Positions 1-64,000 of a stretch of 64,000 nucleotides of DNA are shown piece by piece (the stretch's first letter is position 1; the number at the start of each line of letters is the position of its first letter). The notes beneath the pieces were generated by a model. It made no database searches. It was not told the DNA's origin and saw only the letters and a list, made by a program, of their open reading frames with translations. The position numbers and the translations under genes were made by a program. This stretch comes from an uncultured Nitrospiraceae bacterium. GTDB taxonomy: Bacteria; Nitrospirota; Nitrospiria; Nitrospirales; Nitrospiraceae. Where the stretch lies: the NCBI GenBank assembly GCA_963730935.1, contig CAVSTP010000003.1, forward strand, positions 823,270 to 887,269, written 5' to 3'.

Positions 1-234
1 GGGCAGCTCAATCCACCTGACAAAGAACATTTCACGATTGTAGGAGATCCACTCAGGCGGTTGCAGCGTCTCTATGGTAATCCGACGCTGCTGTCATCCG
101 GACGGGCACGTACATTTTTGGTCGATCCTGACGGATGTCTTCGATTTCACGTCCTTCACAGCCTTAGCGAGAGAGGAATGGGCGTGGTCATGGAACTGCT
201 TCAAACATACCAGACTGAAGAAATCCCGGCCTGA
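1..234 (+). CDS. Peroxiredoxin/AhpC-TSA-like redoxin, C-terminal part (5' truncated by window)
   Basis: Frame 1 is open from base 1 to TGA 232-234: ...FTIVGDPLRRLQRLYG...ARTFLVDPDGCLRFHVLHSLSERGMGVVMELLQ. This resembles the 'RATFIIDPDG' C-terminus of peroxiredoxins. Not in the ORF track. Confidence 0.65.
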   Translation, partial: GQLNPPDKEHFTIVGDPLRRLQRLYGNPTLLSSGRARTFLVDPDGCLRFHVLHSLSERGMGVVMELLQTYQTEEIPA

Positions 235-386
235 TCACGGAGCGATTATTCCATGAATATCTGATCGGAGTGCACGAGTGGGCCCCTTGTTTTCGGCGTG
301 GTCCTGTTGATGATATCGATCGGGCGTGATTATGGTTGAGCTGGACAGGGAAGGAGTAGGGGGTTGGCCACGAACGAGAGTGTTGG

Positions 387-1451
387 TCACGAAGGTTTGA
401 TTATCCTGTATCTCATCAACCGGTCACGTACGATGTTTCGGCTGATGCCTAACAGACGGGAGGTTCGGACTTGATTGCCCTCGCAGTACTCATACGCGAC
501 ACGAAGCACCGTCTCGTCGATCCGCTGATAAAGATTGGGCGTGTTGGCATTAAAAAGCGCTTCGAGAACGTCCTCTAAGGACTTCGTGGAGCCGGTCGAC
601 GGTGCTCTTTCGAGAAGCCGTTCGGACCGAGGAGTAGGAAGGCGGAGGTCTTCGAAGCGCACGCTCGTGCCGGCGCACACGAGAAGCGCATGATGGATTG
701 AGTTTTCGAGTTCCCGAATGTTGCCGGGCCATTGGTATGAAAGGAGTGCTTGGACAGTTTCGGGCGCCAGTTCAACGCTGGCATACCCGAGGCGGGCGCC
801 GTACACCTTCAGAAAATGCTGAGCCAGCGGTAGGATATCGTCGGGGCGTTCGCGCAACGGGGGAAGGTGGATCGACGCCACGTTCAGCCGGTAATACAGA
901 TCTTCGCGAAAACGGCCCGCGGCGACGGCTTCATCCAGTTTGACGTTGGTCGCAGTGATCAGCCGCACATCGATGGCAATCGCTTGACGTGAGCCGACCC
1001 GCACCACTTCTCGTTCTTGAATCACACGGAGTAGTTTGGCCTGAAGGGGAGGCGGCAGGTCGCCGATTTCATCGAGAAATAGCGACCCTCCTTGCGCGGT
1101 TTCGAACCATCCGGCCTTGGCGGTGACAGCGCCGGTGAACGCGCCGCGCTCGTGACCGAAGAGTTCGCTCTCCATGAGTGACTCGCTGATCGCGGCACAA
1201 TTGAATGCCACGAATGGACCGGATCGACGATCACTCAGTTCATGGATCTGTCGCGCGATCAACTCCTTTCCGGTCCCGGTTTCTCCGATGATGAGGGCAG
1301 TGGCCTCGCTTGGTGCGATGCGCTGGACTCGCTCCAAAAGGGACTTCGATGCAGGATCCTCAAAGACGAGACAACTGGCACGGACGGATAGAGCCAGGGC
1401 GTGCGGATCGGCAGCTGTGACAATCTTGATTGGGTCTTGAGTGGGAGGCAT
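387..1451 (-). CDS. Sigma-54-dependent transcriptional activator without sensory domain (SfnR-like)
   Basis: GETGTGKE Walker A, GAFTGA, FLDEIGDL, WPGNIREL and C-terminal Fis HTH (GNQVRTSRLLGISRN). Very short N-terminus 'RASCLVFEDPASKSLL'. Confidence 0.92.
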   Translation of the reverse strand: MPPTQDPIKIVTAADPHALALSVRASCLVFEDPASKSLLERVQRIAPSEATALIIGETGTGKELIARQIHELSDRRSGPFVAFNCAAISESLMESELFGHERGAFTGAVTAKAGWFETAQGGSLFLDEIGDLPPPLQAKLLRVIQEREVVRVGSRQAIAIDVRLITATNVKLDEAVAAGRFREDLYYRLNVASIHLPPLRERPDDILPLAQHFLKVYGARLGYASVELAPETVQALLSYQWPGNIRELENSIHHALLVCAGTSVRFEDLRLPTPRSERLLERAPSTGSTKSLEDVLEALFNANTPNLYQRIDETVLRVAYEYCEGNQVRTSRLLGISRNIVRDRLMRYRIIKPS

Positions 1452-1504
1452 TGTAATGGTGTGAAGATATTACGATGATATGAAGCGGGCCTGTGAGGCC
1501 ACCG

Positions 1505-2275
1505 TTACTGCTGGGCTGTCCCCCATCGCTGGTGCATGAAGCGTTCGGTTGGGGCGAACAGTGATTTGTCGACTGCCAGGCCAATGAAAATGATGATGAG
1601 GATGACGCCGATGACTTGGTCCATGGCATGGAGTTCCCGACCATAGTGCAGGAGTTGGCCAAGGCCGAAGCCGCTCAAGATCGTCACGTAAATTTCTGCC
1701 GCCATAAGCGAACGCCAGGCGAATGCCCAGCCCTGTTTCATGCCACTGAGTAAAAAGGGAAGCGCCGCCGGAACGACGACGTGAGTCCAGGTATGCAGGC
1801 CGGTGGAACCCATGGTGCGGGCTGCGCGGCTGTAGATCGGCGGAATAGTCCGCACGCCATTATCCGTGGCGATGACCAAGGACCAGACCGTACCCATGAC
1901 CACGACAAAGAGCATAGCGGCCTCAGTCTGCCCGAACCACAGCAGAGCCAACGGCACCCAACAGACACTTGGGAGTGTCTGGAGTCCTAAGGCGAGAATG
2001 CCAATTGTGTCATGGCACCATCTGAATGATGCGGTCAAGAACCCAAGTGGAAGTCCCACGAGAATACCCAATCCATAGCCGATGAGCAGCCGTCGTACCG
2101 TGACTACGGTGGCTTCCCACAGCGTGCCGTCCTGCGCGGCAGTTCGCAGGTACTCGAAAACGCTCGCAGGCGAAGGCAGCAACAGAGGCGACCAGATTTG
2201 GGCTTTAACGACCAAATGCCACGCCACCACGAGACCCACGAAGAATAACGACGCAGCCAACCATCGTGTGATCAA
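1505..2275 (-). CDS. Sulfonate/nitrate/taurine ABC transporter permease (SsuC/TauC family)
   Basis: Six hydrophobic segments, 'AARTMG' EAA-like loop, 'AWRSLMAAE'. Operon context. Confidence 0.9.
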   Translation of the reverse strand: MITRWLAASLFFVGLVVAWHLVVKAQIWSPLLLPSPASVFEYLRTAAQDGTLWEATVVTVRRLLIGYGLGILVGLPLGFLTASFRWCHDTIGILALGLQTLPSVCWVPLALLWFGQTEAAMLFVVVMGTVWSLVIATDNGVRTIPPIYSRAARTMGSTGLHTWTHVVVPAALPFLLSGMKQGWAFAWRSLMAAEIYVTILSGFGLGQLLHYGRELHAMDQVIGVILIIIFIGLAVDKSLFAPTERFMHQRWGTAQQ

Positions 2276-3078
2276 CCAGCCACCTCCGGCTGAACGTACC
2301 CTTTCAAGACACGCGTGATCTCCGTGGCGTAACGGGCAAGATCCACACTGTTGATGTCACGCGGCCGGGGGAGCGGGATGCTGAATTCTTCGCGGATACG
2401 CCCGGGGTGGGGTGAAAAAAGAATGACGCGATCTCCCAAACAGACGGCTTCGCGCACGTTGTGGGTGACGAACACGATGGTTTTCCGATGTTGGCTCCAG
2501 ATCCGTTGGATGTCGCCGTAGAGTTGCTCACGTGTCAATGCGTCCAAGGCCCCGAACGGTTCGTCCATCAACAGCACGCTCGGATTGGGCGCCAGAGCCC
2601 GCGCAAGCGCGACGCGTTGTTTCATTCCTCCCGACAGCTCATGGACATTCGAGTGCATGAACCGCTTGAGTCCCACGAGTTCGAGAAAATACTCCGCTTT
2701 TTCCCGGCGTTCAGGGGCGCTCAGACCATTGCTGAGTTTCAGGCCGAAGAGCACATTCCCGAGAACCGTGAGCCACGGAAACAGTGCCGACTCCTGAAAC
2801 ATCATCAGCCGGTGGGGACCGGGTTCATTGACAGGCTTGCCGTCGGCCTGGACGATGCCACGATCAGCATGGTCAAGCCCGGCAATGATGTTCAGTAACG
2901 TGGATTTGCCGCAGCCGCTCGGCCCGACCAAGCAGACGAACTCTCCCTCTGCAATGCGGAGGGTCACATCATCGAGGGCGTGCACGTGCAACGAGCTCGT
3001 TTGGAACCATTTCGAAACATGTTCAAGGACCAGCTTGGCGGCCAGCGATGGTGCTGGCGGGTGCTCAGTCGTCAACAT
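2272..3078 (-). CDS. Sulfonate/nitrate/taurine ABC transporter ATP-binding protein (SsuB/TauB family)
   Basis: GPSGCGKST, LSGGMKQR, LLMDEPF, 'LPRPRD' tail. Confidence 0.93.
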   Translation of the reverse strand: MLTTEHPPAPSLAAKLVLEHVSKWFQTSSLHVHALDDVTLRIAEGEFVCLVGPSGCGKSTLLNIIAGLDHADRGIVQADGKPVNEPGPHRLMMFQESALFPWLTVLGNVLFGLKLSNGLSAPERREKAEYFLELVGLKRFMHSNVHELSGGMKQRVALARALAPNPSVLLMDEPFGALDALTREQLYGDIQRIWSQHRKTIVFVTHNVREAVCLGDRVILFSPHPGRIREEFSIPLPRPRDINSVDLARYATEITRVLKGYVQPEVAG

Positions 3079-3079
3079 G

Positions 3080-4048
3080 TCAGTTGAGCCTTTCGATCAG
3101 GCGGGAGAGGTCGGGAGCCGACCGGATGAAACCGGCTCGTTGCGCATCCGCGACGAAATGCCGGTACTCCTCTATGGAGGGATCATTGGTCAGCACGATC
3201 CGCTTCCATGCTTGAGCAATCAGATCGGGCGACACGTCGGCTTTCGTTTCAGCGGCCAGTTCCTGCCTGACCATTTGTTTGGCCTCGTCCGGATGCGAAA
3301 GGATCCATTCCGTCAATTCACGATGGGCACGGACGAACTTCGCCGCGAGGTCTCGCTTTTTCTTGAGAAACTTGACGCCCGAGACCAATACCGTGATGCT
3401 GTCCTTGGACTGCTCGACGAGGACTTTTCCACCAGCATCACGCTCTAAACGCGACACCCAGGGTTCGACTGTCCACACGGCATCAAGCTTCTTGTTTTTG
3501 AACAAGGCAAGCTGATCCGGGTTCGGTGTTGGAATGATGAAGGCATCGCCTCCAGTCTGCGTAATCTTCAGTCCACCGTTGCTGAGCCAAGCCCGGCAGG
3601 CAATGTCCTGCGTGTTGCCCAGTTGGGGAGTCGCAATCGTCTTTCCCCTAAAGTGAGCGGGCTCCTTCAGCCCTGACTCGGGCTGTACGACCAGCGCTGC
3701 CCCTCCCGCGGCGGCGGCGGCGACTATTCTAATCTCTTCACCATTGGATTTTGTATAGGCATTCAAGGCGGGGCTCGGCCCCACATAGGTCAGGTCGATG
3801 GAATCCGCGAGAATGGCTTCCATGGCGCTCGGACCGGCGTTATAGATGTACCACTCGATTTTCACATCCGGGCCCAACCGGTGCTCGAACCAGCCGCGCC
3901 CCGTACGGGACAAATGGTGCGCGACCAGACCTTGGACATGCGTGACATTGGGAAAATGGCCCACTCGGATCGTGTCCCCTGCTGCAGCGAGAGACGGAGC
4001 AGTGGCCATGAAATACGCGAACAAGAGGCTCCACATTATGATGTGCAT
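3080..4048 (-). CDS. Aliphatic sulfonate-type ABC substrate-binding protein (SsuA family)
   Basis: Signal peptide, 'GHFPNVTH', 'TYVGPSP', 'ATPQLGNTQD', 'VEPW'. Confidence 0.85.
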   Translation of the reverse strand: MHIIMWSLLFAYFMATAPSLAAAGDTIRVGHFPNVTHVQGLVAHHLSRTGRGWFEHRLGPDVKIEWYIYNAGPSAMEAILADSIDLTYVGPSPALNAYTKSNGEEIRIVAAAAAGGAALVVQPESGLKEPAHFRGKTIATPQLGNTQDIACRAWLSNGGLKITQTGGDAFIIPTPNPDQLALFKNKKLDAVWTVEPWVSRLERDAGGKVLVEQSKDSITVLVSGVKFLKKKRDLAAKFVRAHRELTEWILSHPDEAKQMVRQELAAETKADVSPDLIAQAWKRIVLTNDPSIEEYRHFVADAQRAGFIRSAPDLSRLIERLN

Positions 4049-4068
4049 GCGTTCACCTTGATTATGAA

Positions 4069-4794
4069 TTATGGGATTGAGACCAGAAGGGAAGTGGTCA
4101 ATGCCGCGGTCGCCAAAAGCCGAGTAGAATCCAACAGCGGAAGACTCGATGGCCGCTCCTCTGACAGCAGTAATGGCAGCTCAGTGCAGCCCAGAATGAC
4201 GGCCTCCGCGCCGCTCGCCGCCATCGTCGAGATGATGTCCTGCACATGCGCCCGAGCTTGAGGCAAATAACGTCCTCGAATGAGTTCGGTTCGGATGATT
4301 CTGTCCAGTTCAATGCGCTTAGGAACCGGCGGCAGCACGATTTCGATTCCATGATGTTCAAAGATCGGCTGGTAGATAGTTCCCTGCATGGCCACCTGAG
4401 TGCCAAGCAATCCCACTCGCCGGTAATTCCGGCGGGTCGTTTCGGCCACAACCGCGGCGGCGATGTGCACCCATGGCACAGGGGACACGACGAGATCGAA
4501 CGCTCGATGCAACGTATTGTTCGGGCAGATGATCAGCTCCGCTCCGGCCTGTGCCAGGAGCGAAGCCGATCGGGACATCAGCGCGGCCACGCCGGGCCAA
4601 TCACCAGCGTCGATGGAGGCCAGGTAGGCCTCGAGCGGCAGTGCGTGCATCGTGATTTCAGGATAGGCATGTCCGCCTGTAAGCCGTTCGGCTTCATGGC
4701 ACAGGGTTCGATAGCAGAGCGCCGCGCCGTCTGCAGTTCCCCCGACGATGCCGATATGGGGCATGTGGTTCAACCGTCCTTCCGTCATGAACAT
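4069..4794 (-). CDS. Aspartate/glutamate racemase family protein
   Basis: 'IGIVGG', 'ICPNNTLH', 'VGLLGT', 'ILGCTELP'. Confidence 0.88.
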   Translation of the reverse strand: MFMTEGRLNHMPHIGIVGGTADGAALCYRTLCHEAERLTGGHAYPEITMHALPLEAYLASIDAGDWPGVAALMSRSASLLAQAGAELIICPNNTLHRAFDLVVSPVPWVHIAAAVVAETTRRNYRRVGLLGTQVAMQGTIYQPIFEHHGIEIVLPPVPKRIELDRIIRTELIRGRYLPQARAHVQDIISTMAASGAEAVILGCTELPLLLSEERPSSLPLLDSTRLLATAALTTSLLVSIP

Positions 4795-4807
4795 TTCCTC
4801 ATCTCAA

Positions 4808-5533
4808 TCACGGTTTGTTTGTGAGACGGGGCTCGAGCCCCGGAAATCCTGGAAGCGCGGACAGCGCCTCGCGATACTTGATATAGAGTTCTTCCCGCTG
4901 GTCCGGAGCGAACAACTTTCCTCCGGACTTGACCTTGATCAGGTATTCCTCCGGCTCAAAGGTGACATCAAACGCCGACGACCGTTCCGGTACGTTCGGC
5001 ATCTGTCGGTCATATTTGCTGATATCCGGTTCGGGCCCATGACGGTCATGGACCTCGCTGAGGGCGAGCACCAACGTCTCCTGCCGGATCGAGAGCCATC
5101 CAGACGTGCTCTCCTCATCGCCCTGCTCGGTCGCATGACTGAGATGAAAATAGACACGTTCGTCCGGCGAGGCCTGCGCCAGTGCCTTCGAGAGCGCAGG
5201 CGCCAGGAATGTAATTTCTTCATTACGAAACGCTCGAGTCTTTTCGGCCTCTCCCGAAAGCAATCGATGGATGAAGTTGCGGCTTTCCCAACTACGAACA
5301 CCTCGCAGTAAGGTGCCAATTTCTTCGGGCGAGAGATTCGCCGGGTGGCCGTTGGTCGTGACCTCGGGGTCTTTCTCGAGCCAAATCTGGTTTCTCCCCG
5401 ATTCGTAAATGATCTTTGTCGGTGGGTGAGGAGCGCCCGCGCAACCAGCACCGCCCATCAATCCCATCATGACGAACAGCGGCCAGATGAACCAGCCGAC
5501 ACGTTCATTGTGCGATATTGTCCAGCCCTTCAT
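4808..5533 (-). CDS. Putative lipoprotein, paralog of 10580-11242
   Basis: Lipobox-like 'GAGC'. Shares 'PDERVYF' and 'GW.SIR' motifs with 10580-11242. Confidence 0.8.
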   Translation of the reverse strand: MKGWTISHNERVGWFIWPLFVMMGLMGGAGCAGAPHPPTKIIYESGRNQIWLEKDPEVTTNGHPANLSPEEIGTLLRGVRSWESRNFIHRLLSGEAEKTRAFRNEEITFLAPALSKALAQASPDERVYFHLSHATEQGDEESTSGWLSIRQETLVLALSEVHDRHGPEPDISKYDRQMPNVPERSSAFDVTFEPEEYLIKVKSGGKLFAPDQREELYIKYREALSALPGFPGLEPRLTNKP

Positions 5534-6354
5534 GGTCTGACCTCCTGCCGCAATACCAACCCGGTTTTGTCTAACGCCTGATCGAACCCATACTTTTTCA
5601 ATTCATCCTGAGTGCGTGAAGAAAGAAGGAATTCGATAAAATCTCCGGACCCCGAAATGTTCCTCGCCGTCCAAACAATGGCAACCCCGTACTGAATCGG
5701 CGAATGGGATTCGGCTGGCGCCGTATCCAGAATGCGCACGTGGCTGTCCGTGATGGCGTCCGTCCGGTAGACGACGCCGATTTCGGCCTCGCCTTTCGCG
5801 ACAAGATCCAGCACAGCACGAGAATGTTCACCGTAGACGTATTGGGACTTAAGTGCAGGATCGAGCTTGCTGAATTTGAGAAACTGCGACGCGACTTTCC
5901 CCACCGATGAAGTCTTCGGATCGCCGACAGCAATACGCCGGACGGGAATCGTGCGCAAATCTTCGATGGAACGGATCGGAGCGGGGAGCACGGGACCTGT
6001 GATCAAGACCAGCGAAGTGCCGGCATAGATGCGTTTGGTGCCTTGAATGATCAACCCTTTCTTGTCGAGTTGATCAATCTCCTCGGACAGTGAGGGCAGA
6101 AACACATCTACCGGCGCCCCTTCCTCGATTTGTTTGCGGAGAGACTGTGAGGGACCGTAGATGACACGCACCGTCACTGCCGGGTGCTGCGATTCGAACG
6201 CAGGAAGCAGCGTGCGGAGGGCATCTTTGAGGCTATTCGCCGCCGCAATGGTCAGAGTTTCTGGCTGTGCAAAGGCACGATCGGGAATCCATGCCAGCAC
6301 GGCAAGCAGACTCAGCACGATGATAGACAAGTGAAACACGCGATGCTTTTTCAT
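5530..6354 (-). CDS. ModA-family oxyanion-binding periplasmic protein (atypical)
   Basis: Start reassigned to ATG 6354 (GAGG RBS, signal peptide). 'QIEEGAPVDVF', 'IAVGDPK', 'GVVYRTDA', 'HSPIQY', 'YGF'. Confidence 0.85.
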   Translation of the reverse strand: MKKHRVFHLSIIVLSLLAVLAWIPDRAFAQPETLTIAAANSLKDALRTLLPAFESQHPAVTVRVIYGPSQSLRKQIEEGAPVDVFLPSLSEEIDQLDKKGLIIQGTKRIYAGTSLVLITGPVLPAPIRSIEDLRTIPVRRIAVGDPKTSSVGKVASQFLKFSKLDPALKSQYVYGEHSRAVLDLVAKGEAEIGVVYRTDAITDSHVRILDTAPAESHSPIQYGVAIVWTARNISGSGDFIEFLLSSRTQDELKKYGFDQALDKTGLVLRQEVRP

Positions 6355-6367
6355 GGTGTCCTCGCTG

Positions 6368-8002
6368 CTAGAAATAGAACTGGTATTGGACGTTGATGCG
6401 GTTTTCGACCAGCTTCTGGCCGAATCCCGGTTGCGATTCAAATGGAAAGCGATCAGGGGCTCGCCCGCCGCTTCCCATGGTGATGTTGGAGTAGTCGATC
6501 ACCAGTCGGTTGTTGTACGTGCCGTCGAAGCTGTAATTGAGAGCGGCACCGAATTCATAGGTGAGGTCATGTGTTTGCTTCGTTGAGGGATCGAGCACCC
6601 CATAACGGAGAGCGAGTTCGATTTTGCGGGGGATGATGTATTTCCCACCTTGGACATACCAGCCCCATGCCTGACCCAAATCTACCGGAGGGCCCTGGAT
6701 TGCAGTTGACGGGATCGTTGTCAGATCGAAGGGTTGAGTCCCGCTGTCTTTGTTCCGGACTCGTTGATGCCGGTAATAGACTTCGCTATGTAAAGACCAT
6801 CCCTGATATTTGGCGACGAAATCCACTTCGTAGGTCTGAAAATCGTAAATGCCTCCGCCGAGGAGTCGGCCATTCATAGCCTTCGTGACGGCTTGACGGT
6901 AGGCACGGTCGACGATGTCAGAACGTGTCGAGCTCAGATAATTCTGTGCGGGATCATAGGCATAGCCGAAGCCAATGGCGGACTGAGGAGTGCGGGAGTT
7001 TACAATGTCTCCCCAACCGTAACCCGGGTTGCCGGCGATCTTGTACAGCAGACGAGCGGTGTACATGAGTTCCCCGCTCATGAAGCGAGTGTCATAGTTA
7101 TACGTACGCGTCACTCCAGAATTGACTCCACCGCCTCCCGTTGGCGGCAACACATTTTGGCTCACGGATGTTCCGTCCCGTGCCAGGTTTGGCCCGACGC
7201 CGCCCCACACGCCGAACGCGTAATTGAACTTGTATTGCTCCTCGTCGCTCAAAATGCTAATGCCGATGTCGCGCGTGTTTTGAAGGTTGGCTGCAAACAT
7301 ATTCTGGACGATCATGTTGTCCGAAAAACTTGACGTGGCGACTGGGCTGATGAGCGCGCGATTGAACCACACCTTTTGTTGCCCGATTTGGATGTTGGCC
7401 CAGGGGATGTGCCAGGACGACACATAGGCGTCCAGGAGTCCGGCTTTGCCGTTGCTTCCTTCTTGATTCGATGGCGTCGAATCCATCTGCAGGGAGACGT
7501 TGTAGCGAAAATTGGGGTCAAAGGCATAACCCATGAATTGAAGACGGGCGCGAGGAATCAAGAATTGGCTAGAATCGGATTCCCGCCTGAAGGCCCGAAA
7601 TTCGACCTGACCTCCCAGGATTTCTTCATTCCGTGAGTCACCGATGGATCCCCACGCCTTATTATAGGTGCTGTAGGTGTAGCGAGTCTGCACCAGCAGC
7701 CGCATTTTCAAAAAGAATCTGTCACCGACACGGATGTTCAACCCATTGTTGACATCAATATTGAAATTCGGTTTTGCGAGACGCTCCTTCGTTTCCAATG
7801 TGCGAAGGCCTTTGTTGTACTCTTCCTGTGAGATGATGCCTTTGAGATAAAGGTATTTCAGTCCTGGATCCTCGCTCGAAGAGTATTCCCATTTCCCTTC
7901 TTTTTTGACGAACTGGCCCTCTTCAACTGCCCAGGCAGCGCCGAGGTGAGCGAACAGGATCGTTCCTGTCACGATAAACATAAACCATCCGGAAATTCTC
8001 AT
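6368..8002 (-). CDS. Outer-membrane porin (phosphate-selective OprO/OprP-like beta-barrel)
   Basis: Signal peptide, 'RARLQFMG', 'LLDAY', 'GQQKV', 'RDIG', terminal 'VQYQFYF'. Confidence 0.8.
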   Translation of the reverse strand: MRISGWFMFIVTGTILFAHLGAAWAVEEGQFVKKEGKWEYSSSEDPGLKYLYLKGIISQEEYNKGLRTLETKERLAKPNFNIDVNNGLNIRVGDRFFLKMRLLVQTRYTYSTYNKAWGSIGDSRNEEILGGQVEFRAFRRESDSSQFLIPRARLQFMGYAFDPNFRYNVSLQMDSTPSNQEGSNGKAGLLDAYVSSWHIPWANIQIGQQKVWFNRALISPVATSSFSDNMIVQNMFAANLQNTRDIGISILSDEEQYKFNYAFGVWGGVGPNLARDGTSVSQNVLPPTGGGGVNSGVTRTYNYDTRFMSGELMYTARLLYKIAGNPGYGWGDIVNSRTPQSAIGFGYAYDPAQNYLSSTRSDIVDRAYRQAVTKAMNGRLLGGGIYDFQTYEVDFVAKYQGWSLHSEVYYRHQRVRNKDSGTQPFDLTTIPSTAIQGPPVDLGQAWGWYVQGGKYIIPRKIELALRYGVLDPSTKQTHDLTYEFGAALNYSFDGTYNNRLVIDYSNITMGSGGRAPDRFPFESQPGFGQKLVENRINVQYQFYF

Positions 8003-8142
8003 GTCGGGACTCCTTCATGACATGGGAACTTCCGGTGGTCCGGTCAGTCCGTAACGTAAATTGTAGGTCCATCTCGATCACCACCTTTAGTTGTCTGGCA
8101 GGCGGTGAGTTCCTTCCCTAAACGAACAGGTCAATGCGACGC

Positions 8143-8316
8143 TCATCCAACAAGTGATGCGCGGCGCGACGGCTCCAGCTCCACGCGCACCTTTTCTCTG
8201 CGCTCGATCTGGACGACCTTCGAATCGTGGACGATGATTTCCACCGATCCGAAACGCAGGTCTTTCAACGCTTGCAAGATGGTTTGTTCGATTCTGTAAC
8301 CGTCGTCAGATCGCAT
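8143..8316 (-). CDS. YezD/DUF2292 family small protein
   Basis: 'LKDLRFGSVEIIVHDSKVVQIERREKVR' is the typical DUF2292 signature. It heads a sulfur-uptake operon. Confidence 0.85.
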   Translation of the reverse strand: MRSDDGYRIEQTILQALKDLRFGSVEIIVHDSKVVQIERREKVRVELEPSRRASLVG

Positions 8317-8350
8317 AAAGAACCTCAACTCAAATGGCGTGAAAAGCGGT

Positions 8351-8414
8351 TAATCTACAGTATTCCGCTAGATTTTATGTGCTATATATAAATTAACATT
8401 ATCTACATTGTCAA
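8351..8414 (-). promoter_or_regulatory. Putative sigma-70 promoter and operator of the left (sulfur) arm
   Basis: TTGACA on the minus strand (8409-8414), AT-rich -10 region near 8385-8390, and inverted repeat AATCTA-N11-TAGATT (8352-8374) just downstream. Confidence 0.5.
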
Positions 8415-8490
8415 CAATTATTTTACGACCCTTGTTGCTGATCTAATCAAGAACCCATGTCAGATAGGACCTACCGGGATGAGAGGACAG

Positions 8491-8514
8491 TATACTTGAC
8501 TAAAAGCAAGTATA
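8491..8514 (+). promoter_or_regulatory. Palindromic operator overlapping -35 of the molybdate arm
   Basis: TATACTTG-N8-CAAGTATA perfect inverted repeat overlapping TTGACT, 21 bp before ATG 8536. Confidence 0.6.
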
Positions 8515-8535
8515 AATGGTATCTGGTCTGCCAAC

Positions 8536-9708
8536 ATGGGTCAAAACAACCAGGCCGAACCTGCTCATTTCTTTCAGAATCGTCTGAAGAACGTCCGCAT
8601 CGCCAAAGGATTCTCGCAAGCGGAACTTGCCGCGAAATCCGGAATCACCAGACAAGCCGTCTCTGCCATTGAATCTGAAGTCTATCTTCCCACCACCGCA
8701 GTTGCCCTGCGATTGGCTTCCGTTCTCGCGTGCCGCGTGGAAGATCTCTTCAGCCTCGCCGAACCAGATGAGGTGATCGAGGGGACGTTCATTGGGACTT
8801 CACCACCGATCGACGCGCGGACTGTGCCGCTCCGAGTCAAAGTCGCGACGGTTGGGACAAAAACTATCGTTCGTCCGGTCAACGGACTTGGCGACGTGCT
8901 GTCGTACACGGTTCCGGCAGACGGATATTTAATCGATACCCTCTCACAGCGTTCGGGTGTCAAAGCCCGGGTGCGTCTCTCCCGCGATCGGCAATCTGTC
9001 GAGCGCGACATATCCGTGGCCGGGTGCGATCCCGCCATTTTCCTCGCCGGAGAACATTTGCGTCGCCAAAAAGATCAGGCCTCTGTGATCGGCTGGACCA
9101 TGGGCAGCACGGCTGCGTTGCAGGCGCTTGAGCGGGGAGAAGTGCATGTGGCGGGGCTTCACTTGTTCGACCCTTCGAGCGGCGAATCCAACCTGCCCTT
9201 CCTGAAACGCGTCCTGAAAGGAACGGCGTATGACGTCGTGACCTTCGCAACCTGGGAGGAAGGATTTCTCGTTCGACCTGGCAATCCAAAAGGGATCCAC
9301 GAAGCTGCTGATCTTGCCGAGTCGAACGTGAGATTGATCAATCGTGAAGAGGGATCCGGAGCCCGCCTTTTGCTCGACCAACGTCTGCGCGCTGCCGGTC
9401 TTGACCACACTCAGATACAAGGCTACGACACAGTCCTGTGGTCACATTTTGACGTGGCTCGTGCCATTGCGGGCCATCAGGCTGATGTCGGTATCGGCAT
9501 CCGATCGGCCGCTCAGCTGTTCGGATTGGATTTCGTCCCGGTCCAAGCCGCCCGTTACGACCTCGTCGTGCCGACGCCCTACCTCAGGTCTCATCCGACG
9601 CTCGCGAATCTCTTCGACACGCTCGTCAGCCGGTCGTTCCGAAATGAGATCGAGGCGCTGGGCGGCTACGACACACGAGACACAGGCAAACTGCATTCGC
9701 TGCGATAA
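8536..9708 (+). CDS. XRE-HTH regulator fused to PBP-superfamily molybdate-binding domain
   Basis: N-terminal 'LKNVRIAKGFSQAELAAKSGITRQAVSAIE'. C-terminal 'GSTAAL...HVAGLHL', 'INREEGSGAR', 'LGGYD'. Confidence 0.88.
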   Translation: MGQNNQAEPAHFFQNRLKNVRIAKGFSQAELAAKSGITRQAVSAIESEVYLPTTAVALRLASVLACRVEDLFSLAEPDEVIEGTFIGTSPPIDARTVPLRVKVATVGTKTIVRPVNGLGDVLSYTVPADGYLIDTLSQRSGVKARVRLSRDRQSVERDISVAGCDPAIFLAGEHLRRQKDQASVIGWTMGSTAALQALERGEVHVAGLHLFDPSSGESNLPFLKRVLKGTAYDVVTFATWEEGFLVRPGNPKGIHEAADLAESNVRLINREEGSGARLLLDQRLRAAGLDHTQIQGYDTVLWSHFDVARAIAGHQADVGIGIRSAAQLFGLDFVPVQAARYDLVVPTPYLRSHPTLANLFDTLVSRSFRNEIEALGGYDTRDTGKLHSLR

Positions 9709-9718
9709 GGAGATAGCG

Positions 9719-10547
9719 ATGATGTGGAGTCGGCTTGTCAGTCTGAGCGTTCTGTGTCCTGGGGCTAGAGATCTCTCCCGCCGTGGCCACGGAACAATTA
9801 GTCATTGCCACCTCACCCAGTATGCGTGTTCCCGTCGAGGCGCTGGGACGTCAGTTCGAAAAGACACATCCTGAGATCCGCGTACGGCTGTTTTTCGATT
9901 CGGGCCTCGACCTTCGCCGAACCATCGCCGGCATGGAGAATAGTCCTCGAGGGCAGTACTTCATCGGCTCAGGTCCTATTCATCTAGTGGCGCCAGGCGG
10001 CGATGAGCTGATTACTCGTCTTGAACAGAAGTATTACGTCCTGCCGGGAACGAAGCGGCCCTATGCGGAGGTGCCGCTGGTCATGGTCGTGCCCGAGGCA
10101 CTCGTTGATGCTCCGACGTCGTTTGAAGCCTTGGGCACGAACGAGACGTTGCGGATCGCGGTGGGTGACCCTGAACTGACCACCCTTGGTCACCAGACCA
10201 AGCAGCTGTTGACGACACTGGGAGTGTGGTCATCCGTCGAAGGCCGACTGGATGAGGCAAGCGACACACGGTCGGTGTTGGATCATTTGCTCAATGGGCA
10301 GGCCGACGTTGGGGTCCTTTTTGGACCCGACGCGGTGCAGGAAAGCCAACGCATTCGGATCGTGGCTGTTTCCGAGCGCGGCACGATTCCGCCCGTGGTC
10401 CATTCCATGGCGATGGAACGGTATTGTCCCAATCGCGCACTTTGCCAAGAGTTTCTTGGCTTCATTCAATCTGCTGAAGCCCAGAAAGAACTCCAGCGCC
10501 TGGGGTACACGCCGCCGCCACAAAGCCAGTCCATGAAGAAAGACTGA
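9719..10547 (+). pseudogene. ModA-family binding protein (atypical) with frameshift in the signal peptide
   Basis: AAGGAG + ATG 9719 encodes MMWSRLVSLSVL. The rest (VLGLEISPAVA-TEQL..., ORF 9783-10547) is in another frame, with the junction at ctgtgtcctg (~9755). Confidence 0.7.
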
Positions 10548-10579
10548 TTACAGATGCAGCTATCTAAGAAGAGGAGGCG

Positions 10580-11242
10580 GTGATGAGTAGCCGGATAGGG
10601 TTCTTGTCAGCGTTTGGTCTTATATTTTTGTTTTTCGCAAGCATCGTGTCGGGAGGGTGCGCCAGACTCCCATACACAACGTCGGTCATTCACGAGGATC
10701 GTCGTGTTGTCGTGTCACTTCAACGGGATCCCCATGCGGTTTCCTACACTCATCCCGTCCACCTCCAAGCCAACGACCTCGCTGCTATTCTGAACGGATT
10801 TTCGTTCCGTGAAAAACAGCGATTGCCGCTCCGGTGGTTCGCGGAAGAGGTGCCGCCGAAGAAGATTTTCCGTTCCGATGAAATGCAAGCTATCGTGCCT
10901 TTTCTAATAGAAGGGCTCGAGAAGGCAGCTCCTGACGAGCGCGTCTATTTTCAAGTGCTGGCGCCAGGGATGAATCCTGCCTCGGAACGAGACACGACCG
11001 CCGGATGGATCGCTGTGAGAGAGCCCTTCCTCCACCTAGCGCTCGAGCACTACCACGCGCAGTTTCCCATCAGGAAATCCGAACAGTGGGACCTCCGCTA
11101 TCCCGCCACCCCTCCGGAGCCAAAGACGTACCTGCTGTACTTCGAGCCGGGACGGTTCTGGGAGACAGAGCCGGTGAGCCGCAGGGAAGCCGTGCAGCTC
11201 CGTGAGTTTCTCAAGGCCGCCGTTCCCGCTTCTCCGAAATAA
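10580..11242 (+). CDS. Putative lipoprotein, paralog of 4808-5533
   Basis: GAGGAGG RBS, lipobox-like 'SGGC', shared 'PDERVYF' and 'GWIAVR'. Confidence 0.8.
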   Translation: MMSSRIGFLSAFGLIFLFFASIVSGGCARLPYTTSVIHEDRRVVVSLQRDPHAVSYTHPVHLQANDLAAILNGFSFREKQRLPLRWFAEEVPPKKIFRSDEMQAIVPFLIEGLEKAAPDERVYFQVLAPGMNPASERDTTAGWIAVREPFLHLALEHYHAQFPIRKSEQWDLRYPATPPEPKTYLLYFEPGRFWETEPVSRREAVQLREFLKAAVPASPK

Positions 11243-11314
11243 AGCACTGAACACCGTAGCGATAGGGCCATCCAAACTTGTTGCTCATTCATATTCTTTG
11301 CTTCGGGAGGGATT

Positions 11315-13072
11315 ATGGGAATGTCAAGCCGTTCAGATGCCAACGCGAGGCGGTGCCGTCGTGTACATGGCATCATCGTTCTGATTGGACTTATCTTCTG
11401 CATCCTGCAAGTGGATCCCGTTCAGGCGGTTGATTCTGGCAAACTTATCGAGAAGGACGGGCAATATGTCTTTGTCGAAAGCATGGATCCGGCCACGCGA
11501 CTCTTACTGGAGCGAGCCTATGAAAAAGGCATCATTAGTCAGGAGGAACGCGACAAGGCGATCAAAGAGTCCGAAGCCCGCGCGTATCTCATGCAGCCGA
11601 GTTTCAAAATGTGGTACGACCGCGGCTTCAATTTTTCAATGAACGATAACGCGTTTCTCCTCAAGATCCGAGGACGCATGCAGTTGCGGGAAACGACTCG
11701 TTGGAGAAACGATGCCTGGAGAAATCCGGGCGACGCAAAAAATTATCCGGAACTCCTTGGCGTGTTTGGCGACTACCGTGCCAATCGATCGGATGATTTT
11801 GCCTCGCAATTCAATTTACGGCGGGCTAGGCTGTTGTTTCTCGGTCACCTCCTCAGTCCAGACTTCAAGTACTTCCTTCAGATCGGATTTGAAACAGCTG
11901 AAAATGCCCAAACTCCTGGATCAGCCAACTTGCTGGACTACTATGTTCTCAGCACACATCTTCCCCTCTTAAATGTGCAACTGGGCCAGTACAAGATCTA
12001 CTTCAACCGCTCACAGATCAACAACACCGCCTCCATGCAATTCGCCGAACGGGCGCTGGTCATGGATGCGTTCACGGCCAACGGCATGAATCGGCGGGAT
12101 ATCGGTCTGACGATCATGAACGATGACGAAATCTACCCCGTCAATTATTACCTGGGGATTTTCAACGGCGCGGGTCCACTCTTTAATCGCTATGGCACCT
12201 ACAACAGTGAAGAAGCCACGGTGGGATGTCCTGGTGGGCAAACTGGCGGCAACCCTTTCCCTTCTCCGGCCGGATGCCCGGTCAATTCGCGCAATCTCAA
12301 TGCCAACTTTCGCGACGAGATCGACAAGCTGATGTATGCCGGGCGGCTCCAGTGGAATATTCTGGGACGGCCGGGATATGGCGAAGGCGATTTGGCCTAT
12401 TCAGAAGCCCCGCAGATGGCGGTGGGCGGCGGGCTCGCTTACAACCCCGGTATCAATACGAGCACCGACAACGCGTTTGTCGGCATCGACTTGGCGAACC
12501 TGAATTTCCGTCGTCAGTTGGCGACGTTCGGTAATGGACGCCAATTGGGGTGGGGGGTCGTCAACTACACGACTTACGCGTTCGACGGCGTCTTCAAGTA
12601 CAGAGGCTTCTCGCTTCAAGGGGAATATTACTTCAAAAACATCGAGCGGACATTCAAAGGTGCGCCGTGTTTACAATTCAATGCGGCGGGAGCTTGTACC
12701 GCCGTGACACCTCAGCTCTTGGGGAACGCGACCGGATGGTATGTGCAGTCGGGGTATTATCTGATTCCTCGACATTTGGAAGTGGCCGCGCGGTATGCCT
12801 ATTGGGACCCCGATACCAATGCGGCCGGCGACCTGATCAAAGAGGTCGATGTGTCGCTCAATTGGTTTCCCTTTGGGAACTATGATTATCAGCTCATGTT
12901 GACCTATACAAATCTGGCGATGGGCACGGGCGGCTATGCGATCGGCCGCAGTGCACCTTTGCCGACGCAGCCGCCTGGAGCGGTCAATCCCTCTGGAACG
13001 GTGCCGCTCGACGCGGTAGGGGGAACTTTGATTGAAAATGCGATTCGCGTGCAGCTGCAGATCTTCTTCTGA
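11315..13072 (+). CDS. Outer-membrane porin (OprO/OprP-like), paralog of 6368-8002
   Basis: Shared 'KGIISQEE', 'RRARL', 'LLDYY', 'GQYKIYFNR', 'RDIG', 'GWYVQ'. Terminal 'VQLQIFF'. Confidence 0.8.
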   Translation: MGMSSRSDANARRCRRVHGIIVLIGLIFCILQVDPVQAVDSGKLIEKDGQYVFVESMDPATRLLLERAYEKGIISQEERDKAIKESEARAYLMQPSFKMWYDRGFNFSMNDNAFLLKIRGRMQLRETTRWRNDAWRNPGDAKNYPELLGVFGDYRANRSDDFASQFNLRRARLLFLGHLLSPDFKYFLQIGFETAENAQTPGSANLLDYYVLSTHLPLLNVQLGQYKIYFNRSQINNTASMQFAERALVMDAFTANGMNRRDIGLTIMNDDEIYPVNYYLGIFNGAGPLFNRYGTYNSEEATVGCPGGQTGGNPFPSPAGCPVNSRNLNANFRDEIDKLMYAGRLQWNILGRPGYGEGDLAYSEAPQMAVGGGLAYNPGINTSTDNAFVGIDLANLNFRRQLATFGNGRQLGWGVVNYTTYAFDGVFKYRGFSLQGEYYFKNIERTFKGAPCLQFNAAGACTAVTPQLLGNATGWYVQSGYYLIPRHLEVAARYAYWDPDTNAAGDLIKEVDVSLNWFPFGNYDYQLMLTYTNLAMGTGGYAIGRSAPLPTQPPGAVNPSGTVPLDAVGGTLIENAIRVQLQIFF

Positions 13073-13089
13073 GCCAGGGAGGTCAGACG

Positions 13090-13617
13090 ATGATATTACG
13101 CAAGACGGATCTGGTCGCCTTCCAAGAAACACACGCCATGGCGGCTCGGGGAGTCGAGAGTGGCAGTCTTTCGGCAGAAGGGACCATCATGAATTGGGTG
13201 AGGGGACTGATCCGTTCGCAATATGTCGGCCTCGTTCGATCCGGCGTTCGAATCAAGGTCGGGGCGCGAACGGATCTCCGCATCAGATGGACGAAACGAG
13301 AAGAACGATGTTTCATCGTTGGCCAACCGGTTGTCGCCATAATCCCTGCCGGCGCAGTGCGTCTGGAAAGTGGACTGTTTCGCCGGAGCAAACAGCGGTG
13401 GAATCGCTGGGTTGGCCGCATCGTGTTGATCGAGCACCTGGAAGTTGGTGTCGTGTATTCAGTAAAAGTGCATAGAGAGGAATGGACCCTCAAGAGCCTG
13501 GGGTCCGTCCTCGGAGCGAAACAGCCGAGTAGGCCGTGGGACGTCGTCAATGTGGTCGTCGATCCCCAGGTTGTGGAATTGTCGGTTGCCGCTCCATGTT
13601 TGATGAGGCATACCTAA
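13090..13617 (+). CDS. TOBE/OB-fold-like protein
   Basis: Two 'N..G.I' beta-rich repeats ('GQPVVAIIPAGAV', 'VNVVVDPQVV'). Mod operon context. Confidence 0.55.
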   Translation: MILRKTDLVAFQETHAMAARGVESGSLSAEGTIMNWVRGLIRSQYVGLVRSGVRIKVGARTDLRIRWTKREERCFIVGQPVVAIIPAGAVRLESGLFRRSKQRWNRWVGRIVLIEHLEVGVVYSVKVHREEWTLKSLGSVLGAKQPSRPWDVVNVVVDPQVVELSVAAPCLMRHT

Positions 13618-13631
13618 GGAAGGATTGTTCG

Positions 13632-14435
13632 ATGAACAAGTTGAATCCCTATATCCGGAATTTATGTGTTGCAGGTTGGGCGGCGCTAATCATATGCGTA
13701 GGTGCGCAACTCGCGCTTCGTCAGGACGCTGTTGCCGAAGAGATCGTAATCGCCGCTGCGTCGGATTTGAATTTCGCAATCAAAGACGTCATTGTCGAGT
13801 ATGAGAAGGCGACCGGGAACCATGTCAAGTTGTCCTTGGGTTCGTCCGGGAACTTTTATGCGCAGATTCAGAATGGCGCTCCGTTCGATCTGTATTTTTC
13901 GGCGGACATCGCCTACCCCAAGAAACTGGAAGAGGCGGGTCTCATTGTGCCTGGGTCCTTATACCGCTATGCGGTCGGTCGGATCGTTCTCTGGACCAAT
14001 CATGCCTCCCGGCGGGATGTGTCCAAGGGAATGGATGTCCTTCGCGATCCTGCCGTAAAAAAAATTGCGATCGCCAATCCGAAACACGCGCCGTACGGGA
14101 GGGCCGCCGTTGCGGCGATGCAACACTTCAAGGTCTATGACGAGGCAAAAGACCGACTGGTGTTGGGAGAAAACATCTCGCAAGCCGCCCAATTCATCGA
14201 ATCCGGCGCCTGTGATGTCGGCGTGATTGCCCTCTCGCTGGCGCTGGCGCCGACTATGAAAGCGGCAGGCACCTATTGGGAAATTCCAAGTGACGCTCAT
14301 CCCCCACTGGAACAGGGTGCAGGGATCTTGAAATCGTCGAAACAACAAGAGACCGCGAAGCAATTTTTAGAGTTTATGCGAGGCAAACAGGGACAGGAGA
14401 TCATGACCCGTTATGGGTTTACGCTTCCGCAATAA
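13632..14435 (+). CDS. modA: Molybdate ABC transporter substrate-binding protein
   Basis: 'AAASDL', 'GSSG', 'NGAPFD', 'IANPKHAPYG', 'LGENISQ', 'YGF'. Confidence 0.93.
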   Translation: MNKLNPYIRNLCVAGWAALIICVGAQLALRQDAVAEEIVIAAASDLNFAIKDVIVEYEKATGNHVKLSLGSSGNFYAQIQNGAPFDLYFSADIAYPKKLEEAGLIVPGSLYRYAVGRIVLWTNHASRRDVSKGMDVLRDPAVKKIAIANPKHAPYGRAAVAAMQHFKVYDEAKDRLVLGENISQAAQFIESGACDVGVIALSLALAPTMKAAGTYWEIPSDAHPPLEQGAGILKSSKQQETAKQFLEFMRGKQGQEIMTRYGFTLPQ

Positions 14436-14730
14436 CCCGGTCTGGCTGTTGACGCTCGTGCTGCTGGGCGGCTGTTCCGATGCGGTGCAGATGACGCACG
14501 AAACGGAGCAGGGAGGCGTGGTGACCTTTCTCTTCAAGGAAGACCGGGGCGGTCCGATGGGCTCGCCGCACCGCAAGGCCGCACTGAAACTTGTCGAGGA
14601 GAAGTGTCCCAAGGGCTATATCGTCCTCCGCGAGGGTGAGATGAAAGGCTACAGCAGCATGTCCAGTGTAGAGGGCCAGGAAGGAGAAATTGCGAATCGT
14701 CGATGGGGAATCCAATTTCGATGCAAATAG
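14413..14730 (+). CDS. Small putative lipoprotein
   Basis: Lipobox 'LGGC', two further Cys, overlaps the modA stop region. Confidence 0.7.
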   Translation: MGLRFRNNPVWLLTLVLLGGCSDAVQMTHETEQGGVVTFLFKEDRGGPMGSPHRKAALKLVEEKCPKGYIVLREGEMKGYSSMSSVEGQEGEIANRRWGIQFRCK

Positions 14731-14738
14731 GAGCGGGT

Positions 14739-15248
14739 ATGCGATCGGTTACTATAGCGGTCGGCCTCGTTTGGTTGCTCACAGTAACGAGCGTTGGCTC
14801 CGAAGAGCATCTGAATTGTCGGCCGTCCGCGGCGGAAGGATTCTCCAATATTCAAATGGAAACATCAGACATCACGTTGCACGAACAACTGTTTGAGCAG
14901 GTATTTCACGCGCAGAGCATCCAGCGCTTGGACCACCCTCAAACGGATCTGATTCGCATCTATTGTCTCCGTGATGTCGTTGTGGCGATCAGGCAGGATC
15001 TTCGTCAACCGCGCCAAACCGGATGGGTGCAAATCAACTTTTGGGTCAAGGATGTGGCGTCGCTGCAGGAGACGCTGTCGACGGCCGTGCGTGACTCGGC
15101 ACTGGGTCAACTGGCCGACGCAGACCGAGATAAAGTGGTTCGGTTTCGGATGAAACAGGGTGTCATGCGAGGGCAGCGAAAGGTAGACCGCTTGGAAGTC
15201 TACGGACCCGAGGGGTTTCTGATCGGCTTTGATCAACCCACACATTAA
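14739..15248 (+). CDS. Secreted hypothetical protein, VOC/glyoxalase-like C-terminus
   Basis: Signal-like N-terminus, 'INFWVKDV' and 'YGPEGFLIGF'. Confidence 0.55.
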   Translation: MRSVTIAVGLVWLLTVTSVGSEEHLNCRPSAAEGFSNIQMETSDITLHEQLFEQVFHAQSIQRLDHPQTDLIRIYCLRDVVVAIRQDLRQPRQTGWVQINFWVKDVASLQETLSTAVRDSALGQLADADRDKVVRFRMKQGVMRGQRKVDRLEVYGPEGFLIGFDQPTH

Positions 15249-15260
15249 CAGGAGGACGCC

Positions 15261-15464
15261 ATGAAACTAAGCGCGCGCAATCAATTTCAAGGCACCGTGA
15301 CCCGCATCACCGAGGGGCAGGCGATGGCCGAGGTGGCGGTGAAAGTGGGTAATCTCGAGTTCATCGCGGCGATCACCGAAGGGTCGGTGAAAAATATGGG
15401 CCTCAAGCTGAACGATTCAGTTACTGTGGCAGTCAAAGCGACTGAAGTCATGATCGGGAAATAG
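15261..15464 (+). CDS. mop: Molybdenum-pterin binding protein (molbindin, TOBE)
   Basis: 'MKLSARNQFQG...AVKATEVMI', strong RBS. Confidence 0.92.
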   Translation: MKLSARNQFQGTVTRITEGQAMAEVAVKVGNLEFIAAITEGSVKNMGLKLNDSVTVAVKATEVMIGK

Positions 15465-15566
15465 CCGGCGTTGACTATGCCGACAGCGGCTTTCTACTAT
15501 GGCGCCGCCTTCGGAAAGCCGGCGCCATGGCGGCGCGCCGTTGAATCATCCGGTTAAGGCGGCACT

Positions 15567-16241
15567 GTGAGCTGGACGGCCATTTGGGTAACGTGCAAAT
15601 TGGCAAGCCTGACCTCGATGGCGCTGCTCGTCATCGGATTGCCTATTGCCTATTGGCTGACCTTTTCGAAGTGGCGGTGGAAATTTCTCGTCGAATCGAT
15701 CGTGGCGCTTCCGTTGGTGCTGCCACCGACGGTGCTGGGCTTTTACATCCTGGTCGCCATCGGTCCCCATAGTCCGATTGGCCGGTTGTATACCGACATC
15801 GTGGGTCAGACCCTCCCATTCAGCTTCCAGGGTCTGCTCGTTGCTTCGATCTTGTACAGTCTTCCATTTGCCGTTCAGCCGTTCGCGACAGCCTTCGATC
15901 AGGTTGACCGCAACCTCATCGAAGCTTCGTGGACTCTCGGCCTTTCCAAAGCCAAAACGTTCTTCAAGCTGATCATTCCACTCTCTGCCGCTGGTGTAAT
16001 CACCGGCGCAGTCTTGAGCTTTGCCCATACCCTCGGCGAGTTCGGGGTTGTCCTCATGGTCGGCGGGAACATCGAAGGGGTCACTCGAACGGTCTCCATC
16101 GACATCTATGATGACGTCCAGGCGCTCAACTATGGCGCCGCGGCCAACACGGCATTGTTTCTGCTGGTCGTTTCCTATGCCGTCTTACTGTTCATCTATG
16201 CGATGAATCGCAAGGTCTGGGCGGTATGGCCGCAGAAGTAG
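15567..16241 (+). CDS. modB: Molybdate ABC transporter permease
   Basis: 'LPLVLPPTVLGFY', 'FAHTLGEFGVVLMVGGNI'. Confidence 0.95.
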   Translation: MSWTAIWVTCKLASLTSMALLVIGLPIAYWLTFSKWRWKFLVESIVALPLVLPPTVLGFYILVAIGPHSPIGRLYTDIVGQTLPFSFQGLLVASILYSLPFAVQPFATAFDQVDRNLIEASWTLGLSKAKTFFKLIIPLSAAGVITGAVLSFAHTLGEFGVVLMVGGNIEGVTRTVSIDIYDDVQALNYGAAANTALFLLVVSYAVLLFIYAMNRKVWAVWPQK

Positions 16242-17317
16242 CGATCGAGATTACCAAGGCCTTTCCCGCACGCGCACCCATTAGCGCCGTGCTGAGGTAC
16301 CAGCTTCAGCAAGCCACCGCACTGGTGCTGTTCGGGCCGTCAGGATCCGGAAAAACAACGGTGCTACGGTCCATCGCCGGTCTCGAATGGCCGGAGCGAG
16401 GGAGCATCCGATTCATTTCGCGCACCTGGCTCGATACCACCGCAGGGATTCGCGTGGCTCCGCAAGATCGCCAGATCGGATATATGGCGCAGGACTATGC
16501 GTTGTTTCCGACCCACACCGTTGCGGGAAACATTGCCTATGGATTGTCGGCGCTTCCAGCGGCCGAACGGAACAGGCGTGTCGATGAAATGGTGGAACTG
16601 TTCCAGCTGCGCGGCCTTGAAACATCCAAGCCCAGGGAACTGTCCGGCGGGCAACAGCAGCGTGTGGCGTTGGCCAGGGCCGTGGCAACTCGGCCGCAAT
16701 TGCTCCTGCTCGATGAGCCGCTCTCCGCGCTCGATATCCCCACGAGGATGCAGCTCCGTGGAGAGCTCCGAACGTTGCTGAAGCGTCTGGCCTTGCCTTC
16801 GATCATCGTCACCCATGATTGGGCAGAAACACTCAGTCTCGGAGACCTGGTGGCGGTGATGGGAGAAGGACAGGTGATACAGGTCGGCTCACCACAAGAG
16901 GTCTTTTGTCGACCGGCCAACGCTATGGTGGCTCAAATTGTCGGTGTTGAAACGGTGATTGAAGGCCATGTCATCGAGGAGGTGGATGGGCTGGCGACCG
17001 TTCGGGTGAACGGAACCTTGCTGAAGGGTTTGGGCGGCTATGCGATCGGCTCCGCGGTGTTTGTCTGTGTTCGTGCCGAGGATGTGGTGTTAGAGCAGGG
17101 TGGCACCGGACTGACCAGCGCACGAAACCATCTGAATGGAAAAGTCATCGAGATCATCCCTCATGGCGTCATGGTCCACGTAAAGATTGACTGTGGCTTC
17201 CCACTCATCGCCATGGTCACCCGAGGGGCGCAGCAGGAGTTGAGGATCGAATTGGGATCTCCCGTGGTGGCCGTTATTAAGGCCGGAGCCGTCCATCTGG
17301 TGCCAAGAACGGAGTAA
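16226..17317 (+). CDS. modC: Molybdate ABC transporter ATP-binding protein
   Basis: GPSGSGKT, LSGGQQQR, C-terminal TOBE 'SARN...IKA'. Confidence 0.92.
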   Translation: MAAEVAIEITKAFPARAPISAVLRYQLQQATALVLFGPSGSGKTTVLRSIAGLEWPERGSIRFISRTWLDTTAGIRVAPQDRQIGYMAQDYALFPTHTVAGNIAYGLSALPAAERNRRVDEMVELFQLRGLETSKPRELSGGQQQRVALARAVATRPQLLLLDEPLSALDIPTRMQLRGELRTLLKRLALPSIIVTHDWAETLSLGDLVAVMGEGQVIQVGSPQEVFCRPANAMVAQIVGVETVIEGHVIEEVDGLATVRVNGTLLKGLGGYAIGSAVFVCVRAEDVVLEQGGTGLTSARNHLNGKVIEIIPHGVMVHVKIDCGFPLIAMVTRGAQQELRIELGSPVVAVIKAGAVHLVPRTE

Positions 17318-17642
17318 CGGCCACGACTCCTAGGGGTCTCCCCAGCTTCTGGGGATAACTCTGTGCGTAACGTTGAACCCATCACCGGAATTCCTGCATT
17401 TCATCCCTAGTACCACCTGATTGCCTATATTTTGGGCATAGGCCACTCCATTCTTCAGCTACCATATCTAGTGGTTGTTTCACGCAAAAGAGGAATAACC
17501 ACTATTCCTATATTGGGCGCGGGATTTCGCATGCAGGGTCGCGAAGTGCGAAGCCAGGCTTGGCGTTTCATCCGGAGTTATGCACAGACCACCGTCGGCA
17601 CAGCCTGTTTTACTCACCATAATAAGGGCCGCAAGATAGGGC

Positions 17643-17681
17643 TTGACAGGGTAGCGGTGTCTGTGTAACCATTGGTTACAC
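17643..17681 (+). promoter_or_regulatory. Promoter with 19-bp palindromic operator
   Basis: TTGACA 17643-17648. GTGTAACCA-T-TGGTTACAC 17663-17681 ends 1 bp before ATG 17683. Confidence 0.7.
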
Positions 17682-17682
17682 C

Positions 17683-18228
17683 ATGAAGCCAAACGATCTC
17701 AAACGTATTCGAGAGCAACTGGGATTGACGCAGCAGCAACTTGCTGATGCGCTCCGCACGACCCGGGTCTCGGTTGCGCGGTATGAGGCGGGGATGCGAC
17801 GGATCCCCGGCATGGTCAAGGTGGCGATCGATCGGCTTGGCCGGGTGTCTGAAATTCCAATGGCCGGCATTGTCGCCGCGGGACTTCCGATTGAACCGGT
17901 GCAACAGTCCGAACTCATCGACGTGCCGCCCAGCATGCTCCAAGGTGGAAAGACATTCGCGTTGCGTGTGAAGGGGGAGTCGATGAAAGACGAAGGAATT
18001 CTTCCCGGGGATCTCATCGTCGTTCGCAAACAGGAAACGGCGCAGAACGGCCAAACCGTCGTGGCGCTGGTCAACGGCGAGGCCACGGTGAAAACCTATG
18101 TCAAGAAGCCGGGACATATTGAACTGCATCCTGCGAATGCGGCCATGCAGCCGATTGTCGTACAGCCGGCTGATGAATTTCATATTGAAGGGGTGCTCAT
18201 CGGCGTGATTCGCCATTGTGCCATCTAA
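17683..18228 (+). CDS. LexA/CI-like repressor (XRE HTH + S24 peptidase)
   Basis: HTH 'LTQQQLADAL', Ala-Gly site 'VAAGLP', catalytic Ser 'GESM' and Lys 'ATVK'. Confidence 0.9.
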   Translation: MKPNDLKRIREQLGLTQQQLADALRTTRVSVARYEAGMRRIPGMVKVAIDRLGRVSEIPMAGIVAAGLPIEPVQQSELIDVPPSMLQGGKTFALRVKGESMKDEGILPGDLIVVRKQETAQNGQTVVALVNGEATVKTYVKKPGHIELHPANAAMQPIVVQPADEFHIEGVLIGVIRHCAI

Positions 18229-18256
18229 GAAATCTCAGAAGGGAGGCGGTATACAT

Positions 18257-18496
18257 ATGAGAGCGACGAAGGAACGACTGATGGATCTGCAGCGCACGGT
18301 GGACACGTTGCAAGGACGCGTACAAGACATGCAGTGGGAGCTGCGATATGCCCAACGGCGGACGTTGAGCGAGCGGTGGTGGAGAAATCTGTTGGGGTCC
18401 AGGCAAGCCAATACATTCATGTCGTCCTGCTGTAATAGGCGGGTGCGGCCGAATACGAAGATGGTGGATTATGCTGGTACAGGAAGCGAACAGTAA
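18257..18496 (+). CDS. Hypothetical coiled-coil protein
   Basis: GGGAGG RBS, heptad pattern, directly downstream of the repressor. Confidence 0.5.
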   Translation: MRATKERLMDLQRTVDTLQGRVQDMQWELRYAQRRTLSERWWRNLLGSRQANTFMSSCCNRRVRPNTKMVDYAGTGSEQ

Positions 18497-18653
18497 AACA
18501 CAAGTGGCCGGGCATTGTGCCGATTGCGGGCTGCTCGTGGAGCAAAGGATCGCCTGTGTGGATGGCGTCACCCACTCAACAGTCGATCTGTGCTATGCCT
18601 GCTGGGTCGCCTGCCAACAGCGGCAGAACTTTGCGGGCGGGTGCTGCGGATAG
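18471..18653 (+). CDS. Small Cys-rich protein (CxxC...CxxC...CC)
   Basis: CADC, CYAC, terminal GGCCG. Operon-like spacing. Confidence 0.55.
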   Translation: MLVQEANSKTQVAGHCADCGLLVEQRIACVDGVTHSTVDLCYACWVACQQRQNFAGGCCG

Positions 18654-18665
18654 GCGAGGTGAGTC

Positions 18666-19394
18666 ATGCAGGCAACGCTATTAAGAACAGAACCAGCGGA
18701 ACTTCCCTTCGTTCCTGCTCAGCCTCAAGGATCTCCGAGCGATTCGAATGAGGGAGGCCGGGATTGGTTTCTCGCACTGCGTCACGCGCAGATTCCCTTT
18801 CATCCGGAAGACCGGCTGCTCCTGCTGTATGGACATCCACTCGTGTTTCGATTGGGACTGTATGCCGCCGGGGAACGCGTCTTGGCCGGAGAACCGATCG
18901 TGTATCTCGACGGTGCACACACCTTTGATCCGTTTTTCATCGGGCGTATGGCTCGTGCGCATCGACGGCAGCCACGTGCGCTGTTGTCCATGATTCATGT
19001 GGCCCGCGCCTTTACGTGTCATCAGCTGGAGCGGCTGATCTCCGATTGCCTGATGGCGGCACTCGACCGGTATCAGTCTCGTATCGCCATCCTCTCCGGA
19101 TTGTTCGATACATTCTATGATCAGACGGTGCCTGAGCAGGAGGCAATGCGGCTCTTTGGCCGTATGATGGATGCCAGTCACAAATTGGCCCAACACGGCT
19201 CCACATTGCTCTTTCTCTGTCCGCAAGCCCCGATGCTCACGCGTGCAAGCCGTCGTTGCCTTGATCTGATGCGTGGCCAGGCGGACCGTGTCATCCGCGT
19301 GCAGGAAGAGCATGGATTGGTCAGACTTCGTGACGAGGCGGAAAAGACCGGCACACAGTGGGAATTTCCGCGCACGGTCTTGGACCTCTCCTGA
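18666..19394 (+). CDS. RecA/RadA-like fold protein lacking Walker A (ImuA-like)
   Basis: 'YLDGAHTFDP' and 'IHVARAFTCHQL' resemble RadA/Rad51 core motifs. No GxxGxGKT. Confidence 0.65.
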   Translation: MQATLLRTEPAELPFVPAQPQGSPSDSNEGGRDWFLALRHAQIPFHPEDRLLLLYGHPLVFRLGLYAAGERVLAGEPIVYLDGAHTFDPFFIGRMARAHRRQPRALLSMIHVARAFTCHQLERLISDCLMAALDRYQSRIAILSGLFDTFYDQTVPEQEAMRLFGRMMDASHKLAQHGSTLLFLCPQAPMLTRASRRCLDLMRGQADRVIRVQEEHGLVRLRDEAEKTGTQWEFPRTVLDLS

Positions 19395-19429
19395 GGTCCT
19401 TCAACGAGAGTTGGTCTCACCTCGCGCGG

Positions 19430-19612
19430 CTATCCGATCGCCGCCCAGATCTTTTTTGCATTCTCACCCGTGAACGTCATGTCGTCCTGAGAAGCTCCGC
19501 GTTCAAAGTAGAGGCGTAACAATCCGCCGCCAAAGTGCGCTTCCCGTACCAAGTCGAGATTAATCGCGACCTCACCGGGACGTTCCTCATCTTGCACCTT
19601 CACGAATTTCAT
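19430..19612 (-). CDS. Hypothetical protein (60 aa)
   Basis: AAGGAG RBS, protein-like composition. Confidence 0.6.
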   Translation of the reverse strand: MKFVKVQDEERPGEVAINLDLVREAHFGGGLLRLYFERGASQDDMTFTGENAKKIWAAIG

Positions 19613-19786
19613 ACGATGACTCCTTATGAAATGGGTTGGAGTTGATCGGTCGGACTCGCGGTCCTGAATTGTGAGCAACGTATGGGGTCAACGCGGGTAT
19701 GTCAAGACACTAGCGGAAGAAAGTGAGATGGGTGTGTGTGAACAAGGCTAGTAGCGGCTGCTGTCTCGAGCCTGTACACTCACGAC

Positions 19787-20689
19787 ATGGTGCTATGTGG
19801 CGGCGTCGAGGCGGGCGGCACGAAATTCGTTTGCGGGATTGGGACCTGTCCTGAGGATCTCGAAGTCCACTCATTCAGCACCGTCGGACCAGTGGAGAGC
19901 ATCAGGCAGGCGATCCAATTCTTTCGAGAAAAAGCGGGTACAAGCTTAGCAGGGCTCGGCATCGCCAGTTTTGGACCGATTGATCTCGATCAAACGTCCC
20001 CAACCTACGGGTACATCACCACGACACCCAAGACGGCCTGGCGCAACTTCGATCTTGTCGGCGCCCTATCCAAGGAATTGGCTGTGCCCGTCGCGTTTGA
20101 GACTGATGTGAATGCAGCGGCGCTCGCCGAAGCAGAGTGGGGTGCCTCTCGAGACGTGGAGGACAGTGTCTATATCACAGTAGGAACGGGCATTGGTGGT
20201 GGCGTGGTGGTCAAGGGTGAGGCCGTTCACGGCTTATTGCATCCGGAAATCGGCCACATCCGTATTGCACATGATCTCGACAAAGACCCGTTTACCGGCA
20301 GTTGCCAATTTCATGGAGATTGTCTCGAAGGCTTAGCCTCCGGTCCCGCGCTCTCACAGCGGTGGGGCCGTCCACCAGAGAATGTGCCGGCGACTCATCC
20401 GGCCTGGGAGTTAGAAGCTCACTATCTCGCCAGTGCCATTGCTATTCTCGTCTACACCTTGTCGCCTCACCGTATTGTTCTTGGGGGCGGCGTCATGCAA
20501 CAGGATGCACTGTTCCCAATGATTCGCCGGAATGTTGTGCGCTTCATGAACGGGTATATCGCGAAACCGCAGCTGCGCGAAGAGATCGACCGCTACATCG
20601 TCCCGCCCGGTTTGGGCATGTATTCTGGAGTGCTTGGAGCGATTCTACTGGCCGGCCGATGCCGCCAAAGACCTGCCGCTCAAGACTGA
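19787..20689 (+). CDS. ROK family fructokinase
   Basis: 'EAGGTKFVC', 'SFGP', 'TDVN', 'GTGIG', 'HPEIGH', 'CQFHGDCLEGLASG'. Confidence 0.92.
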   Translation: MVLCGGVEAGGTKFVCGIGTCPEDLEVHSFSTVGPVESIRQAIQFFREKAGTSLAGLGIASFGPIDLDQTSPTYGYITTTPKTAWRNFDLVGALSKELAVPVAFETDVNAAALAEAEWGASRDVEDSVYITVGTGIGGGVVVKGEAVHGLLHPEIGHIRIAHDLDKDPFTGSCQFHGDCLEGLASGPALSQRWGRPPENVPATHPAWELEAHYLASAIAILVYTLSPHRIVLGGGVMQQDALFPMIRRNVVRFMNGYIAKPQLREEIDRYIVPPGLGMYSGVLGAILLAGRCRQRPAAQD

Positions 20690-20801
20690 CTGCTGCACAG
20701 GACATCGTGATTGATAGGGAGCGTTTTACGGCTGCTCAGCGAAGACGTGTTTTTTGAGGCGTTGCGACTCTCGCGGACGGAATATGCCTGGGCGTAGTTT
20801 T

Positions 20802-21587
20802 TCACTTAAGTGGAAGTTTAACGCTGATGGCCCCACCAAGCTCGCCTTCCTTTGCGCCTTCCCGAGGATAGCCCGAGATATCACGCTGGCCTTTTGGTTC
20901 TCCGTGGCAATCGAGACATGCCTTGCTGTAGTACAAGGGCAGCATGAGACGGAGAGTGTGGCCGCCCTCCGTGATTTCCCATTTTGGTTGTGATTCGCCC
21001 AAGGCTGAGGCCTGTTCGGCAAGTGCCTTGAGAACATCAGCTTCATACTGGTCAGGCTTGTTTTTGGCGTTTCTTAAAAACTTTTCTGGCGCGATTTGTC
21101 GGAGATAGATGCCCGACCACTTCTGAAAGCGTTTAGCAGTTTCCGTTCCAAAAGTTGCGGGGATCAGTCCCTTGTAGCTGATTCCAACGATATTGATGGG
21201 TGTTTGGTAACTCTCGATCGTCCGCTTACTTTCCTCCAGAAGGCGGTCAAGGAGGGGACGGGCCATGGCAGGAAGCTTATCGCTGGAATTGGACAGATTG
21301 ATGTCTGTTCTTTGTTCAAACACCTTGAGCACCTGATTCTCAAACACCGCAGGAGTAAAGCCTTTATCACCTTTGGACGCATCGTTAATGAGGTCCTGAT
21401 TCATGCCCACCACAAGACGACCGGAATCGAAGAGGATGGCTAGAAGACGTGAGGTTTCTCGTTCCTGTTCATGGTCTTGTGCATGTCCCAATGAGGAAGA
21501 TAAAGAAGCGATGATGACCACTGATATTGCGGCCATCAGCGTAAAACGGAGCGACAGAGGTCTTAACAACCGTGGTAAGTCAGGCAT
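20802..21587 (-). CDS. DUF3365/Tll0287-like periplasmic heme c protein
   Basis: Signal peptide, 'RNAKNKPD', CLDCH, 'GELGGAISV'. Confidence 0.85.
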   Translation of the reverse strand: MPDLPRLLRPLSLRFTLMAAISVVIIASLSSSLGHAQDHEQERETSRLLAILFDSGRLVVGMNQDLINDASKGDKGFTPAVFENQVLKVFEQRTDINLSNSSDKLPAMARPLLDRLLEESKRTIESYQTPINIVGISYKGLIPATFGTETAKRFQKWSGIYLRQIAPEKFLRNAKNKPDQYEADVLKALAEQASALGESQPKWEITEGGHTLRLMLPLYYSKACLDCHGEPKGQRDISGYPREGAKEGELGGAISVKLPLK

Positions 21588-21661
21588 GAAGCGATAAGGT
21601 ATTCTAGCGAGAGTCTGAGATCAGACGCAAGAGCACTGCGGCGGCCTGTGCGTTTTTCTGC

Positions 21662-21925
21662 TTAGAGGGTTGCTCGTACGATCCTGTACAGAACGAACAC
21701 GATAAGGACCCACAGTAGACAAAGGGTGATAGAAACACCGATAAAAAGAACGAGTCGTCTGAGCCGGAAAACAGGTTCCTCTAGGGGGTTGTCTTCGACA
21801 CTCGGTACTAGCCTTAAGGCGGAAAGCCTGAACTTTGGTTTAGACCCGTCTCGCAGGCGCTCAGTGGACCGAGCCAAGTTGCCTAGTGTTTCAGGATATG
21901 TCTTGGGTTTTTTCTGCATGAACAA
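21662..21925 (-). CDS. Hypothetical membrane protein
   Basis: Single C-terminal hydrophobic helix. Confidence 0.45.
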   Translation of the reverse strand: MFMQKKPKTYPETLGNLARSTERLRDGSKPKFRLSALRLVPSVEDNPLEEPVFRLRRLVLFIGVSITLCLLWVLIVFVLYRIVRATL

Positions 21926-22095
21926 TGCATCACCGCCGGCTCAGTTCTGTCCTGCGAACATGCTCTCAAAGGCCTATTTCAAAGTATAGCATTCGGGGAA
22001 TGGGGCAATGGGAGATTCTGCCTACGTATTTCGGCGAGCCGTCCGAACCAGAGAAGAGTGATAGGGAGGTTTTTTCGTTGACGGTGATGAAGTTC

Positions 22096-22806
22096 TCACT
22101 TTTCTTTGGTCGGGGGTTTGAAGGTCTCGGTTTTGTTTTTCAGTTTTTTGACGAGGTCTTCGTAGGAGGAGGTGCGGATGATATTGGTGAACTGCCCGCG
22201 ATAGTTACTGGCCATACTAATACCATCTACCACAATGTCATACACATGCCATCCCCCGGAATTACTCAGCAGCCGATAATCTATCGGAAGCTCGCCTTTG
22301 CGGGCGATGAGTTTGGTTCGAACCTCTGCATAGTCGCCCTCATTGCGCTCGCCAAGATACTGGGTCTGTTCTCCTGAGTATGCTTCAATCCTCGCCGTGT
22401 AAGTACGGAGGAGAAGCTGCTGAAACAGTTCAGTGAACTCCTGTCTCTGCGTCTCGTTCAGTTGATTCCAATGTGCGCCCAATGAGCGCTTGGCCATTTC
22501 CTCGTAGCTGAATCGATCGCCGATGATCTTTTGCAGTTGGTGTCGGCGTTCCATGGCCCGCTCAGGTTTTTTCAGCTCCTTGTCTTCCAGAAGACGGACC
22601 ACTTGATCGATTGTGCTCTTCACTGCCTCCGTGGCTGTGCCGGCAGTGGCCACCATTGGTGCGAGAGAGATTCCGAGGCAAAGCGCGATGCCAAGGCCAA
22701 CCACGTAACCTCGGTGGGTCCTGGCACCTTTCATGACAGTGAGGGAGTGAGACTGGTATCGCATCGAACGCACCTGTAACTGAAGTAGTCCACGCGAAGA
22801 CGCCAA
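22096..22806 (-). CDS. MlaC/Ttg2D phospholipid-binding protein (start uncertain)
   Basis: 'MAKRSLGAHW', 'YDIVVDGISMASNYRGQF'. Confidence 0.88.
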   Translation of the reverse strand: MASSRGLLQLQVRSMRYQSHSLTVMKGARTHRGYVVGLGIALCLGISLAPMVATAGTATEAVKSTIDQVVRLLEDKELKKPERAMERRHQLQKIIGDRFSYEEMAKRSLGAHWNQLNETQRQEFTELFQQLLLRTYTARIEAYSGEQTQYLGERNEGDYAEVRTKLIARKGELPIDYRLLSNSGGWHVYDIVVDGISMASNYRGQFTNIIRTSSYEDLVKKLKNKTETFKPPTKEK

Positions 22807-23005
22807 CCGGCTACAATGTTCTCAGCCGATGATACCTAGAACAAGAAGCTGTTGCAAAGTGGGGAGTGTCCGCTGATTGGGGTAGCTGGGGCTCCCCTAG
22901 AGATTCCAACTTCAAAAATCTTCGTGGGAAGCCGTCGCGTGAGACCCTCACAGGCTGCCACCTTTCCGCCTCTCAAGTGCGGTGAGGTACGTATGGGGGC
23001 AGATG

Positions 23006-23257
23006 CTAGGATTTGGCAATGAAGTTTGCGAGTATTTGATCGCGATGTACTGTACAAATGCCGTGGGATGGGACCTCCCAGGCTGGAGAAGGATCATCTA
23101 GGGAACTCGGCTGACGAAGGACAGATCTCCTTCCCTCCCGTTCACACCACGCACATACTACAATCAAGGTGACTTTCTTGATCGGCGAAGAATCTAGGCT
23201 GTCCAACACCGACGAGAACGATGATGTCAGATTGCCCCATGTTGTAGTTTCAAGCAT
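23006..23257 (-). CDS. Small CxxC...SHGIC protein
   Basis: 'VCAWC' and 'SHGICTVH'. Confidence 0.55.
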   Translation of the reverse strand: MLETTTWGNLTSSFSSVLDSLDSSPIKKVTLIVVCAWCEREGRRSVLRQPSSLDDPSPAWEVPSHGICTVHRDQILANFIAKS

Positions 23258-23444
23258 ATGAGCGGTCTTGGTGGTGAACTCTCCTCAAGTCCGGTTAGGT
23301 ACGAATTCACTGTAGAGGGAAGGCTGTAATCGTTGTCCTAGCTACCTCCCTAGTCGAGTAGAACAAATTCCACTAGCAACTGATGATATTGAGTGAACGT
23401 GAGGATTAAACGGCGGGGTAGTAAATGACTTAGTAAACAAATTC

Positions 23445-23699
23445 CTATGATGCTTTTGCGAGGACGGAAGGAACCTCAACCGGTCCAGCCCACATGGCGT
23501 CTACACTGTGAAGTGCTAACTCCCTGCCAGAAGTTTTTGGATAGTGGGACGCAGGAATGAGCGCCAACCAACGTCGGGTCTCACCATTGAACACGATTTG
23601 TACAATTGTCGGCAGGGTGGGCTCTTGACTGGGATCTAGCATCCAGTACCACCCAGGTGTGGTTGGCTTCTGCTGCGTCCACATCAGCATGACGGTCAT
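23445..23699 (-). CDS. Hypothetical protein
   Basis: 'WTQQKPTTPGWYW...WAGPVEVP', a phage-like small protein pattern. Confidence 0.6.
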   Translation of the reverse strand: MTVMLMWTQQKPTTPGWYWMLDPSQEPTLPTIVQIVFNGETRRWLALIPASHYPKTSGRELALHSVDAMWAGPVEVPSVLAKAS

Positions 23700-23997
23700 C
23701 CAGTGATCTTTCCGGCAATATGAAACGTTTCAGCAACTAGATGCTTACGATGGTCTAAGCGCCTAAGTGACACGGTGGTCACCGCGATTACCGTCGATCC
23801 TAGATAGGTTTGGAAAGTCGACGCTATTCCCTAAAGGAGCTAGGTAAGATTATGTAACCGATTCCGAAGGGCTAAGTCACTGCTCCCCCCTAAAGTGCAA
23901 TGCTGAAGTACCTCCTTCGGGTCTAGCGCTTCTCTAGCCAGACGCTATTCTATTGTCAGCTACCAGGAAACCTGTGTTGATCTGCAATGGAGGGTTT

Positions 23998-24243
23998 ATG
24001 CACTGTTCACGCTGTCACGGGCTCATGATGCAAGACCACTTGTTGGACATGGAAGGGGGCTTCGGAGAGATGTGGGCCCAATGTTGGCGTTGCACAAATT
24101 GTGGATCCCTCCACGATATGGTCATCGAACAGAATCGTTTGGCGTCGGTGGCACACGTCTCGGTATTGACACGTGGTCAGCAAATCAGTCAGGGAGATGA
24201 CACGTATTTGGGCGGGGAAGCATTTGTCCGTCCCGCGGCATAA
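23998..24243 (+). CDS. Small zinc-ribbon-like protein
   Basis: GGAGG RBS. MHCSRC...RCTNCG. Confidence 0.65.
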   Translation: MHCSRCHGLMMQDHLLDMEGGFGEMWAQCWRCTNCGSLHDMVIEQNRLASVAHVSVLTRGQQISQGDDTYLGGEAFVRPAA

Positions 24244-24269
24244 TAAATGTTCATTAAGGACAGGCGACG

Positions 24270-24476
24270 ATGATGTGTGGAAACTATTTACGCAACACTG
24301 CACCGGGTAATCAGCCATACCGCATTAGCGTAAGTTGTCCGTCCTGTGGTTCAAGTAGCTGCATCAGACACAATCGAGAAGGGTTGCGAGACTTTCTCTA
24401 CCAATTTGTTGGCAAGTTTCCATGGAAGTGCCCGCGGTGTTTACATCGGTTTTATCTGACCAGACGCCGCCGTTAA
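24270..24476 (+). CDS. Small zinc-ribbon-like protein
   Basis: CPSC...CPRC..RFY. Confidence 0.5.
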   Translation: MMCGNYLRNTAPGNQPYRISVSCPSCGSSSCIRHNREGLRDFLYQFVGKFPWKCPRCLHRFYLTRRRR

Positions 24477-24604
24477 TTCCACCTCTCAGACCCGGTGATT
24501 CGCTGTCATCCCTCTGACTCGGTGAAGACAAAAGCACCGTGCGCGTATCAGAGATTGCTTTCTCGTAGCTTTGGGTAGTTGATAATGGAACCTTGAAGTA
24601 GGCA

Positions 24605-25009
24605 TCAGATCCCGTACCGTGTAAAGCCTGATGAAGTGGATGGCTGTCCCTCATTCAGCCATGTAAAGGCCGCTTCAAAATCACGGAAGGCTTTCAGCTC
24701 ATATCCTCGATTCATTGCGCAGAGTTCAAGAAACGCTCCTCTATCAAATCCGTCTTTCGGCCTATTCACCACTGCTACCCGTGCCCTGAGCCCAGAGTAG
24801 GTCAGCTTCCTTGCCAGAGTCCACACATCCAGCATGCTGGCGTTTGAAGTCGCCTCTCGAGTATCGATAAGAATTCGGTCTACGTTGTGGTTTTTGCACT
24901 CTTCCACCAAGTTTCGCAGAATAATGAGGCTCCTCTCCAAATCTAGGTTTCCCGAAACATCTGATCGCAGGAATTCTTTGATGGGGATTATTCTCACATC
25001 GACAGCCAT
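24605..25009 (-). CDS. Hypothetical protein (SpoIIAA/STAS-like)
   Basis: 'ILIDTR', 'NRGYELKAFRDFEAAFTWL'. Confidence 0.65.
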   Translation of the reverse strand: MAVDVRIIPIKEFLRSDVSGNLDLERSLIILRNLVEECKNHNVDRILIDTREATSNASMLDVWTLARKLTYSGLRARVAVVNRPKDGFDRGAFLELCAMNRGYELKAFRDFEAAFTWLNEGQPSTSSGFTRYGI

Positions 25010-25331
25010 AGTTCACCCCTGGTGCGCTGTAAAGTTCGATAGCCCTACGTCAAGTAGGCGAGTCCTTCTGTCGCCGCAGCATGGTAATAGATAGCAAACA
25101 GGCCGACGACTCTGGTTTGTCCTAGGCGAATGAATGATGTTTGGAATGTGATACGAAAACAGGACAGCAGAAGCGATTTATTTGCTGCCGCGATAAGCTC
25201 AGTACCTGCTCGTACTGCGGAGCAAGATTTCCCTATTCTAATCAGACCTCTTCCGAATAGTTTGGTAGTCGCTCTAACTGATAACGGCCTTCCCTATCTA
25301 GTTTATTGCTCCAGGTTAATATCACCATCAC

Positions 25332-25973
25332 CTCCGCCCTACTGTGACAGCCCGATCTCTCCTGGGCATGCGCTCGGTTCTCTTTACATGCCCACGTGCT
25401 TCTTCAAAATCTCTGAATCCTTGATGGCCGGATCGTTCGGGGCAAGCGCCAATGCTTTCTTGAATGAGGCCGTGGCATCTTCATGTTTGCCCATTTTGTC
25501 CAAGGTCAGTGCCACATTATAGTGCACGACCGCGGAATTGGGATCGGCCTTGACCGCCTTTTGATAGTGCTCCATTGCAACATCCCAATGACCTTGCTGG
25601 AAGTGGCCTATCCCCTCTTCATTTTCTATCCGGGCAGCCGAGCTAGCGAGGGCGACCAGGGGAGCATCAGTTGCCTTTCCAGATTGTTTCGATCCATAGC
25701 CGGTCTGGCCCGAATCGCATCCGATGGCGATGCTGAGGATTATGAAGCCAAAAGCGTGGAATAGAGAGGCGCGTGTCATGGCATCCTCCTTGTTAAAAGT
25801 CACTGACTCACGAGGATTGAGTGTAATGCAGAGAGATGTATGAAGGCTATTCGGTGACCGTCACATCTCGAACAGGGGATATCCCGAGGGGAGGGCAGAC
25901 AGCATAGCAGCGACAGCAACTATCGAACGAATGCCAACGTGCCGAGTAGCCATAAGCGTGTTCATGACCTATG
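25332..25973. repeat. 642-bp direct repeat, copy 1 (copy 2 at 52821-53462)
   Basis: By-eye comparison shows identity apart from one substitution I could see (cgctcgGttc vs cgctcgCttc). The encoded proteins are identical. Confidence 0.95.
25384..25779 (-). CDS. TPR lipoprotein, copy 1
   Basis: AAGGAGG RBS, lipobox 'AIGC', two TPR motifs. Confidence 0.88.
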   Translation of the reverse strand: MTRASLFHAFGFIILSIAIGCDSGQTGYGSKQSGKATDAPLVALASSAARIENEEGIGHFQQGHWDVAMEHYQKAVKADPNSAVVHYNVALTLDKMGKHEDATASFKKALALAPNDPAIKDSEILKKHVGM

Positions 25974-26307
25974 TCATTTTTAAGGCGAGGACCTTCGCCA
26001 CCTGGTCGGTATAGTCGGCCGCTAGCAGTATTTGTTCAGCAGGGAGCGGCTCATGGCTTTCGAGCGCAGCTGAAATTAGCGACTCGCTCGCCCGGAGGTA
26101 ACCTTCCACTTGTGGATGGAGAGAAAACAGATCAGCGTGTTCCATTTGTCTCGGCCTTTCTCACCGTGACGGCAATCGTTCTCTCGGCGGTATGAGACTC
26201 CGCGCCATTACGTGAATGAAGAGTGAAGGAATGGGTGGCGCAATCTATAACGATGACCGGCGAGATGGCATGAAATCAGGAGAGCACGATCGTCAAGCCT
26301 TAGAGGA

Positions 26308-26964
26308 TTGTCATTAACGCTGCTGGCTTTAATATGGCTTTTGCCAGCCTGCGTTGCACCACATAAAGACACTCCAAGAGTTATATCCACAAAAGTGGCA
26401 TCAATGCCTTCTGAACCTCTGCCGGAAACCGTTCGGGTAGGAAAGCTGATCGATGTTTCACCACCGGAGGATAAAGAAGATGGATGGCTCTATGGCAGTG
26501 GGTGGTCTGTCACTTCTCCAGAGCGGTTGAACGGTGAACTCGCTCCTTTACTGACTAAAGCCATCGTCTCAGACTTTCAATTTCATAATGTCTTCAAGGG
26601 CTTAACCGAGGACAGCAAAGGCGAAGCACTGGTGCTTGAAGGTAAAATTCATAGATCCGAGCAGCGAAGAGAACAATATATCTGGACGTTATGTTGTGGC
26701 CTACTCGGATTTGTGTTGCCCTTTCCACTTATGAAGGAGGAAGGAGAAGTAGATCTGGAACTTACGCTGTCGAGAGAAGAAGGCAACCCGATAAGGTCCT
26801 ATCGAGGGAAGGTGTCTTTTTTAAAACGATGTAATGCCTATGAGGCGCGTTGTTGGCAAGGTTATAACACGAGTCCTGCAAGATACCTTGATGAAGCCTT
26901 CGGCGAGTCCGTTCACCAAATTCATGAGGCCATAAGGCAAGATAGGAATCTTATCGTTCATTAG
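26308..26964 (+). CDS. Putative lipoprotein
   Basis: Lipobox-like 'LPAC', long ORF. Confidence 0.65.
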   Translation: MSLTLLALIWLLPACVAPHKDTPRVISTKVASMPSEPLPETVRVGKLIDVSPPEDKEDGWLYGSGWSVTSPERLNGELAPLLTKAIVSDFQFHNVFKGLTEDSKGEALVLEGKIHRSEQRREQYIWTLCCGLLGFVLPFPLMKEEGEVDLELTLSREEGNPIRSYRGKVSFLKRCNAYEARCWQGYNTSPARYLDEAFGESVHQIHEAIRQDRNLIVH

Positions 26965-27360
26965 ACCTAAGTGACCCCAAAAGCCCGCCGCGTGCCGGGA
27001 AGAGACTAGCACAGTCTACTTTTTCCCGTCGGCGGGGTCTATCGCACCCAGCCCGCAGGCTCTCGACGCCGGACCGTCCCTCTGAAGCATACCCTCACTA
27101 CCCGACAATCAGCCTGGCTCTCTTCAAATGCTTCACGAGTGAACGAGGCCATCCTTACCCGCCGATTATTTTAAGCGTTCCGGTTATTGTGTAGGAAAGC
27201 GACAGGGCTGGCCGGATCTACACCAAAGAGGTAGGTGCTGCCATACTCCAGAGGTATTGTCTGCCATAGTCCACAATACCTAAACTGTGCCACCTATGTG
27301 TAGATCCTAGTAGATAGAGTAGATGGAGCACTCTGAGCACATCACCCTAAGACAAAGGAG

Positions 27361-27801
27361 ATGTTTATGCAGAAGTTTGGCCCTCTCGCCTCACTGCTCG
27401 CTCTTGCTGTCATGGCAGCAGGCTGCACGTCCGTCGGCCATCTTGGCATCGTCACCAAGGCCTCCGCTAATAATGCGGATAAGCTGAAATCAGGTGTCGC
27501 ATTCGAAGAGTTGGGACCGGCGGAAGGAAGCGCTTGCCGGCATTTTCTCGTGGCGGTGATCCCCTTCGGCGATGCGACGTTTTCCAGCGCTGTAGAAGAT
27601 GCGCTCGCGCAACGGGGAGGCGATGCCTTACTAAACGTGACGGTGTCCAACAGCCTTTACGGTTTTGTTCCCATCTATAACGTTTACAGTTTCACATGTA
27701 CGTCCGTGCAAGGAGTCGCCGTCAAATTCAAACCGATCACTGCCCCTACTGCTGCGGATGGACCCCCCGATGTGATTCCAGTTGCCACTCAACGCCAGTA
27801 G
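27361..27801 (+). CDS. Putative lipoprotein (TRL-like)
   Basis: AAGGAG RBS, 'AAGC', 'GSAC...IPFGD', 'CTSVQG'. Confidence 0.75.
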   Translation: MFMQKFGPLASLLALAVMAAGCTSVGHLGIVTKASANNADKLKSGVAFEELGPAEGSACRHFLVAVIPFGDATFSSAVEDALAQRGGDALLNVTVSNSLYGFVPIYNVYSFTCTSVQGVAVKFKPITAPTAADGPPDVIPVATQRQ

Positions 27802-28082
27802 ATAAAACCGGACAGCGTCCTAGGGGACGTAGGAGCCATGGTTCCCTGGACGCTGTACGCGGACAAATTTGCATTGCAGACCAGGGTGGGAATTAACCGG
27901 GATTCATGTAAGTAAGTCCCCGTTCTGTCGACCCCTAGGATCAGGCGTGATCCTCCGCGTCATCTCCTCCCAAGGCCATCTGTTTCCGAGCCGCGAGCAA
28001 GGGTGGACTAACAGGCTGGATGATGTTCCGCCGGATGGTGAAATGGCACCCCAGCCGCACCCTGGCGAGAAGGAACAAAATA

Positions 28083-28127
28083 AGGAGAGTTATAAGCTGC
28101 GGGAAAATTTGGTGGCGGTGAACCGGA
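28083..28127 (-). repeat. Degenerate tRNA-Met 3' end plus flank (att-like remnant)
   Basis: aggagagttataagctgcgg.aa.atttggtggcggtga.ccgga matches 53503-53547. Confidence 0.7.
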
Positions 28128-28300
28128 CTTGCTTTTATTTCAGCAAGAAAATCACGATTCCTCTGCGCACGCCGCTCCTGCCGGTGCGACCATCCCAGCC
28201 TCGTCAGACGGCCTCCGTGCTTGTCGCGTCGTGAGCCGTTCCACTTTGCGACCCGAAAGGACCACGCATGCACATCCAACTGCGGTGATTGTCTGGGAAC

Positions 28301-28963
28301 CTAGTCGTGGAGGACGACGTTGAGGAGGGAACTGTGCACGCGCAGTGTGCCATTGTAATCAATGAAGCCTAGTTTGCGGAACCTATTCATGAAGAAACTG
28401 ACACGGGAACGCGTCGTCCCGATCATCTCGGCGAGCGTTTCCTGACTCAGCTTTGCAATCACCGGCTCCGGTTTGGGTTCTTTGCCGAAATGGGCCAACA
28501 ACAGCAGCACCCGCGCGAGCCGCTTCTCGCTGGAGTTAAAGAGATGATCCACCAAATCCTCTTCGATACGAATCGTATGCGCCAGTAGATAGGCCGTAAA
28601 CAGTTCTGCGAACGCCGGCTTCTCGTGCAGCAGCTGGATCATGACTTCTTTGTCAATGCGCACGAGCTTGGAGTCTTCCGCGGTGGTCGCGGTCGCCGTC
28701 CGAAGCGTCTGTCCGGCGAGGCAGGCTTCCCCGAAAAAGGCTCCCTGTTCCAGAATCGCGACGACGGCTTCCTTGCCCTGCTGCGAGACCACGGTTAGCT
28801 TGACTTTGCCCGCTTGGATATAGAACACGGCATCCGCCGGTTCCCCTTGGGAAAAGATCGTGTGTTTCTTCGGCGACGGCAGACTTGTTTTGCCGCTGCC
28901 GACTTCGCGGAGGAAGGTGTGAGGATTGAATGGCGGCGTTTGCGCGCGTGTCACGCGAGTCAT
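28301..28963 (-). CDS. Crp/Fnr family transcriptional regulator
   Basis: cNMP domain 'FFGE', HTH 'SQETLAEMIGTTRSRVS'. Confidence 0.93.
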   Translation of the reverse strand: MTRVTRAQTPPFNPHTFLREVGSGKTSLPSPKKHTIFSQGEPADAVFYIQAGKVKLTVVSQQGKEAVVAILEQGAFFGEACLAGQTLRTATATTAEDSKLVRIDKEVMIQLLHEKPAFAELFTAYLLAHTIRIEEDLVDHLFNSSEKRLARVLLLLAHFGKEPKPEPVIAKLSQETLAEMIGTTRSRVSFFMNRFRKLGFIDYNGTLRVHSSLLNVVLHD

Positions 28964-29128
28964 AGGTGACCTGCTTGGTCAGAACCTAGTGAACGACGCA
29001 GGCGAATTATCGCCCCGCTATAGTGATTAAAGCAAGGGGGTTGGAACTGGCGCGAGTGCAAAAGACACTGCCACAAAGTCGGAAGGTTCAAATAGTGCCT
29101 CCTCAACCCGCATAACTCTGGCCAGTCC

Positions 29129-29338
29129 CTAAGGCTGACTTTCGTCCTTCCAGTCCAGTAGCATCTGCGTCATCCGGCCCGTCATATCCAGCAGTAGGAG
29201 CTTGTCGTGGTCCGAAAGACCATTCTGAATGAGTAGCTGCTCAGAGACCTGAATGTATTCCCGCACAATTTGATGGGGCTCAGAAGCGGAGGTAGTCCTG
29301 AGCTTCTTTTCGGACGGGGGAAGTAAGGAGTCCGACAT
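29129..29338 (-). CDS. Small hypothetical protein
   Basis: RBS, two amphipathic helices. Confidence 0.55.
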   Translation of the reverse strand: MSDSLLPPSEKKLRTTSASEPHQIVREYIQVSEQLLIQNGLSDHDKLLLLDMTGRMTQMLLDWKDESQP

Positions 29339-29430
29339 GGGACCGCCTTTCTCACAAAGGTGTCGGCGGTCGGGCCTTCCAGGAGGCCGTCGGCAGGTGT
29401 GGTGTGTAGGGAAAACGATGGGCTCAGCCG

Positions 29431-29634
29431 TTACGCAACGTTGACAGGCTGTTGAGCGATATCAGTAACGCGTTCTCTCGCGTTTCGCCGTACATTCAAT
29501 ATTGCTTGAAGCTCTGCGATGTAATAGGTCAGGACACTGTACTCATCATCGGTCAGGACCGTTGTAGGCTCACGTGAAATGAGATGCTCGCAGGCAGAGG
29601 CAAACGTACGAATTTCTTTGCAGAGTGGTTGCAT
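29431..29634 (-). CDS. Small hypothetical protein
   Basis: RBS, two amphipathic helices. Confidence 0.55.
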   Translation of the reverse strand: MQPLCKEIRTFASACEHLISREPTTVLTDDEYSVLTYYIAELQAILNVRRNARERVTDIAQQPVNVA

Positions 29635-29979
29635 GTGGCACCACCTTTCCTCAAGTGACGGCGATTCGCAGAGTGAATAGAGAAAAAGATGAAAAAGTGT
29701 GGCGAGGATAGCACCCTACTCTTTCGCAGTATGGTCAATAGAGAACACCTCTCACGGACTCCCGCAATTGCACGTATTCAAGAAAGCGCGTTGATCGTCC
29801 TGCGGCAGGGTTACCGATGCTGTGTGGCTTAGGGGCAATAACCGATCTTGGCAGACATGCGGGAGACGCAATCGGGAGGCCATCAAGGGGGCAGAATAAA
29901 GAAAGGTGGAAGGGGGCGAGATTTGAAAACGCTCCACCCTCAGAGAGCATAGGTCACTTTCTCTTACCGGTCGGCAGGC

Positions 29980-30381
29980 TTACCGTTGAATGTCTGCCAC
30001 CGCTCTTTCTATCGCGTCGTACAATTCCACCACAGTATTCTTCTTATCCACGACCTCGAAAGCCCCCGCTTTTTTCATGGAATATGCCGTGTAATCCTTC
30101 AGGTCGCGCGTGAGTCCGACGACGGCAATGTGCGGATACTGTGTCTTAATTAGTCGGGTCGCGGCGATCCCGTCCATCTTCGGCATGACAATGTCAATCA
30201 CGATGACGGTCGGCTGAACCTTTGCCACACACGCAAGAACCTCATCACCATCACTCGCTTCACCAACCACTTCGATACTGGGATACACTTCCAAAGTACA
30301 GCGCAACCCTTGCCGTACCATGGCGTGGTCATCTACCAGTAACACACGAATCGATCTGGCTTTGGGATGAGAGTCCGACAT
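29980..30381 (-). CDS. Stand-alone response regulator receiver (NarL-type)
   Basis: 'VLLVDDH', 'IDIVMPKMDG'. No HTH. Confidence 0.88.
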   Translation of the reverse strand: MSDSHPKARSIRVLLVDDHAMVRQGLRCTLEVYPSIEVVGEASDGDEVLACVAKVQPTVIVIDIVMPKMDGIAATRLIKTQYPHIAVVGLTRDLKDYTAYSMKKAGAFEVVDKKNTVVELYDAIERAVADIQR

Positions 30382-30651
30382 TGACGACCGCCTTATCACA
30401 ATATGTCGGCGGTCGAGCGTCGGCAGTTGTGTGCTAGAGGGTGTGAAGCAAGCTTGGGCGCTAGTGAAGAAGGTGTCAACGGCTAAGGAGTAGGGCCATC
30501 CGTACCCAATGAAGGCTGCCGAACTCCGCAAGAAAAAGATTGTTCCAACGGTGACGAGCCGTATTCAACTCAGCCTTCCGTTTGAACAAGAGGCCTAGAC
30601 TCCTGCACCGCCCTCATTAAATTCGTAAACCGCAGATAGTTTCGCACACCC

Positions 30652-30823
30652 TGTGCACTGACCGACCGGTCATTGCACATCATTAATAGGAAATCTTTGG
30701 CGAATCGTGACCTAATCCGGCCTAGCCTTACGCCCGGAAACGTTGCTTGTTCACAAGTAGTGGAACTCATGCGTGGTTTGCTAAACCTACCATAAGCGAT
30801 CCGCGGCTTGGTTGGACTATTCG
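30652..30823. repeat. ~170-bp dispersed repeat with TGACCG-N2-CGGTCA palindrome, copy 1
   Basis: Near-identical to 42525-42692. Confidence 0.9.
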
Positions 30824-31007
30824 ATGGCAGAACCGACGCTCTATCGCTCTTTCCTTCGGATTGGCAGCAAAGCGGTGGCAAGACTAACGAACTATGGATT
30901 TCACCATACGACTATAAAGTGGAAGTGAACTAATAAACCGCAGGTCAGGACTGGCTGTCAGCCAACAGTCAGAGTAAGATTCTCCCTTCGATTCTTCGGA
31001 TGACGTC

Positions 31008-32039
31008 ATGACTTCATGCCCTGATATTTCCAGCCAGGGTAATACCTCATCCCCTAGCTCGCTCATCAGGTGCTCCTGCACCGCTCTGGGACTACTTATC
31101 GTCTTGAGCGTCCCCACTGTTGTAGATGCTACAGGCGTCGAGGAAGCGTCAGGCATTACGCGTCTAGATGACATGTTACTGATCGTGGGGGATAAGACGC
31201 CCGGTGCATACTTCACGTATCCCCTTGCCAAAACGCAAGAGCCGCTCATTACTCTAGACCCAGCTCTTCAAACACAAATCCAACTTCCGGAAGGCGCAGT
31301 AGCCGTCGATCTGGAGGGCATCGCAGTGCTCGTCGACGGTCGGGTGGTGGTTTTGTCAGAGCGACTCCGTGCCCTCGTCGGCGTAGAGGGGATCATCGCC
31401 GAGTATGGGACACCGCTTACAGAATTCGGCAACCGAGGGCTTGAAGGCGTCGCGGTCTCTCCCGACGATCACGGCGGGTCGCGGGTCGCCGTTCTCTGGG
31501 AAGGCGGCTATCCGGATTATGATCAAGTGCCCGAGGAACTCCGCCGCATCGTCGGCCGTACACCTCTGCGTCCTGTGATTTGGGTCCATACGATCGGCCG
31601 TGGAGAAGCGAAGCTGCATGTGTGGTCGTCTTCAGTCCACAGTATTGAGTTGCAGGTTCCCGTGCCGGATCAAACTGATCCTCCAAACGGGCAGCGCTTT
31701 CGCGCCCCCGACCTTGTCTGGCATCGCTGGAAGAGCCAGAGCCAGGACGAACTTGGATTCATTGTTCTTCTCAGTTCAGAAAATTCGCCCAGCAACCGGA
31801 AACGGGAATTTCGCCGGTACCAATGGCTCCAGCGTTTTACCCTGGACGGGAAAGCCTATGGTGAGCCGTTGGACCTGGCAACCCTCCTGCCGGAGGACCT
31901 TCGGGACAGGAACTGGGAAGGCTTGGGCTGGCAAGTCCCAAACGAAAAACTCATCATTGTCCATGATGCACCTCCGTACGGGGTGCCAAGCGCCTATGTA
32001 CTCGTAATACCAAATACGTGGCGTTATCGCGATCCCTAG
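31008..32039 (+). CDS. Secreted hypothetical protein, probable beta-propeller
   Basis: Repeated 'EASGI', 'DLEGI', 'GLEGV', 'NWEGL' blades. Confidence 0.7.
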   Translation: MTSCPDISSQGNTSSPSSLIRCSCTALGLLIVLSVPTVVDATGVEEASGITRLDDMLLIVGDKTPGAYFTYPLAKTQEPLITLDPALQTQIQLPEGAVAVDLEGIAVLVDGRVVVLSERLRALVGVEGIIAEYGTPLTEFGNRGLEGVAVSPDDHGGSRVAVLWEGGYPDYDQVPEELRRIVGRTPLRPVIWVHTIGRGEAKLHVWSSSVHSIELQVPVPDQTDPPNGQRFRAPDLVWHRWKSQSQDELGFIVLLSSENSPSNRKREFRRYQWLQRFTLDGKAYGEPLDLATLLPEDLRDRNWEGLGWQVPNEKLIIVHDAPPYGVPSAYVLVIPNTWRYRDP

Positions 32040-32391
32040 TGAGATGGAGTTGCTGTCGCCCTTGCCAACCCTCATATGTCCAGGTGGACGTACCGAACCG
32101 GATCAACGGTGAAAGGTGCATGACGGCTTCGGCGGGGAAAGTAGTTTATGTACACGAGAAAAATAGTGATCCAAGTGATGTAAATCGGTTTCTTCAAGAC
32201 CTACAGAATCGCTATCGTTTTTTATGACTGGCGACTCAAGGCGGTTGCTGGTACCCGTTGGAACATGAGTCTTGCGGTCATACAAGCGGCACGCTACCTG
32301 AGCGGTCTTCCAGCGCAACAACCCCGTGAGCCTTGCAACCTACGCATACCTCTGATACATCTGCTCGCCGTTACTGTCACACAAGAAGGAG

Positions 32392-32709
32392 GTGTTCATG
32401 TATCGCGATCTTGCCTTTTCCCTTCTTGTCGTCGGCGTCATGGGATGTACAAGCGTTCATTACAATGAAGTTGACTGTGGAACGCTGCCGAGCGATACAT
32501 TCTGGTCTGGAAATATCGCGCTTCAATGTCAGGAGTATCGAAGGCTGCAAGCGGAAACGGCCTATCGGTCCGAAGTGGCCCAATCACTGAGAAGCTATCG
32601 GGAGTGCCTCAGCAAGCATGAAGGGTCTTTGACCGGCGCCAAAGAACAGTGCTCCGTCTATATTCAAGGCCTCCGCGATTCTCCAGTAGGCTCGCCTTCG
32701 ATAAAATAG
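32392..32709 (+). CDS. Small Cys-containing lipoprotein
   Basis: GGAGG RBS, 'VMGC' lipobox-like. Confidence 0.65.
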   Translation: MFMYRDLAFSLLVVGVMGCTSVHYNEVDCGTLPSDTFWSGNIALQCQEYRRLQAETAYRSEVAQSLRSYRECLSKHEGSLTGAKEQCSVYIQGLRDSPVGSPSIK

Positions 32710-32733
32710 CTGGAAAGACAACGCTGTACCGGG

Positions 32734-33870
32734 ATGCAACTGCCTTTACCGCGGGACTTCCCATGGCATTACCAGCTTTGCTGGTGTCTGCCGCGCCGCA
32801 TATTCGCCCCCGGACAACTCCCGTCTTCACCAGGCGGTCCCGAACTCGTCCCGATAGCTGTCTGCTCGGCGGCCATCCTGTTGATGGGTCTGACGGCACT
32901 CGTCGCCGGCGGCTGTGCCACATCGGCCGAGTCTAGCCCTCGGCCTGAACTCCGGAACACGTCTCAAGCATCACCTGACATCCCAAGGGATGAACGGGTG
33001 GACCTCACAACAGCGTTGTCCCAAACCCTCGCCGCGCCCGTGCCTGCCTTCCACGCCGCATGCGGCATCCAAATATGCTTGCGCAGTCTCGCCAGCCCGC
33101 CCGTTGCTCGGGCAACCGGCGAATTTCAGATGAAGAACGATGTCCCTCTGCGACCGCCTCTACGACAAACATGGTTTCATCATCCACCTCTTGTCCCGCT
33201 CGGAGATGACGAGGAGTTCGGGCTGCCTCACAGCGAGTTCCTTGCGCACCGTGGCGCCGGCTCATTTGGGAATTTCCGGAACCCCTATGCGGGACTTCGC
33301 GATCAACCGATCCTTCATCGGGACACTTCACGCGCACCCGTCACGGATTCGACGCTCCAGGAGGTCGGCCCTCCGCCGCCCCGCCATACGCTCAAGACGT
33401 TCGGGACGTTGACGGCCCTGAGTCTGATCGGCATCGGCGTCTATGCGTGGGCTCCGACATCGCTGACGGGAGCCGACCATGCCGATCAATGGGAGGAGGC
33501 CTCAGCGCATTTCAAAGAGGCCTGGACCAAACCACCCGTCATTGATAAAGACCGGGCAGCCGTAAATTATCTCGGGCATCCCTATTTCGGAATGAATTTT
33601 TACCTCTCTCAGAGAAATTACGGGGAGAGCCCTTTGTACTCATTTCTGTTCGCCACGCTCACCTCGACCTGCTTCGAATATTTCATTGAGAGCTGGGCGG
33701 AACGGCCCAGCATTCAAGACCTGCTGATCACCCCGATTGTGGGATCGATCCTCGGCGAACTCGTGTTTCGGGCCACTCAAGAAATGAGGAAGGATGGATT
33801 AACGACGAGCGAGAAAGTCATTCTGACCATCATCAACCCACTGTATGTGTTGCAGAACGGGTACCGGTAG
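32734..33870 (+). CDS. DUF3943-like domain protein (start uncertain)
   Basis: C-terminal 'NYLGHPYFG', 'ERPSIQDLLITP..GSILGE'. Confidence 0.7.
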   Translation: MQLPLPRDFPWHYQLCWCLPRRIFAPGQLPSSPGGPELVPIAVCSAAILLMGLTALVAGGCATSAESSPRPELRNTSQASPDIPRDERVDLTTALSQTLAAPVPAFHAACGIQICLRSLASPPVARATGEFQMKNDVPLRPPLRQTWFHHPPLVPLGDDEEFGLPHSEFLAHRGAGSFGNFRNPYAGLRDQPILHRDTSRAPVTDSTLQEVGPPPPRHTLKTFGTLTALSLIGIGVYAWAPTSLTGADHADQWEEASAHFKEAWTKPPVIDKDRAAVNYLGHPYFGMNFYLSQRNYGESPLYSFLFATLTSTCFEYFIESWAERPSIQDLLITPIVGSILGELVFRATQEMRKDGLTTSEKVILTIINPLYVLQNGYR

Positions 33871-34087
33871 GCTAATGGGATCGAAAAGCCGTGAGACTAC
33901 GATGCGGCCTTCTTGATCGAGTCATACAGTTCGTGTGTCAGGGTGTTTTCGCGCAAAGGTTGGCACCATTTAAGACTAGTAGATCCCGATCGCAGTCTCT
34001 TGCACAGCTAGACCAAACCTAGATAAAACATCATGGCGGACTTGGCGACCGGCTCGAGATCACTAGATTGAAGGAGACCTGCGGGCC

Positions 34088-34873
34088 TTGGCTCTGCTGC
34101 GTGCGACTCTCATCCTGATTGTGGTGCTTGCACCTGGATGCTCCAGCTCCAGCTACTACGGCTGGCATGTTCGTACCAGTTCGAGCCCCCCTTCTCCGAC
34201 ATTTAATCGGGCGGTACTCACACAGGAGCCTGTTGCGATATTCGGAGCCTTGGCCCCGCCGAGGCTACTTGGCAGTGAGACGGGTTTAGATTCCATCCTG
34301 GCACAAGTTCTCAAAACAGTTGGACCGAGCTTCAAGGTCATCACCCAGCAGGAAGCGGCCGGCCTGGTTAATAGGAACGATCTCACAAACGAGTACACAC
34401 GAATGAGAAACGATGCGCTGCAGAGTCATGTTTTGGACGGCGGGTTGCTCAAGAAGTTAGGGACGGCAATTGGCACACGCTATGTCTTTCAACCCAAACT
34501 AATTGAGTTCATGCAGATCACGAAGGATCGGTGGGAGCTTCCTCCTGTTGCCTTGAAGGTTTCCCGTATTCGTTCGAGTTACATGCGACTATCACTGCAA
34601 TTATGGGACATGCAGACGGGCGAGTTGCTTTGGACCTCCCTGGCTGAGGCAAGTCTCGAGAGCGAAGCGGTTGGCCAGGACCCAGTCTACTTCGAGGATA
34701 CCGCACGAGTGACCTTTGGAAGTATCATCGCTGACTTCATAAATGGCAAGACCGCCTCGTCCTACGGCCCCCTAGACAAGATCGTCGACCAGTTGATCCA
34801 AGTCCCACAGCAGGAGAAACCTGGAAACGCCGGCAATCCAGAACCAGCCCCCCTCAATGAAAAGGTGAAATGA
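34088..34873 (+). CDS. Putative lipoprotein
   Basis: AAGGAG RBS, 'APGC', 'LQLWDMQTGELLW'. Confidence 0.7.
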   Translation: MALLRATLILIVVLAPGCSSSSYYGWHVRTSSSPPSPTFNRAVLTQEPVAIFGALAPPRLLGSETGLDSILAQVLKTVGPSFKVITQQEAAGLVNRNDLTNEYTRMRNDALQSHVLDGGLLKKLGTAIGTRYVFQPKLIEFMQITKDRWELPPVALKVSRIRSSYMRLSLQLWDMQTGELLWTSLAEASLESEAVGQDPVYFEDTARVTFGSIIADFINGKTASSYGPLDKIVDQLIQVPQQEKPGNAGNPEPAPLNEKVK

Positions 34874-35618
34874 AAGCCTCGCTCGAGGTGAGACCCAAAC
34901 CTCAGCAAGGAACCATCATCAAACCCGCCAAGACGCGCACGTAAGGCCGCAGGGAGTTTGGTGGCAGCCGCAGACAGCTTGAAGTCGCGAGTACCGAAGT
35001 GTGCCTTGTTAGCTGCACCGACTTCAGGAGTATCCTGCTTTGAGGTCTCTTGTGGGTTTAGGTTGTCAGAAGTTGGACCTTTTGAAATCTGTAAGCCGCA
35101 GGTCAGTTAGGAAATTTCACCAAAAGACTCGCCATCATCCAAATCACTTCCACCCCTGAAAGACAGAGGGCGAGCCTCTCATCGTCGAAATGGATGACCA
35201 AGGTGGCCTTAGTTCGACCATAAGCAGTGGGCCGATGATTTTGCATGCCGTTTCTGACAAATCTTCGAGACAACCCTCCCGGTTTGTCCCATCCGACGCA
35301 TCCGACACATAAGAGACGGCGGCAAGAGATCGAGAGAGGAGGGCATTCCCCTAGGCCATCTTGTGGAAGTGAAAACCGTCTGGAACTGTAATGCTATAGA
35401 GGGCGTAAGGGTTTCTCCCAGGAATCCTCGCTGAGTCAATCAGACGATTTGTCTTGTCCAGCACACTGTTTCCGCCGTTTCGGCCTCATCGCAGCACTCA
35501 GGGAAGCCACTAGCCCCTAGCCCCGCGAAGTTGCGAGCAATTTGATGTGGAGACGGACCCGTCGGTGGTCCTGGCCTTGCAAACATACGGATTGGAAGGT
35601 CTTTAACAAGGAGGAGTT

Positions 35619-36260
35619 ATGGCAAGCAGCTCTCCGGAAGTCTATGTCGAGGAGCACAACGTAATCATTGCTCCAGCCGGTATTGGTACGAGGGTCTGGC
35701 CGGTCTACTGGAGCGCCATCTGGATCGGGGCCCTCGCAGCGCTCGCCCTGGGACTCATCTTTGGGCTCATTGGTATGGCCATCGGAGCCCATCAGGTCGG
35801 CAAGAAGATCGTCAACCTGCACGATCTGAGTTTCTGGGGATTAGTGTTCAGCGTGGCCGGCGCCTTCTTTTCGTTCGTGGTCGGCGGCTGGGTCACCTCC
35901 TCCATTGCGGGGTTACGCCGGGCGGAAGATGCCACGTTGCACGGCGCCATGGCTTGGCTCGTCGCGCTGCCGATGTTTCTTGTTCTGGCCGCCTTCGGAG
36001 CGGCAAGCTTCTTCGGCACCTGGTACAGCGGCCTAGCAGGTACACCGGTCTGGGCCACCTCGTCGTCCATCACCGCTGATCCCAATGCGGCGATGGTAGC
36101 GCGCAATTCCGCGATCGGCGCTGTCACAGCATTGCTGATTGGTCTCGTCGGCAGCGTGATCGGCGGCTGGTGGGCCTCCGGCGAACCGATGTCATTGACC
36201 TACCGGCGGATGAAGGAGGAGCCGGAATTGCCCGAACCTCGGCGTGCCCGCGCTGCGTAA
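35619..36260 (+). CDS. Four-TM membrane protein
   Basis: AAGGAGG RBS, 'WSAIWIG', 'LHGAMAW'. Confidence 0.8.
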   Translation: MASSSPEVYVEEHNVIIAPAGIGTRVWPVYWSAIWIGALAALALGLIFGLIGMAIGAHQVGKKIVNLHDLSFWGLVFSVAGAFFSFVVGGWVTSSIAGLRRAEDATLHGAMAWLVALPMFLVLAAFGAASFFGTWYSGLAGTPVWATSSSITADPNAAMVARNSAIGAVTALLIGLVGSVIGGWWASGEPMSLTYRRMKEEPELPEPRRARAA

Positions 36261-36308
36261 CAGAAGTGAGCATCCTCCCGTGTTTATGAAACCTAGAGGA
36301 GGTATCGT

Positions 36309-36389
36309 ATGCCGTATGTGATCATGTGGTTGTTGGGAGTGCCTTTGACTGTAATTCTTCTGCTTTGGGTGGTTGGTATTGGCCGGTGA
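36309..36389 (+). CDS. 26-aa hydrophobic micropeptide MPYVIMWLLGVPLTVILLLWVVGIGR
   Basis: AGAGGAGG RBS, ATG..TGA, followed by a GC hairpin. Below the ORF-track cutoff. Confidence 0.7.
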   Translation: MPYVIMWLLGVPLTVILLLWVVGIGR

Positions 36390-36398
36390 CGTTCGAAC

Positions 36399-36422
36399 GA
36401 GGGCACCCGCCAGGGTGCCCTC
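36399..36422 (+). terminator. GC-rich hairpin after micropeptide
   Basis: gagggcaccc-gcca-gggtgccctc, weak U tract. Confidence 0.5.
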
Positions 36423-36913
36423 CGTTCCTTGTTCGAAGAGATTGGCCGCCTGACATCCCACACTGCGAGAGCCCATGAGTTTAGAAATACGAGGCTGCGA
36501 CGGCCGTCGTTTAAGACCTTCTCCGCTTCATTCCCATTCCTCTCCTCGGTTTCTTGCTACCGCTCTGCGCCCAGACAGGGCAAACCAACCCCACTGTGTC
36601 CACTATCGGAGCGTCTTGTCTTGTAGTTTCTTGTTCTCGACGGATGATTTCTGTTGATGGTCTGGCCGCCTCCTGGACGGTTACCTGTTGCCTCTAACAA
36701 GCAGACTGTTAGCGAAGTGGGGCGCGCAATTTTAGGAAATCCCGCAAGGCGAACGTAGGGAGGGGGTCGCACTCCTTGTCAATCGCTTTTGTCTGGCAGA
36801 CTTGTTAGTCCTTCTCCAGGTTTCAGGTGTTTTACCGTGATCTTCACCCAGTGACAACCTGGAGAAATAGGAGGAGTATGTTACAGCGCCCTTGACAACT
36901 TATACTGTGCGTC

Positions 36914-37107
36914 ATGCACCTGGCAAAGACGATCACGCGCTTGCGGCTCGCACGAGGGCTGACGCAAACGGCGCTCGCCAAGAAGATCGGCGTCAGTCAG
37001 GCGTTCATCGCGCAGTTGAAAACGGGTGCTGAGACAACCCGACGCTCGATACCCTGACGCACTTGGCGAAGGCGTTGCAGGTCAAGCTGAGCACGTTGGT
37101 GGACTAA
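36914..37107 (+). pseudogene. XRE-family HTH regulator, frameshifted
   Basis: MHLAKTITRLRLARGLTQTALAKKIGVSQAFIAQLKTG continues as DNPTLDTLTHLAKALQVKLSTLVD* in another frame (shift near 37030). Confidence 0.75.
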
Positions 37108-37130
37108 CAACCAGGAGGGCAAAGATCGCG

Positions 37131-37997
37131 ATGCGAGTCATCTCTCTCATATTGCTGCTGCTCAGTGGCTGTGGCGACGGTGGCATGACAACCCCCCCGC
37201 AGCCAGCATTACAACCAGCACCCCAACAACCCGCCCCTCAACCCGTGAGCCAACCGCCCGCTCCCGCCGTGACGCCCACGGCCAACGCGGGGCCAGATCA
37301 AATCGTCAAAGCCGGGGACCGGGTGACGCTCAAGGGGACCATCAGCCCCGCGGATGCCCCGGTCTGCTGGCAGATCGTGAGCATCCCTGAGCACAGTCAG
37401 ATGATCCTGCGAGAGGACGAGGGCGACCAACTGACGGCCAGGTTCACCGCCGATTTGCCCGGCGAATACATCATCAAACTCGGGTGTACCGAGCCCACCG
37501 ATCCGTTCGATACCGTCAAGATCACCGCCGAGGAAACCCTGCTCACCATGCAGTTCAGTGCCACCATGGGGAACACTGGCAAGGTCGAAGGCACCTTCAG
37601 CTATGTGCCGACCCAAGGGCCCAGCGCGACGAACCTGCGCAAGCTGCACCCGAACGTGGGCTATATCTTGCGCTCGTGGCAGTTCGTGGTCGAACCCGGC
37701 GACGTGACGCTCGTGCCGCCGACCGAGTACAGCAGCAGCAAGTCCACGGACACGGCAGAATTCTGCCAAGGGATCTGCGTCTTTGCCTCAGGCAATACGG
37801 TCACGCTGATCCTGACCAATGAAAGTGAGTATGTGTTGCGGCTCTACTTCAACACGATTGATCCAACCCTCGACACGAGCCCCCCAGCCTCACGTGCTGA
37901 ATGGGGGAGCGCTCTAGAGGCGACGTATCAACATGCTGAGCCGGTGGGCGTACCGCTGGTGATTTTGAAAAACGTGACGTTAGAAGCCGTAAATTGA
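37131..37997 (+). CDS. Lipoprotein with Pro/Gln linker and PKD/Ig-like domain
   Basis: 'LSGC' lipobox, PQP-rich linker, 'PTANAGPDQ', 'FTADLPGEY'. Confidence 0.75.
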   Translation: MRVISLILLLLSGCGDGGMTTPPQPALQPAPQQPAPQPVSQPPAPAVTPTANAGPDQIVKAGDRVTLKGTISPADAPVCWQIVSIPEHSQMILREDEGDQLTARFTADLPGEYIIKLGCTEPTDPFDTVKITAEETLLTMQFSATMGNTGKVEGTFSYVPTQGPSATNLRKLHPNVGYILRSWQFVVEPGDVTLVPPTEYSSSKSTDTAEFCQGICVFASGNTVTLILTNESEYVLRLYFNTIDPTLDTSPPASRAEWGSALEATYQHAEPVGVPLVILKNVTLEAVN

Positions 37998-38237
37998 GGA
38001 GGACTGTTGAGCTGCTTCCCCTGGGAAGAAATCCCGAAACATGGGAGCCACGTCTGCATTGTCTCCGATGCTCCGACTCGATCCTGAATTACGTCTCACC
38101 AAAGAAGGGCACCCTGAAATGATGCTAAGTCGTCTGCCTGTTCTCTCAATGGGGTGGTTCTACGAACTCGATCTGTACAGCGTGGTTGCTGTTTAGGCCT
38201 TCGCCATCTGCACCTGTAATTTCGATGGATTGCAGCT

Positions 38238-38708
38238 TTGGATGAAAGAACGGAGCAGATGATACTCTTTATCTTGAAACTTGGTCTCCTATGTTTTTGG
38301 GGCCTGTGGTTTTTTATCGCGTTTTCCACGAATGCATGCGAAGGCTTCAAGGCGCTAAAACTCTTTTCCAAAACATGGCCTTTCGCTTCCGGTAACCTTC
38401 ATGAGGTCATCCAAAGCACGAAAACTTACTCACTTCCCCGTTGGCTTCCTGGGCTATTGTTCTCTGGTGTGCTATTTTGGGAGCTCGTGATCGTGTTCTG
38501 CTTCGGATGGGCCATCATTTCGTCCGCAATCAACGGAGCTATTAACATGGTTCTTATGAATACTGCATTTGTGGCAGGGTTAGGGTTGTGGGGCGGCTTT
38601 ATCATCGCGGATGAGATCTTCAAGCAGTATGACACTGAGCACTCTCACATACTGTTTTTTATAGCTCAACTCGTCACGCTAGCAACCTTCTATGTCTTGC
38701 CTTCATGA
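38238..38708 (+). CDS. Hypothetical membrane protein
   Basis: Four hydrophobic segments. Confidence 0.65.
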   Translation: MDERTEQMILFILKLGLLCFWGLWFFIAFSTNACEGFKALKLFSKTWPFASGNLHEVIQSTKTYSLPRWLPGLLFSGVLFWELVIVFCFGWAIISSAINGAINMVLMNTAFVAGLGLWGGFIIADEIFKQYDTEHSHILFFIAQLVTLATFYVLPS

Positions 38709-39602
38709 GTGTGTATGAGGCTGGAGACGTTCATGAATCTACAACGTTGCTACAACGTGAGCGAGGATCTCTTTCCCTTACCGCCCCACATCAAGGAATC
38801 GTACGGCGCCTTTGGATTTCCGGCACCGGCCGTTTCCAGCCGCCCGTATATCGCATCCAACTTTGTCATGGGGCTCGACGGCAGGGCCTCCTTTCGAGAG
38901 TTGAAGGGTCGTGCTGATGGCCAAACAGTGTCCAGGAGTTGCGAAGATCACTGGCTTATGGATTTTCTGCGCGCGCACTACGACGCGCAGTTGATCGGTG
39001 CAAGCACGCTCCGTGAGGAATTAAACCCTGAGGGGCGCGGCTGGGACTACGGCATCGAGGATGAAGAGTTGCGGAGATATCGACAGGATGTTCTCGGATT
39101 GGGGCGGCAGAAAGTCTTCCTTCTCAGCGGGACCGGAGAAATCGATGTGACGCTTCGCATCTTCAGTTCTCCACGAGTTGAACCGTGGATCGTCACCGCT
39201 CGCGAGGGCGAAAAGCGTCTCAACTCGCAGCTCAAGCGATTAGGCCGTGAAGGAACGATTAGGATCCTGACTATCGGTGAGGGAACGCGGATCGATCTTC
39301 GTATGGCCGTTCAACTGCTTCGGAAAGAGCATGGTATCCGGACGCTCCTTTGTGAAGGCGGACCCACTACGTATGGAGAGTTCCTCAAGCTTCAGTTGAT
39401 TGATGAAGACTTTCGGACCCTGTCCCTCCAGGTATTAGGTGAGTCCACCGCGCCCGGCATCGACCGGCCGACGGCGTATGGGGACGTGAAGTACATACCG
39501 GAAACGGCACCCTGGTTTAAATTGATAAGTCTTCACTATGCGCTGCCTTACCACGCATTCCTCCGCCTTCGGTACACGGGTCCAAGAACGTTTGAGAACT
39601 GA
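38709..39602 (+). CDS. RibD C-terminal / dihydrofolate reductase-like protein
   Basis: 'NFVMGLDG', 'IGASTLR', 'LLCEGGP'. Confidence 0.85.
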   Translation: MCMRLETFMNLQRCYNVSEDLFPLPPHIKESYGAFGFPAPAVSSRPYIASNFVMGLDGRASFRELKGRADGQTVSRSCEDHWLMDFLRAHYDAQLIGASTLREELNPEGRGWDYGIEDEELRRYRQDVLGLGRQKVFLLSGTGEIDVTLRIFSSPRVEPWIVTAREGEKRLNSQLKRLGREGTIRILTIGEGTRIDLRMAVQLLRKEHGIRTLLCEGGPTTYGEFLKLQLIDEDFRTLSLQVLGESTAPGIDRPTAYGDVKYIPETAPWFKLISLHYALPYHAFLRLRYTGPRTFEN

Positions 39603-39780
39603 GGTCACCGTCTAAAGTCTTGTTTTCGCCACGACCCCGCTCCGTAAGACTATGTCTTCCTTCAATATCAGACGCAAGAATCTGTTAAGCGATCAAAGAC
39701 AATGTGCTAGGGATTTTACCGGTATAGTGACTTTCATCCACTCGGTATCATGGCATTGAAGACGGGGAAGAGAGGCTGTC

Positions 39781-39963
39781 ATGTTTAAGATCGCTACATT
39801 GGTTGCGTTGGTAATTGGGTTCTTGTTTCTAGGCCCAAAGGCTCTAGCCGAATTTCGAGGAGCGCGCAAGGCTAAACGCCGACCTCCCGCCAAGAAGGCT
39901 AAACGCCGGCCCCCTGCGAAGATCGGCCCCCGCACCCAGAGAAGAAAAGCACGCGCCGCTTAG
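39781..39963 (+). CDS. Small basic protein with KAKRRPPAK repeat
   Basis: GAGG RBS, N-terminal TM, 27-bp tandem repeat. Confidence 0.45.
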   Translation: MFKIATLVALVIGFLFLGPKALAEFRGARKAKRRPPAKKAKRRPPAKIGPRTQRRKARAA

Positions 39964-40486
39964 TTGGTTGCCGACCTTTCCCTTAGACAACCCGCTTGAA
40001 CAAGTCACCGTGTCCTATGAAACCAGTTTCAAGCGAATCTGGCTCGGGGTCAGGAATGGGAAGTAGGAGTTCGGGGAGTTCGAGTTCAGGCCAGGGATCA
40101 GGCAAAACAGGACCGCAGTCGAGTGGCAAACCGGGGAGTGGTACAACCCGTTAGAAATGGTGCTTCGGAGACGCCATCAACGGGAGGCCCCGTAGGGAAT
40201 TGCAGATTCGCAGCCCATCGCAGACTTGCAGAATTTTCCCACCATCCCATCTTCCAGCGAGAACTCTCCACCCCAATACATCATCGTCAAGGGTATTCAC
40301 GAGCACTCGATCGCGGCAAGTAACTAGATCGACGGGCCAGCCAGCAACCATCGGCGGAGTTATTAGGTCTCTGCCTAGCTTGGTGGTCTATAGGCAGGGC
40401 ATAAAATACATTATTTGACTCACATTTAAGTCAGGGGCGGTCAAAGACCAATCGACACGAATGTCGACTGCACAGTCAAAATCGAA

Positions 40487-41173
40487 ATGACGTCGACAGT
40501 CAGGTGTCGCAGTGGTTCGAAAAGCGGCATGACCATGAGTTCGTACGCGATGGTAGATTCTGCAATCCTCATCAGATGTTATTTGCTGTATTTCATTATT
40601 CCCTTATGGCTTGTCGCCGGACTGGCTGATTACCTTCTTCATCGGCAGACAAAGATTGAAGACACAAGTGGAATTAAAGAGTCTTTGCTGCACGCTGTGC
40701 AACTTGGAGAGACTGGAATCGCAATTGCGGCGGGTCTTCTCTTTGAAATTAATGCTCTGATCTTGCTCGTGATGCTTGTCGCGCTTGTGGTGCATGATGC
40801 AACAGCGCTCTGGGATACGAAATATGCAATACACCGTCGATACGTCGGCGCTCTCGAACAACATGTGCACAGTTTTCTCGAGCTCCTTCCGCTTATGGCG
40901 GTATCATTTGTCATCATCCTGCATTGGCCGCAATTTCTCGCATTAGCCGGTTTGGGTTCTGAGTCGCCGCGTTTTGATCTTCAATTCAAATCTACTCCAT
41001 TACCTGTTTCCTACTTAGTGCCCTTATCGATTGCGGTCGTATCGTTCGCAGTACTGCCGTATGCAGAGGAGCTGTGGCGCTGCGCGAAGCAGGACAGAGC
41101 TAGAGAGCTTGTTGAGCAAGAGCAGTCTGTCCTCAGGACGTCCGACGGTTCACTAAGCGATGGACTAACTTAA
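40487..41173 (+). CDS. Membrane protein with conserved His motifs (start uncertain)
   Basis: 'ADYLLHR...IE', 'ESLLH', 'EQHVHSFLE', 'PYAEELWRC'. Confidence 0.75.
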   Translation: MTSTVRCRSGSKSGMTMSSYAMVDSAILIRCYLLYFIIPLWLVAGLADYLLHRQTKIEDTSGIKESLLHAVQLGETGIAIAAGLLFEINALILLVMLVALVVHDATALWDTKYAIHRRYVGALEQHVHSFLELLPLMAVSFVIILHWPQFLALAGLGSESPRFDLQFKSTPLPVSYLVPLSIAVVSFAVLPYAEELWRCAKQDRARELVEQEQSVLRTSDGSLSDGLT

Positions 41174-41601
41174 TGGGCAATCTTGCGTGAACGAACTTTG
41201 ATCATACAAAAGTGGTTGGACTGATAGTACGGTTCAAGGAGGCAACGCCGATGGCGATGGAGCGCATGAGGCAAAAGAAATCGGTTGGTCAAGCGGGGCT
41301 ACCTAGTGGGGGCCGAAGCAGCCCCAGGTTTCGACAGGCTGGTACAGAACTCGTCATGAACCCATAAAGAATGGGCATCTTTCATCTTTGTTGTTGGCCA
41401 AATCCTGCCGACGGCCTCTGGAGGGCCCGACCGCCGACTGAAATAGCGGTGGGCCATGACTGGTGGAGCGACTACGACCTCCTCGCTTTATCGTTTGCGG
41501 CCGTTTGGGCAGTGATATTTTGCTCTTCACCTAGGGTATTGAGCAGGTCACTGATATCTCGCACCCTCCTACACTGCGGTTTCAATGGAGCAAAAAAGGA
41601 A

Positions 41602-41805
41602 ATGACCGCTTATCCCGATAAGTCAGAACCGCCCATGCTGATGATTTGTACGAAATGTCAGCTCGTGCATGATGACGGGGGAGGATGGCTCACCAAAAAA
41701 GCCTATCGAGACGCAACCGGGGTTGATCCCGCTACCTGCCTTCTGACGCCTGACTACTGCCCCACGTGTTACGAGTTTTTCATCCAGAAACTCCAAGCAG
41801 CTTAA
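41602..41805 (+). CDS. Small CxxC...CxxC protein
   Basis: 'ICTKC', 'LTPDYCPTC'. Confidence 0.6.
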   Translation: MTAYPDKSEPPMLMICTKCQLVHDDGGGWLTKKAYRDATGVDPATCLLTPDYCPTCYEFFIQKLQAA

Positions 41806-41976
41806 TCCTGTATGGCAGAGTCCGCCCGGGCGTAACCGAATTCAGTCGTGCGGCTAAAGTTTGCTTGGCTTGCGGGATCTATCTGAAGAGGAAGGGGAGG
41901 CCGTAAGGGATACGCCTTTGCAGCTTTCTATAAAGTTCCCTGATGATCAAGAAGATGCCTGCGCTCTAAAAGCATT

Positions 41977-42072
41977 TGCGGAGAGGGGTAGGATTCAGAA
42001 CCCTCGGTCCGGGAGGGCAAACCGGACAGCAGCCATAATGGAGGGTTGGAACGTATAGCCGCTCTCCTCTCC
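41977..42072 (-). pseudogene. Degenerate tRNA-Ser-like sequence
   Basis: Minus strand GGAGAGG...TCCGG-N9-CCGGA (long variable arm)...GAGGGTTCtGAATCC...CCTCTCC-G. D and anticodon arms are disrupted. Confidence 0.5.
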
Positions 42073-42524
42073 AACACCACACTACACCAGCCCTAGGAAC
42101 GTCCCACTGGGATGGAGCCTGTAAAGCCCTGCTGCCCATGCTAGAGAGCGTTTCGGATTGCCCATCTTTCGACCTGCTGCACTAGTAATGCCACTATCGG
42201 CGCGGAGTCGCCATCAGCGAAGCAGATCTGTTGCGAGAAGGCGGTCCGGTCGCCTCTACGGCCTACTATGTGGGACTTAAGGCCAAGAACGAAGGTCGAT
42301 ATATTGACGCGTCTGATTGGTTTCGATTTGGCATGGAAAAGGGATCGAGCCAAGAGCCGGAACAAAAATGGTGCGGTGATGCCCTTAGGCGTTGGAGGCT
42401 GGACGAACACAATCTCGACTATGCTGCGGCTAGAAAACTTTAAAGTGGATGTCTTATGACCATTTTGAACCGGTATCTCACATGAACTGTTATTTTCGAG
42501 TCCTAGGCTTGTGCAGACTCATAG

Positions 42525-42692
42525 GCAATGACCGACCGGTCATTGCACATCATTAATAGGAAATCTTTGGCGAATCGTGACCTAATCCGGCCTAGCCTTA
42601 CGCCCGGAACGTTGCTTGTTCACAAGTAGTGGAACTCATGCGTGGTTTGCTAAACCTACCATAAGCGACCCGCGGCTTAGCTGGACTATTCG
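42525..42692. repeat. ~170-bp dispersed repeat, copy 2
   Basis: Matches 30652-30823. Starts with GCAATGACCG-AC-CGGTCATTGC. Confidence 0.9.
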
Positions 42693-42853
42693 CTGATATT
42701 GACCTCTAGAAATCTACCGACTGGTAGCTAAGAAGTAGCAAGACTAATCATTTTCCGATCCAGCCAGATGAATCCAAAGGGAGAGCGAACTAATACACCG
42801 CAGGTCACTATACATGGCCTGTAATCCTTCACAGTGCCTGCGTTGCTCCGCGA

Positions 42854-44029
42854 TTAAAAACCGGCCTTCTTCATTCGCTCGACGGCCTCTGCGAGCCGCT
42901 CCTTCGACGTACATACCGTCATGCGAATGTATCCTTCCCCCGGGGCGCCGAAACCATTGCCGGGCGTCGTGACGATTCCGGCTTTCTCGATGAGATGTGC
43001 GGTGAACGTCGTCGATGTGTAGCCCTTCGGCACCCTCACCCAAGCGCAGAAGGTCGCAGGAGGAGCATCAACTTCAAGTCCGAGCTTCTTGAGGCCCGGG
43101 ATCAACGTGTCACGCCGTTCCTGATAAATCTTCCTGAAATTATCGGTCACCGAATCGTCCAATCCAAGGGCGGTGATCCCCGCAACCTGCACCGCTTCGA
43201 AGACGCCGGAGTCTAAATTGCTTTTTACCTTGCCAAGGCCAGACAAGATCTCTTTCTGCCCAACGGCATATCCAAGCCGCCACCCCGTCATGTTGTACGT
43301 TTTTGAAAGCGAGTGAAATTCCACACCCACCTCCTTGGCTCCCTCAACCTCCATAAAACTCGCCGGTCGTCTGCCGTCGTAATAGATCTCCGAAAAGGCA
43401 GCATCGTGGCACACGATGACCTGGTTCTCCTGCGCAAATTCGACCACACGCTTGAAGTAGTCCTTGGTCATGATGACCGAGGTGGGATTATTCGGCGAAT
43501 TCAGCCACATCAACTTGGCTTTCTTTGCGACCTCTTTCGGGATCGCAGTCAGGTCCGGCAAAAAACCGTTCTCCTTCGTGAGCGGCATCATGTGCGAGAT
43601 GCCGTCGCTGAAACTCGTGCCGACCGGATAGACCTGATAGCAGGGGCTCGGAATGAGCACAATATCGCCCGGGTCCACGAACGCCATATGGATGTGACCA
43701 ATTCCTTCTTTGGAACCGATTAAAGTCAACACCTCGTCGGCCGGATCGAGCACGACATTGAACCGCCGTGAATACCAATCGGCTACCGCCTTGCGGAACG
43801 CCAACATGCCTTCGTACGAGGGATACTGATGATGCTTCGGATCTTTGGCCGCTTGCGCCAGACTCTTGATAATGGGAATTGGAGTCGGTAAATCGGGATC
43901 GCCGATACCGAGATTGATGATGTCCACCCCGCGGGCAATCGCCGCCTGCTTCATCTTGTCCATGGCAGCAAAGAGGGATGACGGGAGCATCTTGATACGT
44001 GTGGCGATTTCAATTGGGAAACCGCTCAT
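42854..44029 (-). CDS. dapL: LL-diaminopimelate aminotransferase-like (class I/II PLP enzyme)
   Basis: 'INLGIGDPD', 'LIGSKEGI', 'SPNNPT', 'SLSKTYNMTGWRLG', 'PGNGFG..GEGYIR'. Confidence 0.8.
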   Translation of the reverse strand: MSGFPIEIATRIKMLPSSLFAAMDKMKQAAIARGVDIINLGIGDPDLPTPIPIIKSLAQAAKDPKHHQYPSYEGMLAFRKAVADWYSRRFNVVLDPADEVLTLIGSKEGIGHIHMAFVDPGDIVLIPSPCYQVYPVGTSFSDGISHMMPLTKENGFLPDLTAIPKEVAKKAKLMWLNSPNNPTSVIMTKDYFKRVVEFAQENQVIVCHDAAFSEIYYDGRRPASFMEVEGAKEVGVEFHSLSKTYNMTGWRLGYAVGQKEILSGLGKVKSNLDSGVFEAVQVAGITALGLDDSVTDNFRKIYQERRDTLIPGLKKLGLEVDAPPATFCAWVRVPKGYTSTTFTAHLIEKAGIVTTPGNGFGAPGEGYIRMTVCTSKERLAEAVERMKKAGF

Positions 44030-44387
44030 AACTGATCAATCTCCTTAGTTAGAAACATCGATACGTCCCCTCCAATCGATTCACTGAAGTCTCGCGTAGC
44101 CGTACTGGCCGGATTTTAGGCGTCATCTCTATTTTAAGTTTGATCTCTATTGACTGTCACGGGGCTGGAAAGTGCTTGCAGGCTTCGATCAGGGTGGTGC
44201 CGACGCCTTAATGGGTTCCTCACTTATCTCTGACTCCTCAGTAAGTGATTGAAGCAACGCTGATTGGCGCTGCTTCCAAAAATTTTCAAACCGAGGTATC
44301 CTGCCGCCCTATTCCGCAATGATGGATGTCCCGTACGATCATACGGGAACGAGACCCTTCACGCCCCTTCAGCCCGGGAGGTGACTC

Positions 44388-44672
44388 ATGTCCTGTCCAC
44401 ACGCAGCTGCTCTTCAGCCTGTGACTGCTCGCACTCAAGGCTGTGAAGAATGCCTGACAACCGGATCATCCTGGGTTCACCTCCGTCTCTGCCTGACGTG
44501 CGGTCATGTCGGGTGTTGCGACAGCTCGCCCAATCGCCATGCCACAAAACATTTCGAACACACGACCCATCCAGTGATGGCCTCGTTCGAGCGCGGCGAG
44601 CGGTGGGCCTGGTGTTACGTCGATCAGATGGACCTCGACGTGCCGAAACGGGTCGCGAAGTCCTTGCGGTAG
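44388..44672 (+). CDS. UBP-type zinc finger protein
   Basis: 'CEEC...WVHLRLCLTCGHVGCCDSSPNRHATKHF...WCYVD'. Confidence 0.92.
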   Translation: MSCPHAAALQPVTARTQGCEECLTTGSSWVHLRLCLTCGHVGCCDSSPNRHATKHFEHTTHPVMASFERGERWAWCYVDQMDLDVPKRVAKSLR

Positions 44673-44722
44673 TGAGGGAAGTTCATGGCGGTGCAGTTCG
44701 AACACGAATACTTGAGGGTCAT

Positions 44723-45484
44723 GTGAATGAGCGCGTGAGTTCTCTGGTTTCCTTCCGACAGGTTTCCGCTCGCATCGGTCAGAAAGATATTCTGAATAAT
44801 CTCAGTTTCGATGTCGAAGCCGGCGAGACGCTGGTGCTCCTGGGTCGTAGCGGATCCGGCAAGACCACGGCCTTGAAAATGGTAAATGGCTTGCTCCTGC
44901 CAAGCGCCGGCAAGGTCTCGATCGAGGGTGTTCCCACGACCGCCTGGGACCTGATCCGGCTGAGGCGTCGAATTGGCTACGTGATTCAGGATGCAGGTCT
45001 CTTTCCGCATTTCACTGTGGCCGCAAATGTCGGACTCGTTCCGCGCTTGGAAGGTTGGCCACTCCGCGATATCGACGCTCGGGTCGAGCATTTGCTGACT
45101 CAGATCGGGCTTCCTCCGACGCAGTTCGCCACACGCTATCCCCGCGAGTTGTCCGGCGGTCAACGTCAGCGGGTGGGGGTTGCCCGCGCACTCGCGGCAG
45201 ATCCGCCGCTGTTGCTCTTGGACGAACCCTTCGGCGCGCTTGATCCGGTGACTCGTGTGGAACTGCAGCAGCAGTTCCTCGACCTGCGCAACAAACTCGG
45301 GAAGACGGCGCTGCTCGTCACCCATGATGTCCGGGAAGCGTTGCTGCTGGGTACCCGCATCGGGGTGCTTCACAATGGTCGATTGGTGTTTCTGGGGGGA
45401 CGCTCCGAGTTCCTCAAAGCCGACGAACAGGAAGTGCGGGCGTTTCATACCTGCCTGGAGGAAAAGTGGAAGGACACGATTTGA
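44723..45484 (+). CDS. Osmoprotectant-type ABC ATP-binding protein
   Basis: GRSGSGKTT, 'LRRRIGYVIQ..GLFPH', LSGGQRQR. Start reassigned to GTG 44723. Confidence 0.9.
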   Translation: MNERVSSLVSFRQVSARIGQKDILNNLSFDVEAGETLVLLGRSGSGKTTALKMVNGLLLPSAGKVSIEGVPTTAWDLIRLRRRIGYVIQDAGLFPHFTVAANVGLVPRLEGWPLRDIDARVEHLLTQIGLPPTQFATRYPRELSGGQRQRVGVARALAADPPLLLLDEPFGALDPVTRVELQQQFLDLRNKLGKTALLVTHDVREALLLGTRIGVLHNGRLVFLGGRSEFLKADEQEVRAFHTCLEEKWKDTI

Positions 45485-46101
45485 TGTCTTCCGCGTTGGC
45501 ACACGACATCCTCGATTTGACGTTCGAACACCTGTTCCTGGTGAGCCTCTCCATGGGGATCGCCGCAGCGGTGGCGATCCCAGCCGGCATTCTGCTCACC
45601 CGTCGCAGGTTCCTTCAAGGGTGGGTACTGGGATTTGCGAACGTCATGCAAACCGTACCGAGTCTGGCCCTGTTCGGATTTCTCATTCCTCTTCCGTTCC
45701 TTGGCGGGATCGGGAAGCACACGGCCATTGTCGCGCTCGTGCTCTATGCGCTCCTGCCGATCCTGCGCAATACGCTCACCGGCATTCTGGGCGTGGACCC
45801 CACCGTGCGTGAGTCGGCCATCGCCATGGGCATGACGGGACGGCAGCTGCTGTTGGAGGTTGAGCTTCCGCTGGCGGCGAGGACGATTCTGGCCGGCCTG
45901 CGCATCGCGACCGTAACGACGATCGGGACAGCGACAATTGCCGCCGCCATTGGCGGCGGTGGGCTCGGTGTGTTTATTTTTCGCGGCCTGGCATCCGTCG
46001 ATACGACGCTGCTTCTGGCCGGTGCAGTTCCGGCTGCCTTGATCGCGGTGGCGGCGGATCGAGGACTCGAATGGGTCGAACACAAATTGTCGCCTGTGTG
46101 A
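45466..46101 (+). CDS. Osmoprotectant-type ABC permease
   Basis: 'QTVPSLAL', 'YALLPILRNT', 'IGGGGLG'. Confidence 0.9.
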   Translation: MEGHDLMSSALAHDILDLTFEHLFLVSLSMGIAAAVAIPAGILLTRRRFLQGWVLGFANVMQTVPSLALFGFLIPLPFLGGIGKHTAIVALVLYALLPILRNTLTGILGVDPTVRESAIAMGMTGRQLLLEVELPLAARTILAGLRIATVTTIGTATIAAAIGGGGLGVFIFRGLASVDTTLLLAGAVPAALIAVAADRGLEWVEHKLSPV

Positions 46102-46961
46102 TCGTCGGACTGTGGGTGGCAGGCATCGTCGGCTGCACAAGGGAACACCCGATCACCGTCGGCTCGAAGAATTTCACGGAGCAGGTCGTCCTCGGTGAGA
46201 TCATCGCGCAGCATCTGGAACATCGTCTGGGCCAAAGGGTTAAGCGTCAGCTGAACTTGGGCGGGACCATGTTGGCGCATCAAGCGCTGGTGCGCGGTGA
46301 AATTGACCTCTATCCTGAGTACACGGGGACCGCGCTGACGACAATCTTAAAGTTACCACCCGCCGGTGATCCGGCTGCGGCCATCGCACTCGTCCGAGGC
46401 GAGTATCAGACGCGATTCGGTCTAGAATGGATGGATCCGTTGGGCTTCAATAATACGTTCGCGATGGTGATCCGCGGAGAAGACGCTCGGAAAGACAAGA
46501 TTGCCACCTTGAGCGATGCGGCGCGGCATGCTCCTGGTTGGAATCTCGGTGTGGGGTACGAATTCCAACAGCGGCCGGATGGACTGGCCGGATTACTGAA
46601 GACCTATCATCTTCCGATCCACGGATCGCCCAAGACCATGGACCTTGGCTTGCTGTACAAGGCACTCGAACAAGGACAGGTGAGCATGGTGGCCGGGAAT
46701 GCTACCGACGGCCAGTTGTCGGTTCTGGATGCGCTCGTCCTGCAGGATGACCAGCGTTATTTCCCTCCGTACGACTGTGGTTTGGTCGTGCGTCCTGAGA
46801 TATTGAAAGACCATCCTGCCTTGCGGCAGGCCCTCGTCGAACTGGCTGGACGGCTCACCGACGTGACCATGCGAAAGTTGAACTATCAGGTGGACGGCGA
46901 ACATCGTTCCGTACGGGACGTGGCGGAGCAGTTCTTACGGGAAGCCGGTCTGCTTCGTTAA
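46071..46961 (+). CDS. Glycine betaine/ergothioneine-type ABC substrate-binding lipoprotein
   Basis: 'GSKNFTEQ', 'YPEYTGT', 'GFNNTF', 'YFPPY'. Confidence 0.9.
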   Translation: MGRTQIVACVIVGLWVAGIVGCTREHPITVGSKNFTEQVVLGEIIAQHLEHRLGQRVKRQLNLGGTMLAHQALVRGEIDLYPEYTGTALTTILKLPPAGDPAAAIALVRGEYQTRFGLEWMDPLGFNNTFAMVIRGEDARKDKIATLSDAARHAPGWNLGVGYEFQQRPDGLAGLLKTYHLPIHGSPKTMDLGLLYKALEQGQVSMVAGNATDGQLSVLDALVLQDDQRYFPPYDCGLVVRPEILKDHPALRQALVELAGRLTDVTMRKLNYQVDGEHRSVRDVAEQFLREAGLLR

Positions 46962-47926
46962 GAGGCGATCAATAGATTTTCGGCAAAGGCCCATTCCGTA
47001 TCGATCCATTGGGCTTCGCAGAGGAATCCCGTACGTCGAGCGAGACCAGGAATCTCCTCGACGCGAAACTTATAGCAGGCTTCCGTCCAGATCGTTTCCC
47101 CTTCTTTCAAGGAACAGGTGAACTCCGCGGCCCGAATCGAGACGGTTTGGTTCCTGGTCGAGCGGAGATGCATCTCGATCCGACGGTGAATGTCCTGATA
47201 CCGGACGTCGTGTTCGAAGTGCCGGAGGATAATGTCTCCCCCGAGTTCCCGATTGATCCGAGCGAGCAGATTCAGGTTGAAGGCAGCGGTGACGCAAGTC
47301 GGGTCATTATAGGCCAGTAGCATGTCGCGGACCGATTTCTCCACGTCAGTCCCCAGGAGAAGTGCGTCGCCATGCTTCAAATGCCGGCGGATGTCGCGCA
47401 GAAAACTCTCAGCTGCCGGCGGATCAAAATTGCCGATGCTGCTTCCGAGGAACAAGACTAGGAATGTCTGCTCGGGCCGGCGGCGGGCCGCTGCTTCCTG
47501 AAGCCCTTCCAGATACGACCGTTCCAGCCCGACCATGCTGACTGAGCCCAGATGTCCGAGTTCTTGGTGGCACTTGAGGAGAGCCGCGGCCGAGACATCG
47601 ATGGGAAAATACGCCACGGGCTCCCGATCCGCGAGCGCTTCCAATATCCAGCGAGTCTTTCGGCCGCTGCCGCTTCCCAGTTCAACCACTGCCACGGGTG
47701 GCGGAAGATGTTCGACCATTGCTCCGGCATGGCAGCGGAGGAGCCGCAACTCGGCGCGCGTCAGCCCATATTCCGGTAGCAAGGTGATCGCTTCAAATAA
47801 TGCTGTTCCCAGCTCATCGTACAGATACATCGATGGGAGTTCGCGTTGGGCGACCTTCCCGAGGCCGTCGCGCACTGCGACGGCAAACTCGCGGAGCGTG
47901 TCGGTGTGCACAGTCTGCAAGAGCAT
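46958..47926 (-). CDS. egtD: L-histidine N-alpha-methyltransferase
   Basis: 'LYDELG..LFEAITLLPEY', 'ELGSGSGRKT', 'FLGSSIGN', 'TAAFNLN', 'RIEMHL'. Start reassigned to ATG 47926. Confidence 0.92.
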   Translation of the reverse strand: MLLQTVHTDTLREFAVAVRDGLGKVAQRELPSMYLYDELGTALFEAITLLPEYGLTRAELRLLRCHAGAMVEHLPPPVAVVELGSGSGRKTRWILEALADREPVAYFPIDVSAAALLKCHQELGHLGSVSMVGLERSYLEGLQEAAARRRPEQTFLVLFLGSSIGNFDPPAAESFLRDIRRHLKHGDALLLGTDVEKSVRDMLLAYNDPTCVTAAFNLNLLARINRELGGDIILRHFEHDVRYQDIHRRIEMHLRSTRNQTVSIRAAEFTCSLKEGETIWTEACYKFRVEEIPGLARRTGFLCEAQWIDTEWAFAENLLIAS

Positions 47927-47930
47927 CAAA

Positions 47931-49205
47931 TTAGTTCTCCACGCACCGAAATCCGGCATAGACGTACGGGAAGTTGGGCCGGAACCAATTGCGAAACGAT
48001 CGGCGCAGCAATCTGGCATCCGTCCGAGCGGATGCACCCTTGAGCACATAATGGTCGCCATCAAAGAAACGAGCCGAGTAGCCGGGATAGAATGAGAAGG
48101 GTTGGAATCCGGGAAACGGCTGGAAGGCCGTCGACGTCCACTCCCATCCATTGCCGACCAGTTGGGAAATTCCGAATGCGCTGTCTCCAAGCGGAGTCGC
48201 CGTCACCGCAATAGGATCCCATCGGTTCCCGCCGAAATTCCCCCGCTTGCTATCCGGCGGGTCATCGCCCCATGGATAGGCTCGTTCTTCTTCACCATGC
48301 ACCGTTCCGTACGCCGCTCGATGAAACTCGCCTTCGGTCGGCAATCGCTTGCCGGCCCAGGCTGCAAAGGCGGACGCCTCTTCGTGGGTGACGTAGACCG
48401 GCCAATCCAACGGCAGCGGAACCTCTTCCCACATGCCTCGCCAGTACCACCGGCCTTCGTGCCACTTCCAGAAGTGCGGCGGTTTGGCGCCGGCGCGAAC
48501 GAATTGGAAATACTCTCCATTCGTGACTTTGTACTTGCTCATGGCAAACGAAGCCACAGAAACCTCATGACTCTCGAATTCGTTGTCCCATCCAAATTGA
48601 GTGTTGCCATAGCGATCCTTACGCGGTTGACCGAGGGTGACCGTGCCGCCGGGAATTTCAAGCATCACTTGAATGGGAGATGCGCTCTGTGAAATCGGCG
48701 CTACCGACGGGATATTCTTTTGGTCCATCGAAAGGGCATGGAGGAGATAGGCAAAGGTCTCGGCGTGCATCAGCCGATGCTCCAGTGCAGTGGAGAGCAT
48801 CTGTTCCGGTATCTGGCTCGAGACATCATCTAGGGTCTCCCGAACGCGACGGTTGTATTGTTGGACCTCTGCGATCTCCGGCCAATCTGAGCGCTCGTCC
48901 TGTTGGGTTTGTCCTGCCTTCGGATCAATCCCGAACGCAAAGAGGTGGTCGAATTCCGGATAGAATGATGGGACCCCTGCCGCTTGGCCGAGAAGATTCC
49001 AGTCAAAGGCTTCGAGATGACCGAAGTAGAAAATGATCCGATGGCGCTCAGGAACGGGTCGTTCATAAAAGGCCTCGAGCCGCACCAAGCCGAATAAGAC
49101 ATCGGTGTCTGCACGAGCGTGAGTCAGCATCTGCGTGAGACGAGTTGTCGTGGCCGTCTTTGCGATCATCGACGTGCAGCAAAGAGATGTTTCTTGGTTT
49201 CGCAT
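47931..49205 (-). CDS. egtB: Non-heme iron sulfoxide synthase (EgtB/OvoA family; DinB + FGE domains)
   Basis: 'IFYFGH', HxxxH 'EHRLMHAET', 'FGWDNE', 'GNGWEWT', 'SFRNWF', 'GFRC'. Confidence 0.88.
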   Translation of the reverse strand: MRNQETSLCCTSMIAKTATTTRLTQMLTHARADTDVLFGLVRLEAFYERPVPERHRIIFYFGHLEAFDWNLLGQAAGVPSFYPEFDHLFAFGIDPKAGQTQQDERSDWPEIAEVQQYNRRVRETLDDVSSQIPEQMLSTALEHRLMHAETFAYLLHALSMDQKNIPSVAPISQSASPIQVMLEIPGGTVTLGQPRKDRYGNTQFGWDNEFESHEVSVASFAMSKYKVTNGEYFQFVRAGAKPPHFWKWHEGRWYWRGMWEEVPLPLDWPVYVTHEEASAFAAWAGKRLPTEGEFHRAAYGTVHGEEERAYPWGDDPPDSKRGNFGGNRWDPIAVTATPLGDSAFGISQLVGNGWEWTSTAFQPFPGFQPFSFYPGYSARFFDGDHYVLKGASARTDARLLRRSFRNWFRPNFPYVYAGFRCVEN

Positions 49206-49380
49206 CTTACCTGAGCTGCCTTTCAGCCAAGAACTGTCAAAAGTGACAGGCTACCGTGTTCATGGATATCACTAGGGATATACCTAGTGTGCCATGCCAG
49301 GTTGGTCTTGTATTCTCGTCCCCCCTTAGCTAAGTAGAACCACCTTACCAACTCGGCATTCTCAACACAGGAGGGGAGCG

Positions 49381-50079
49381 ATGAGTACCACGGAAGTCCG
49401 TAGTGACAACGCGACCAGCAATGCGATCGCCGCGAAGGTGGACATGAAGTTCGAAATCGTCGTAATCCCCGTCTCGGATGTCGACCGCGCCAAAGAGTTC
49501 TACGGTGCGAAGCTTGGGTGGCGCCTCGACGCCGACTACGACAACGGTAAAGACTTCCGCGTGATCCAGTTTACTCCGCCCGGCTCCGGGTGCTCGGTGA
49601 TCTTCGGCACGAACGTCACCGCAGCGGCACCCGGCTCTGCCCAGGGTCTGTACCTGATCGTCTCCGACATCGAGGCCGTCCGCAAAGAGCTGCTTGGTCG
49701 CGGCATCCAGATCACCCAGGTCTTTCACGACGCCGGCGGTGTGTACGCTGGCACGGACGAACCGTACCTGTTTGGGCGTCTCCGCGTCAGCGGTCCGGAT
49801 CCCGAGCATCGCAGCTACCGCTCGTTCGCCTCGTTCCATGATCCGGACGGCAACGGCTGGCTGTTTCAGGAGATTACAACTCGGCTGCCCGGTCGCATCG
49901 ACTCGGCGGCGACGACCTTTGCATCGGCAAGCGATCTGGCGAGCGCGTTTCGGCGTGCAGAAGCTGCCCACGGAGAGTACGAAAAGCGCGTTCTCCATGG
50001 GCAGCGCGACGAGAATTGGCCCGAATGGTACGCCGCATACATGGTGGCGGAGCAGGCTGGGACAGAGCTGCCGACGTAA
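49381..50079 (+). CDS. VOC/glyoxalase family protein
   Basis: 'PVSDVDRAKEFY', 'FHDPDGNGWLFQE'. Confidence 0.9.
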   Translation: MSTTEVRSDNATSNAIAAKVDMKFEIVVIPVSDVDRAKEFYGAKLGWRLDADYDNGKDFRVIQFTPPGSGCSVIFGTNVTAAAPGSAQGLYLIVSDIEAVRKELLGRGIQITQVFHDAGGVYAGTDEPYLFGRLRVSGPDPEHRSYRSFASFHDPDGNGWLFQEITTRLPGRIDSAATTFASASDLASAFRRAEAAHGEYEKRVLHGQRDENWPEWYAAYMVAEQAGTELPT

Positions 50080-50156
50080 GCGACTACGACGTGATCGTCA
50101 TCGGCGGCATGCCCGGCGAACACTGCGCCGGCGCGTCTGCCGAAGGTGGCCTGCGA
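50076..50156 (+). pseudogene. N-terminal remnant of an FAD-dependent oxidoreductase
   Basis: SDYDVIVIGG-MPGEHCAGASAEGGLR is a Rossmann dinucleotide-binding start with no valid start codon and no continuation. Confidence 0.6.
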
Positions 50157-50178
50157 TCTTCCTTGAAGGAGGTACCTC

Positions 50179-51561
50179 GTGTCGCGGCATTTCGATGCCA
50201 TCATCATCGGGACCGGCCAGGCAGGCCCGGCTTTGGCTGCGCGGTTGGCGGCCGCGGGCATGACAGTCGCCATTATTGAACGTCACAAGTTTGGTGGCAC
50301 CTGTGTAAATACGGGATGTATCCCGACCAAGACGCTCGTTGCCAGCGCGTACGCAGCCCATGCTGCACGCCGGGGCGCCGAATATGGTTTTGCTGTGAAT
50401 GGCGATGTGCGCGTCGATATGAAACGCGTGAAAGCACGCAAGGATGAAGTCTCCGGACGGTCGAACAAGGGCGTGGAGGAATGGTTGCGAGGACTCACAA
50501 ACTGTACGGTGATCCAAGGCCATGCCCGCTTTCAGACGTCCCACACTGTCGTGGTCAACGATGAAGTCCTGCAAGCCGACAAAGTGTTCATCAACGTTGG
50601 AGGACGCGCCTCTGTTCCCGCGATGCCGGGGATTCAGGATGTCCCATTTCTCACAAACTCATCGATGATGGATGTCGACTTCTTACCGGAGCATCTCGTC
50701 ATCGTCGGCGGAAGCTATATCGGATTGGAATTCGGTCAGATGTATCGCCGCTTCGGGAGCGAAGTCACGATCGTCGAGATGGGATCGCGCCTGATTGGGC
50801 GTGAAGACGAAGATCTTTCCGAAGGTGTGCGGCAAATTTTGGAGGCAGAGGGCATACAGATTCGGTTGAACGCGAAATGCATATCATTCGCAAAGCGCGA
50901 CGGTCGTATCGGCGTCGGAACCCAATGCAACGAAGGCGGCGCTCCGGAGGTATTAGGCACGCATGTTCTTCTCGCGGTGGGCCGCACTCCCAACACGAAC
51001 GACTTGGGGCTCGACCGGGCCGGGGTTGCGACCGACGAACGCGGCTACATTGTCGTTGACGATCAACTGCAAACGAACGTGCCCGGCATCTGGGCCCTCG
51101 GTGACTGCAATGGGCGCGGCGCCTTTACGCATACGTCTTACAACGATTACGAGATCGTTGCGGACAATCTCATGAACGGAGACCACCGTCGCGTGTCAGA
51201 CCGAATCCAGACGTATGCGTTGTACACAGATCCGCCGCTCGGCCGATGCGGCATGACGGACGCCGAAATACGGAAGTCTGGGCGTGCTGCACTCGTGGCG
51301 AAGCATCCGATGAGTAGGGTAGGTCGGGCTGTTGAGAAGGGAGAAACTCAAGGTTTCATCAAAATCTCTGTTGATGCGGAAACAAAGCACATTCTGGGTG
51401 CCGCGATTCTTGGGACCGGAGGCGATGAAGTGGTTCACGTGTTGCTGGACGTCATGTATGCGAGGGCGCCGTATACGGTCGTACAGCGCGCAATGCATAT
51501 TCATCCGACAGTTGCAGAATTTCTCCCCACCGTCTTGTCCAAACTGGAACCCGTCTCGTAG
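50179..51561 (+). CDS. Pyridine nucleotide-disulfide oxidoreductase (MerA/RclA-like, no C-terminal Cys pair)
   Basis: 'IGTGQAG', 'GGTCVNTGCIP', 'GGSYIGLE', 'HIHPT'. Confidence 0.92.
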   Translation: MSRHFDAIIIGTGQAGPALAARLAAAGMTVAIIERHKFGGTCVNTGCIPTKTLVASAYAAHAARRGAEYGFAVNGDVRVDMKRVKARKDEVSGRSNKGVEEWLRGLTNCTVIQGHARFQTSHTVVVNDEVLQADKVFINVGGRASVPAMPGIQDVPFLTNSSMMDVDFLPEHLVIVGGSYIGLEFGQMYRRFGSEVTIVEMGSRLIGREDEDLSEGVRQILEAEGIQIRLNAKCISFAKRDGRIGVGTQCNEGGAPEVLGTHVLLAVGRTPNTNDLGLDRAGVATDERGYIVVDDQLQTNVPGIWALGDCNGRGAFTHTSYNDYEIVADNLMNGDHRRVSDRIQTYALYTDPPLGRCGMTDAEIRKSGRAALVAKHPMSRVGRAVEKGETQGFIKISVDAETKHILGAAILGTGGDEVVHVLLDVMYARAPYTVVQRAMHIHPTVAEFLPTVLSKLEPVS

Positions 51562-52323
51562 GAGCCAGCAAATTGGGATAATTGCTCTTCCGCTGGTGAT
51601 GAAGTGACGTTACAACCGAGGGCAGGTGTTGTCATGATGCTGGGGACGAGCGCTCAGCTTTATCGGTTGATCATCGGGCCGTTCCATGATTCTCGCCTGC
51701 TACCACGCTGCTACTAGGACAGGACACACCAGCCCCATCTCCCCCCACTTCGAGGTCAGCCTGGTTTGTTGTTTCTTGTGGCTTGAGGTTGGCTGAAGTT
51801 GGATTCTCGGAATTTCGTAAACCGCAGGTCAGTTGGAACCGTGACCTAACCTGGGACTTGTGGATTTACGCCCTCTCCCGGTCGGGTGCCACCAGTGATG
51901 TTGTATTGGAGTCTGCCTGTGGAAAGCGTGGCCGGTGAGCTGACTCGTGTATTAAGTCCCGACGTCGTGATGGGTGTTTGGGCAGATGAGCTGAGGCAAG
52001 CGAATAAAAAACGAGCGAGAAACCATACGTGAGGAAGGGAATTAGACGTTGACTGCTCGATGATCTCGAATGAGGCGCATGCCTGGTCCTTGATAGAACC
52101 GTGGGGAGTTCAATTTTAGGAGTGCGTTGTCAGTGAAGCAATAGGGCGGAATGGGGTGATCAAATACGTGTAATTAGTGGATCAGAACTACGGATATAAA
52201 TCTCCGCCTTTCGCGAGCGAATTGCAGATTCGCAGACCGTGTGTAACGCGGCTGACTAGGGCGGGCTTGTTTGCCTAAGTGGTATGTTGCTGCATCACAA
52301 GGAAGGGTTTATGATCAGAAAGA

Positions 52324-52701
52324 ATGTTAGAAACTAAGGTTAATCCTATCCGAATTATCCTTGTCGACGATCACCCCTCATTTCGACAAGGTTTACGATC
52401 CGTGCTTGACTCATATGCGGACATTGATGTCGTCGGCGAAGCCGAGAACGGTGAGGAAGTGGTCCATTCAATGCCCTATATTCGTCCTTCAGCCATTGTC
52501 ATGGACATAAGCATGCCAAAGCTGAACGGCATTGAGGCTACCCGTACAATCAAGGCTAATTATCCTAATGTGGTGATCGTGGGGTTATCTGTCCATGCGG
52601 ACGATTTTTATCAAACCGCCATGGTCGCAGCCGGTGCTAAAAGCGTCGTGTCCAAAGAGATGGCGGGTCTATATCTGTATCGGCAGATCAAGTCTGGGTA
52701 G
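52324..52701 (+). CDS. Stand-alone response regulator receiver
   Basis: 'ILVDDH', 'MDISMPKLNG'. Confidence 0.88.
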   Translation: MLETKVNPIRIILVDDHPSFRQGLRSVLDSYADIDVVGEAENGEEVVHSMPYIRPSAIVMDISMPKLNGIEATRTIKANYPNVVIVGLSVHADDFYQTAMVAAGAKSVVSKEMAGLYLYRQIKSG

Positions 52702-52820
52702 AGAGTTTACCGTCAGTGGCCAACGCTGCCTAAAGTAGTCATGCTTCATTTTTTCATTTTGTCTTAGCCACGTCGAGTCCCGGTCGCCCCCCCGCGGCGC
52801 GCCTTCCGGTGGGCGAACAT

Positions 52821-53462
52821 CTCCGCCCTACTGTGACAGCCCGATCTCTCCTGGGCATGCGCTCGCTTCTCTTTACATGCCCACGTGCTTCTTCAAAATC
52901 TCTGAATCCTTGATGGCCGGATCGTTCGGGGCAAGCGCCAATGCTTTCTTGAATGAGGCCGTGGCATCTTCATGTTTGCCCATTTTGTCCAAGGTCAGTG
53001 CCACATTATAGTGCACGACCGCGGAATTGGGATCGGCCTTGACCGCCTTTTGATAGTGCTCCATTGCAACATCCCAATGACCTTGCTGGAAGTGGCCTAT
53101 CCCCTCTTCATTTTCTATCCGGGCAGCCGAGCTAGCGAGGGCGACCAGGGGAGCATCAGTTGCCTTTCCAGATTGTTTCGATCCATAGCCGGTCTGGCCC
53201 GAATCGCATCCGATGGCGATGCTGAGGATTATGAAGCCAAAAGCGTGGAATAGAGAGGCGCGTGTCATGGCATCCTCCTTGTTAAAAGTCACTGACTCAC
53301 GAGGATTGAGTGTAATGCAGAGAGATGTATGAAGGCTATTCGGTGACCGTCACATCTCGAACAGGGGATATCCCGAGGGGAGGGCAGACAGCATAGCAGC
53401 GACAGCAACTATCGAACGAATGCCAACGTGCCGAGTAGCCATAAGCGTGTTCATGACCTATG
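52821..53462. repeat. 642-bp direct repeat, copy 2
   Basis: Matches 25332-25973. Confidence 0.95.
52873..53268 (-). CDS. TPR lipoprotein, copy 2
   Basis: Protein identical to 25384-25779. Confidence 0.88.
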   Translation of the reverse strand: MTRASLFHAFGFIILSIAIGCDSGQTGYGSKQSGKATDAPLVALASSAARIENEEGIGHFQQGHWDVAMEHYQKAVKADPNSAVVHYNVALTLDKMGKHEDATASFKKALALAPNDPAIKDSEILKKHVGM

Positions 53463-53529
53463 GGGAGGGCCACCCTTGCGCCTGGAGAGAAGACCCAAGA
53501 GCAGGAGAGTTATAAGCTGCGGAAAGATT

Positions 53530-53583
53530 TGGTGGCGGTGACCCGGATCGAACGGGTGACCCGCGGCTTATGAGTCCGCTGCT
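53530..53583 (-). mobile_element. tRNA-Met(CAT) 3' fragment, att-site duplication
   Basis: Minus strand AGCAGCGGA-CTCATAA-GCCGCGGGTC-ACCCG-TTCGATC-CGGGT-CACCGCC-ACCA. The 5' acceptor and D arm are absent. Confidence 0.85.
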
Positions 53584-54334
53584 AAGGGTTGCTCAAGTCC
53601 TTGATGATTGGGCAACCCCGTTTCCATTCCTGGAGTCTCGCCACATTTCCATTCAGTCCACTTCACTGCACTTCGCCTCGTTTCACCCTCGATTGTCGCA
53701 ATTGCTAACACCCTAATAACACCTGCCCCCCCACGTGGGTTTCTACCCCCGGCGCCTTGATGGGCAGGGACTCTTTTAAGGAATGCACCCCGATACAAAA
53801 AACGATGTCGCATCGAAGTTGGAATTTGGTAGTCCGTAGGGTCAAACCTACGGTCGGCTGATTAAGAGTCCCGTCGACAACCTGCTCTGCACGGCCTACG
53901 ACGCTAAGCAACGTGTTCCCGACGTATCTATTACGATAAGTCGTATCCATTTCAATACTCCGTCCTGCGCTTCTTCAGCGACTCTTGCGGTACCGTGTGT
54001 GTCCCTCATCGGCTACACCAATTTCAAAGCCTTGATATGGCTAGGCTCTCCGTTTCTTTTTCATTGAAAGTATTTCACCTATCTGAGTGGTACAGCAGTT
54101 GCTTAATTGCCTTTCAGCACGGCAATGGAAATAAGGCCATGAGAAATATCTTCGATTATCTGCTCGTCCTGACAGTGCGATTAGGCGCAGGGTCTGCGCT
54201 CGTGATGTTGAAGAATCTCTGGCCCTAGGACAGAGCGTGAAATAGATTCAGGCTTCTCCGAAGGAGGTTGCGATGAAACAGGTTATGGCCTTTACACAGC
54301 TATTCAATTCCCACAGGCTGGTTTTGGATCTAGA

Positions 54335-54772
54335 TCAATAAAAGCACTCCTGCATCGGTCCGCGCACACACCAGGCAAAGTAGGGCATGTAGACATTAGT
54401 CGTAGTCTCCACATTGCTGTTGGCGAAGTTCACAACCCACACCGCCTGGACAGGAATGGAAAATACCGTGGCCGTCCAATAGGGTTGCGCCTGGATCGTG
54501 AAGATATTGGATGGGACAAAGGGTGCTGATAGGGAGGGATCCTGCACGCTCTTCAGTTCGATCAGGGAGGGCAGTCGCCATCCAACAACGCCGCCGATAA
54601 TCTTGTTAGCACAATAGCGGGCCGCGCTTTTCATATCCATCTCATGAGTCTCGGGAGATCGTTCCCACACGAGACCGGTGTTGTTGTCTCGTACCGCTTC
54701 GTTGTTGAATTCCGGGAGTATAGTAAAGCGGGATGCACTAGGCAGATTCTTGTCCCAGTTGTCCGTCGGCAT
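54335..54772 (-). CDS. DUF1566 (Lcl C-terminal-like) protein
   Basis: 'DNNTGLVWE', 'GWRLPS..EL', 'YWTAT', 'WCVRG'. Confidence 0.88.
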   Translation of the reverse strand: MPTDNWDKNLPSASRFTILPEFNNEAVRDNNTGLVWERSPETHEMDMKSAARYCANKIIGGVVGWRLPSLIELKSVQDPSLSAPFVPSNIFTIQAQPYWTATVFSIPVQAVWVVNFANSNVETTTNVYMPYFAWCVRGPMQECFY

Positions 54773-54856
54773 GGTGTCCTCCTGTGTTGAAGCGATCGCA
54801 CTTATCCACATGATGGAAGCTTACCCGACAGTCAGATTACGGGGTAGACGATACAG

Positions 54857-55429
54857 TCAGGGTGGGACAGGATTGGGGTCGCTCCGTAGCCCTCTTTTAG
54901 CTTCTCTAGCCTCTCGTTCGGCTTGCTGGAGGGCAAGATCTGTCTTCCTCGATGTCGTTGGAGGAGACGAACTGGTCGTCGTTGACGGTGCCACCGTCAA
55001 TATCACAGGAATGGCTACGCTCCCTTCTTTATCGACCGTGACTGTGACCGTGGCCCAATATGTCCCTGGTGCTAACCCTGCTACGCTCACCGCGACACGT
55101 GCAGAGTCCTTAATGATCTCTGTCTGAGGAGTTACCGAGACCCACGTCGCATTATCTGATGCGGTCCAGGTGGTTGGTTTATTATTCGTTTTGGAAACGC
55201 TGAGGAACTGGCTAGGTGGATTTATTCCGCCTTGAACGGCTTGAAAGCTCAGGGATGTGGGCCTCGCCGTTAAGGCACATGCGTTGAGACAAGTTGAGAG
55301 ACCGATGCCCAGGGTCAACATAATGCCCACCACCGAGTGAACCGACGTAGGTCGCGCCCTTACCTCTTGATGGCTTGAATCCATACATCCTATATATGTG
55401 CAAAGCCATTCAAATGCCCCTGGCAGCAT
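54857..55429 (-). CDS. BACON/Ig-like domain protein
   Basis: 'PTSLSF', 'WTASDNATWVSVTP', 'GLAPGTY.ATVTV'. Confidence 0.7.
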   Translation of the reverse strand: MLPGAFEWLCTYIGCMDSSHQEVRARPTSVHSVVGIMLTLGIGLSTCLNACALTARPTSLSFQAVQGGINPPSQFLSVSKTNNKPTTWTASDNATWVSVTPQTEIIKDSARVAVSVAGLAPGTYWATVTVTVDKEGSVAIPVILTVAPSTTTSSSPPTTSRKTDLALQQAEREAREAKRGLRSDPNPVPP

Positions 55430-55471
55430 TCCTAGAAGAGGGACGCGCCGAAAGCGGGGGATGAGCAGTCA

Positions 55472-55510
55472 AAAAGGCCCGACTCCGGTGGGTGCGAAGT
55501 CGAGCCTTTA
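55472..55510 (-). terminator. Rho-independent terminator-like hairpin
   Basis: Minus strand aaaggctcgact...agtcgggcc-TTTTT. Confidence 0.5.
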
Positions 55511-55590
55511 CTATCGGACTCGGAGAATCCCGAGGATACATGGATTAGTGGAGAGTGTCGGAAGAAATATGTGACTAGCGAATACCCTAG

Positions 55591-55837
55591 TCATGGTGTC
55601 CGGCTTCTCCCGTCTACCAGGCCCTTGAACGGTTCAATTGTCGCATCCGACATCCCGAGCCTTCGATCATAGTGGCTGATCATGTCGTGAATGCACCAAT
55701 TTCGCGCATCCTCCAACGTCTCAAAGACCGGCCCATCGAGTTGGCTGACGGATACCGAGGAAGCGACCCTCACCGGCCCGAACGACTGGCCGATAGCCAG
55801 TCATGAAGGTTTGCTTGCCTTTATCACCTTTCCCCAT
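55591..55837 (-). pseudogene. Frameshifted copy of hypothetical 63549-63869
   Basis: Same N-terminus MGKGDKGKQTFMTG. One extra base (cagccaactc vs cagccactc) breaks the frame. Confidence 0.6.
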
Positions 55838-55972
55838 CACGCGCGGGGCCTCCTCAAGGACCTTGTGGGCGGGTCCATCCTGCTGCATCCGACGGACGAC
55901 AAGGACGCGCGGTATCTGACGGCGGAATTGGCGGGGGATTATGCGGGGCTGCTGCGGCTGGCGGCGGGACCT
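55624..55972. repeat. ~350-bp direct repeat, copy 1 (copy 2 at 63654-64000)
   Basis: Near-identical 3' half, more diverged 5' part. Confidence 0.9.
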
Positions 55973-55980
55973 AGATTAAA
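55838..55980 (+). pseudogene. C-terminal remnant of a large serine recombinase (probable)
   Basis: ARGLLKDLVGGSILLHPTDDKDARYLTAELAGDYAGLLRLA reads into the tRNA-Met fragment. Confidence 0.5.
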
Positions 55981-56026
55981 TGGTGGCGGTGACCCGGATC
56001 GAACGGGTGACCCGCGGCTTATGAGT
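55981..56026 (-). mobile_element. tRNA-Met(CAT) 3' fragment, att-site duplication
   Basis: 46 bp identical to 53530-53575, breaking at the anticodon loop edge. Confidence 0.85.
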
Positions 56027-56524
56027 TTCGTAGGGAGTACAGCTAAGCCTGCGAAACTGCAGAAACGCTGGGGGATTGAGCGGACAGGAGTAGGCCAAAT
56101 TCGGGCCACCTGTCCGCTTTTCCGCAACCCAGGCGCAACCTGTAGAGATCCTCACACCAGTAATTTCGATTCCTGGACACCCCCCCACAGGCCCGTTTGG
56201 GTCCCATCTCAATGGGTCCCATCCTTCCAGATGGTACCAGGCCAGGGGGCAGGTTCTATCAACCGTACTCTTTTTCGGAACGGCTCAAATCCCTGAGGCC
56301 AAGAAGGGTTCAGAAAGCACAGGAAACGTAGAACTAGTTATTTGCCACTGGCTAAGCGAACCACGGCTGAGATAGACATTTTACCATCTACCATGGGCAA
56401 TGACCGTCCGGTCATTGCCCATTGGAAGAAATTGGAATTGGTTGCACTTCGGTAGCCCCCCATTCCCACCCCTTGTCCTGCTACAAGATTTCAGGGGACC
56501 GGCGAACTAACAAACCGCAGGTCA

Positions 56525-56650
56525 GCGGGGTTACGACTGCTTCTCCTTCGAAGTGGTAGGACTTCTCGCTCTCTCGCACCTCTCGCCACACCCAAATGCG
56601 GCTCGGAAGCACCTTCCGAAGGATCTGCCGCGTCTGTGCGGGGTGGGCCT
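56525..56650 (-). pseudogene. C-terminal remnant of a large serine recombinase (possible)
   Basis: HPAQTRQILRKVLPSRIWVWREVRESEKSYHFEGEAV runs into a tRNA-Thr-like fragment at 56502-56530. Confidence 0.4.
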
Positions 56651-56704
56651 GCCGCGTCGCATCGTAGCCCTTCCTGTTTCCTCTGTGAATCGTGCCCATT
56701 GACA

Positions 56705-56797
56705 TGCTGAATTTTCAGCAAACGCTGAAATTGCGGCCTAGCTCCAAAAACTAAACACCAATATTGTCAACTGATTACGAGTGGCGCTGGAAATGCA
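56705..56797 (+). promoter_or_regulatory. Sigma-54 promoter with upstream activator site
   Basis: TGCTGAA-TT-TTCAGCA (56705-56720) plus a degenerate second site. TGGCGC-N5-ATGCA (GG-N10-GC) at 56782-56797. Confidence 0.6.
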
Positions 56798-56832
56798 CTT
56801 CATCCAGGCATGATACGCCCGACAGGTCGAAC

Positions 56833-57090
56833 ATGACTTTGAAGATCGAAAAGTATTCGGATGGGCATGGCACGACTATTCGACTAGTAGGTTGGATGCG
56901 GGCGGAGCACTTACCCGAGTTGGAGAAGCAGATTAGTGAGGGCGATTCGAAGATCGTGTTGGACTTGGAGGAAGTGAACTTGGTCGACGTTGAGGTTGTT
57001 CGGTTCCTCGGGAGCTGTGAAGTAGCAGGTGTCATGCTCCTCAACTGCTCGCCTTACATACGCAACTGGATCGGCAAAGAACGAGATTAG
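56833..57090 (+). CDS. Small STAS-like protein
   Basis: 'IVLDLEEVNLVDVEVVRFL', 'CSPYIRNWI'. Confidence 0.75.
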   Translation: MTLKIEKYSDGHGTTIRLVGWMRAEHLPELEKQISEGDSKIVLDLEEVNLVDVEVVRFLGSCEVAGVMLLNCSPYIRNWIGKERD

Positions 57091-57108
57091 AGGAATAGGA
57101 GAACAACA

Positions 57109-57852
57109 ATGTCTAAGAAACTGGAAGGAAAAATTGCACTCATTACGGGTGGTTCGCGCGGCATTGGTGCTGCAATCGCCAAGCGTCTGGCTGCGGAGGG
57201 AGCGAACGTCGCCATCACCTACACGAAAGGTACTGATGCGGCCGCGTCGATCGTCAAGGAGATTGAACGCACTGGCCGAAAGGCGATCGCCATTCAGGCG
57301 GACGCCATTGATGCCGACGCCGTCGAAGCCGCGGTCGAAAAGACCGTGGCGACATTCGGCCGGCTCGATGTGCTTGTAAACAATGCCGGCACGGTCATTC
57401 CGAAAAGATTCGAGGAGACCACGCTCGAAGAGATGGATCGCGTGATCGGCATCAACGTCCGCGGCGTATTCGTCGCGACGAAGGCGGCGCTGAAGCACAT
57501 GCAGAGCGGCGGCCGCATCATCATGATCGGCTCGTCCGTGGGCGAGCGGGACCTGGTGCCCGGCCTCGTGCCCTACTCGGCCACAAAGGGAGCGGTCAAG
57601 ATGTTCACGCAAGGGTTGTCCAGAGAGGTCGGGAGCCGAGGCATCACGGTCAACAACGTCCAGCCGGGTCCGATCGACACGGATTTGAATCCCGCCGCGG
57701 GCGATTGGGCGGTACCGCAAAGGGCCGCCACAGCGCTCGACCGCTACGGGCGCGTTGATGAGGTGGCTGCGTTGGTGGCGTTCGTCGCCGGTCCGGAGTC
57801 CTCGTACATTACCGGGGCGAATCTTACTGTGGATGGAGGAATGAACGCCTAA
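57109..57852 (+). CDS. Short-chain dehydrogenase/reductase
   Basis: TGGSRGIG, NNAG, YSATK, PGPIDT. Confidence 0.95.
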   Translation: MSKKLEGKIALITGGSRGIGAAIAKRLAAEGANVAITYTKGTDAAASIVKEIERTGRKAIAIQADAIDADAVEAAVEKTVATFGRLDVLVNNAGTVIPKRFEETTLEEMDRVIGINVRGVFVATKAALKHMQSGGRIIMIGSSVGERDLVPGLVPYSATKGAVKMFTQGLSREVGSRGITVNNVQPGPIDTDLNPAAGDWAVPQRAATALDRYGRVDEVAALVAFVAGPESSYITGANLTVDGGMNA

Positions 57853-57989
57853 CCGCAACTTTAATCGACGATGAAGCGGGAAGGGCTATCTCGGCAAAGT
57901 GATTCTGCAGGAACAGTAAAGGCCGCCTCGATTGCGCGAAGTGCCGAGATGATCAACACGCAATACAATCAAGGGAAGGAAGGTGTCCA

Positions 57990-58436
57990 ATGGCTAACGT
58001 GGTGAAGAAACACAGCATCTCTTCTGAGCTCGCACAGAATATGGTGGATGAAGCCGTGGCGAAAGCCAGGGAACTTGGCGTTCGCGAGAACGTAGCGATT
58101 CTCGATGACGGGGGCAATCTCAAGGCATTTAGCCGGATGGATGGGGCCCCGATCCTTTGCATCGAGATTGCGCAGAATAAGGCGTATACGGCTCTGTTCG
58201 GCGTCCCCACGCAGGACTTTTTCAACTTTATCCAAAGCGACCCGTCGCTTTTGGCCGGCATGCCCACGCTTGCGCGTGTGGCGGCGTGGGGAGGAGGGTT
58301 TCCCATTAAGGTGGACGGAGAAATTGTCGGGGCGATCGGGTTGAGCGGGGCGCCCACGGTGCAGAACGACGTCGATTGCGCGAGAGCAGCCCTAGCTCTC
58401 GTCTCCGATGCGGTGCCTGTTGGACTGAAGAAGTAA
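57990..58436 (+). CDS. GlcG/HbpS heme-binding protein
   Basis: 'RMDGA', 'KAYTA', 'GGGFPI', 'GAIGLSG', 'D..CA'. Confidence 0.92.
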   Translation: MANVVKKHSISSELAQNMVDEAVAKARELGVRENVAILDDGGNLKAFSRMDGAPILCIEIAQNKAYTALFGVPTQDFFNFIQSDPSLLAGMPTLARVAAWGGGFPIKVDGEIVGAIGLSGAPTVQNDVDCARAALALVSDAVPVGLKK

Positions 58437-58514
58437 CCCGAGTCGGCGAAAGGAACCGCCTTGGAGGATTGGCAGCCAAACCAATCATCGATTATTACGA
58501 AGGAGGAATATTCA

Positions 58515-59261
58515 ATGAATACCCAGGTTGTCTTGATTACAGGAGGACTGACAGGCATTGGACGGGCAACGGCACTCGCGTTTGCCAAGGAGGGTGCCCA
58601 GGTTGTTGTTTCCGGTCGACGCGACGAAGAAGGCCAAAACCTTGCAAGTGAAATCCGTAAGGCTGGTGCGGAGGCGGAGTTCATCCGCGCCGATGTGCGC
58701 CGCGAAGAAGACGTACGAAGCTTGATCGACAAGACCGTGGAACGATTTGGCCGTCTGGATGTTGCTGTAAACACTGCCGGTACGGAAGGCGTGCCCGGCC
58801 CTATAACGGAGCAAACTGCGGACAGCTACGCGGCAACGTTCGATACCAACGTACTCGGCACGTTGTTGAGCATGAAGCACGAACTTCGCGTGATGCTGCC
58901 ACAAAAAAATGGCAGCATTGTGAATATATCCTCCACATATGGGCATACCGGCGCGGCCGGGGCTTCTGTCTATTCCGCCAGCAAACATGCAGTCGAGGGA
59001 CTCACGAAATCAGCGGCGCTGGAAGCGGCGGGGACGGGCGTCCGCGTGAACGTCATCGCCCCAGGTCCGATCGAGACGCCTATGCTGAATCGGTTCACCG
59101 GAACTGCCGAAAGAAAGGCCGGATTAGCCTCGACGGTACCGCTCAAACGCGTCGGAAAACCAGAAGAGATCGCGCAGACCATCGCCTTTCTCTCTTCCGA
59201 CAAGGCGTCATTCATCACGGGCGCGTCCTATCTCGTTGACGGCGGGAAAACGGCCCAATAG
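58515..59261 (+). CDS. Short-chain dehydrogenase/reductase
   Basis: TGGLTGIG, YSASK, PGPIET. Confidence 0.95.
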   Translation: MNTQVVLITGGLTGIGRATALAFAKEGAQVVVSGRRDEEGQNLASEIRKAGAEAEFIRADVRREEDVRSLIDKTVERFGRLDVAVNTAGTEGVPGPITEQTADSYAATFDTNVLGTLLSMKHELRVMLPQKNGSIVNISSTYGHTGAAGASVYSASKHAVEGLTKSAALEAAGTGVRVNVIAPGPIETPMLNRFTGTAERKAGLASTVPLKRVGKPEEIAQTIAFLSSDKASFITGASYLVDGGKTAQ

Positions 59262-59407
59262 CACTCTCATTCCTATACAGGTGACACACCTGTTCGCGAC
59301 GGAGGATGACGAGATCGAGAGACTGTTGTAATCCCGCATCCACGAACATCGCTTTGTGGGCGCATTCTGTGCGATACTCTTGAACCCCACGAAGAGGCGG
59401 TCTTCTC

Positions 59408-61393
59408 ATGTCAGAAGCCAAGTCCTCAATCGTTGTCCTGGATCAGGTATCCGCAACATCTCCGGAACAGACGCAAACTCTATCCAGTCAGGGTGTGCTG
59501 GATGCGCTCAAGATGATTCTCGGCGGCGCACCGCTCAACGACGTTCTTCACAGTGTCGCTCTACTCATCGAGGCCCATACGGAAGGAGTGCTGTGCACGA
59601 TTTTCCTACTCGATGAGGACGGATTGCGGCTTCGATACGCTGCAGCCCCAAAACTGCCTGACGGCTATCGGGTCGCGACCGACGGCGTGTGTATCGGTCC
59701 CGAGGTCGGTTCCTGCGGCGCGGCGGCTTTTCTGCGGAAGCCTGTCTTCGTGGCCGACGCCCTGACGCACCCGCATTTCGCGAACTTCAGGGACTTACTT
59801 GTGCTAACGGGAGTTCGCGCCTCCTGGTCATCCCCCATCATTTCTCACGACGGTAAGGTGCTCGGCACATTCGGAATGCTCAACCATGAAGTTCGACATC
59901 CAAGCCCGGCCGAGATGCAGCTCATCGATTACGCCAGCCGGATTGCCGGAATTGCCATCGAGCGCGATCGATCCAAATCCGCGCTGACGTTGGCCTTTGA
60001 GACGATCAAAAAATCCGAAACTGAATTACGAGAGATTGTCGATGCCATTCCACAAGCCATTATCGTCTTGGATCCGGACGGAAATGTCCTCTATGTCAAT
60101 AAATGGCTGTTTGAGTATTCGGGAATGAGCGCAGAGGAGGTTAAGTCGCACGATTTTCATAGCCGGTTCTTCCACGCTGAGGATGTCGCACGTTGGCAAC
60201 ACGAGGGCCGGGACAGTTTGTCCAGAGCTTTGCCGTTCGAGGATGAGCAACGAGCATTGGGCAAGGATGGAAAATACCGCTGGTTTCTTATCCGTTACTA
60301 CCCCTTGCACGACGATCAAGGACGCATTCTTCGCTGGTATGCGACAGGAACCGACATCGAGGACCGCAAGCGGGCTGAAGAGCGGATACGCAACGAAAAC
60401 CTGGCGCTGCGTGAGGAAATCGATCGTTCTTCGATGCACGAAGAAATCCTCGGATCGTCTCGAGCCCTGCGCGCAGTGATTTCGCAAATCAGCAAGGTGG
60501 CGCCTACAGATTCCACCGTCCTGGTTCTCGGTGAAACTGGCACAGGCAAAGAGTTAATCGCGCGCGCCATTCATAATCGATCCACGCGCTCCACTCGTGC
60601 TTTCATTCGAGTGAACTGCGGGGCGATTCCGCCGTCGCTGATGGCGTCTGAGCTGTTCGGCCATGAAAAAGGCTCCTTCACAGGCGCGCTACAACGGCGT
60701 ATGGGGCGTTTTGAATCCGCCGATGGAGGAACTATTTTTCTCGACGAAATCGGCGAACTTCCGATGGAGACACAAGGCGCATTACTCCGAGTGCTTCAGG
60801 AACGCGAATTTGAACGGGTTGGCGGGAGTCAGACGGTATCTGTTGATGTCCGCGTTCTAGCTGCAACAAACCGTGACTTGAATGCGGCAGTCAAGGAAGG
60901 GTCTTTTCGCGAAGATCTGTTCTATCGATTGAACGTCTTTCCAATTCGGATGCCGGCGCTACGGGAACGCACGGACGACATTCCGCTCTTGGCTGAATAC
61001 CTGATCGATCGTTATGCTAAACGGCTCGGCAAGAGAATCACAAAAATAAGCAAGAAGACGCTGGACCTATTGCAGGCCTATTCCTGGCCCGGAAACATTC
61101 GCGAGTTACAGAACGTGATCGAGCGCGCGGTGATTCTTTCTGACGGCGAGACTTTTTCTGTCGATGAAACCTGGTTTGCGCCGGTATCGCCTAAATCCGC
61201 AGTGCCGGCCGTTCCCCTGGTTGCCAATCTTAGCGAGCGAGAAAGAGAGATGATCGAGAATGCCCTGCGGGAGGCTCGTGGACTGGTTTCCGGACCGACC
61301 GGTGCTGCTGCAATATTGGGCATTCCCAGGCAGACGCTTGAATCTAAGATCAGGAAGTGGAGAATTGATCGGTACCGCTTCAAAACCCTGTAA
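59408..61393 (+). CDS. GAF-PAS sigma-54-dependent activator (FhlA-like)
   Basis: GAF 'GSCGAAAF', PAS/PAC 'YRWFL..WYATGTDIEDRK', GETGTGKE, GSFTGA, HTH. Confidence 0.93.
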   Translation: MSEAKSSIVVLDQVSATSPEQTQTLSSQGVLDALKMILGGAPLNDVLHSVALLIEAHTEGVLCTIFLLDEDGLRLRYAAAPKLPDGYRVATDGVCIGPEVGSCGAAAFLRKPVFVADALTHPHFANFRDLLVLTGVRASWSSPIISHDGKVLGTFGMLNHEVRHPSPAEMQLIDYASRIAGIAIERDRSKSALTLAFETIKKSETELREIVDAIPQAIIVLDPDGNVLYVNKWLFEYSGMSAEEVKSHDFHSRFFHAEDVARWQHEGRDSLSRALPFEDEQRALGKDGKYRWFLIRYYPLHDDQGRILRWYATGTDIEDRKRAEERIRNENLALREEIDRSSMHEEILGSSRALRAVISQISKVAPTDSTVLVLGETGTGKELIARAIHNRSTRSTRAFIRVNCGAIPPSLMASELFGHEKGSFTGALQRRMGRFESADGGTIFLDEIGELPMETQGALLRVLQEREFERVGGSQTVSVDVRVLAATNRDLNAAVKEGSFREDLFYRLNVFPIRMPALRERTDDIPLLAEYLIDRYAKRLGKRITKISKKTLDLLQAYSWPGNIRELQNVIERAVILSDGETFSVDETWFAPVSPKSAVPAVPLVANLSEREREMIENALREARGLVSGPTGAAAILGIPRQTLESKIRKWRIDRYRFKTL

Positions 61394-61726
61394 ATAGCTT
61401 GGCCCCTTTACAACAAATGTCCCATAGCGGTCTGTGCAATATTGCTCAGAGCATACATGCATGGAGGTACAGCCGGCGGATCGATTGACACCGATGCCAG
61501 AGGAGCATCGCGCGCGGATGTGGTGTGCGAGTCCGACGGACTGTTGGTTTAGAAAGTCTGAGAAGAACCGATTAAAGTTTGAGCGAGTGCGATAGTTCCT
61601 CGTCCAGTGCTGGGGTGCGTAGGAAATGCGTAGAACCCTGCTCCCCAGACTCCGAAGCACTGACTCAGGATGGAACCGCTTTCGTATGCTCTTTTGTAAA
61701 TTTCGTTCCCTTGTCCAGTATTGTGA

Positions 61727-62059
61727 TTAGTTACGCTTTATGTCCCTGGCAGCGTCGCGTGCATCGTCCTTGGTATCTCGCTTTTCCTGCCGACATTCCC
61801 TATTACTTTTATCGTCTGCTTTCTTGCAGTCTTGCTTCGCCTCCCTGGCTTCCTCACGGCCCTCTTGCCGCGTATCCCGCGCATCTCCTCGGTCATCTCG
61901 CCGGTCACCCCGATCATCTCTCCGTTCCTCACGACGCTCGGCGGCATAGGCCGGTCCCGACGTCCATTGCAGGCCATCCGTGATCACCAGAGCAGACATA
62001 GCGAACACCGTCGCTCCCAAACCCACTCCGTGCACCCAATCAAAGTTCCGTCGTGTCAT
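61727..62059 (-). CDS. Secreted low-complexity charged protein
   Basis: AAGGAG RBS, signal peptide, RDDRGD repeats, two Cys. Confidence 0.7.
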   Translation of the reverse strand: MTRRNFDWVHGVGLGATVFAMSALVITDGLQWTSGPAYAAERREERRDDRGDRRDDRGDARDTRQEGREEAREAKQDCKKADDKSNRECRQEKRDTKDDARDAARDIKRN

Positions 62060-62220
62060 GGTGACTCCTTTCGTGAAGGCCAGTGTGGGATTGAAAGCCT
62101 AAGCGTTTGATGTGTGTGAGTCAATAGGAACGAGACTGATGGTGCTGACTGCCTGAGAGAGTGACTCAAATTGAAGGCGCCGTCGGACGCAGTGTTCTAA
62201 GTGTTGAGAGAAGCCTGATA

Positions 62221-62295
62221 TGGAGGCGTCGAACGGAATTGAACCGCTGACCGCAGTGTTGCAAACTGCGCCCTTAGCCACTTGGGTACGGCGCC
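62221..62295 (-). tRNA. tRNA-Cys(GCA)
   Basis: GGCGCCG-TA-CCC-AAGTGGCTAA-GGG-C-GCAGT-TTGCAAC-ACTGC-GGTC-AGCGG-TTCAATT-CCGTT-CGACGCC-T-CCA. U73 discriminator, one C:A mismatch in the acceptor stem. Confidence 0.9.
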
Positions 62296-62489
62296 TCTTG
62301 CGTGATATTGAGGCCCTTTTAGCAGATAGAGAGTGGATATTCAGCTAGGAAAGTCTAACTAGTCCAGATGGCCTTAGTAACTCTACGTTTGTTTGGTAAT
62401 GAAGGAACTAGTGGAAAAGTGGCTGCCTGAGCCATTTTGCGGCTTGCCTGGTCCATGCAGACTGACCCAAGTGGTTGATATATTATCTT

Positions 62490-63092
62490 ATGGTCATTCC
62501 ACAGCCGATGTCATTGGTTCAACAGCCTGAGCCCTTCGATGACTGGGACTGGATCTATGAAATTAAGCACGACGGCTTTCGCGCCTTGGCGGTCATCGAG
62601 CATGGGCAGTGCCGGTTCTTTTCGAGAAAGAAGCACAAGCTCACTGGCCATCAAGACCTTCGAGCGGCATTGGTGAAAGAGGTGAATGCAGAGACGGCCA
62701 TTCTGGATGGTGAGCTGGTTGTTGTCGATCATCTCGGCCGAAGCGTCTTTGCCGACATGATGCAACGGCGTCATCCCGCCCGATACTTCGCCTTTGATCT
62801 GCTCTCGCTCAATGGGGAGGACTTGACCAAACTGCCATTGCTGACACGAAAGGAAAAACTGAAACGGATCTTGCCGTCGCGGTCAGCCCATGTCCTCTAT
62901 GTCGACCATTCGCGTGGCAATGGGACAGCCCTCTATCGGTTAGCCTGCCAGTTACATCTCGAAGGCATTGTGGCGAAACGGGCAGACAGTCGGTATGAGG
63001 ACAATCCCAACGTACGGCATTGGATCAAGATCAAGAATCCTTCCTACAGTCAGAAGGAAGGAAGGGGGGACTTGTTCAAGCGAGCCGGCTAA
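62490..63092 (+). CDS. ATP-dependent DNA ligase adenylation domain (LigD/LigC-like, no OB domain)
   Basis: KxDGxR 'EIKHDGFR', 'LDGE', 'AFDLL', 'EGIVAK', 'WIKIK'. Confidence 0.88.
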   Translation: MVIPQPMSLVQQPEPFDDWDWIYEIKHDGFRALAVIEHGQCRFFSRKKHKLTGHQDLRAALVKEVNAETAILDGELVVVDHLGRSVFADMMQRRHPARYFAFDLLSLNGEDLTKLPLLTRKEKLKRILPSRSAHVLYVDHSRGNGTALYRLACQLHLEGIVAKRADSRYEDNPNVRHWIKIKNPSYSQKEGRGDLFKRAG

Positions 63093-63162
63093 TTCTCTAA
63101 GTTCCGGTCGCATCCGCAGAAGGATGATCGCGAGCCTCGGCTAACTGTCCTGGTCGATCCAT

Positions 63163-63552
63163 TCACTTCTTGCAGGCCGATTTCATCAGGGTTCGGCCAA
63201 CACCGTCGGGCGGGACAGAGCGCCATTTATCTTCCTTGACAATATTATCTAACACATGTCCCTTTCCCATGTTGCTCGAGAAAAAGGTAGTGGCAAGCAG
63301 CCGAGAATACTTGCTTTTGCACTTGTATTGGTAGTGGCGCCTCATAGATAAGTAGTATACGTCGCTATCAAGGCGTCGCGGACGTTTGTAATCGAAGATG
63401 AACCAGAGTTTTACCTGCTCTCCATTGCGACTGATGGTCTCAGTGTCAATGTATATCGTGGCATTTTCGGCAGTTTTGGCAACGGCAACTAATTCGGCAT
63501 AGGCCGATCCGGTACTTAGTAGCAAGAGCGCGATGAAAAAGATTCGTTTCAT
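63163..63552 (-). CDS. Surface-adhesin E-like secreted protein
   Basis: Signal peptide, 'YIDTETI', 'YKC', 'MGKG', 'WRSVPPD', terminal Cys. Confidence 0.7.
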   Translation of the reverse strand: MKRIFFIALLLLSTGSAYAELVAVAKTAENATIYIDTETISRNGEQVKLWFIFDYKRPRRLDSDVYYLSMRRHYQYKCKSKYSRLLATTFFSSNMGKGHVLDNIVKEDKWRSVPPDGVGRTLMKSACKK

Positions 63553-63869
63553 TCTTGTGCGCCTTTCCGCTCCCTCGCCGCTTGCTCACAGATCCGCGTG
63601 ATGTCTCGTAGCTGCGCAGGGACTGAAGGCGGGCCACCGCAGTTCACCATCCCTTTGAACGGTTCTATCGTCGCATCCGACATGCCGAGCCGACGGTCAT
63701 AATGACTGATTATGGCATGGATGCACCAGTTGCGCGCATCCTCCAACGTCTCAAAGACCGGCCCATCGAGTGGCTGACGGATACCGAGGATGCGACCCTC
63801 ACCGGCCCGAACGGCTGGCCGATTGCCAGTCATGAAGGTTTGCTTGCCTTTATCACCTTTCCCCATCAA
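63549..63869 (-). CDS. Hypothetical protein
   Basis: Overlaps the start of the next gene by 4 bp. Frameshifted paralog at 55591-55837. Confidence 0.5.
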   Translation of the reverse strand: MMGKGDKGKQTFMTGNRPAVRAGEGRILGIRQPLDGPVFETLEDARNWCIHAIISHYDRRLGMSDATIEPFKGMVNCGGPPSVPAQLRDITRICEQAARERKGAQE

Positions 63870-64000
63870 GCGCGGGCCTCCTCAAGGACCTTGTGGGCGG
63901 GTCCATCCTGCTGCATCCGACGGACGACAAGGACGCGCGGTATCTGACGGCGGAATTGGCGGGGGATTATGCGGGGCTGCTGCGGCTGGCGGCGGGACCT
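63654..64000. repeat. ~350-bp direct repeat, copy 2 (runs off window)
   Basis: Matches 55624-55972, including the recombinase-like remnant. Confidence 0.9.

Follow-up and report, generated by a model that had tools for sequence, protein, structure and literature searches.

Two gene triads, each encoding a porin, a lipoprotein and a ModA-fold protein, flank a divergently transcribed region in the window, a stretch of 64,000 nucleotides from the genome of an uncultured Nitrospiraceae bacterium. The reading favored here, held with about equal belief and doubt, is that each triad forms an oxyanion entry unit in which an outer-membrane barrel is plugged by a loop of the lipoprotein and a ModA-fold protein is docked, one arm serving sulfur and the other molybdate. 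The left arm lies on the minus strand and is headed by a gene for a small DUF2292/OscA-like protein (8143..8316), which qualifies as DUF2292 (PF10055, 5.9e-17) and scores 57.5 bits with the OscA model NF033785, below its cut-off of 85. It is followed by the porin (6368..8002, 544 aa), the ModA-fold binding protein (5530..6354, 274 aa) and the lipoprotein (4808..5533, 241 aa, lipobox Cys31). An Asp/Glu racemase-family gene and an ssuA/B/C-like ABC importer (1505..4794, minus strand) lie 3' of this triad, and sbp-cysTWA takes their place in other genomes. The right arm, on the plus strand, begins with the regulator gene that heads the molybdate operon (8536..9708; XRE-type HTH and PBP_like, PF01381 and PF12727) and continues with the frameshifted ModA-fold gene (9719..10547), the lipoprotein (10580..11242, 220 aa), the porin (11315..13072, 585 aa) and a 175-aa accessory ORF that is patchy among relatives (13090..13617). 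The canonical molybdate genes follow (13632..17317, plus strand) in the order modA (13632-14435), a 105-aa lipoprotein, a 181-aa ORF, mop (15261-15464), modB (15567-16241) and modC (16226-17317). A paralog of the accessory ORF has a weak TOBE_2 match.

A preliminary description of this DNA had recognized twin paralogous sets, with sulfur-related neighbors on one side and canonical modA, modB and modC on the other, and these points hold. The lipoproteins are paralogs with 28% identity, the two ModA-like proteins are also 28% identical, and the porins are 36% identical. The order of the genes is not the same in both arms; it runs porin-ModA-lipoprotein on the left and ModA-lipoprotein-porin on the right. 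The shared segments KGIISQEE (porins) and PDERVYF (lipoproteins) are present as described, but KGIISQEE is not specific to the triad: the N-terminal segment that carries it is 45% identical over 51 aa in an alginate-export barrel found in place of the right triad in other genomes. PDERVYF (residues 123-129) is not part of the predicted porin interface. The simple duplication of a whole triad that had been assumed is no more than plausible so far; the lipoprotein clades join at an SH-aLRT of 89 in a quick tree, and the left ModA-like protein is nearer to porin-free paralogs than to its right counterpart. Comparison of the DNA of the two arms yielded no useful similarity, with a single 31-nt match, which therefore argues against a recent duplication.

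Transcription between the arms is divergent, but the single promoter region first described resolves into two back-to-back promoters with different operators, and the region also holds the oscA-like and regulator genes. The leftward promoter has its -35 box at about 8409-8414 on the minus strand, and a conserved predicted operator (8350..8376) lies just downstream of it. In a ranking of 4116 upstream regions the next best site was located before an Rrf2-sir-cysH-cysDN operon, and the operator recurs at this place in 5/5 other genomes, compared with 0/10 upstream of other Rrf2 genes. Scores are weak in genomes G099, G148 and G021 (7.6-10.0 bits), and no such sulfur operator was found before cysK (rank 378), which is a weak test given the small gene upstream of cysK. 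The Rrf2 protein that heads the sulfate-assimilation operon, a regulator not linked to the triads, passes the Rrf2 superfamily cut-off and has CymR (NF047409) as its best named match (91.3 bits, cut-off 195). On the right, a conserved palindrome (8491..8514) overlaps the -35 box of the rightward promoter (8496-8501) and is likely to be the operator of the adjacent HTH-PBP regulator. It is unique in the genome, as a search returned no other site that convinces (33.6 vs 18.3 bits, its own site being part of the model), and therefore no wider molybdenum regulon is indicated. The arms carry sulfur-type and molybdenum-type control regions, in keeping with the functional split originally proposed.

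Comparison of gene neighborhoods verified that the triad co-occurs across relatives far beyond chance. The right triad is complete in the same 22 of 36 relative genomes and wholly absent from the other 14, and the presence or absence of the three left genes agrees in 35 of 36 (18 genomes share the porin and the ModA-like gene and 19 have the lipoprotein, whose additional copy is at a contig edge), counts that are not independent samples, as the relatives share ancestry. Both porins are absent from 13 of these 36 genomes, and many Nitrospiraceae live without either triad. The left gene order is intact in all 69 left-porin loci with enough downstream DNA (11 of the 80 loci were too short and excluded). 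Each arm is also internally intact where the two are convergent (G099, G148) or on different contigs (G111). In G049 a third cassette is found away from ABC genes, between a chemoreceptor and a PAS kinase. Sulfur ABC genes are missing downstream of the left triad in at least 10 of 61 long loci, two additional right-type porin-lipoprotein pairs occur without a ModA-like gene, and mirror-tree correlations are modest (0.32-0.67). Among 57 regulator-bearing loci, 40 lead into the triad, eight into a lone alginate-export barrel and nine are too short; this barrel occupied the triad slot in 4/4 of the triad-less, regulator-bearing genomes inspected, and in G067 one Porin_O_P gene sits in the left slot between oscA and sbp. 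Because a single other porin gene can fill the slot, each triad as a whole appears to be one unit of entry through the outer membrane. The idea of a dedicated module has thus gained weight, as the triads are gained, lost, moved and replaced as wholes. It is very unlikely that the genes are only co-regulated neighbors, the porin being an ordinary one of the OprO/P type, the ModA-like protein a spare binder and the lipoprotein a generic one of Nitrospira, and that their products form no physical complex. Such an arrangement would fit the unlinked paralogs of all three families, the removal of operon neighbors by one deletion and the 35%-identical porins that stand in an rrf2-tauE-porin operon of another family without triad partners, but the linkage persists through two gene orders, inversion, splitting and a third copy, and none of the 69 informative left loci has a broken triad. 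The outcome of the complex prediction likewise speaks against it.

In this prediction, performed for the left arm with the lipoprotein as scored partner, a score of 0.70 was obtained, whereas the best of three controls, which included one with the ModA-like chain kept and the porin replaced, reached 0.00. Among solved complexes, 116 of 157 attained the score mark, compared with 2 of 215 mismatched pairs; for the present case these counts are only a rough guide. Runs had at least 69% of contacts in common, with a partner pLDDT of at least 75. A porin-lipoprotein interface, which the preliminary description had made a test of its proposal, is thus predicted; the lipoprotein loop of residues 167-183 (nt 4985-5035) is predicted to enter the likely periplasmic mouth of the barrel. 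The left porin itself is modeled with 16 barrel strands (pLDDT 77.8) plus an N-terminal hairpin and a helix pair, and the closest solved folds to this model are OprP and OprO (E 7.7e-15 and 2.7e-14). By sequence, the left porin gave no match to Pfam Porin_O_P at E up to 0.1 and the porin profile none among PDB sequences; the right porin belongs to this family (PF07396, 39.4 bits, gathering cut-off 20.9), and the third-cassette porin is also above the cut-off. Several basic residues, K99, R101, R107, R215, R244, R306 and R317 among them, are conserved in both porin arms and are candidates for a basic (arginine) ladder like that in the pore of OprP and OprO. Conservation in the interface columns exceeds the average in both porin arms (0.95 vs 0.85 and 0.90 vs 0.81); of the lipoproteins, this holds for the left one (0.92 vs 0.77) but not for the right one (0.69 vs 0.71). 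A G-T-Y turn of the interface is found in triad-type porins and is absent from 5/5 other porins added. Only four residues of the ModA-like protein touch the lipoprotein in the model, which is evidence neither for nor against that contact, and the protein is assigned its place in the complex because of gene linkage alone, the lipoprotein being the scored chain.

The lipoprotein had no Pfam, NCBIfam or PDB sequence match. With Foldseek its model matched nothing at E up to 0.001, an absence that does not exclude membership of a family, and a fold search of 48161 chains returned a best Z of 4.2, with none at Z 5 or more. The protein is a structural target without a solved match. Atlas neighbors carry a SHOCT domain (0.82-0.83), which provides leads only. 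The lipobox Cys is present in 103/103 lipoprotein rows. Eight copies of the family are found in this genome and 4-10 per Nitrospiraceae genome; within Nitrospirota, it was detected in 5/5 genomes of a third family and in 0/117 genomes outside two families. Several conserved copies, beside tatC, miaB or atp genes, have no porin nearby, and a similar Y-D loop is preserved in the one linked to tatC. Other members adjoin porin-like genes for phosphate, urea and arsenite-oxidase, and the pst locus of the genome has a porin-like gene of its own. A 512-aa ModA-lipoprotein fusion (P0122) was rejected as evidence of fusion, as it is a frameshift artifact: its linker is out of frame, the porin at the corresponding locus is broken as well and four members of its cluster are the split forms. 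The 800-aa lipoprotein-kinase fusion P0121, represented by one sequence, is probably an artifact too.

Both triad ModA-like proteins match solved ModA structures and pass the TIGR01256 cut-off of 62.5 (left 164.5 bits, right 70.6 bits). Both lack a permease of their own and fall outside the clade of canonical Nitrospira ModA; modBC is preceded by a canonical modA of its own, which is retained where the triad is replaced, and the triad proteins are not the binding subunit of ModBC. Anion-contact residues of ModA are Ser12, Ser39 and Tyr170 (PMC8895017), and their equivalents were positioned by alignment to solved ModA. Each is kept in 61/61 left proteins, in contrast to 33/43, 8/43 and 6/43 right proteins. 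The right protein also has a conserved 12-residue insertion. A molybdate shuttle, as first envisaged, does not agree with the loss of two of three anion-binding side chains in most molybdate-operon copies. Nor is 9719-10547 one open frame: it measures 829 nt with a +1 frameshift near 9757, its body being in frame from 9783. Relative to the related locus L151, the extra base sits in the signal peptide, which is intact and in frame in 55/55 relative loci examined. Three of 168 tested loci of this genome are split between frames, and therefore both an assembly error and a fresh mutation remain as explanations. Close paralogs of the left protein (39-42% identity) stand alone, lacking porin and lipoprotein and in most cases next to RND efflux genes.

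These solo paralogs are what could be expected if the lipoprotein were an assembly or stability subunit rather than a gate and the ModA-like proteins were co-regulated free scavengers or decoys outside the complex. This explanation, which we consider unlikely yet the strongest competitor, is also compatible with the porin-lipoprotein pairs that have no ModA-like gene and with the family members next to phosphate, urea and arsenite-oxidase porin-like genes, and the predicted interface involves invariant barrel residues, which would suit a structural partner equally well. Against it, the ModA-like gene is kept or lost together with the other triad genes across the 36 genomes, and even the right protein is retained, whose degenerate site would be of little use to a free scavenger.

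Under the favored reading, each triad would act as one entry unit for a scarce oxyanion. The loop of the membrane-anchored lipoprotein would plug an OprP-like barrel on its periplasmic side, with Tyr174-Asp175 (precursor numbering) close to basic residues of the inner pore end, and would serve as a gate or adaptor; the ModA-fold protein would likely be docked at the pore exit. The likely cargo of the left unit is sulfate or a related sulfur anion, taken up under the control of cysteine starvation; the ModA-like protein of this unit possibly captures the anion and hands it over to SsuA or Sbp. For the right unit the likely cargo is molybdate, imported ahead of ModABC; with its site lost, the right ModA-like protein could be a structural or gating subunit, while canonical ModA would take the molybdate. 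No passive pore can bring the free anion to a higher level than that outside, which limits the pre-concentration proposed earlier: what the unit would increase is selectivity and capture rather than the free concentration. A histidine kinase and sigma-54 regulator pair is often found 3' of the left triad and provides the first recognized genes in seven long loci. Together with the chemoreceptor and PAS kinase that flank the G049 cassette, which has no ABC genes, and with the non-binding appearance of the right ModA-like protein, this pair is in line with a triad that is mainly an envelope sensor and relays pore binding or flux to a neighboring signaling system instead of ABC importers. Such a role is very unlikely: one plain porin gene takes over the operon slot of the triad, the kinase pair remains where the left triad was lost (G005, G118, G145) and no triad protein has an evident inner-membrane or signaling domain.

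A broader and distinctly more doubtful extension of the entry-unit reading is that Nitrospirales porin-adaptor lipoproteins of an undescribed fold might close small passive barrels from the periplasmic side and link them with dedicated binding proteins, giving gated, energy-independent machines of three parts for the uptake of sulfate, molybdate and probably phosphate, urea and arsenite, with the binder of the molybdate unit turned into a non-binding gate. The host genome contains two nitrite oxidoreductase-like genes, and the host needs molybdenum in dilute habitats. A search for amoA gave no match, but its control gave none either. The locus offers natural controls, an intact versus a degenerate binding site and a triad versus a single replacement porin in the same slot.

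Among the openly accessible papers listed, titles and abstract beginnings contained no description of the triad module, and the portion of 10.1101/138586 covered mentions only the urea porin fmdC. The right regulator resembles TaoR (PMC11980592) in combining an HTH with PBP_like, but has HTH_3 where TaoR has HTH_17. CymR is the nearest named relative, at a score below its cut-off, of the Rrf2 protein whose operon shares the left operator. ExtI of Geobacter sulfurreducens, whose model (NF040900) is the best NCBIfam match of both porins (17.1 and 27.9 bits, cut-off 150), is a porin tied to selenite and tellurite handling in a conserved cluster (PMC5877670); that cluster has several c-type cytochromes, whereas none was recognized in the triads. 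Both ModA-like proteins of the triads resemble the ModA of ModABC by TIGR01256 and by solved structures, but are without their own permease, and in the right one the Ser39 and Tyr170 equivalents are mostly gone. In LptD-LptE, RcsF-OMP and SusC-SusD an outer-membrane barrel has a lipoprotein on or in it; the triad differs in its small passive anion pore of 16 predicted strands, apparently plugged by a loop from the periplasm. To our knowledge, the Pseudomonas aeruginosa phosphate porins OprP and OprO have no lipoprotein or ModA-fold subunits, and a literature search for an OprP/O-type porin with such subunits found none. These porins (PF07396; PDB 2o4v, 4rjw), which work with PstS, are like the triad porin in the 16-strand fold predicted for the left porin, possibly in its many invariant basic residues and in a starvation-type operon feeding an ABC importer. 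The triad porin is only 11-13% identical to them, its neighbors and operators point to sulfur and molybdenum instead of phosphate, and its linkage to a lipoprotein and to an additional ModA-fold protein is obligate. The usual picture of OprP and other specific anion porins is that of passive channels working alone; if the proposal is true, an obligate lipoprotein plug and a dedicated binding protein would constitute a new way to gate or bias the entry of trace anions.

The window (C3:823270-887269) belongs to a 4.05-Mb host genome of six contigs that holds two NxrA-like genes, and close homologs are labelled Nitrospira or Nitrospiraceae. On the minus strand, the left, sulfur-type operon runs from a DUF2292/OscA-like gene (8143-8316) through porin (6368-8002), ModA-like (5530-6354) and lipoprotein (4808-5533) genes to a racemase gene, and is closed by ssuA/B/C-like genes. 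The right, molybdate-type operon on the plus strand comprises an HTH_3 + PBP_like regulator (8536-9708), ModA-like (9719-10547), lipoprotein (10580-11242) and porin (11315-13072) genes, followed by a 175-aa ORF, a canonical modA, two small ORFs, mop, modB and modC. Gene order thus differs between the arms, and the paralogs share 36% (porins), 28% (lipoproteins) and 28% (ModA-like proteins) identity. In this assembly the signal peptide of the right ModA-like gene carries one additional base relative to locus L151; the frame is intact in 55 of 55 relative loci. Downstream of modA lies a gene for a 105-aa lipoprotein (14413-14730), which had no family match and has paralogs at a phosphate locus and on contig C2. 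A putative lexA-like/imuA-like cassette (17683-19394, labelled by inspection) follows modC in most relatives. The window further contains a 645-nt direct repeat (25329-25973 and 52818-53462, 99.7% identity) and shorter repeats (55622-55972/63651-64000, 94%; 30655-30823/42525-42692, 97%).

The three genes of a triad are kept or lost together. Thirty-six family genomes of at least 90% completeness were compared (23 from the phylum draw and 13 of 24 same-genus genomes). The right porin, ModA-like and lipoprotein orthologs all occur in the same 22 genomes and are absent from the remaining 14; the left porin and ModA-like genes share 18 genomes and the left lipoprotein is found in 19, the single extra copy lying at the start of a contig. 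Of the best 80 of 106 left-porin loci in the genome collection, 11 are too short to judge; the other 69, whose downstream sequence extends for 1.7 kb or more, all keep the porin-ModA-lipoprotein order, although this set overlaps with the 36 genomes and kin genomes are not independent. The gene-neighbourhood conservation to be expected of the dedicated module in the preliminary description was borne out. Losses affect whole units and are spread over several genera (left triad in G005, G022, G118 and G145; right in G184; both in 13 genomes). Each arm is also intact where the two are convergent (G099, G148) or on separate contigs (G111), and G049 carries a third cassette distant from ABC genes.

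Among 57 loci carrying the regulator, the triad comes next in 40 (in one with a ModA-like protein of 28%), a lone barrel without partners in 8, and 9 are too short. The regulator is followed by an alginate-export-type (PF13372) barrel and modABC in G184, G127, G081 and G067, and in the last of these oscA is followed by one Porin_O_P gene and sbp. Since three genes are exchanged for one porin gene, the function of the triad would be outer-membrane entry. On the left arm the inner-membrane partner is an ssuABC-like set in some genomes, and in others sbp, alone or with cysTWA, or nothing at all; sbp is absent from the host genome. At several loci (L061:10053-11099, L052, L068, L070, L123, L125) a secreted protein of 340-350 aa, often first after the sulfur operator, is retained where the left triad is lost; it matched no Pfam or NCBIfam family and is possibly another barrel. 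At L039:3-3678 (G001) the sulfur arm is extended by cysK, a gene for an SrpI-like encapsulin shell and another that is desulfurase-like. Additional right-type porin-lipoprotein pairs lacking a ModA-like gene (L043:7285-13036, L049:8022-12502) accompany a TOBE-like protein and a response-regulator-like gene, with large secreted proteins adjoining.

The ModA contact residues Ser12, Ser39 and Tyr170, as tabulated in PMC8895017, were mapped onto the triad proteins by alignment to solved ModA. All three are retained in 61 of 61 left ModA-like sequences, whereas the right copies retain Ser12 in 33, Ser39 in 8 and Tyr170 in 6 of 43. With two of the three contacts mostly missing, the copy in the molybdate operon is the weakest candidate for molybdate binding, which argues against the ModA-like molybdate carrier proposed for that arm. 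A quick tree unites the left protein with that of the third cassette and with paralogs that have no porin (SH-aLRT 95); right ModA-like and canonical ModA proteins form separate clades. Solo paralogs of the left protein (L005:10020-10844, L006:9595-10395, L123, L128-L135) are mostly divergent from RND efflux clusters and have no permease; at L122:5846-7898 a second left-type gene (60%, site intact) lies immediately 5' of a lone cysA-like ATPase gene.

The left porin was modelled as a 16-strand barrel (pLDDT 77.8) with OprP and OprO as nearest folds. The left lipoprotein model (pLDDT 83.2) gave no Foldseek match at E <=0.001, and in a separate fold comparison the best Z was 4.2. The lipobox Cys is present in 103 of 103 lipoprotein rows, followed by Ala in 96, which we take to be compatible with outer-membrane sorting by the Lol rule. 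When all three chains were modelled together and the lipoprotein was scored as the partner, the score was 0.70 (best of 3 controls 0.00), with at least 69% of contacts in common between runs and a partner pLDDT of at least 75. Of 157 solved complexes 116 attain the mark used, and of 215 mismatched pairs 2 do; this calibration applies only roughly here. A porin-lipoprotein interface, the lack of which would have counted against the preliminary description, is thus predicted, and the model supports putative binding of the two. Neither sequence nor fold searches found a comparable complex, making it less likely that the model merely reproduces a complex already known. Lipoprotein residues 137-153 (mature numbering) are predicted to contact the N-terminal segment, short turns and inward loop of the barrel, at what strand order suggests is the periplasmic mouth. 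The porin interface columns show above-average conservation in both arms, those of the lipoprotein in the left but not the right, and a G-T-Y turn is missing in 5 of 5 added non-triad porins. As the best reading, we give even chances to a gated or adaptor-coupled entry unit, left for sulfur and right for molybdate. Its main rival, a lipoprotein that is a structural subunit beside independent binding proteins, shares the predicted interface and seems rather unlikely.

The lipoprotein family is wider than the triads. Its profile finds 8 copies in the host. All 23 family genomes searched have 4-10, all 10 of a sister family 1-5 and all 5 of a third family 3-4, and the other 117 genomes in the phylum draw gave no hit; left and right clades unite at SH-aLRT 89 (tree search incomplete). 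Many copies adjoin porin-like genes at phosphate, urea and arsenite-oxidase loci; those at tatC, miaB and atp have no flanking porin-like gene. In the host, paralogs with porin-like genes and additional binding proteins (L002, C3:520-523 kb; L003, C4:1416-1421 kb, its Porin_O_P gene broken between frames; L004, C4:557-563 kb) lie in urea (urtABCDE) and phosphate (pstSCAB, Slp, PstS-like) surroundings. A conserved tatC/BNR-repeat/cyclophilin/lipoprotein cluster (L001:8033-11168, L079, L085, L089, L092, L097) retains the Y-D loop of the lipoprotein, with no adjacent porin. At L081:1503-7028 a porin-like gene, an arsenite oxidase-like molybdopterin enzyme with a Rieske 3Fe-4S domain and a family lipoprotein are adjoined by ars-like genes.

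Alignment of 13 intergenic regions placed two back-to-back sigma-70-like promoters between the arms. With a matrix built from 12 relatives, the host's own site being excluded, the left site (8350-8376) scored highest of 4116 upstream regions (31.6 bits), followed by an Rrf2 gene heading sir-cysH-cysD-cysN (19.1 bits) and a third region at 15.1. All 5 other genomes checked have the site ahead of this operon (13.4-22.4), and none of 10 other Rrf2 genes is preceded by it (<=6.0); it persists after loss of the left triad and is weak in three genomes. The top named match of the Rrf2 protein is CymR, below cut-off. No description of the triad module was found in the open literature searched. The triad is a real, lineage-restricted module: its porin is of a known type, its lipoprotein partner is new, and the interface between them is predicted. 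The right promoter bears a palindrome across its -35 box (8491-8514), unique in the genome, through which the adjacent HTH-PBP regulator would autoregulate, given its likeness to TaoR as described in PMC11980592.
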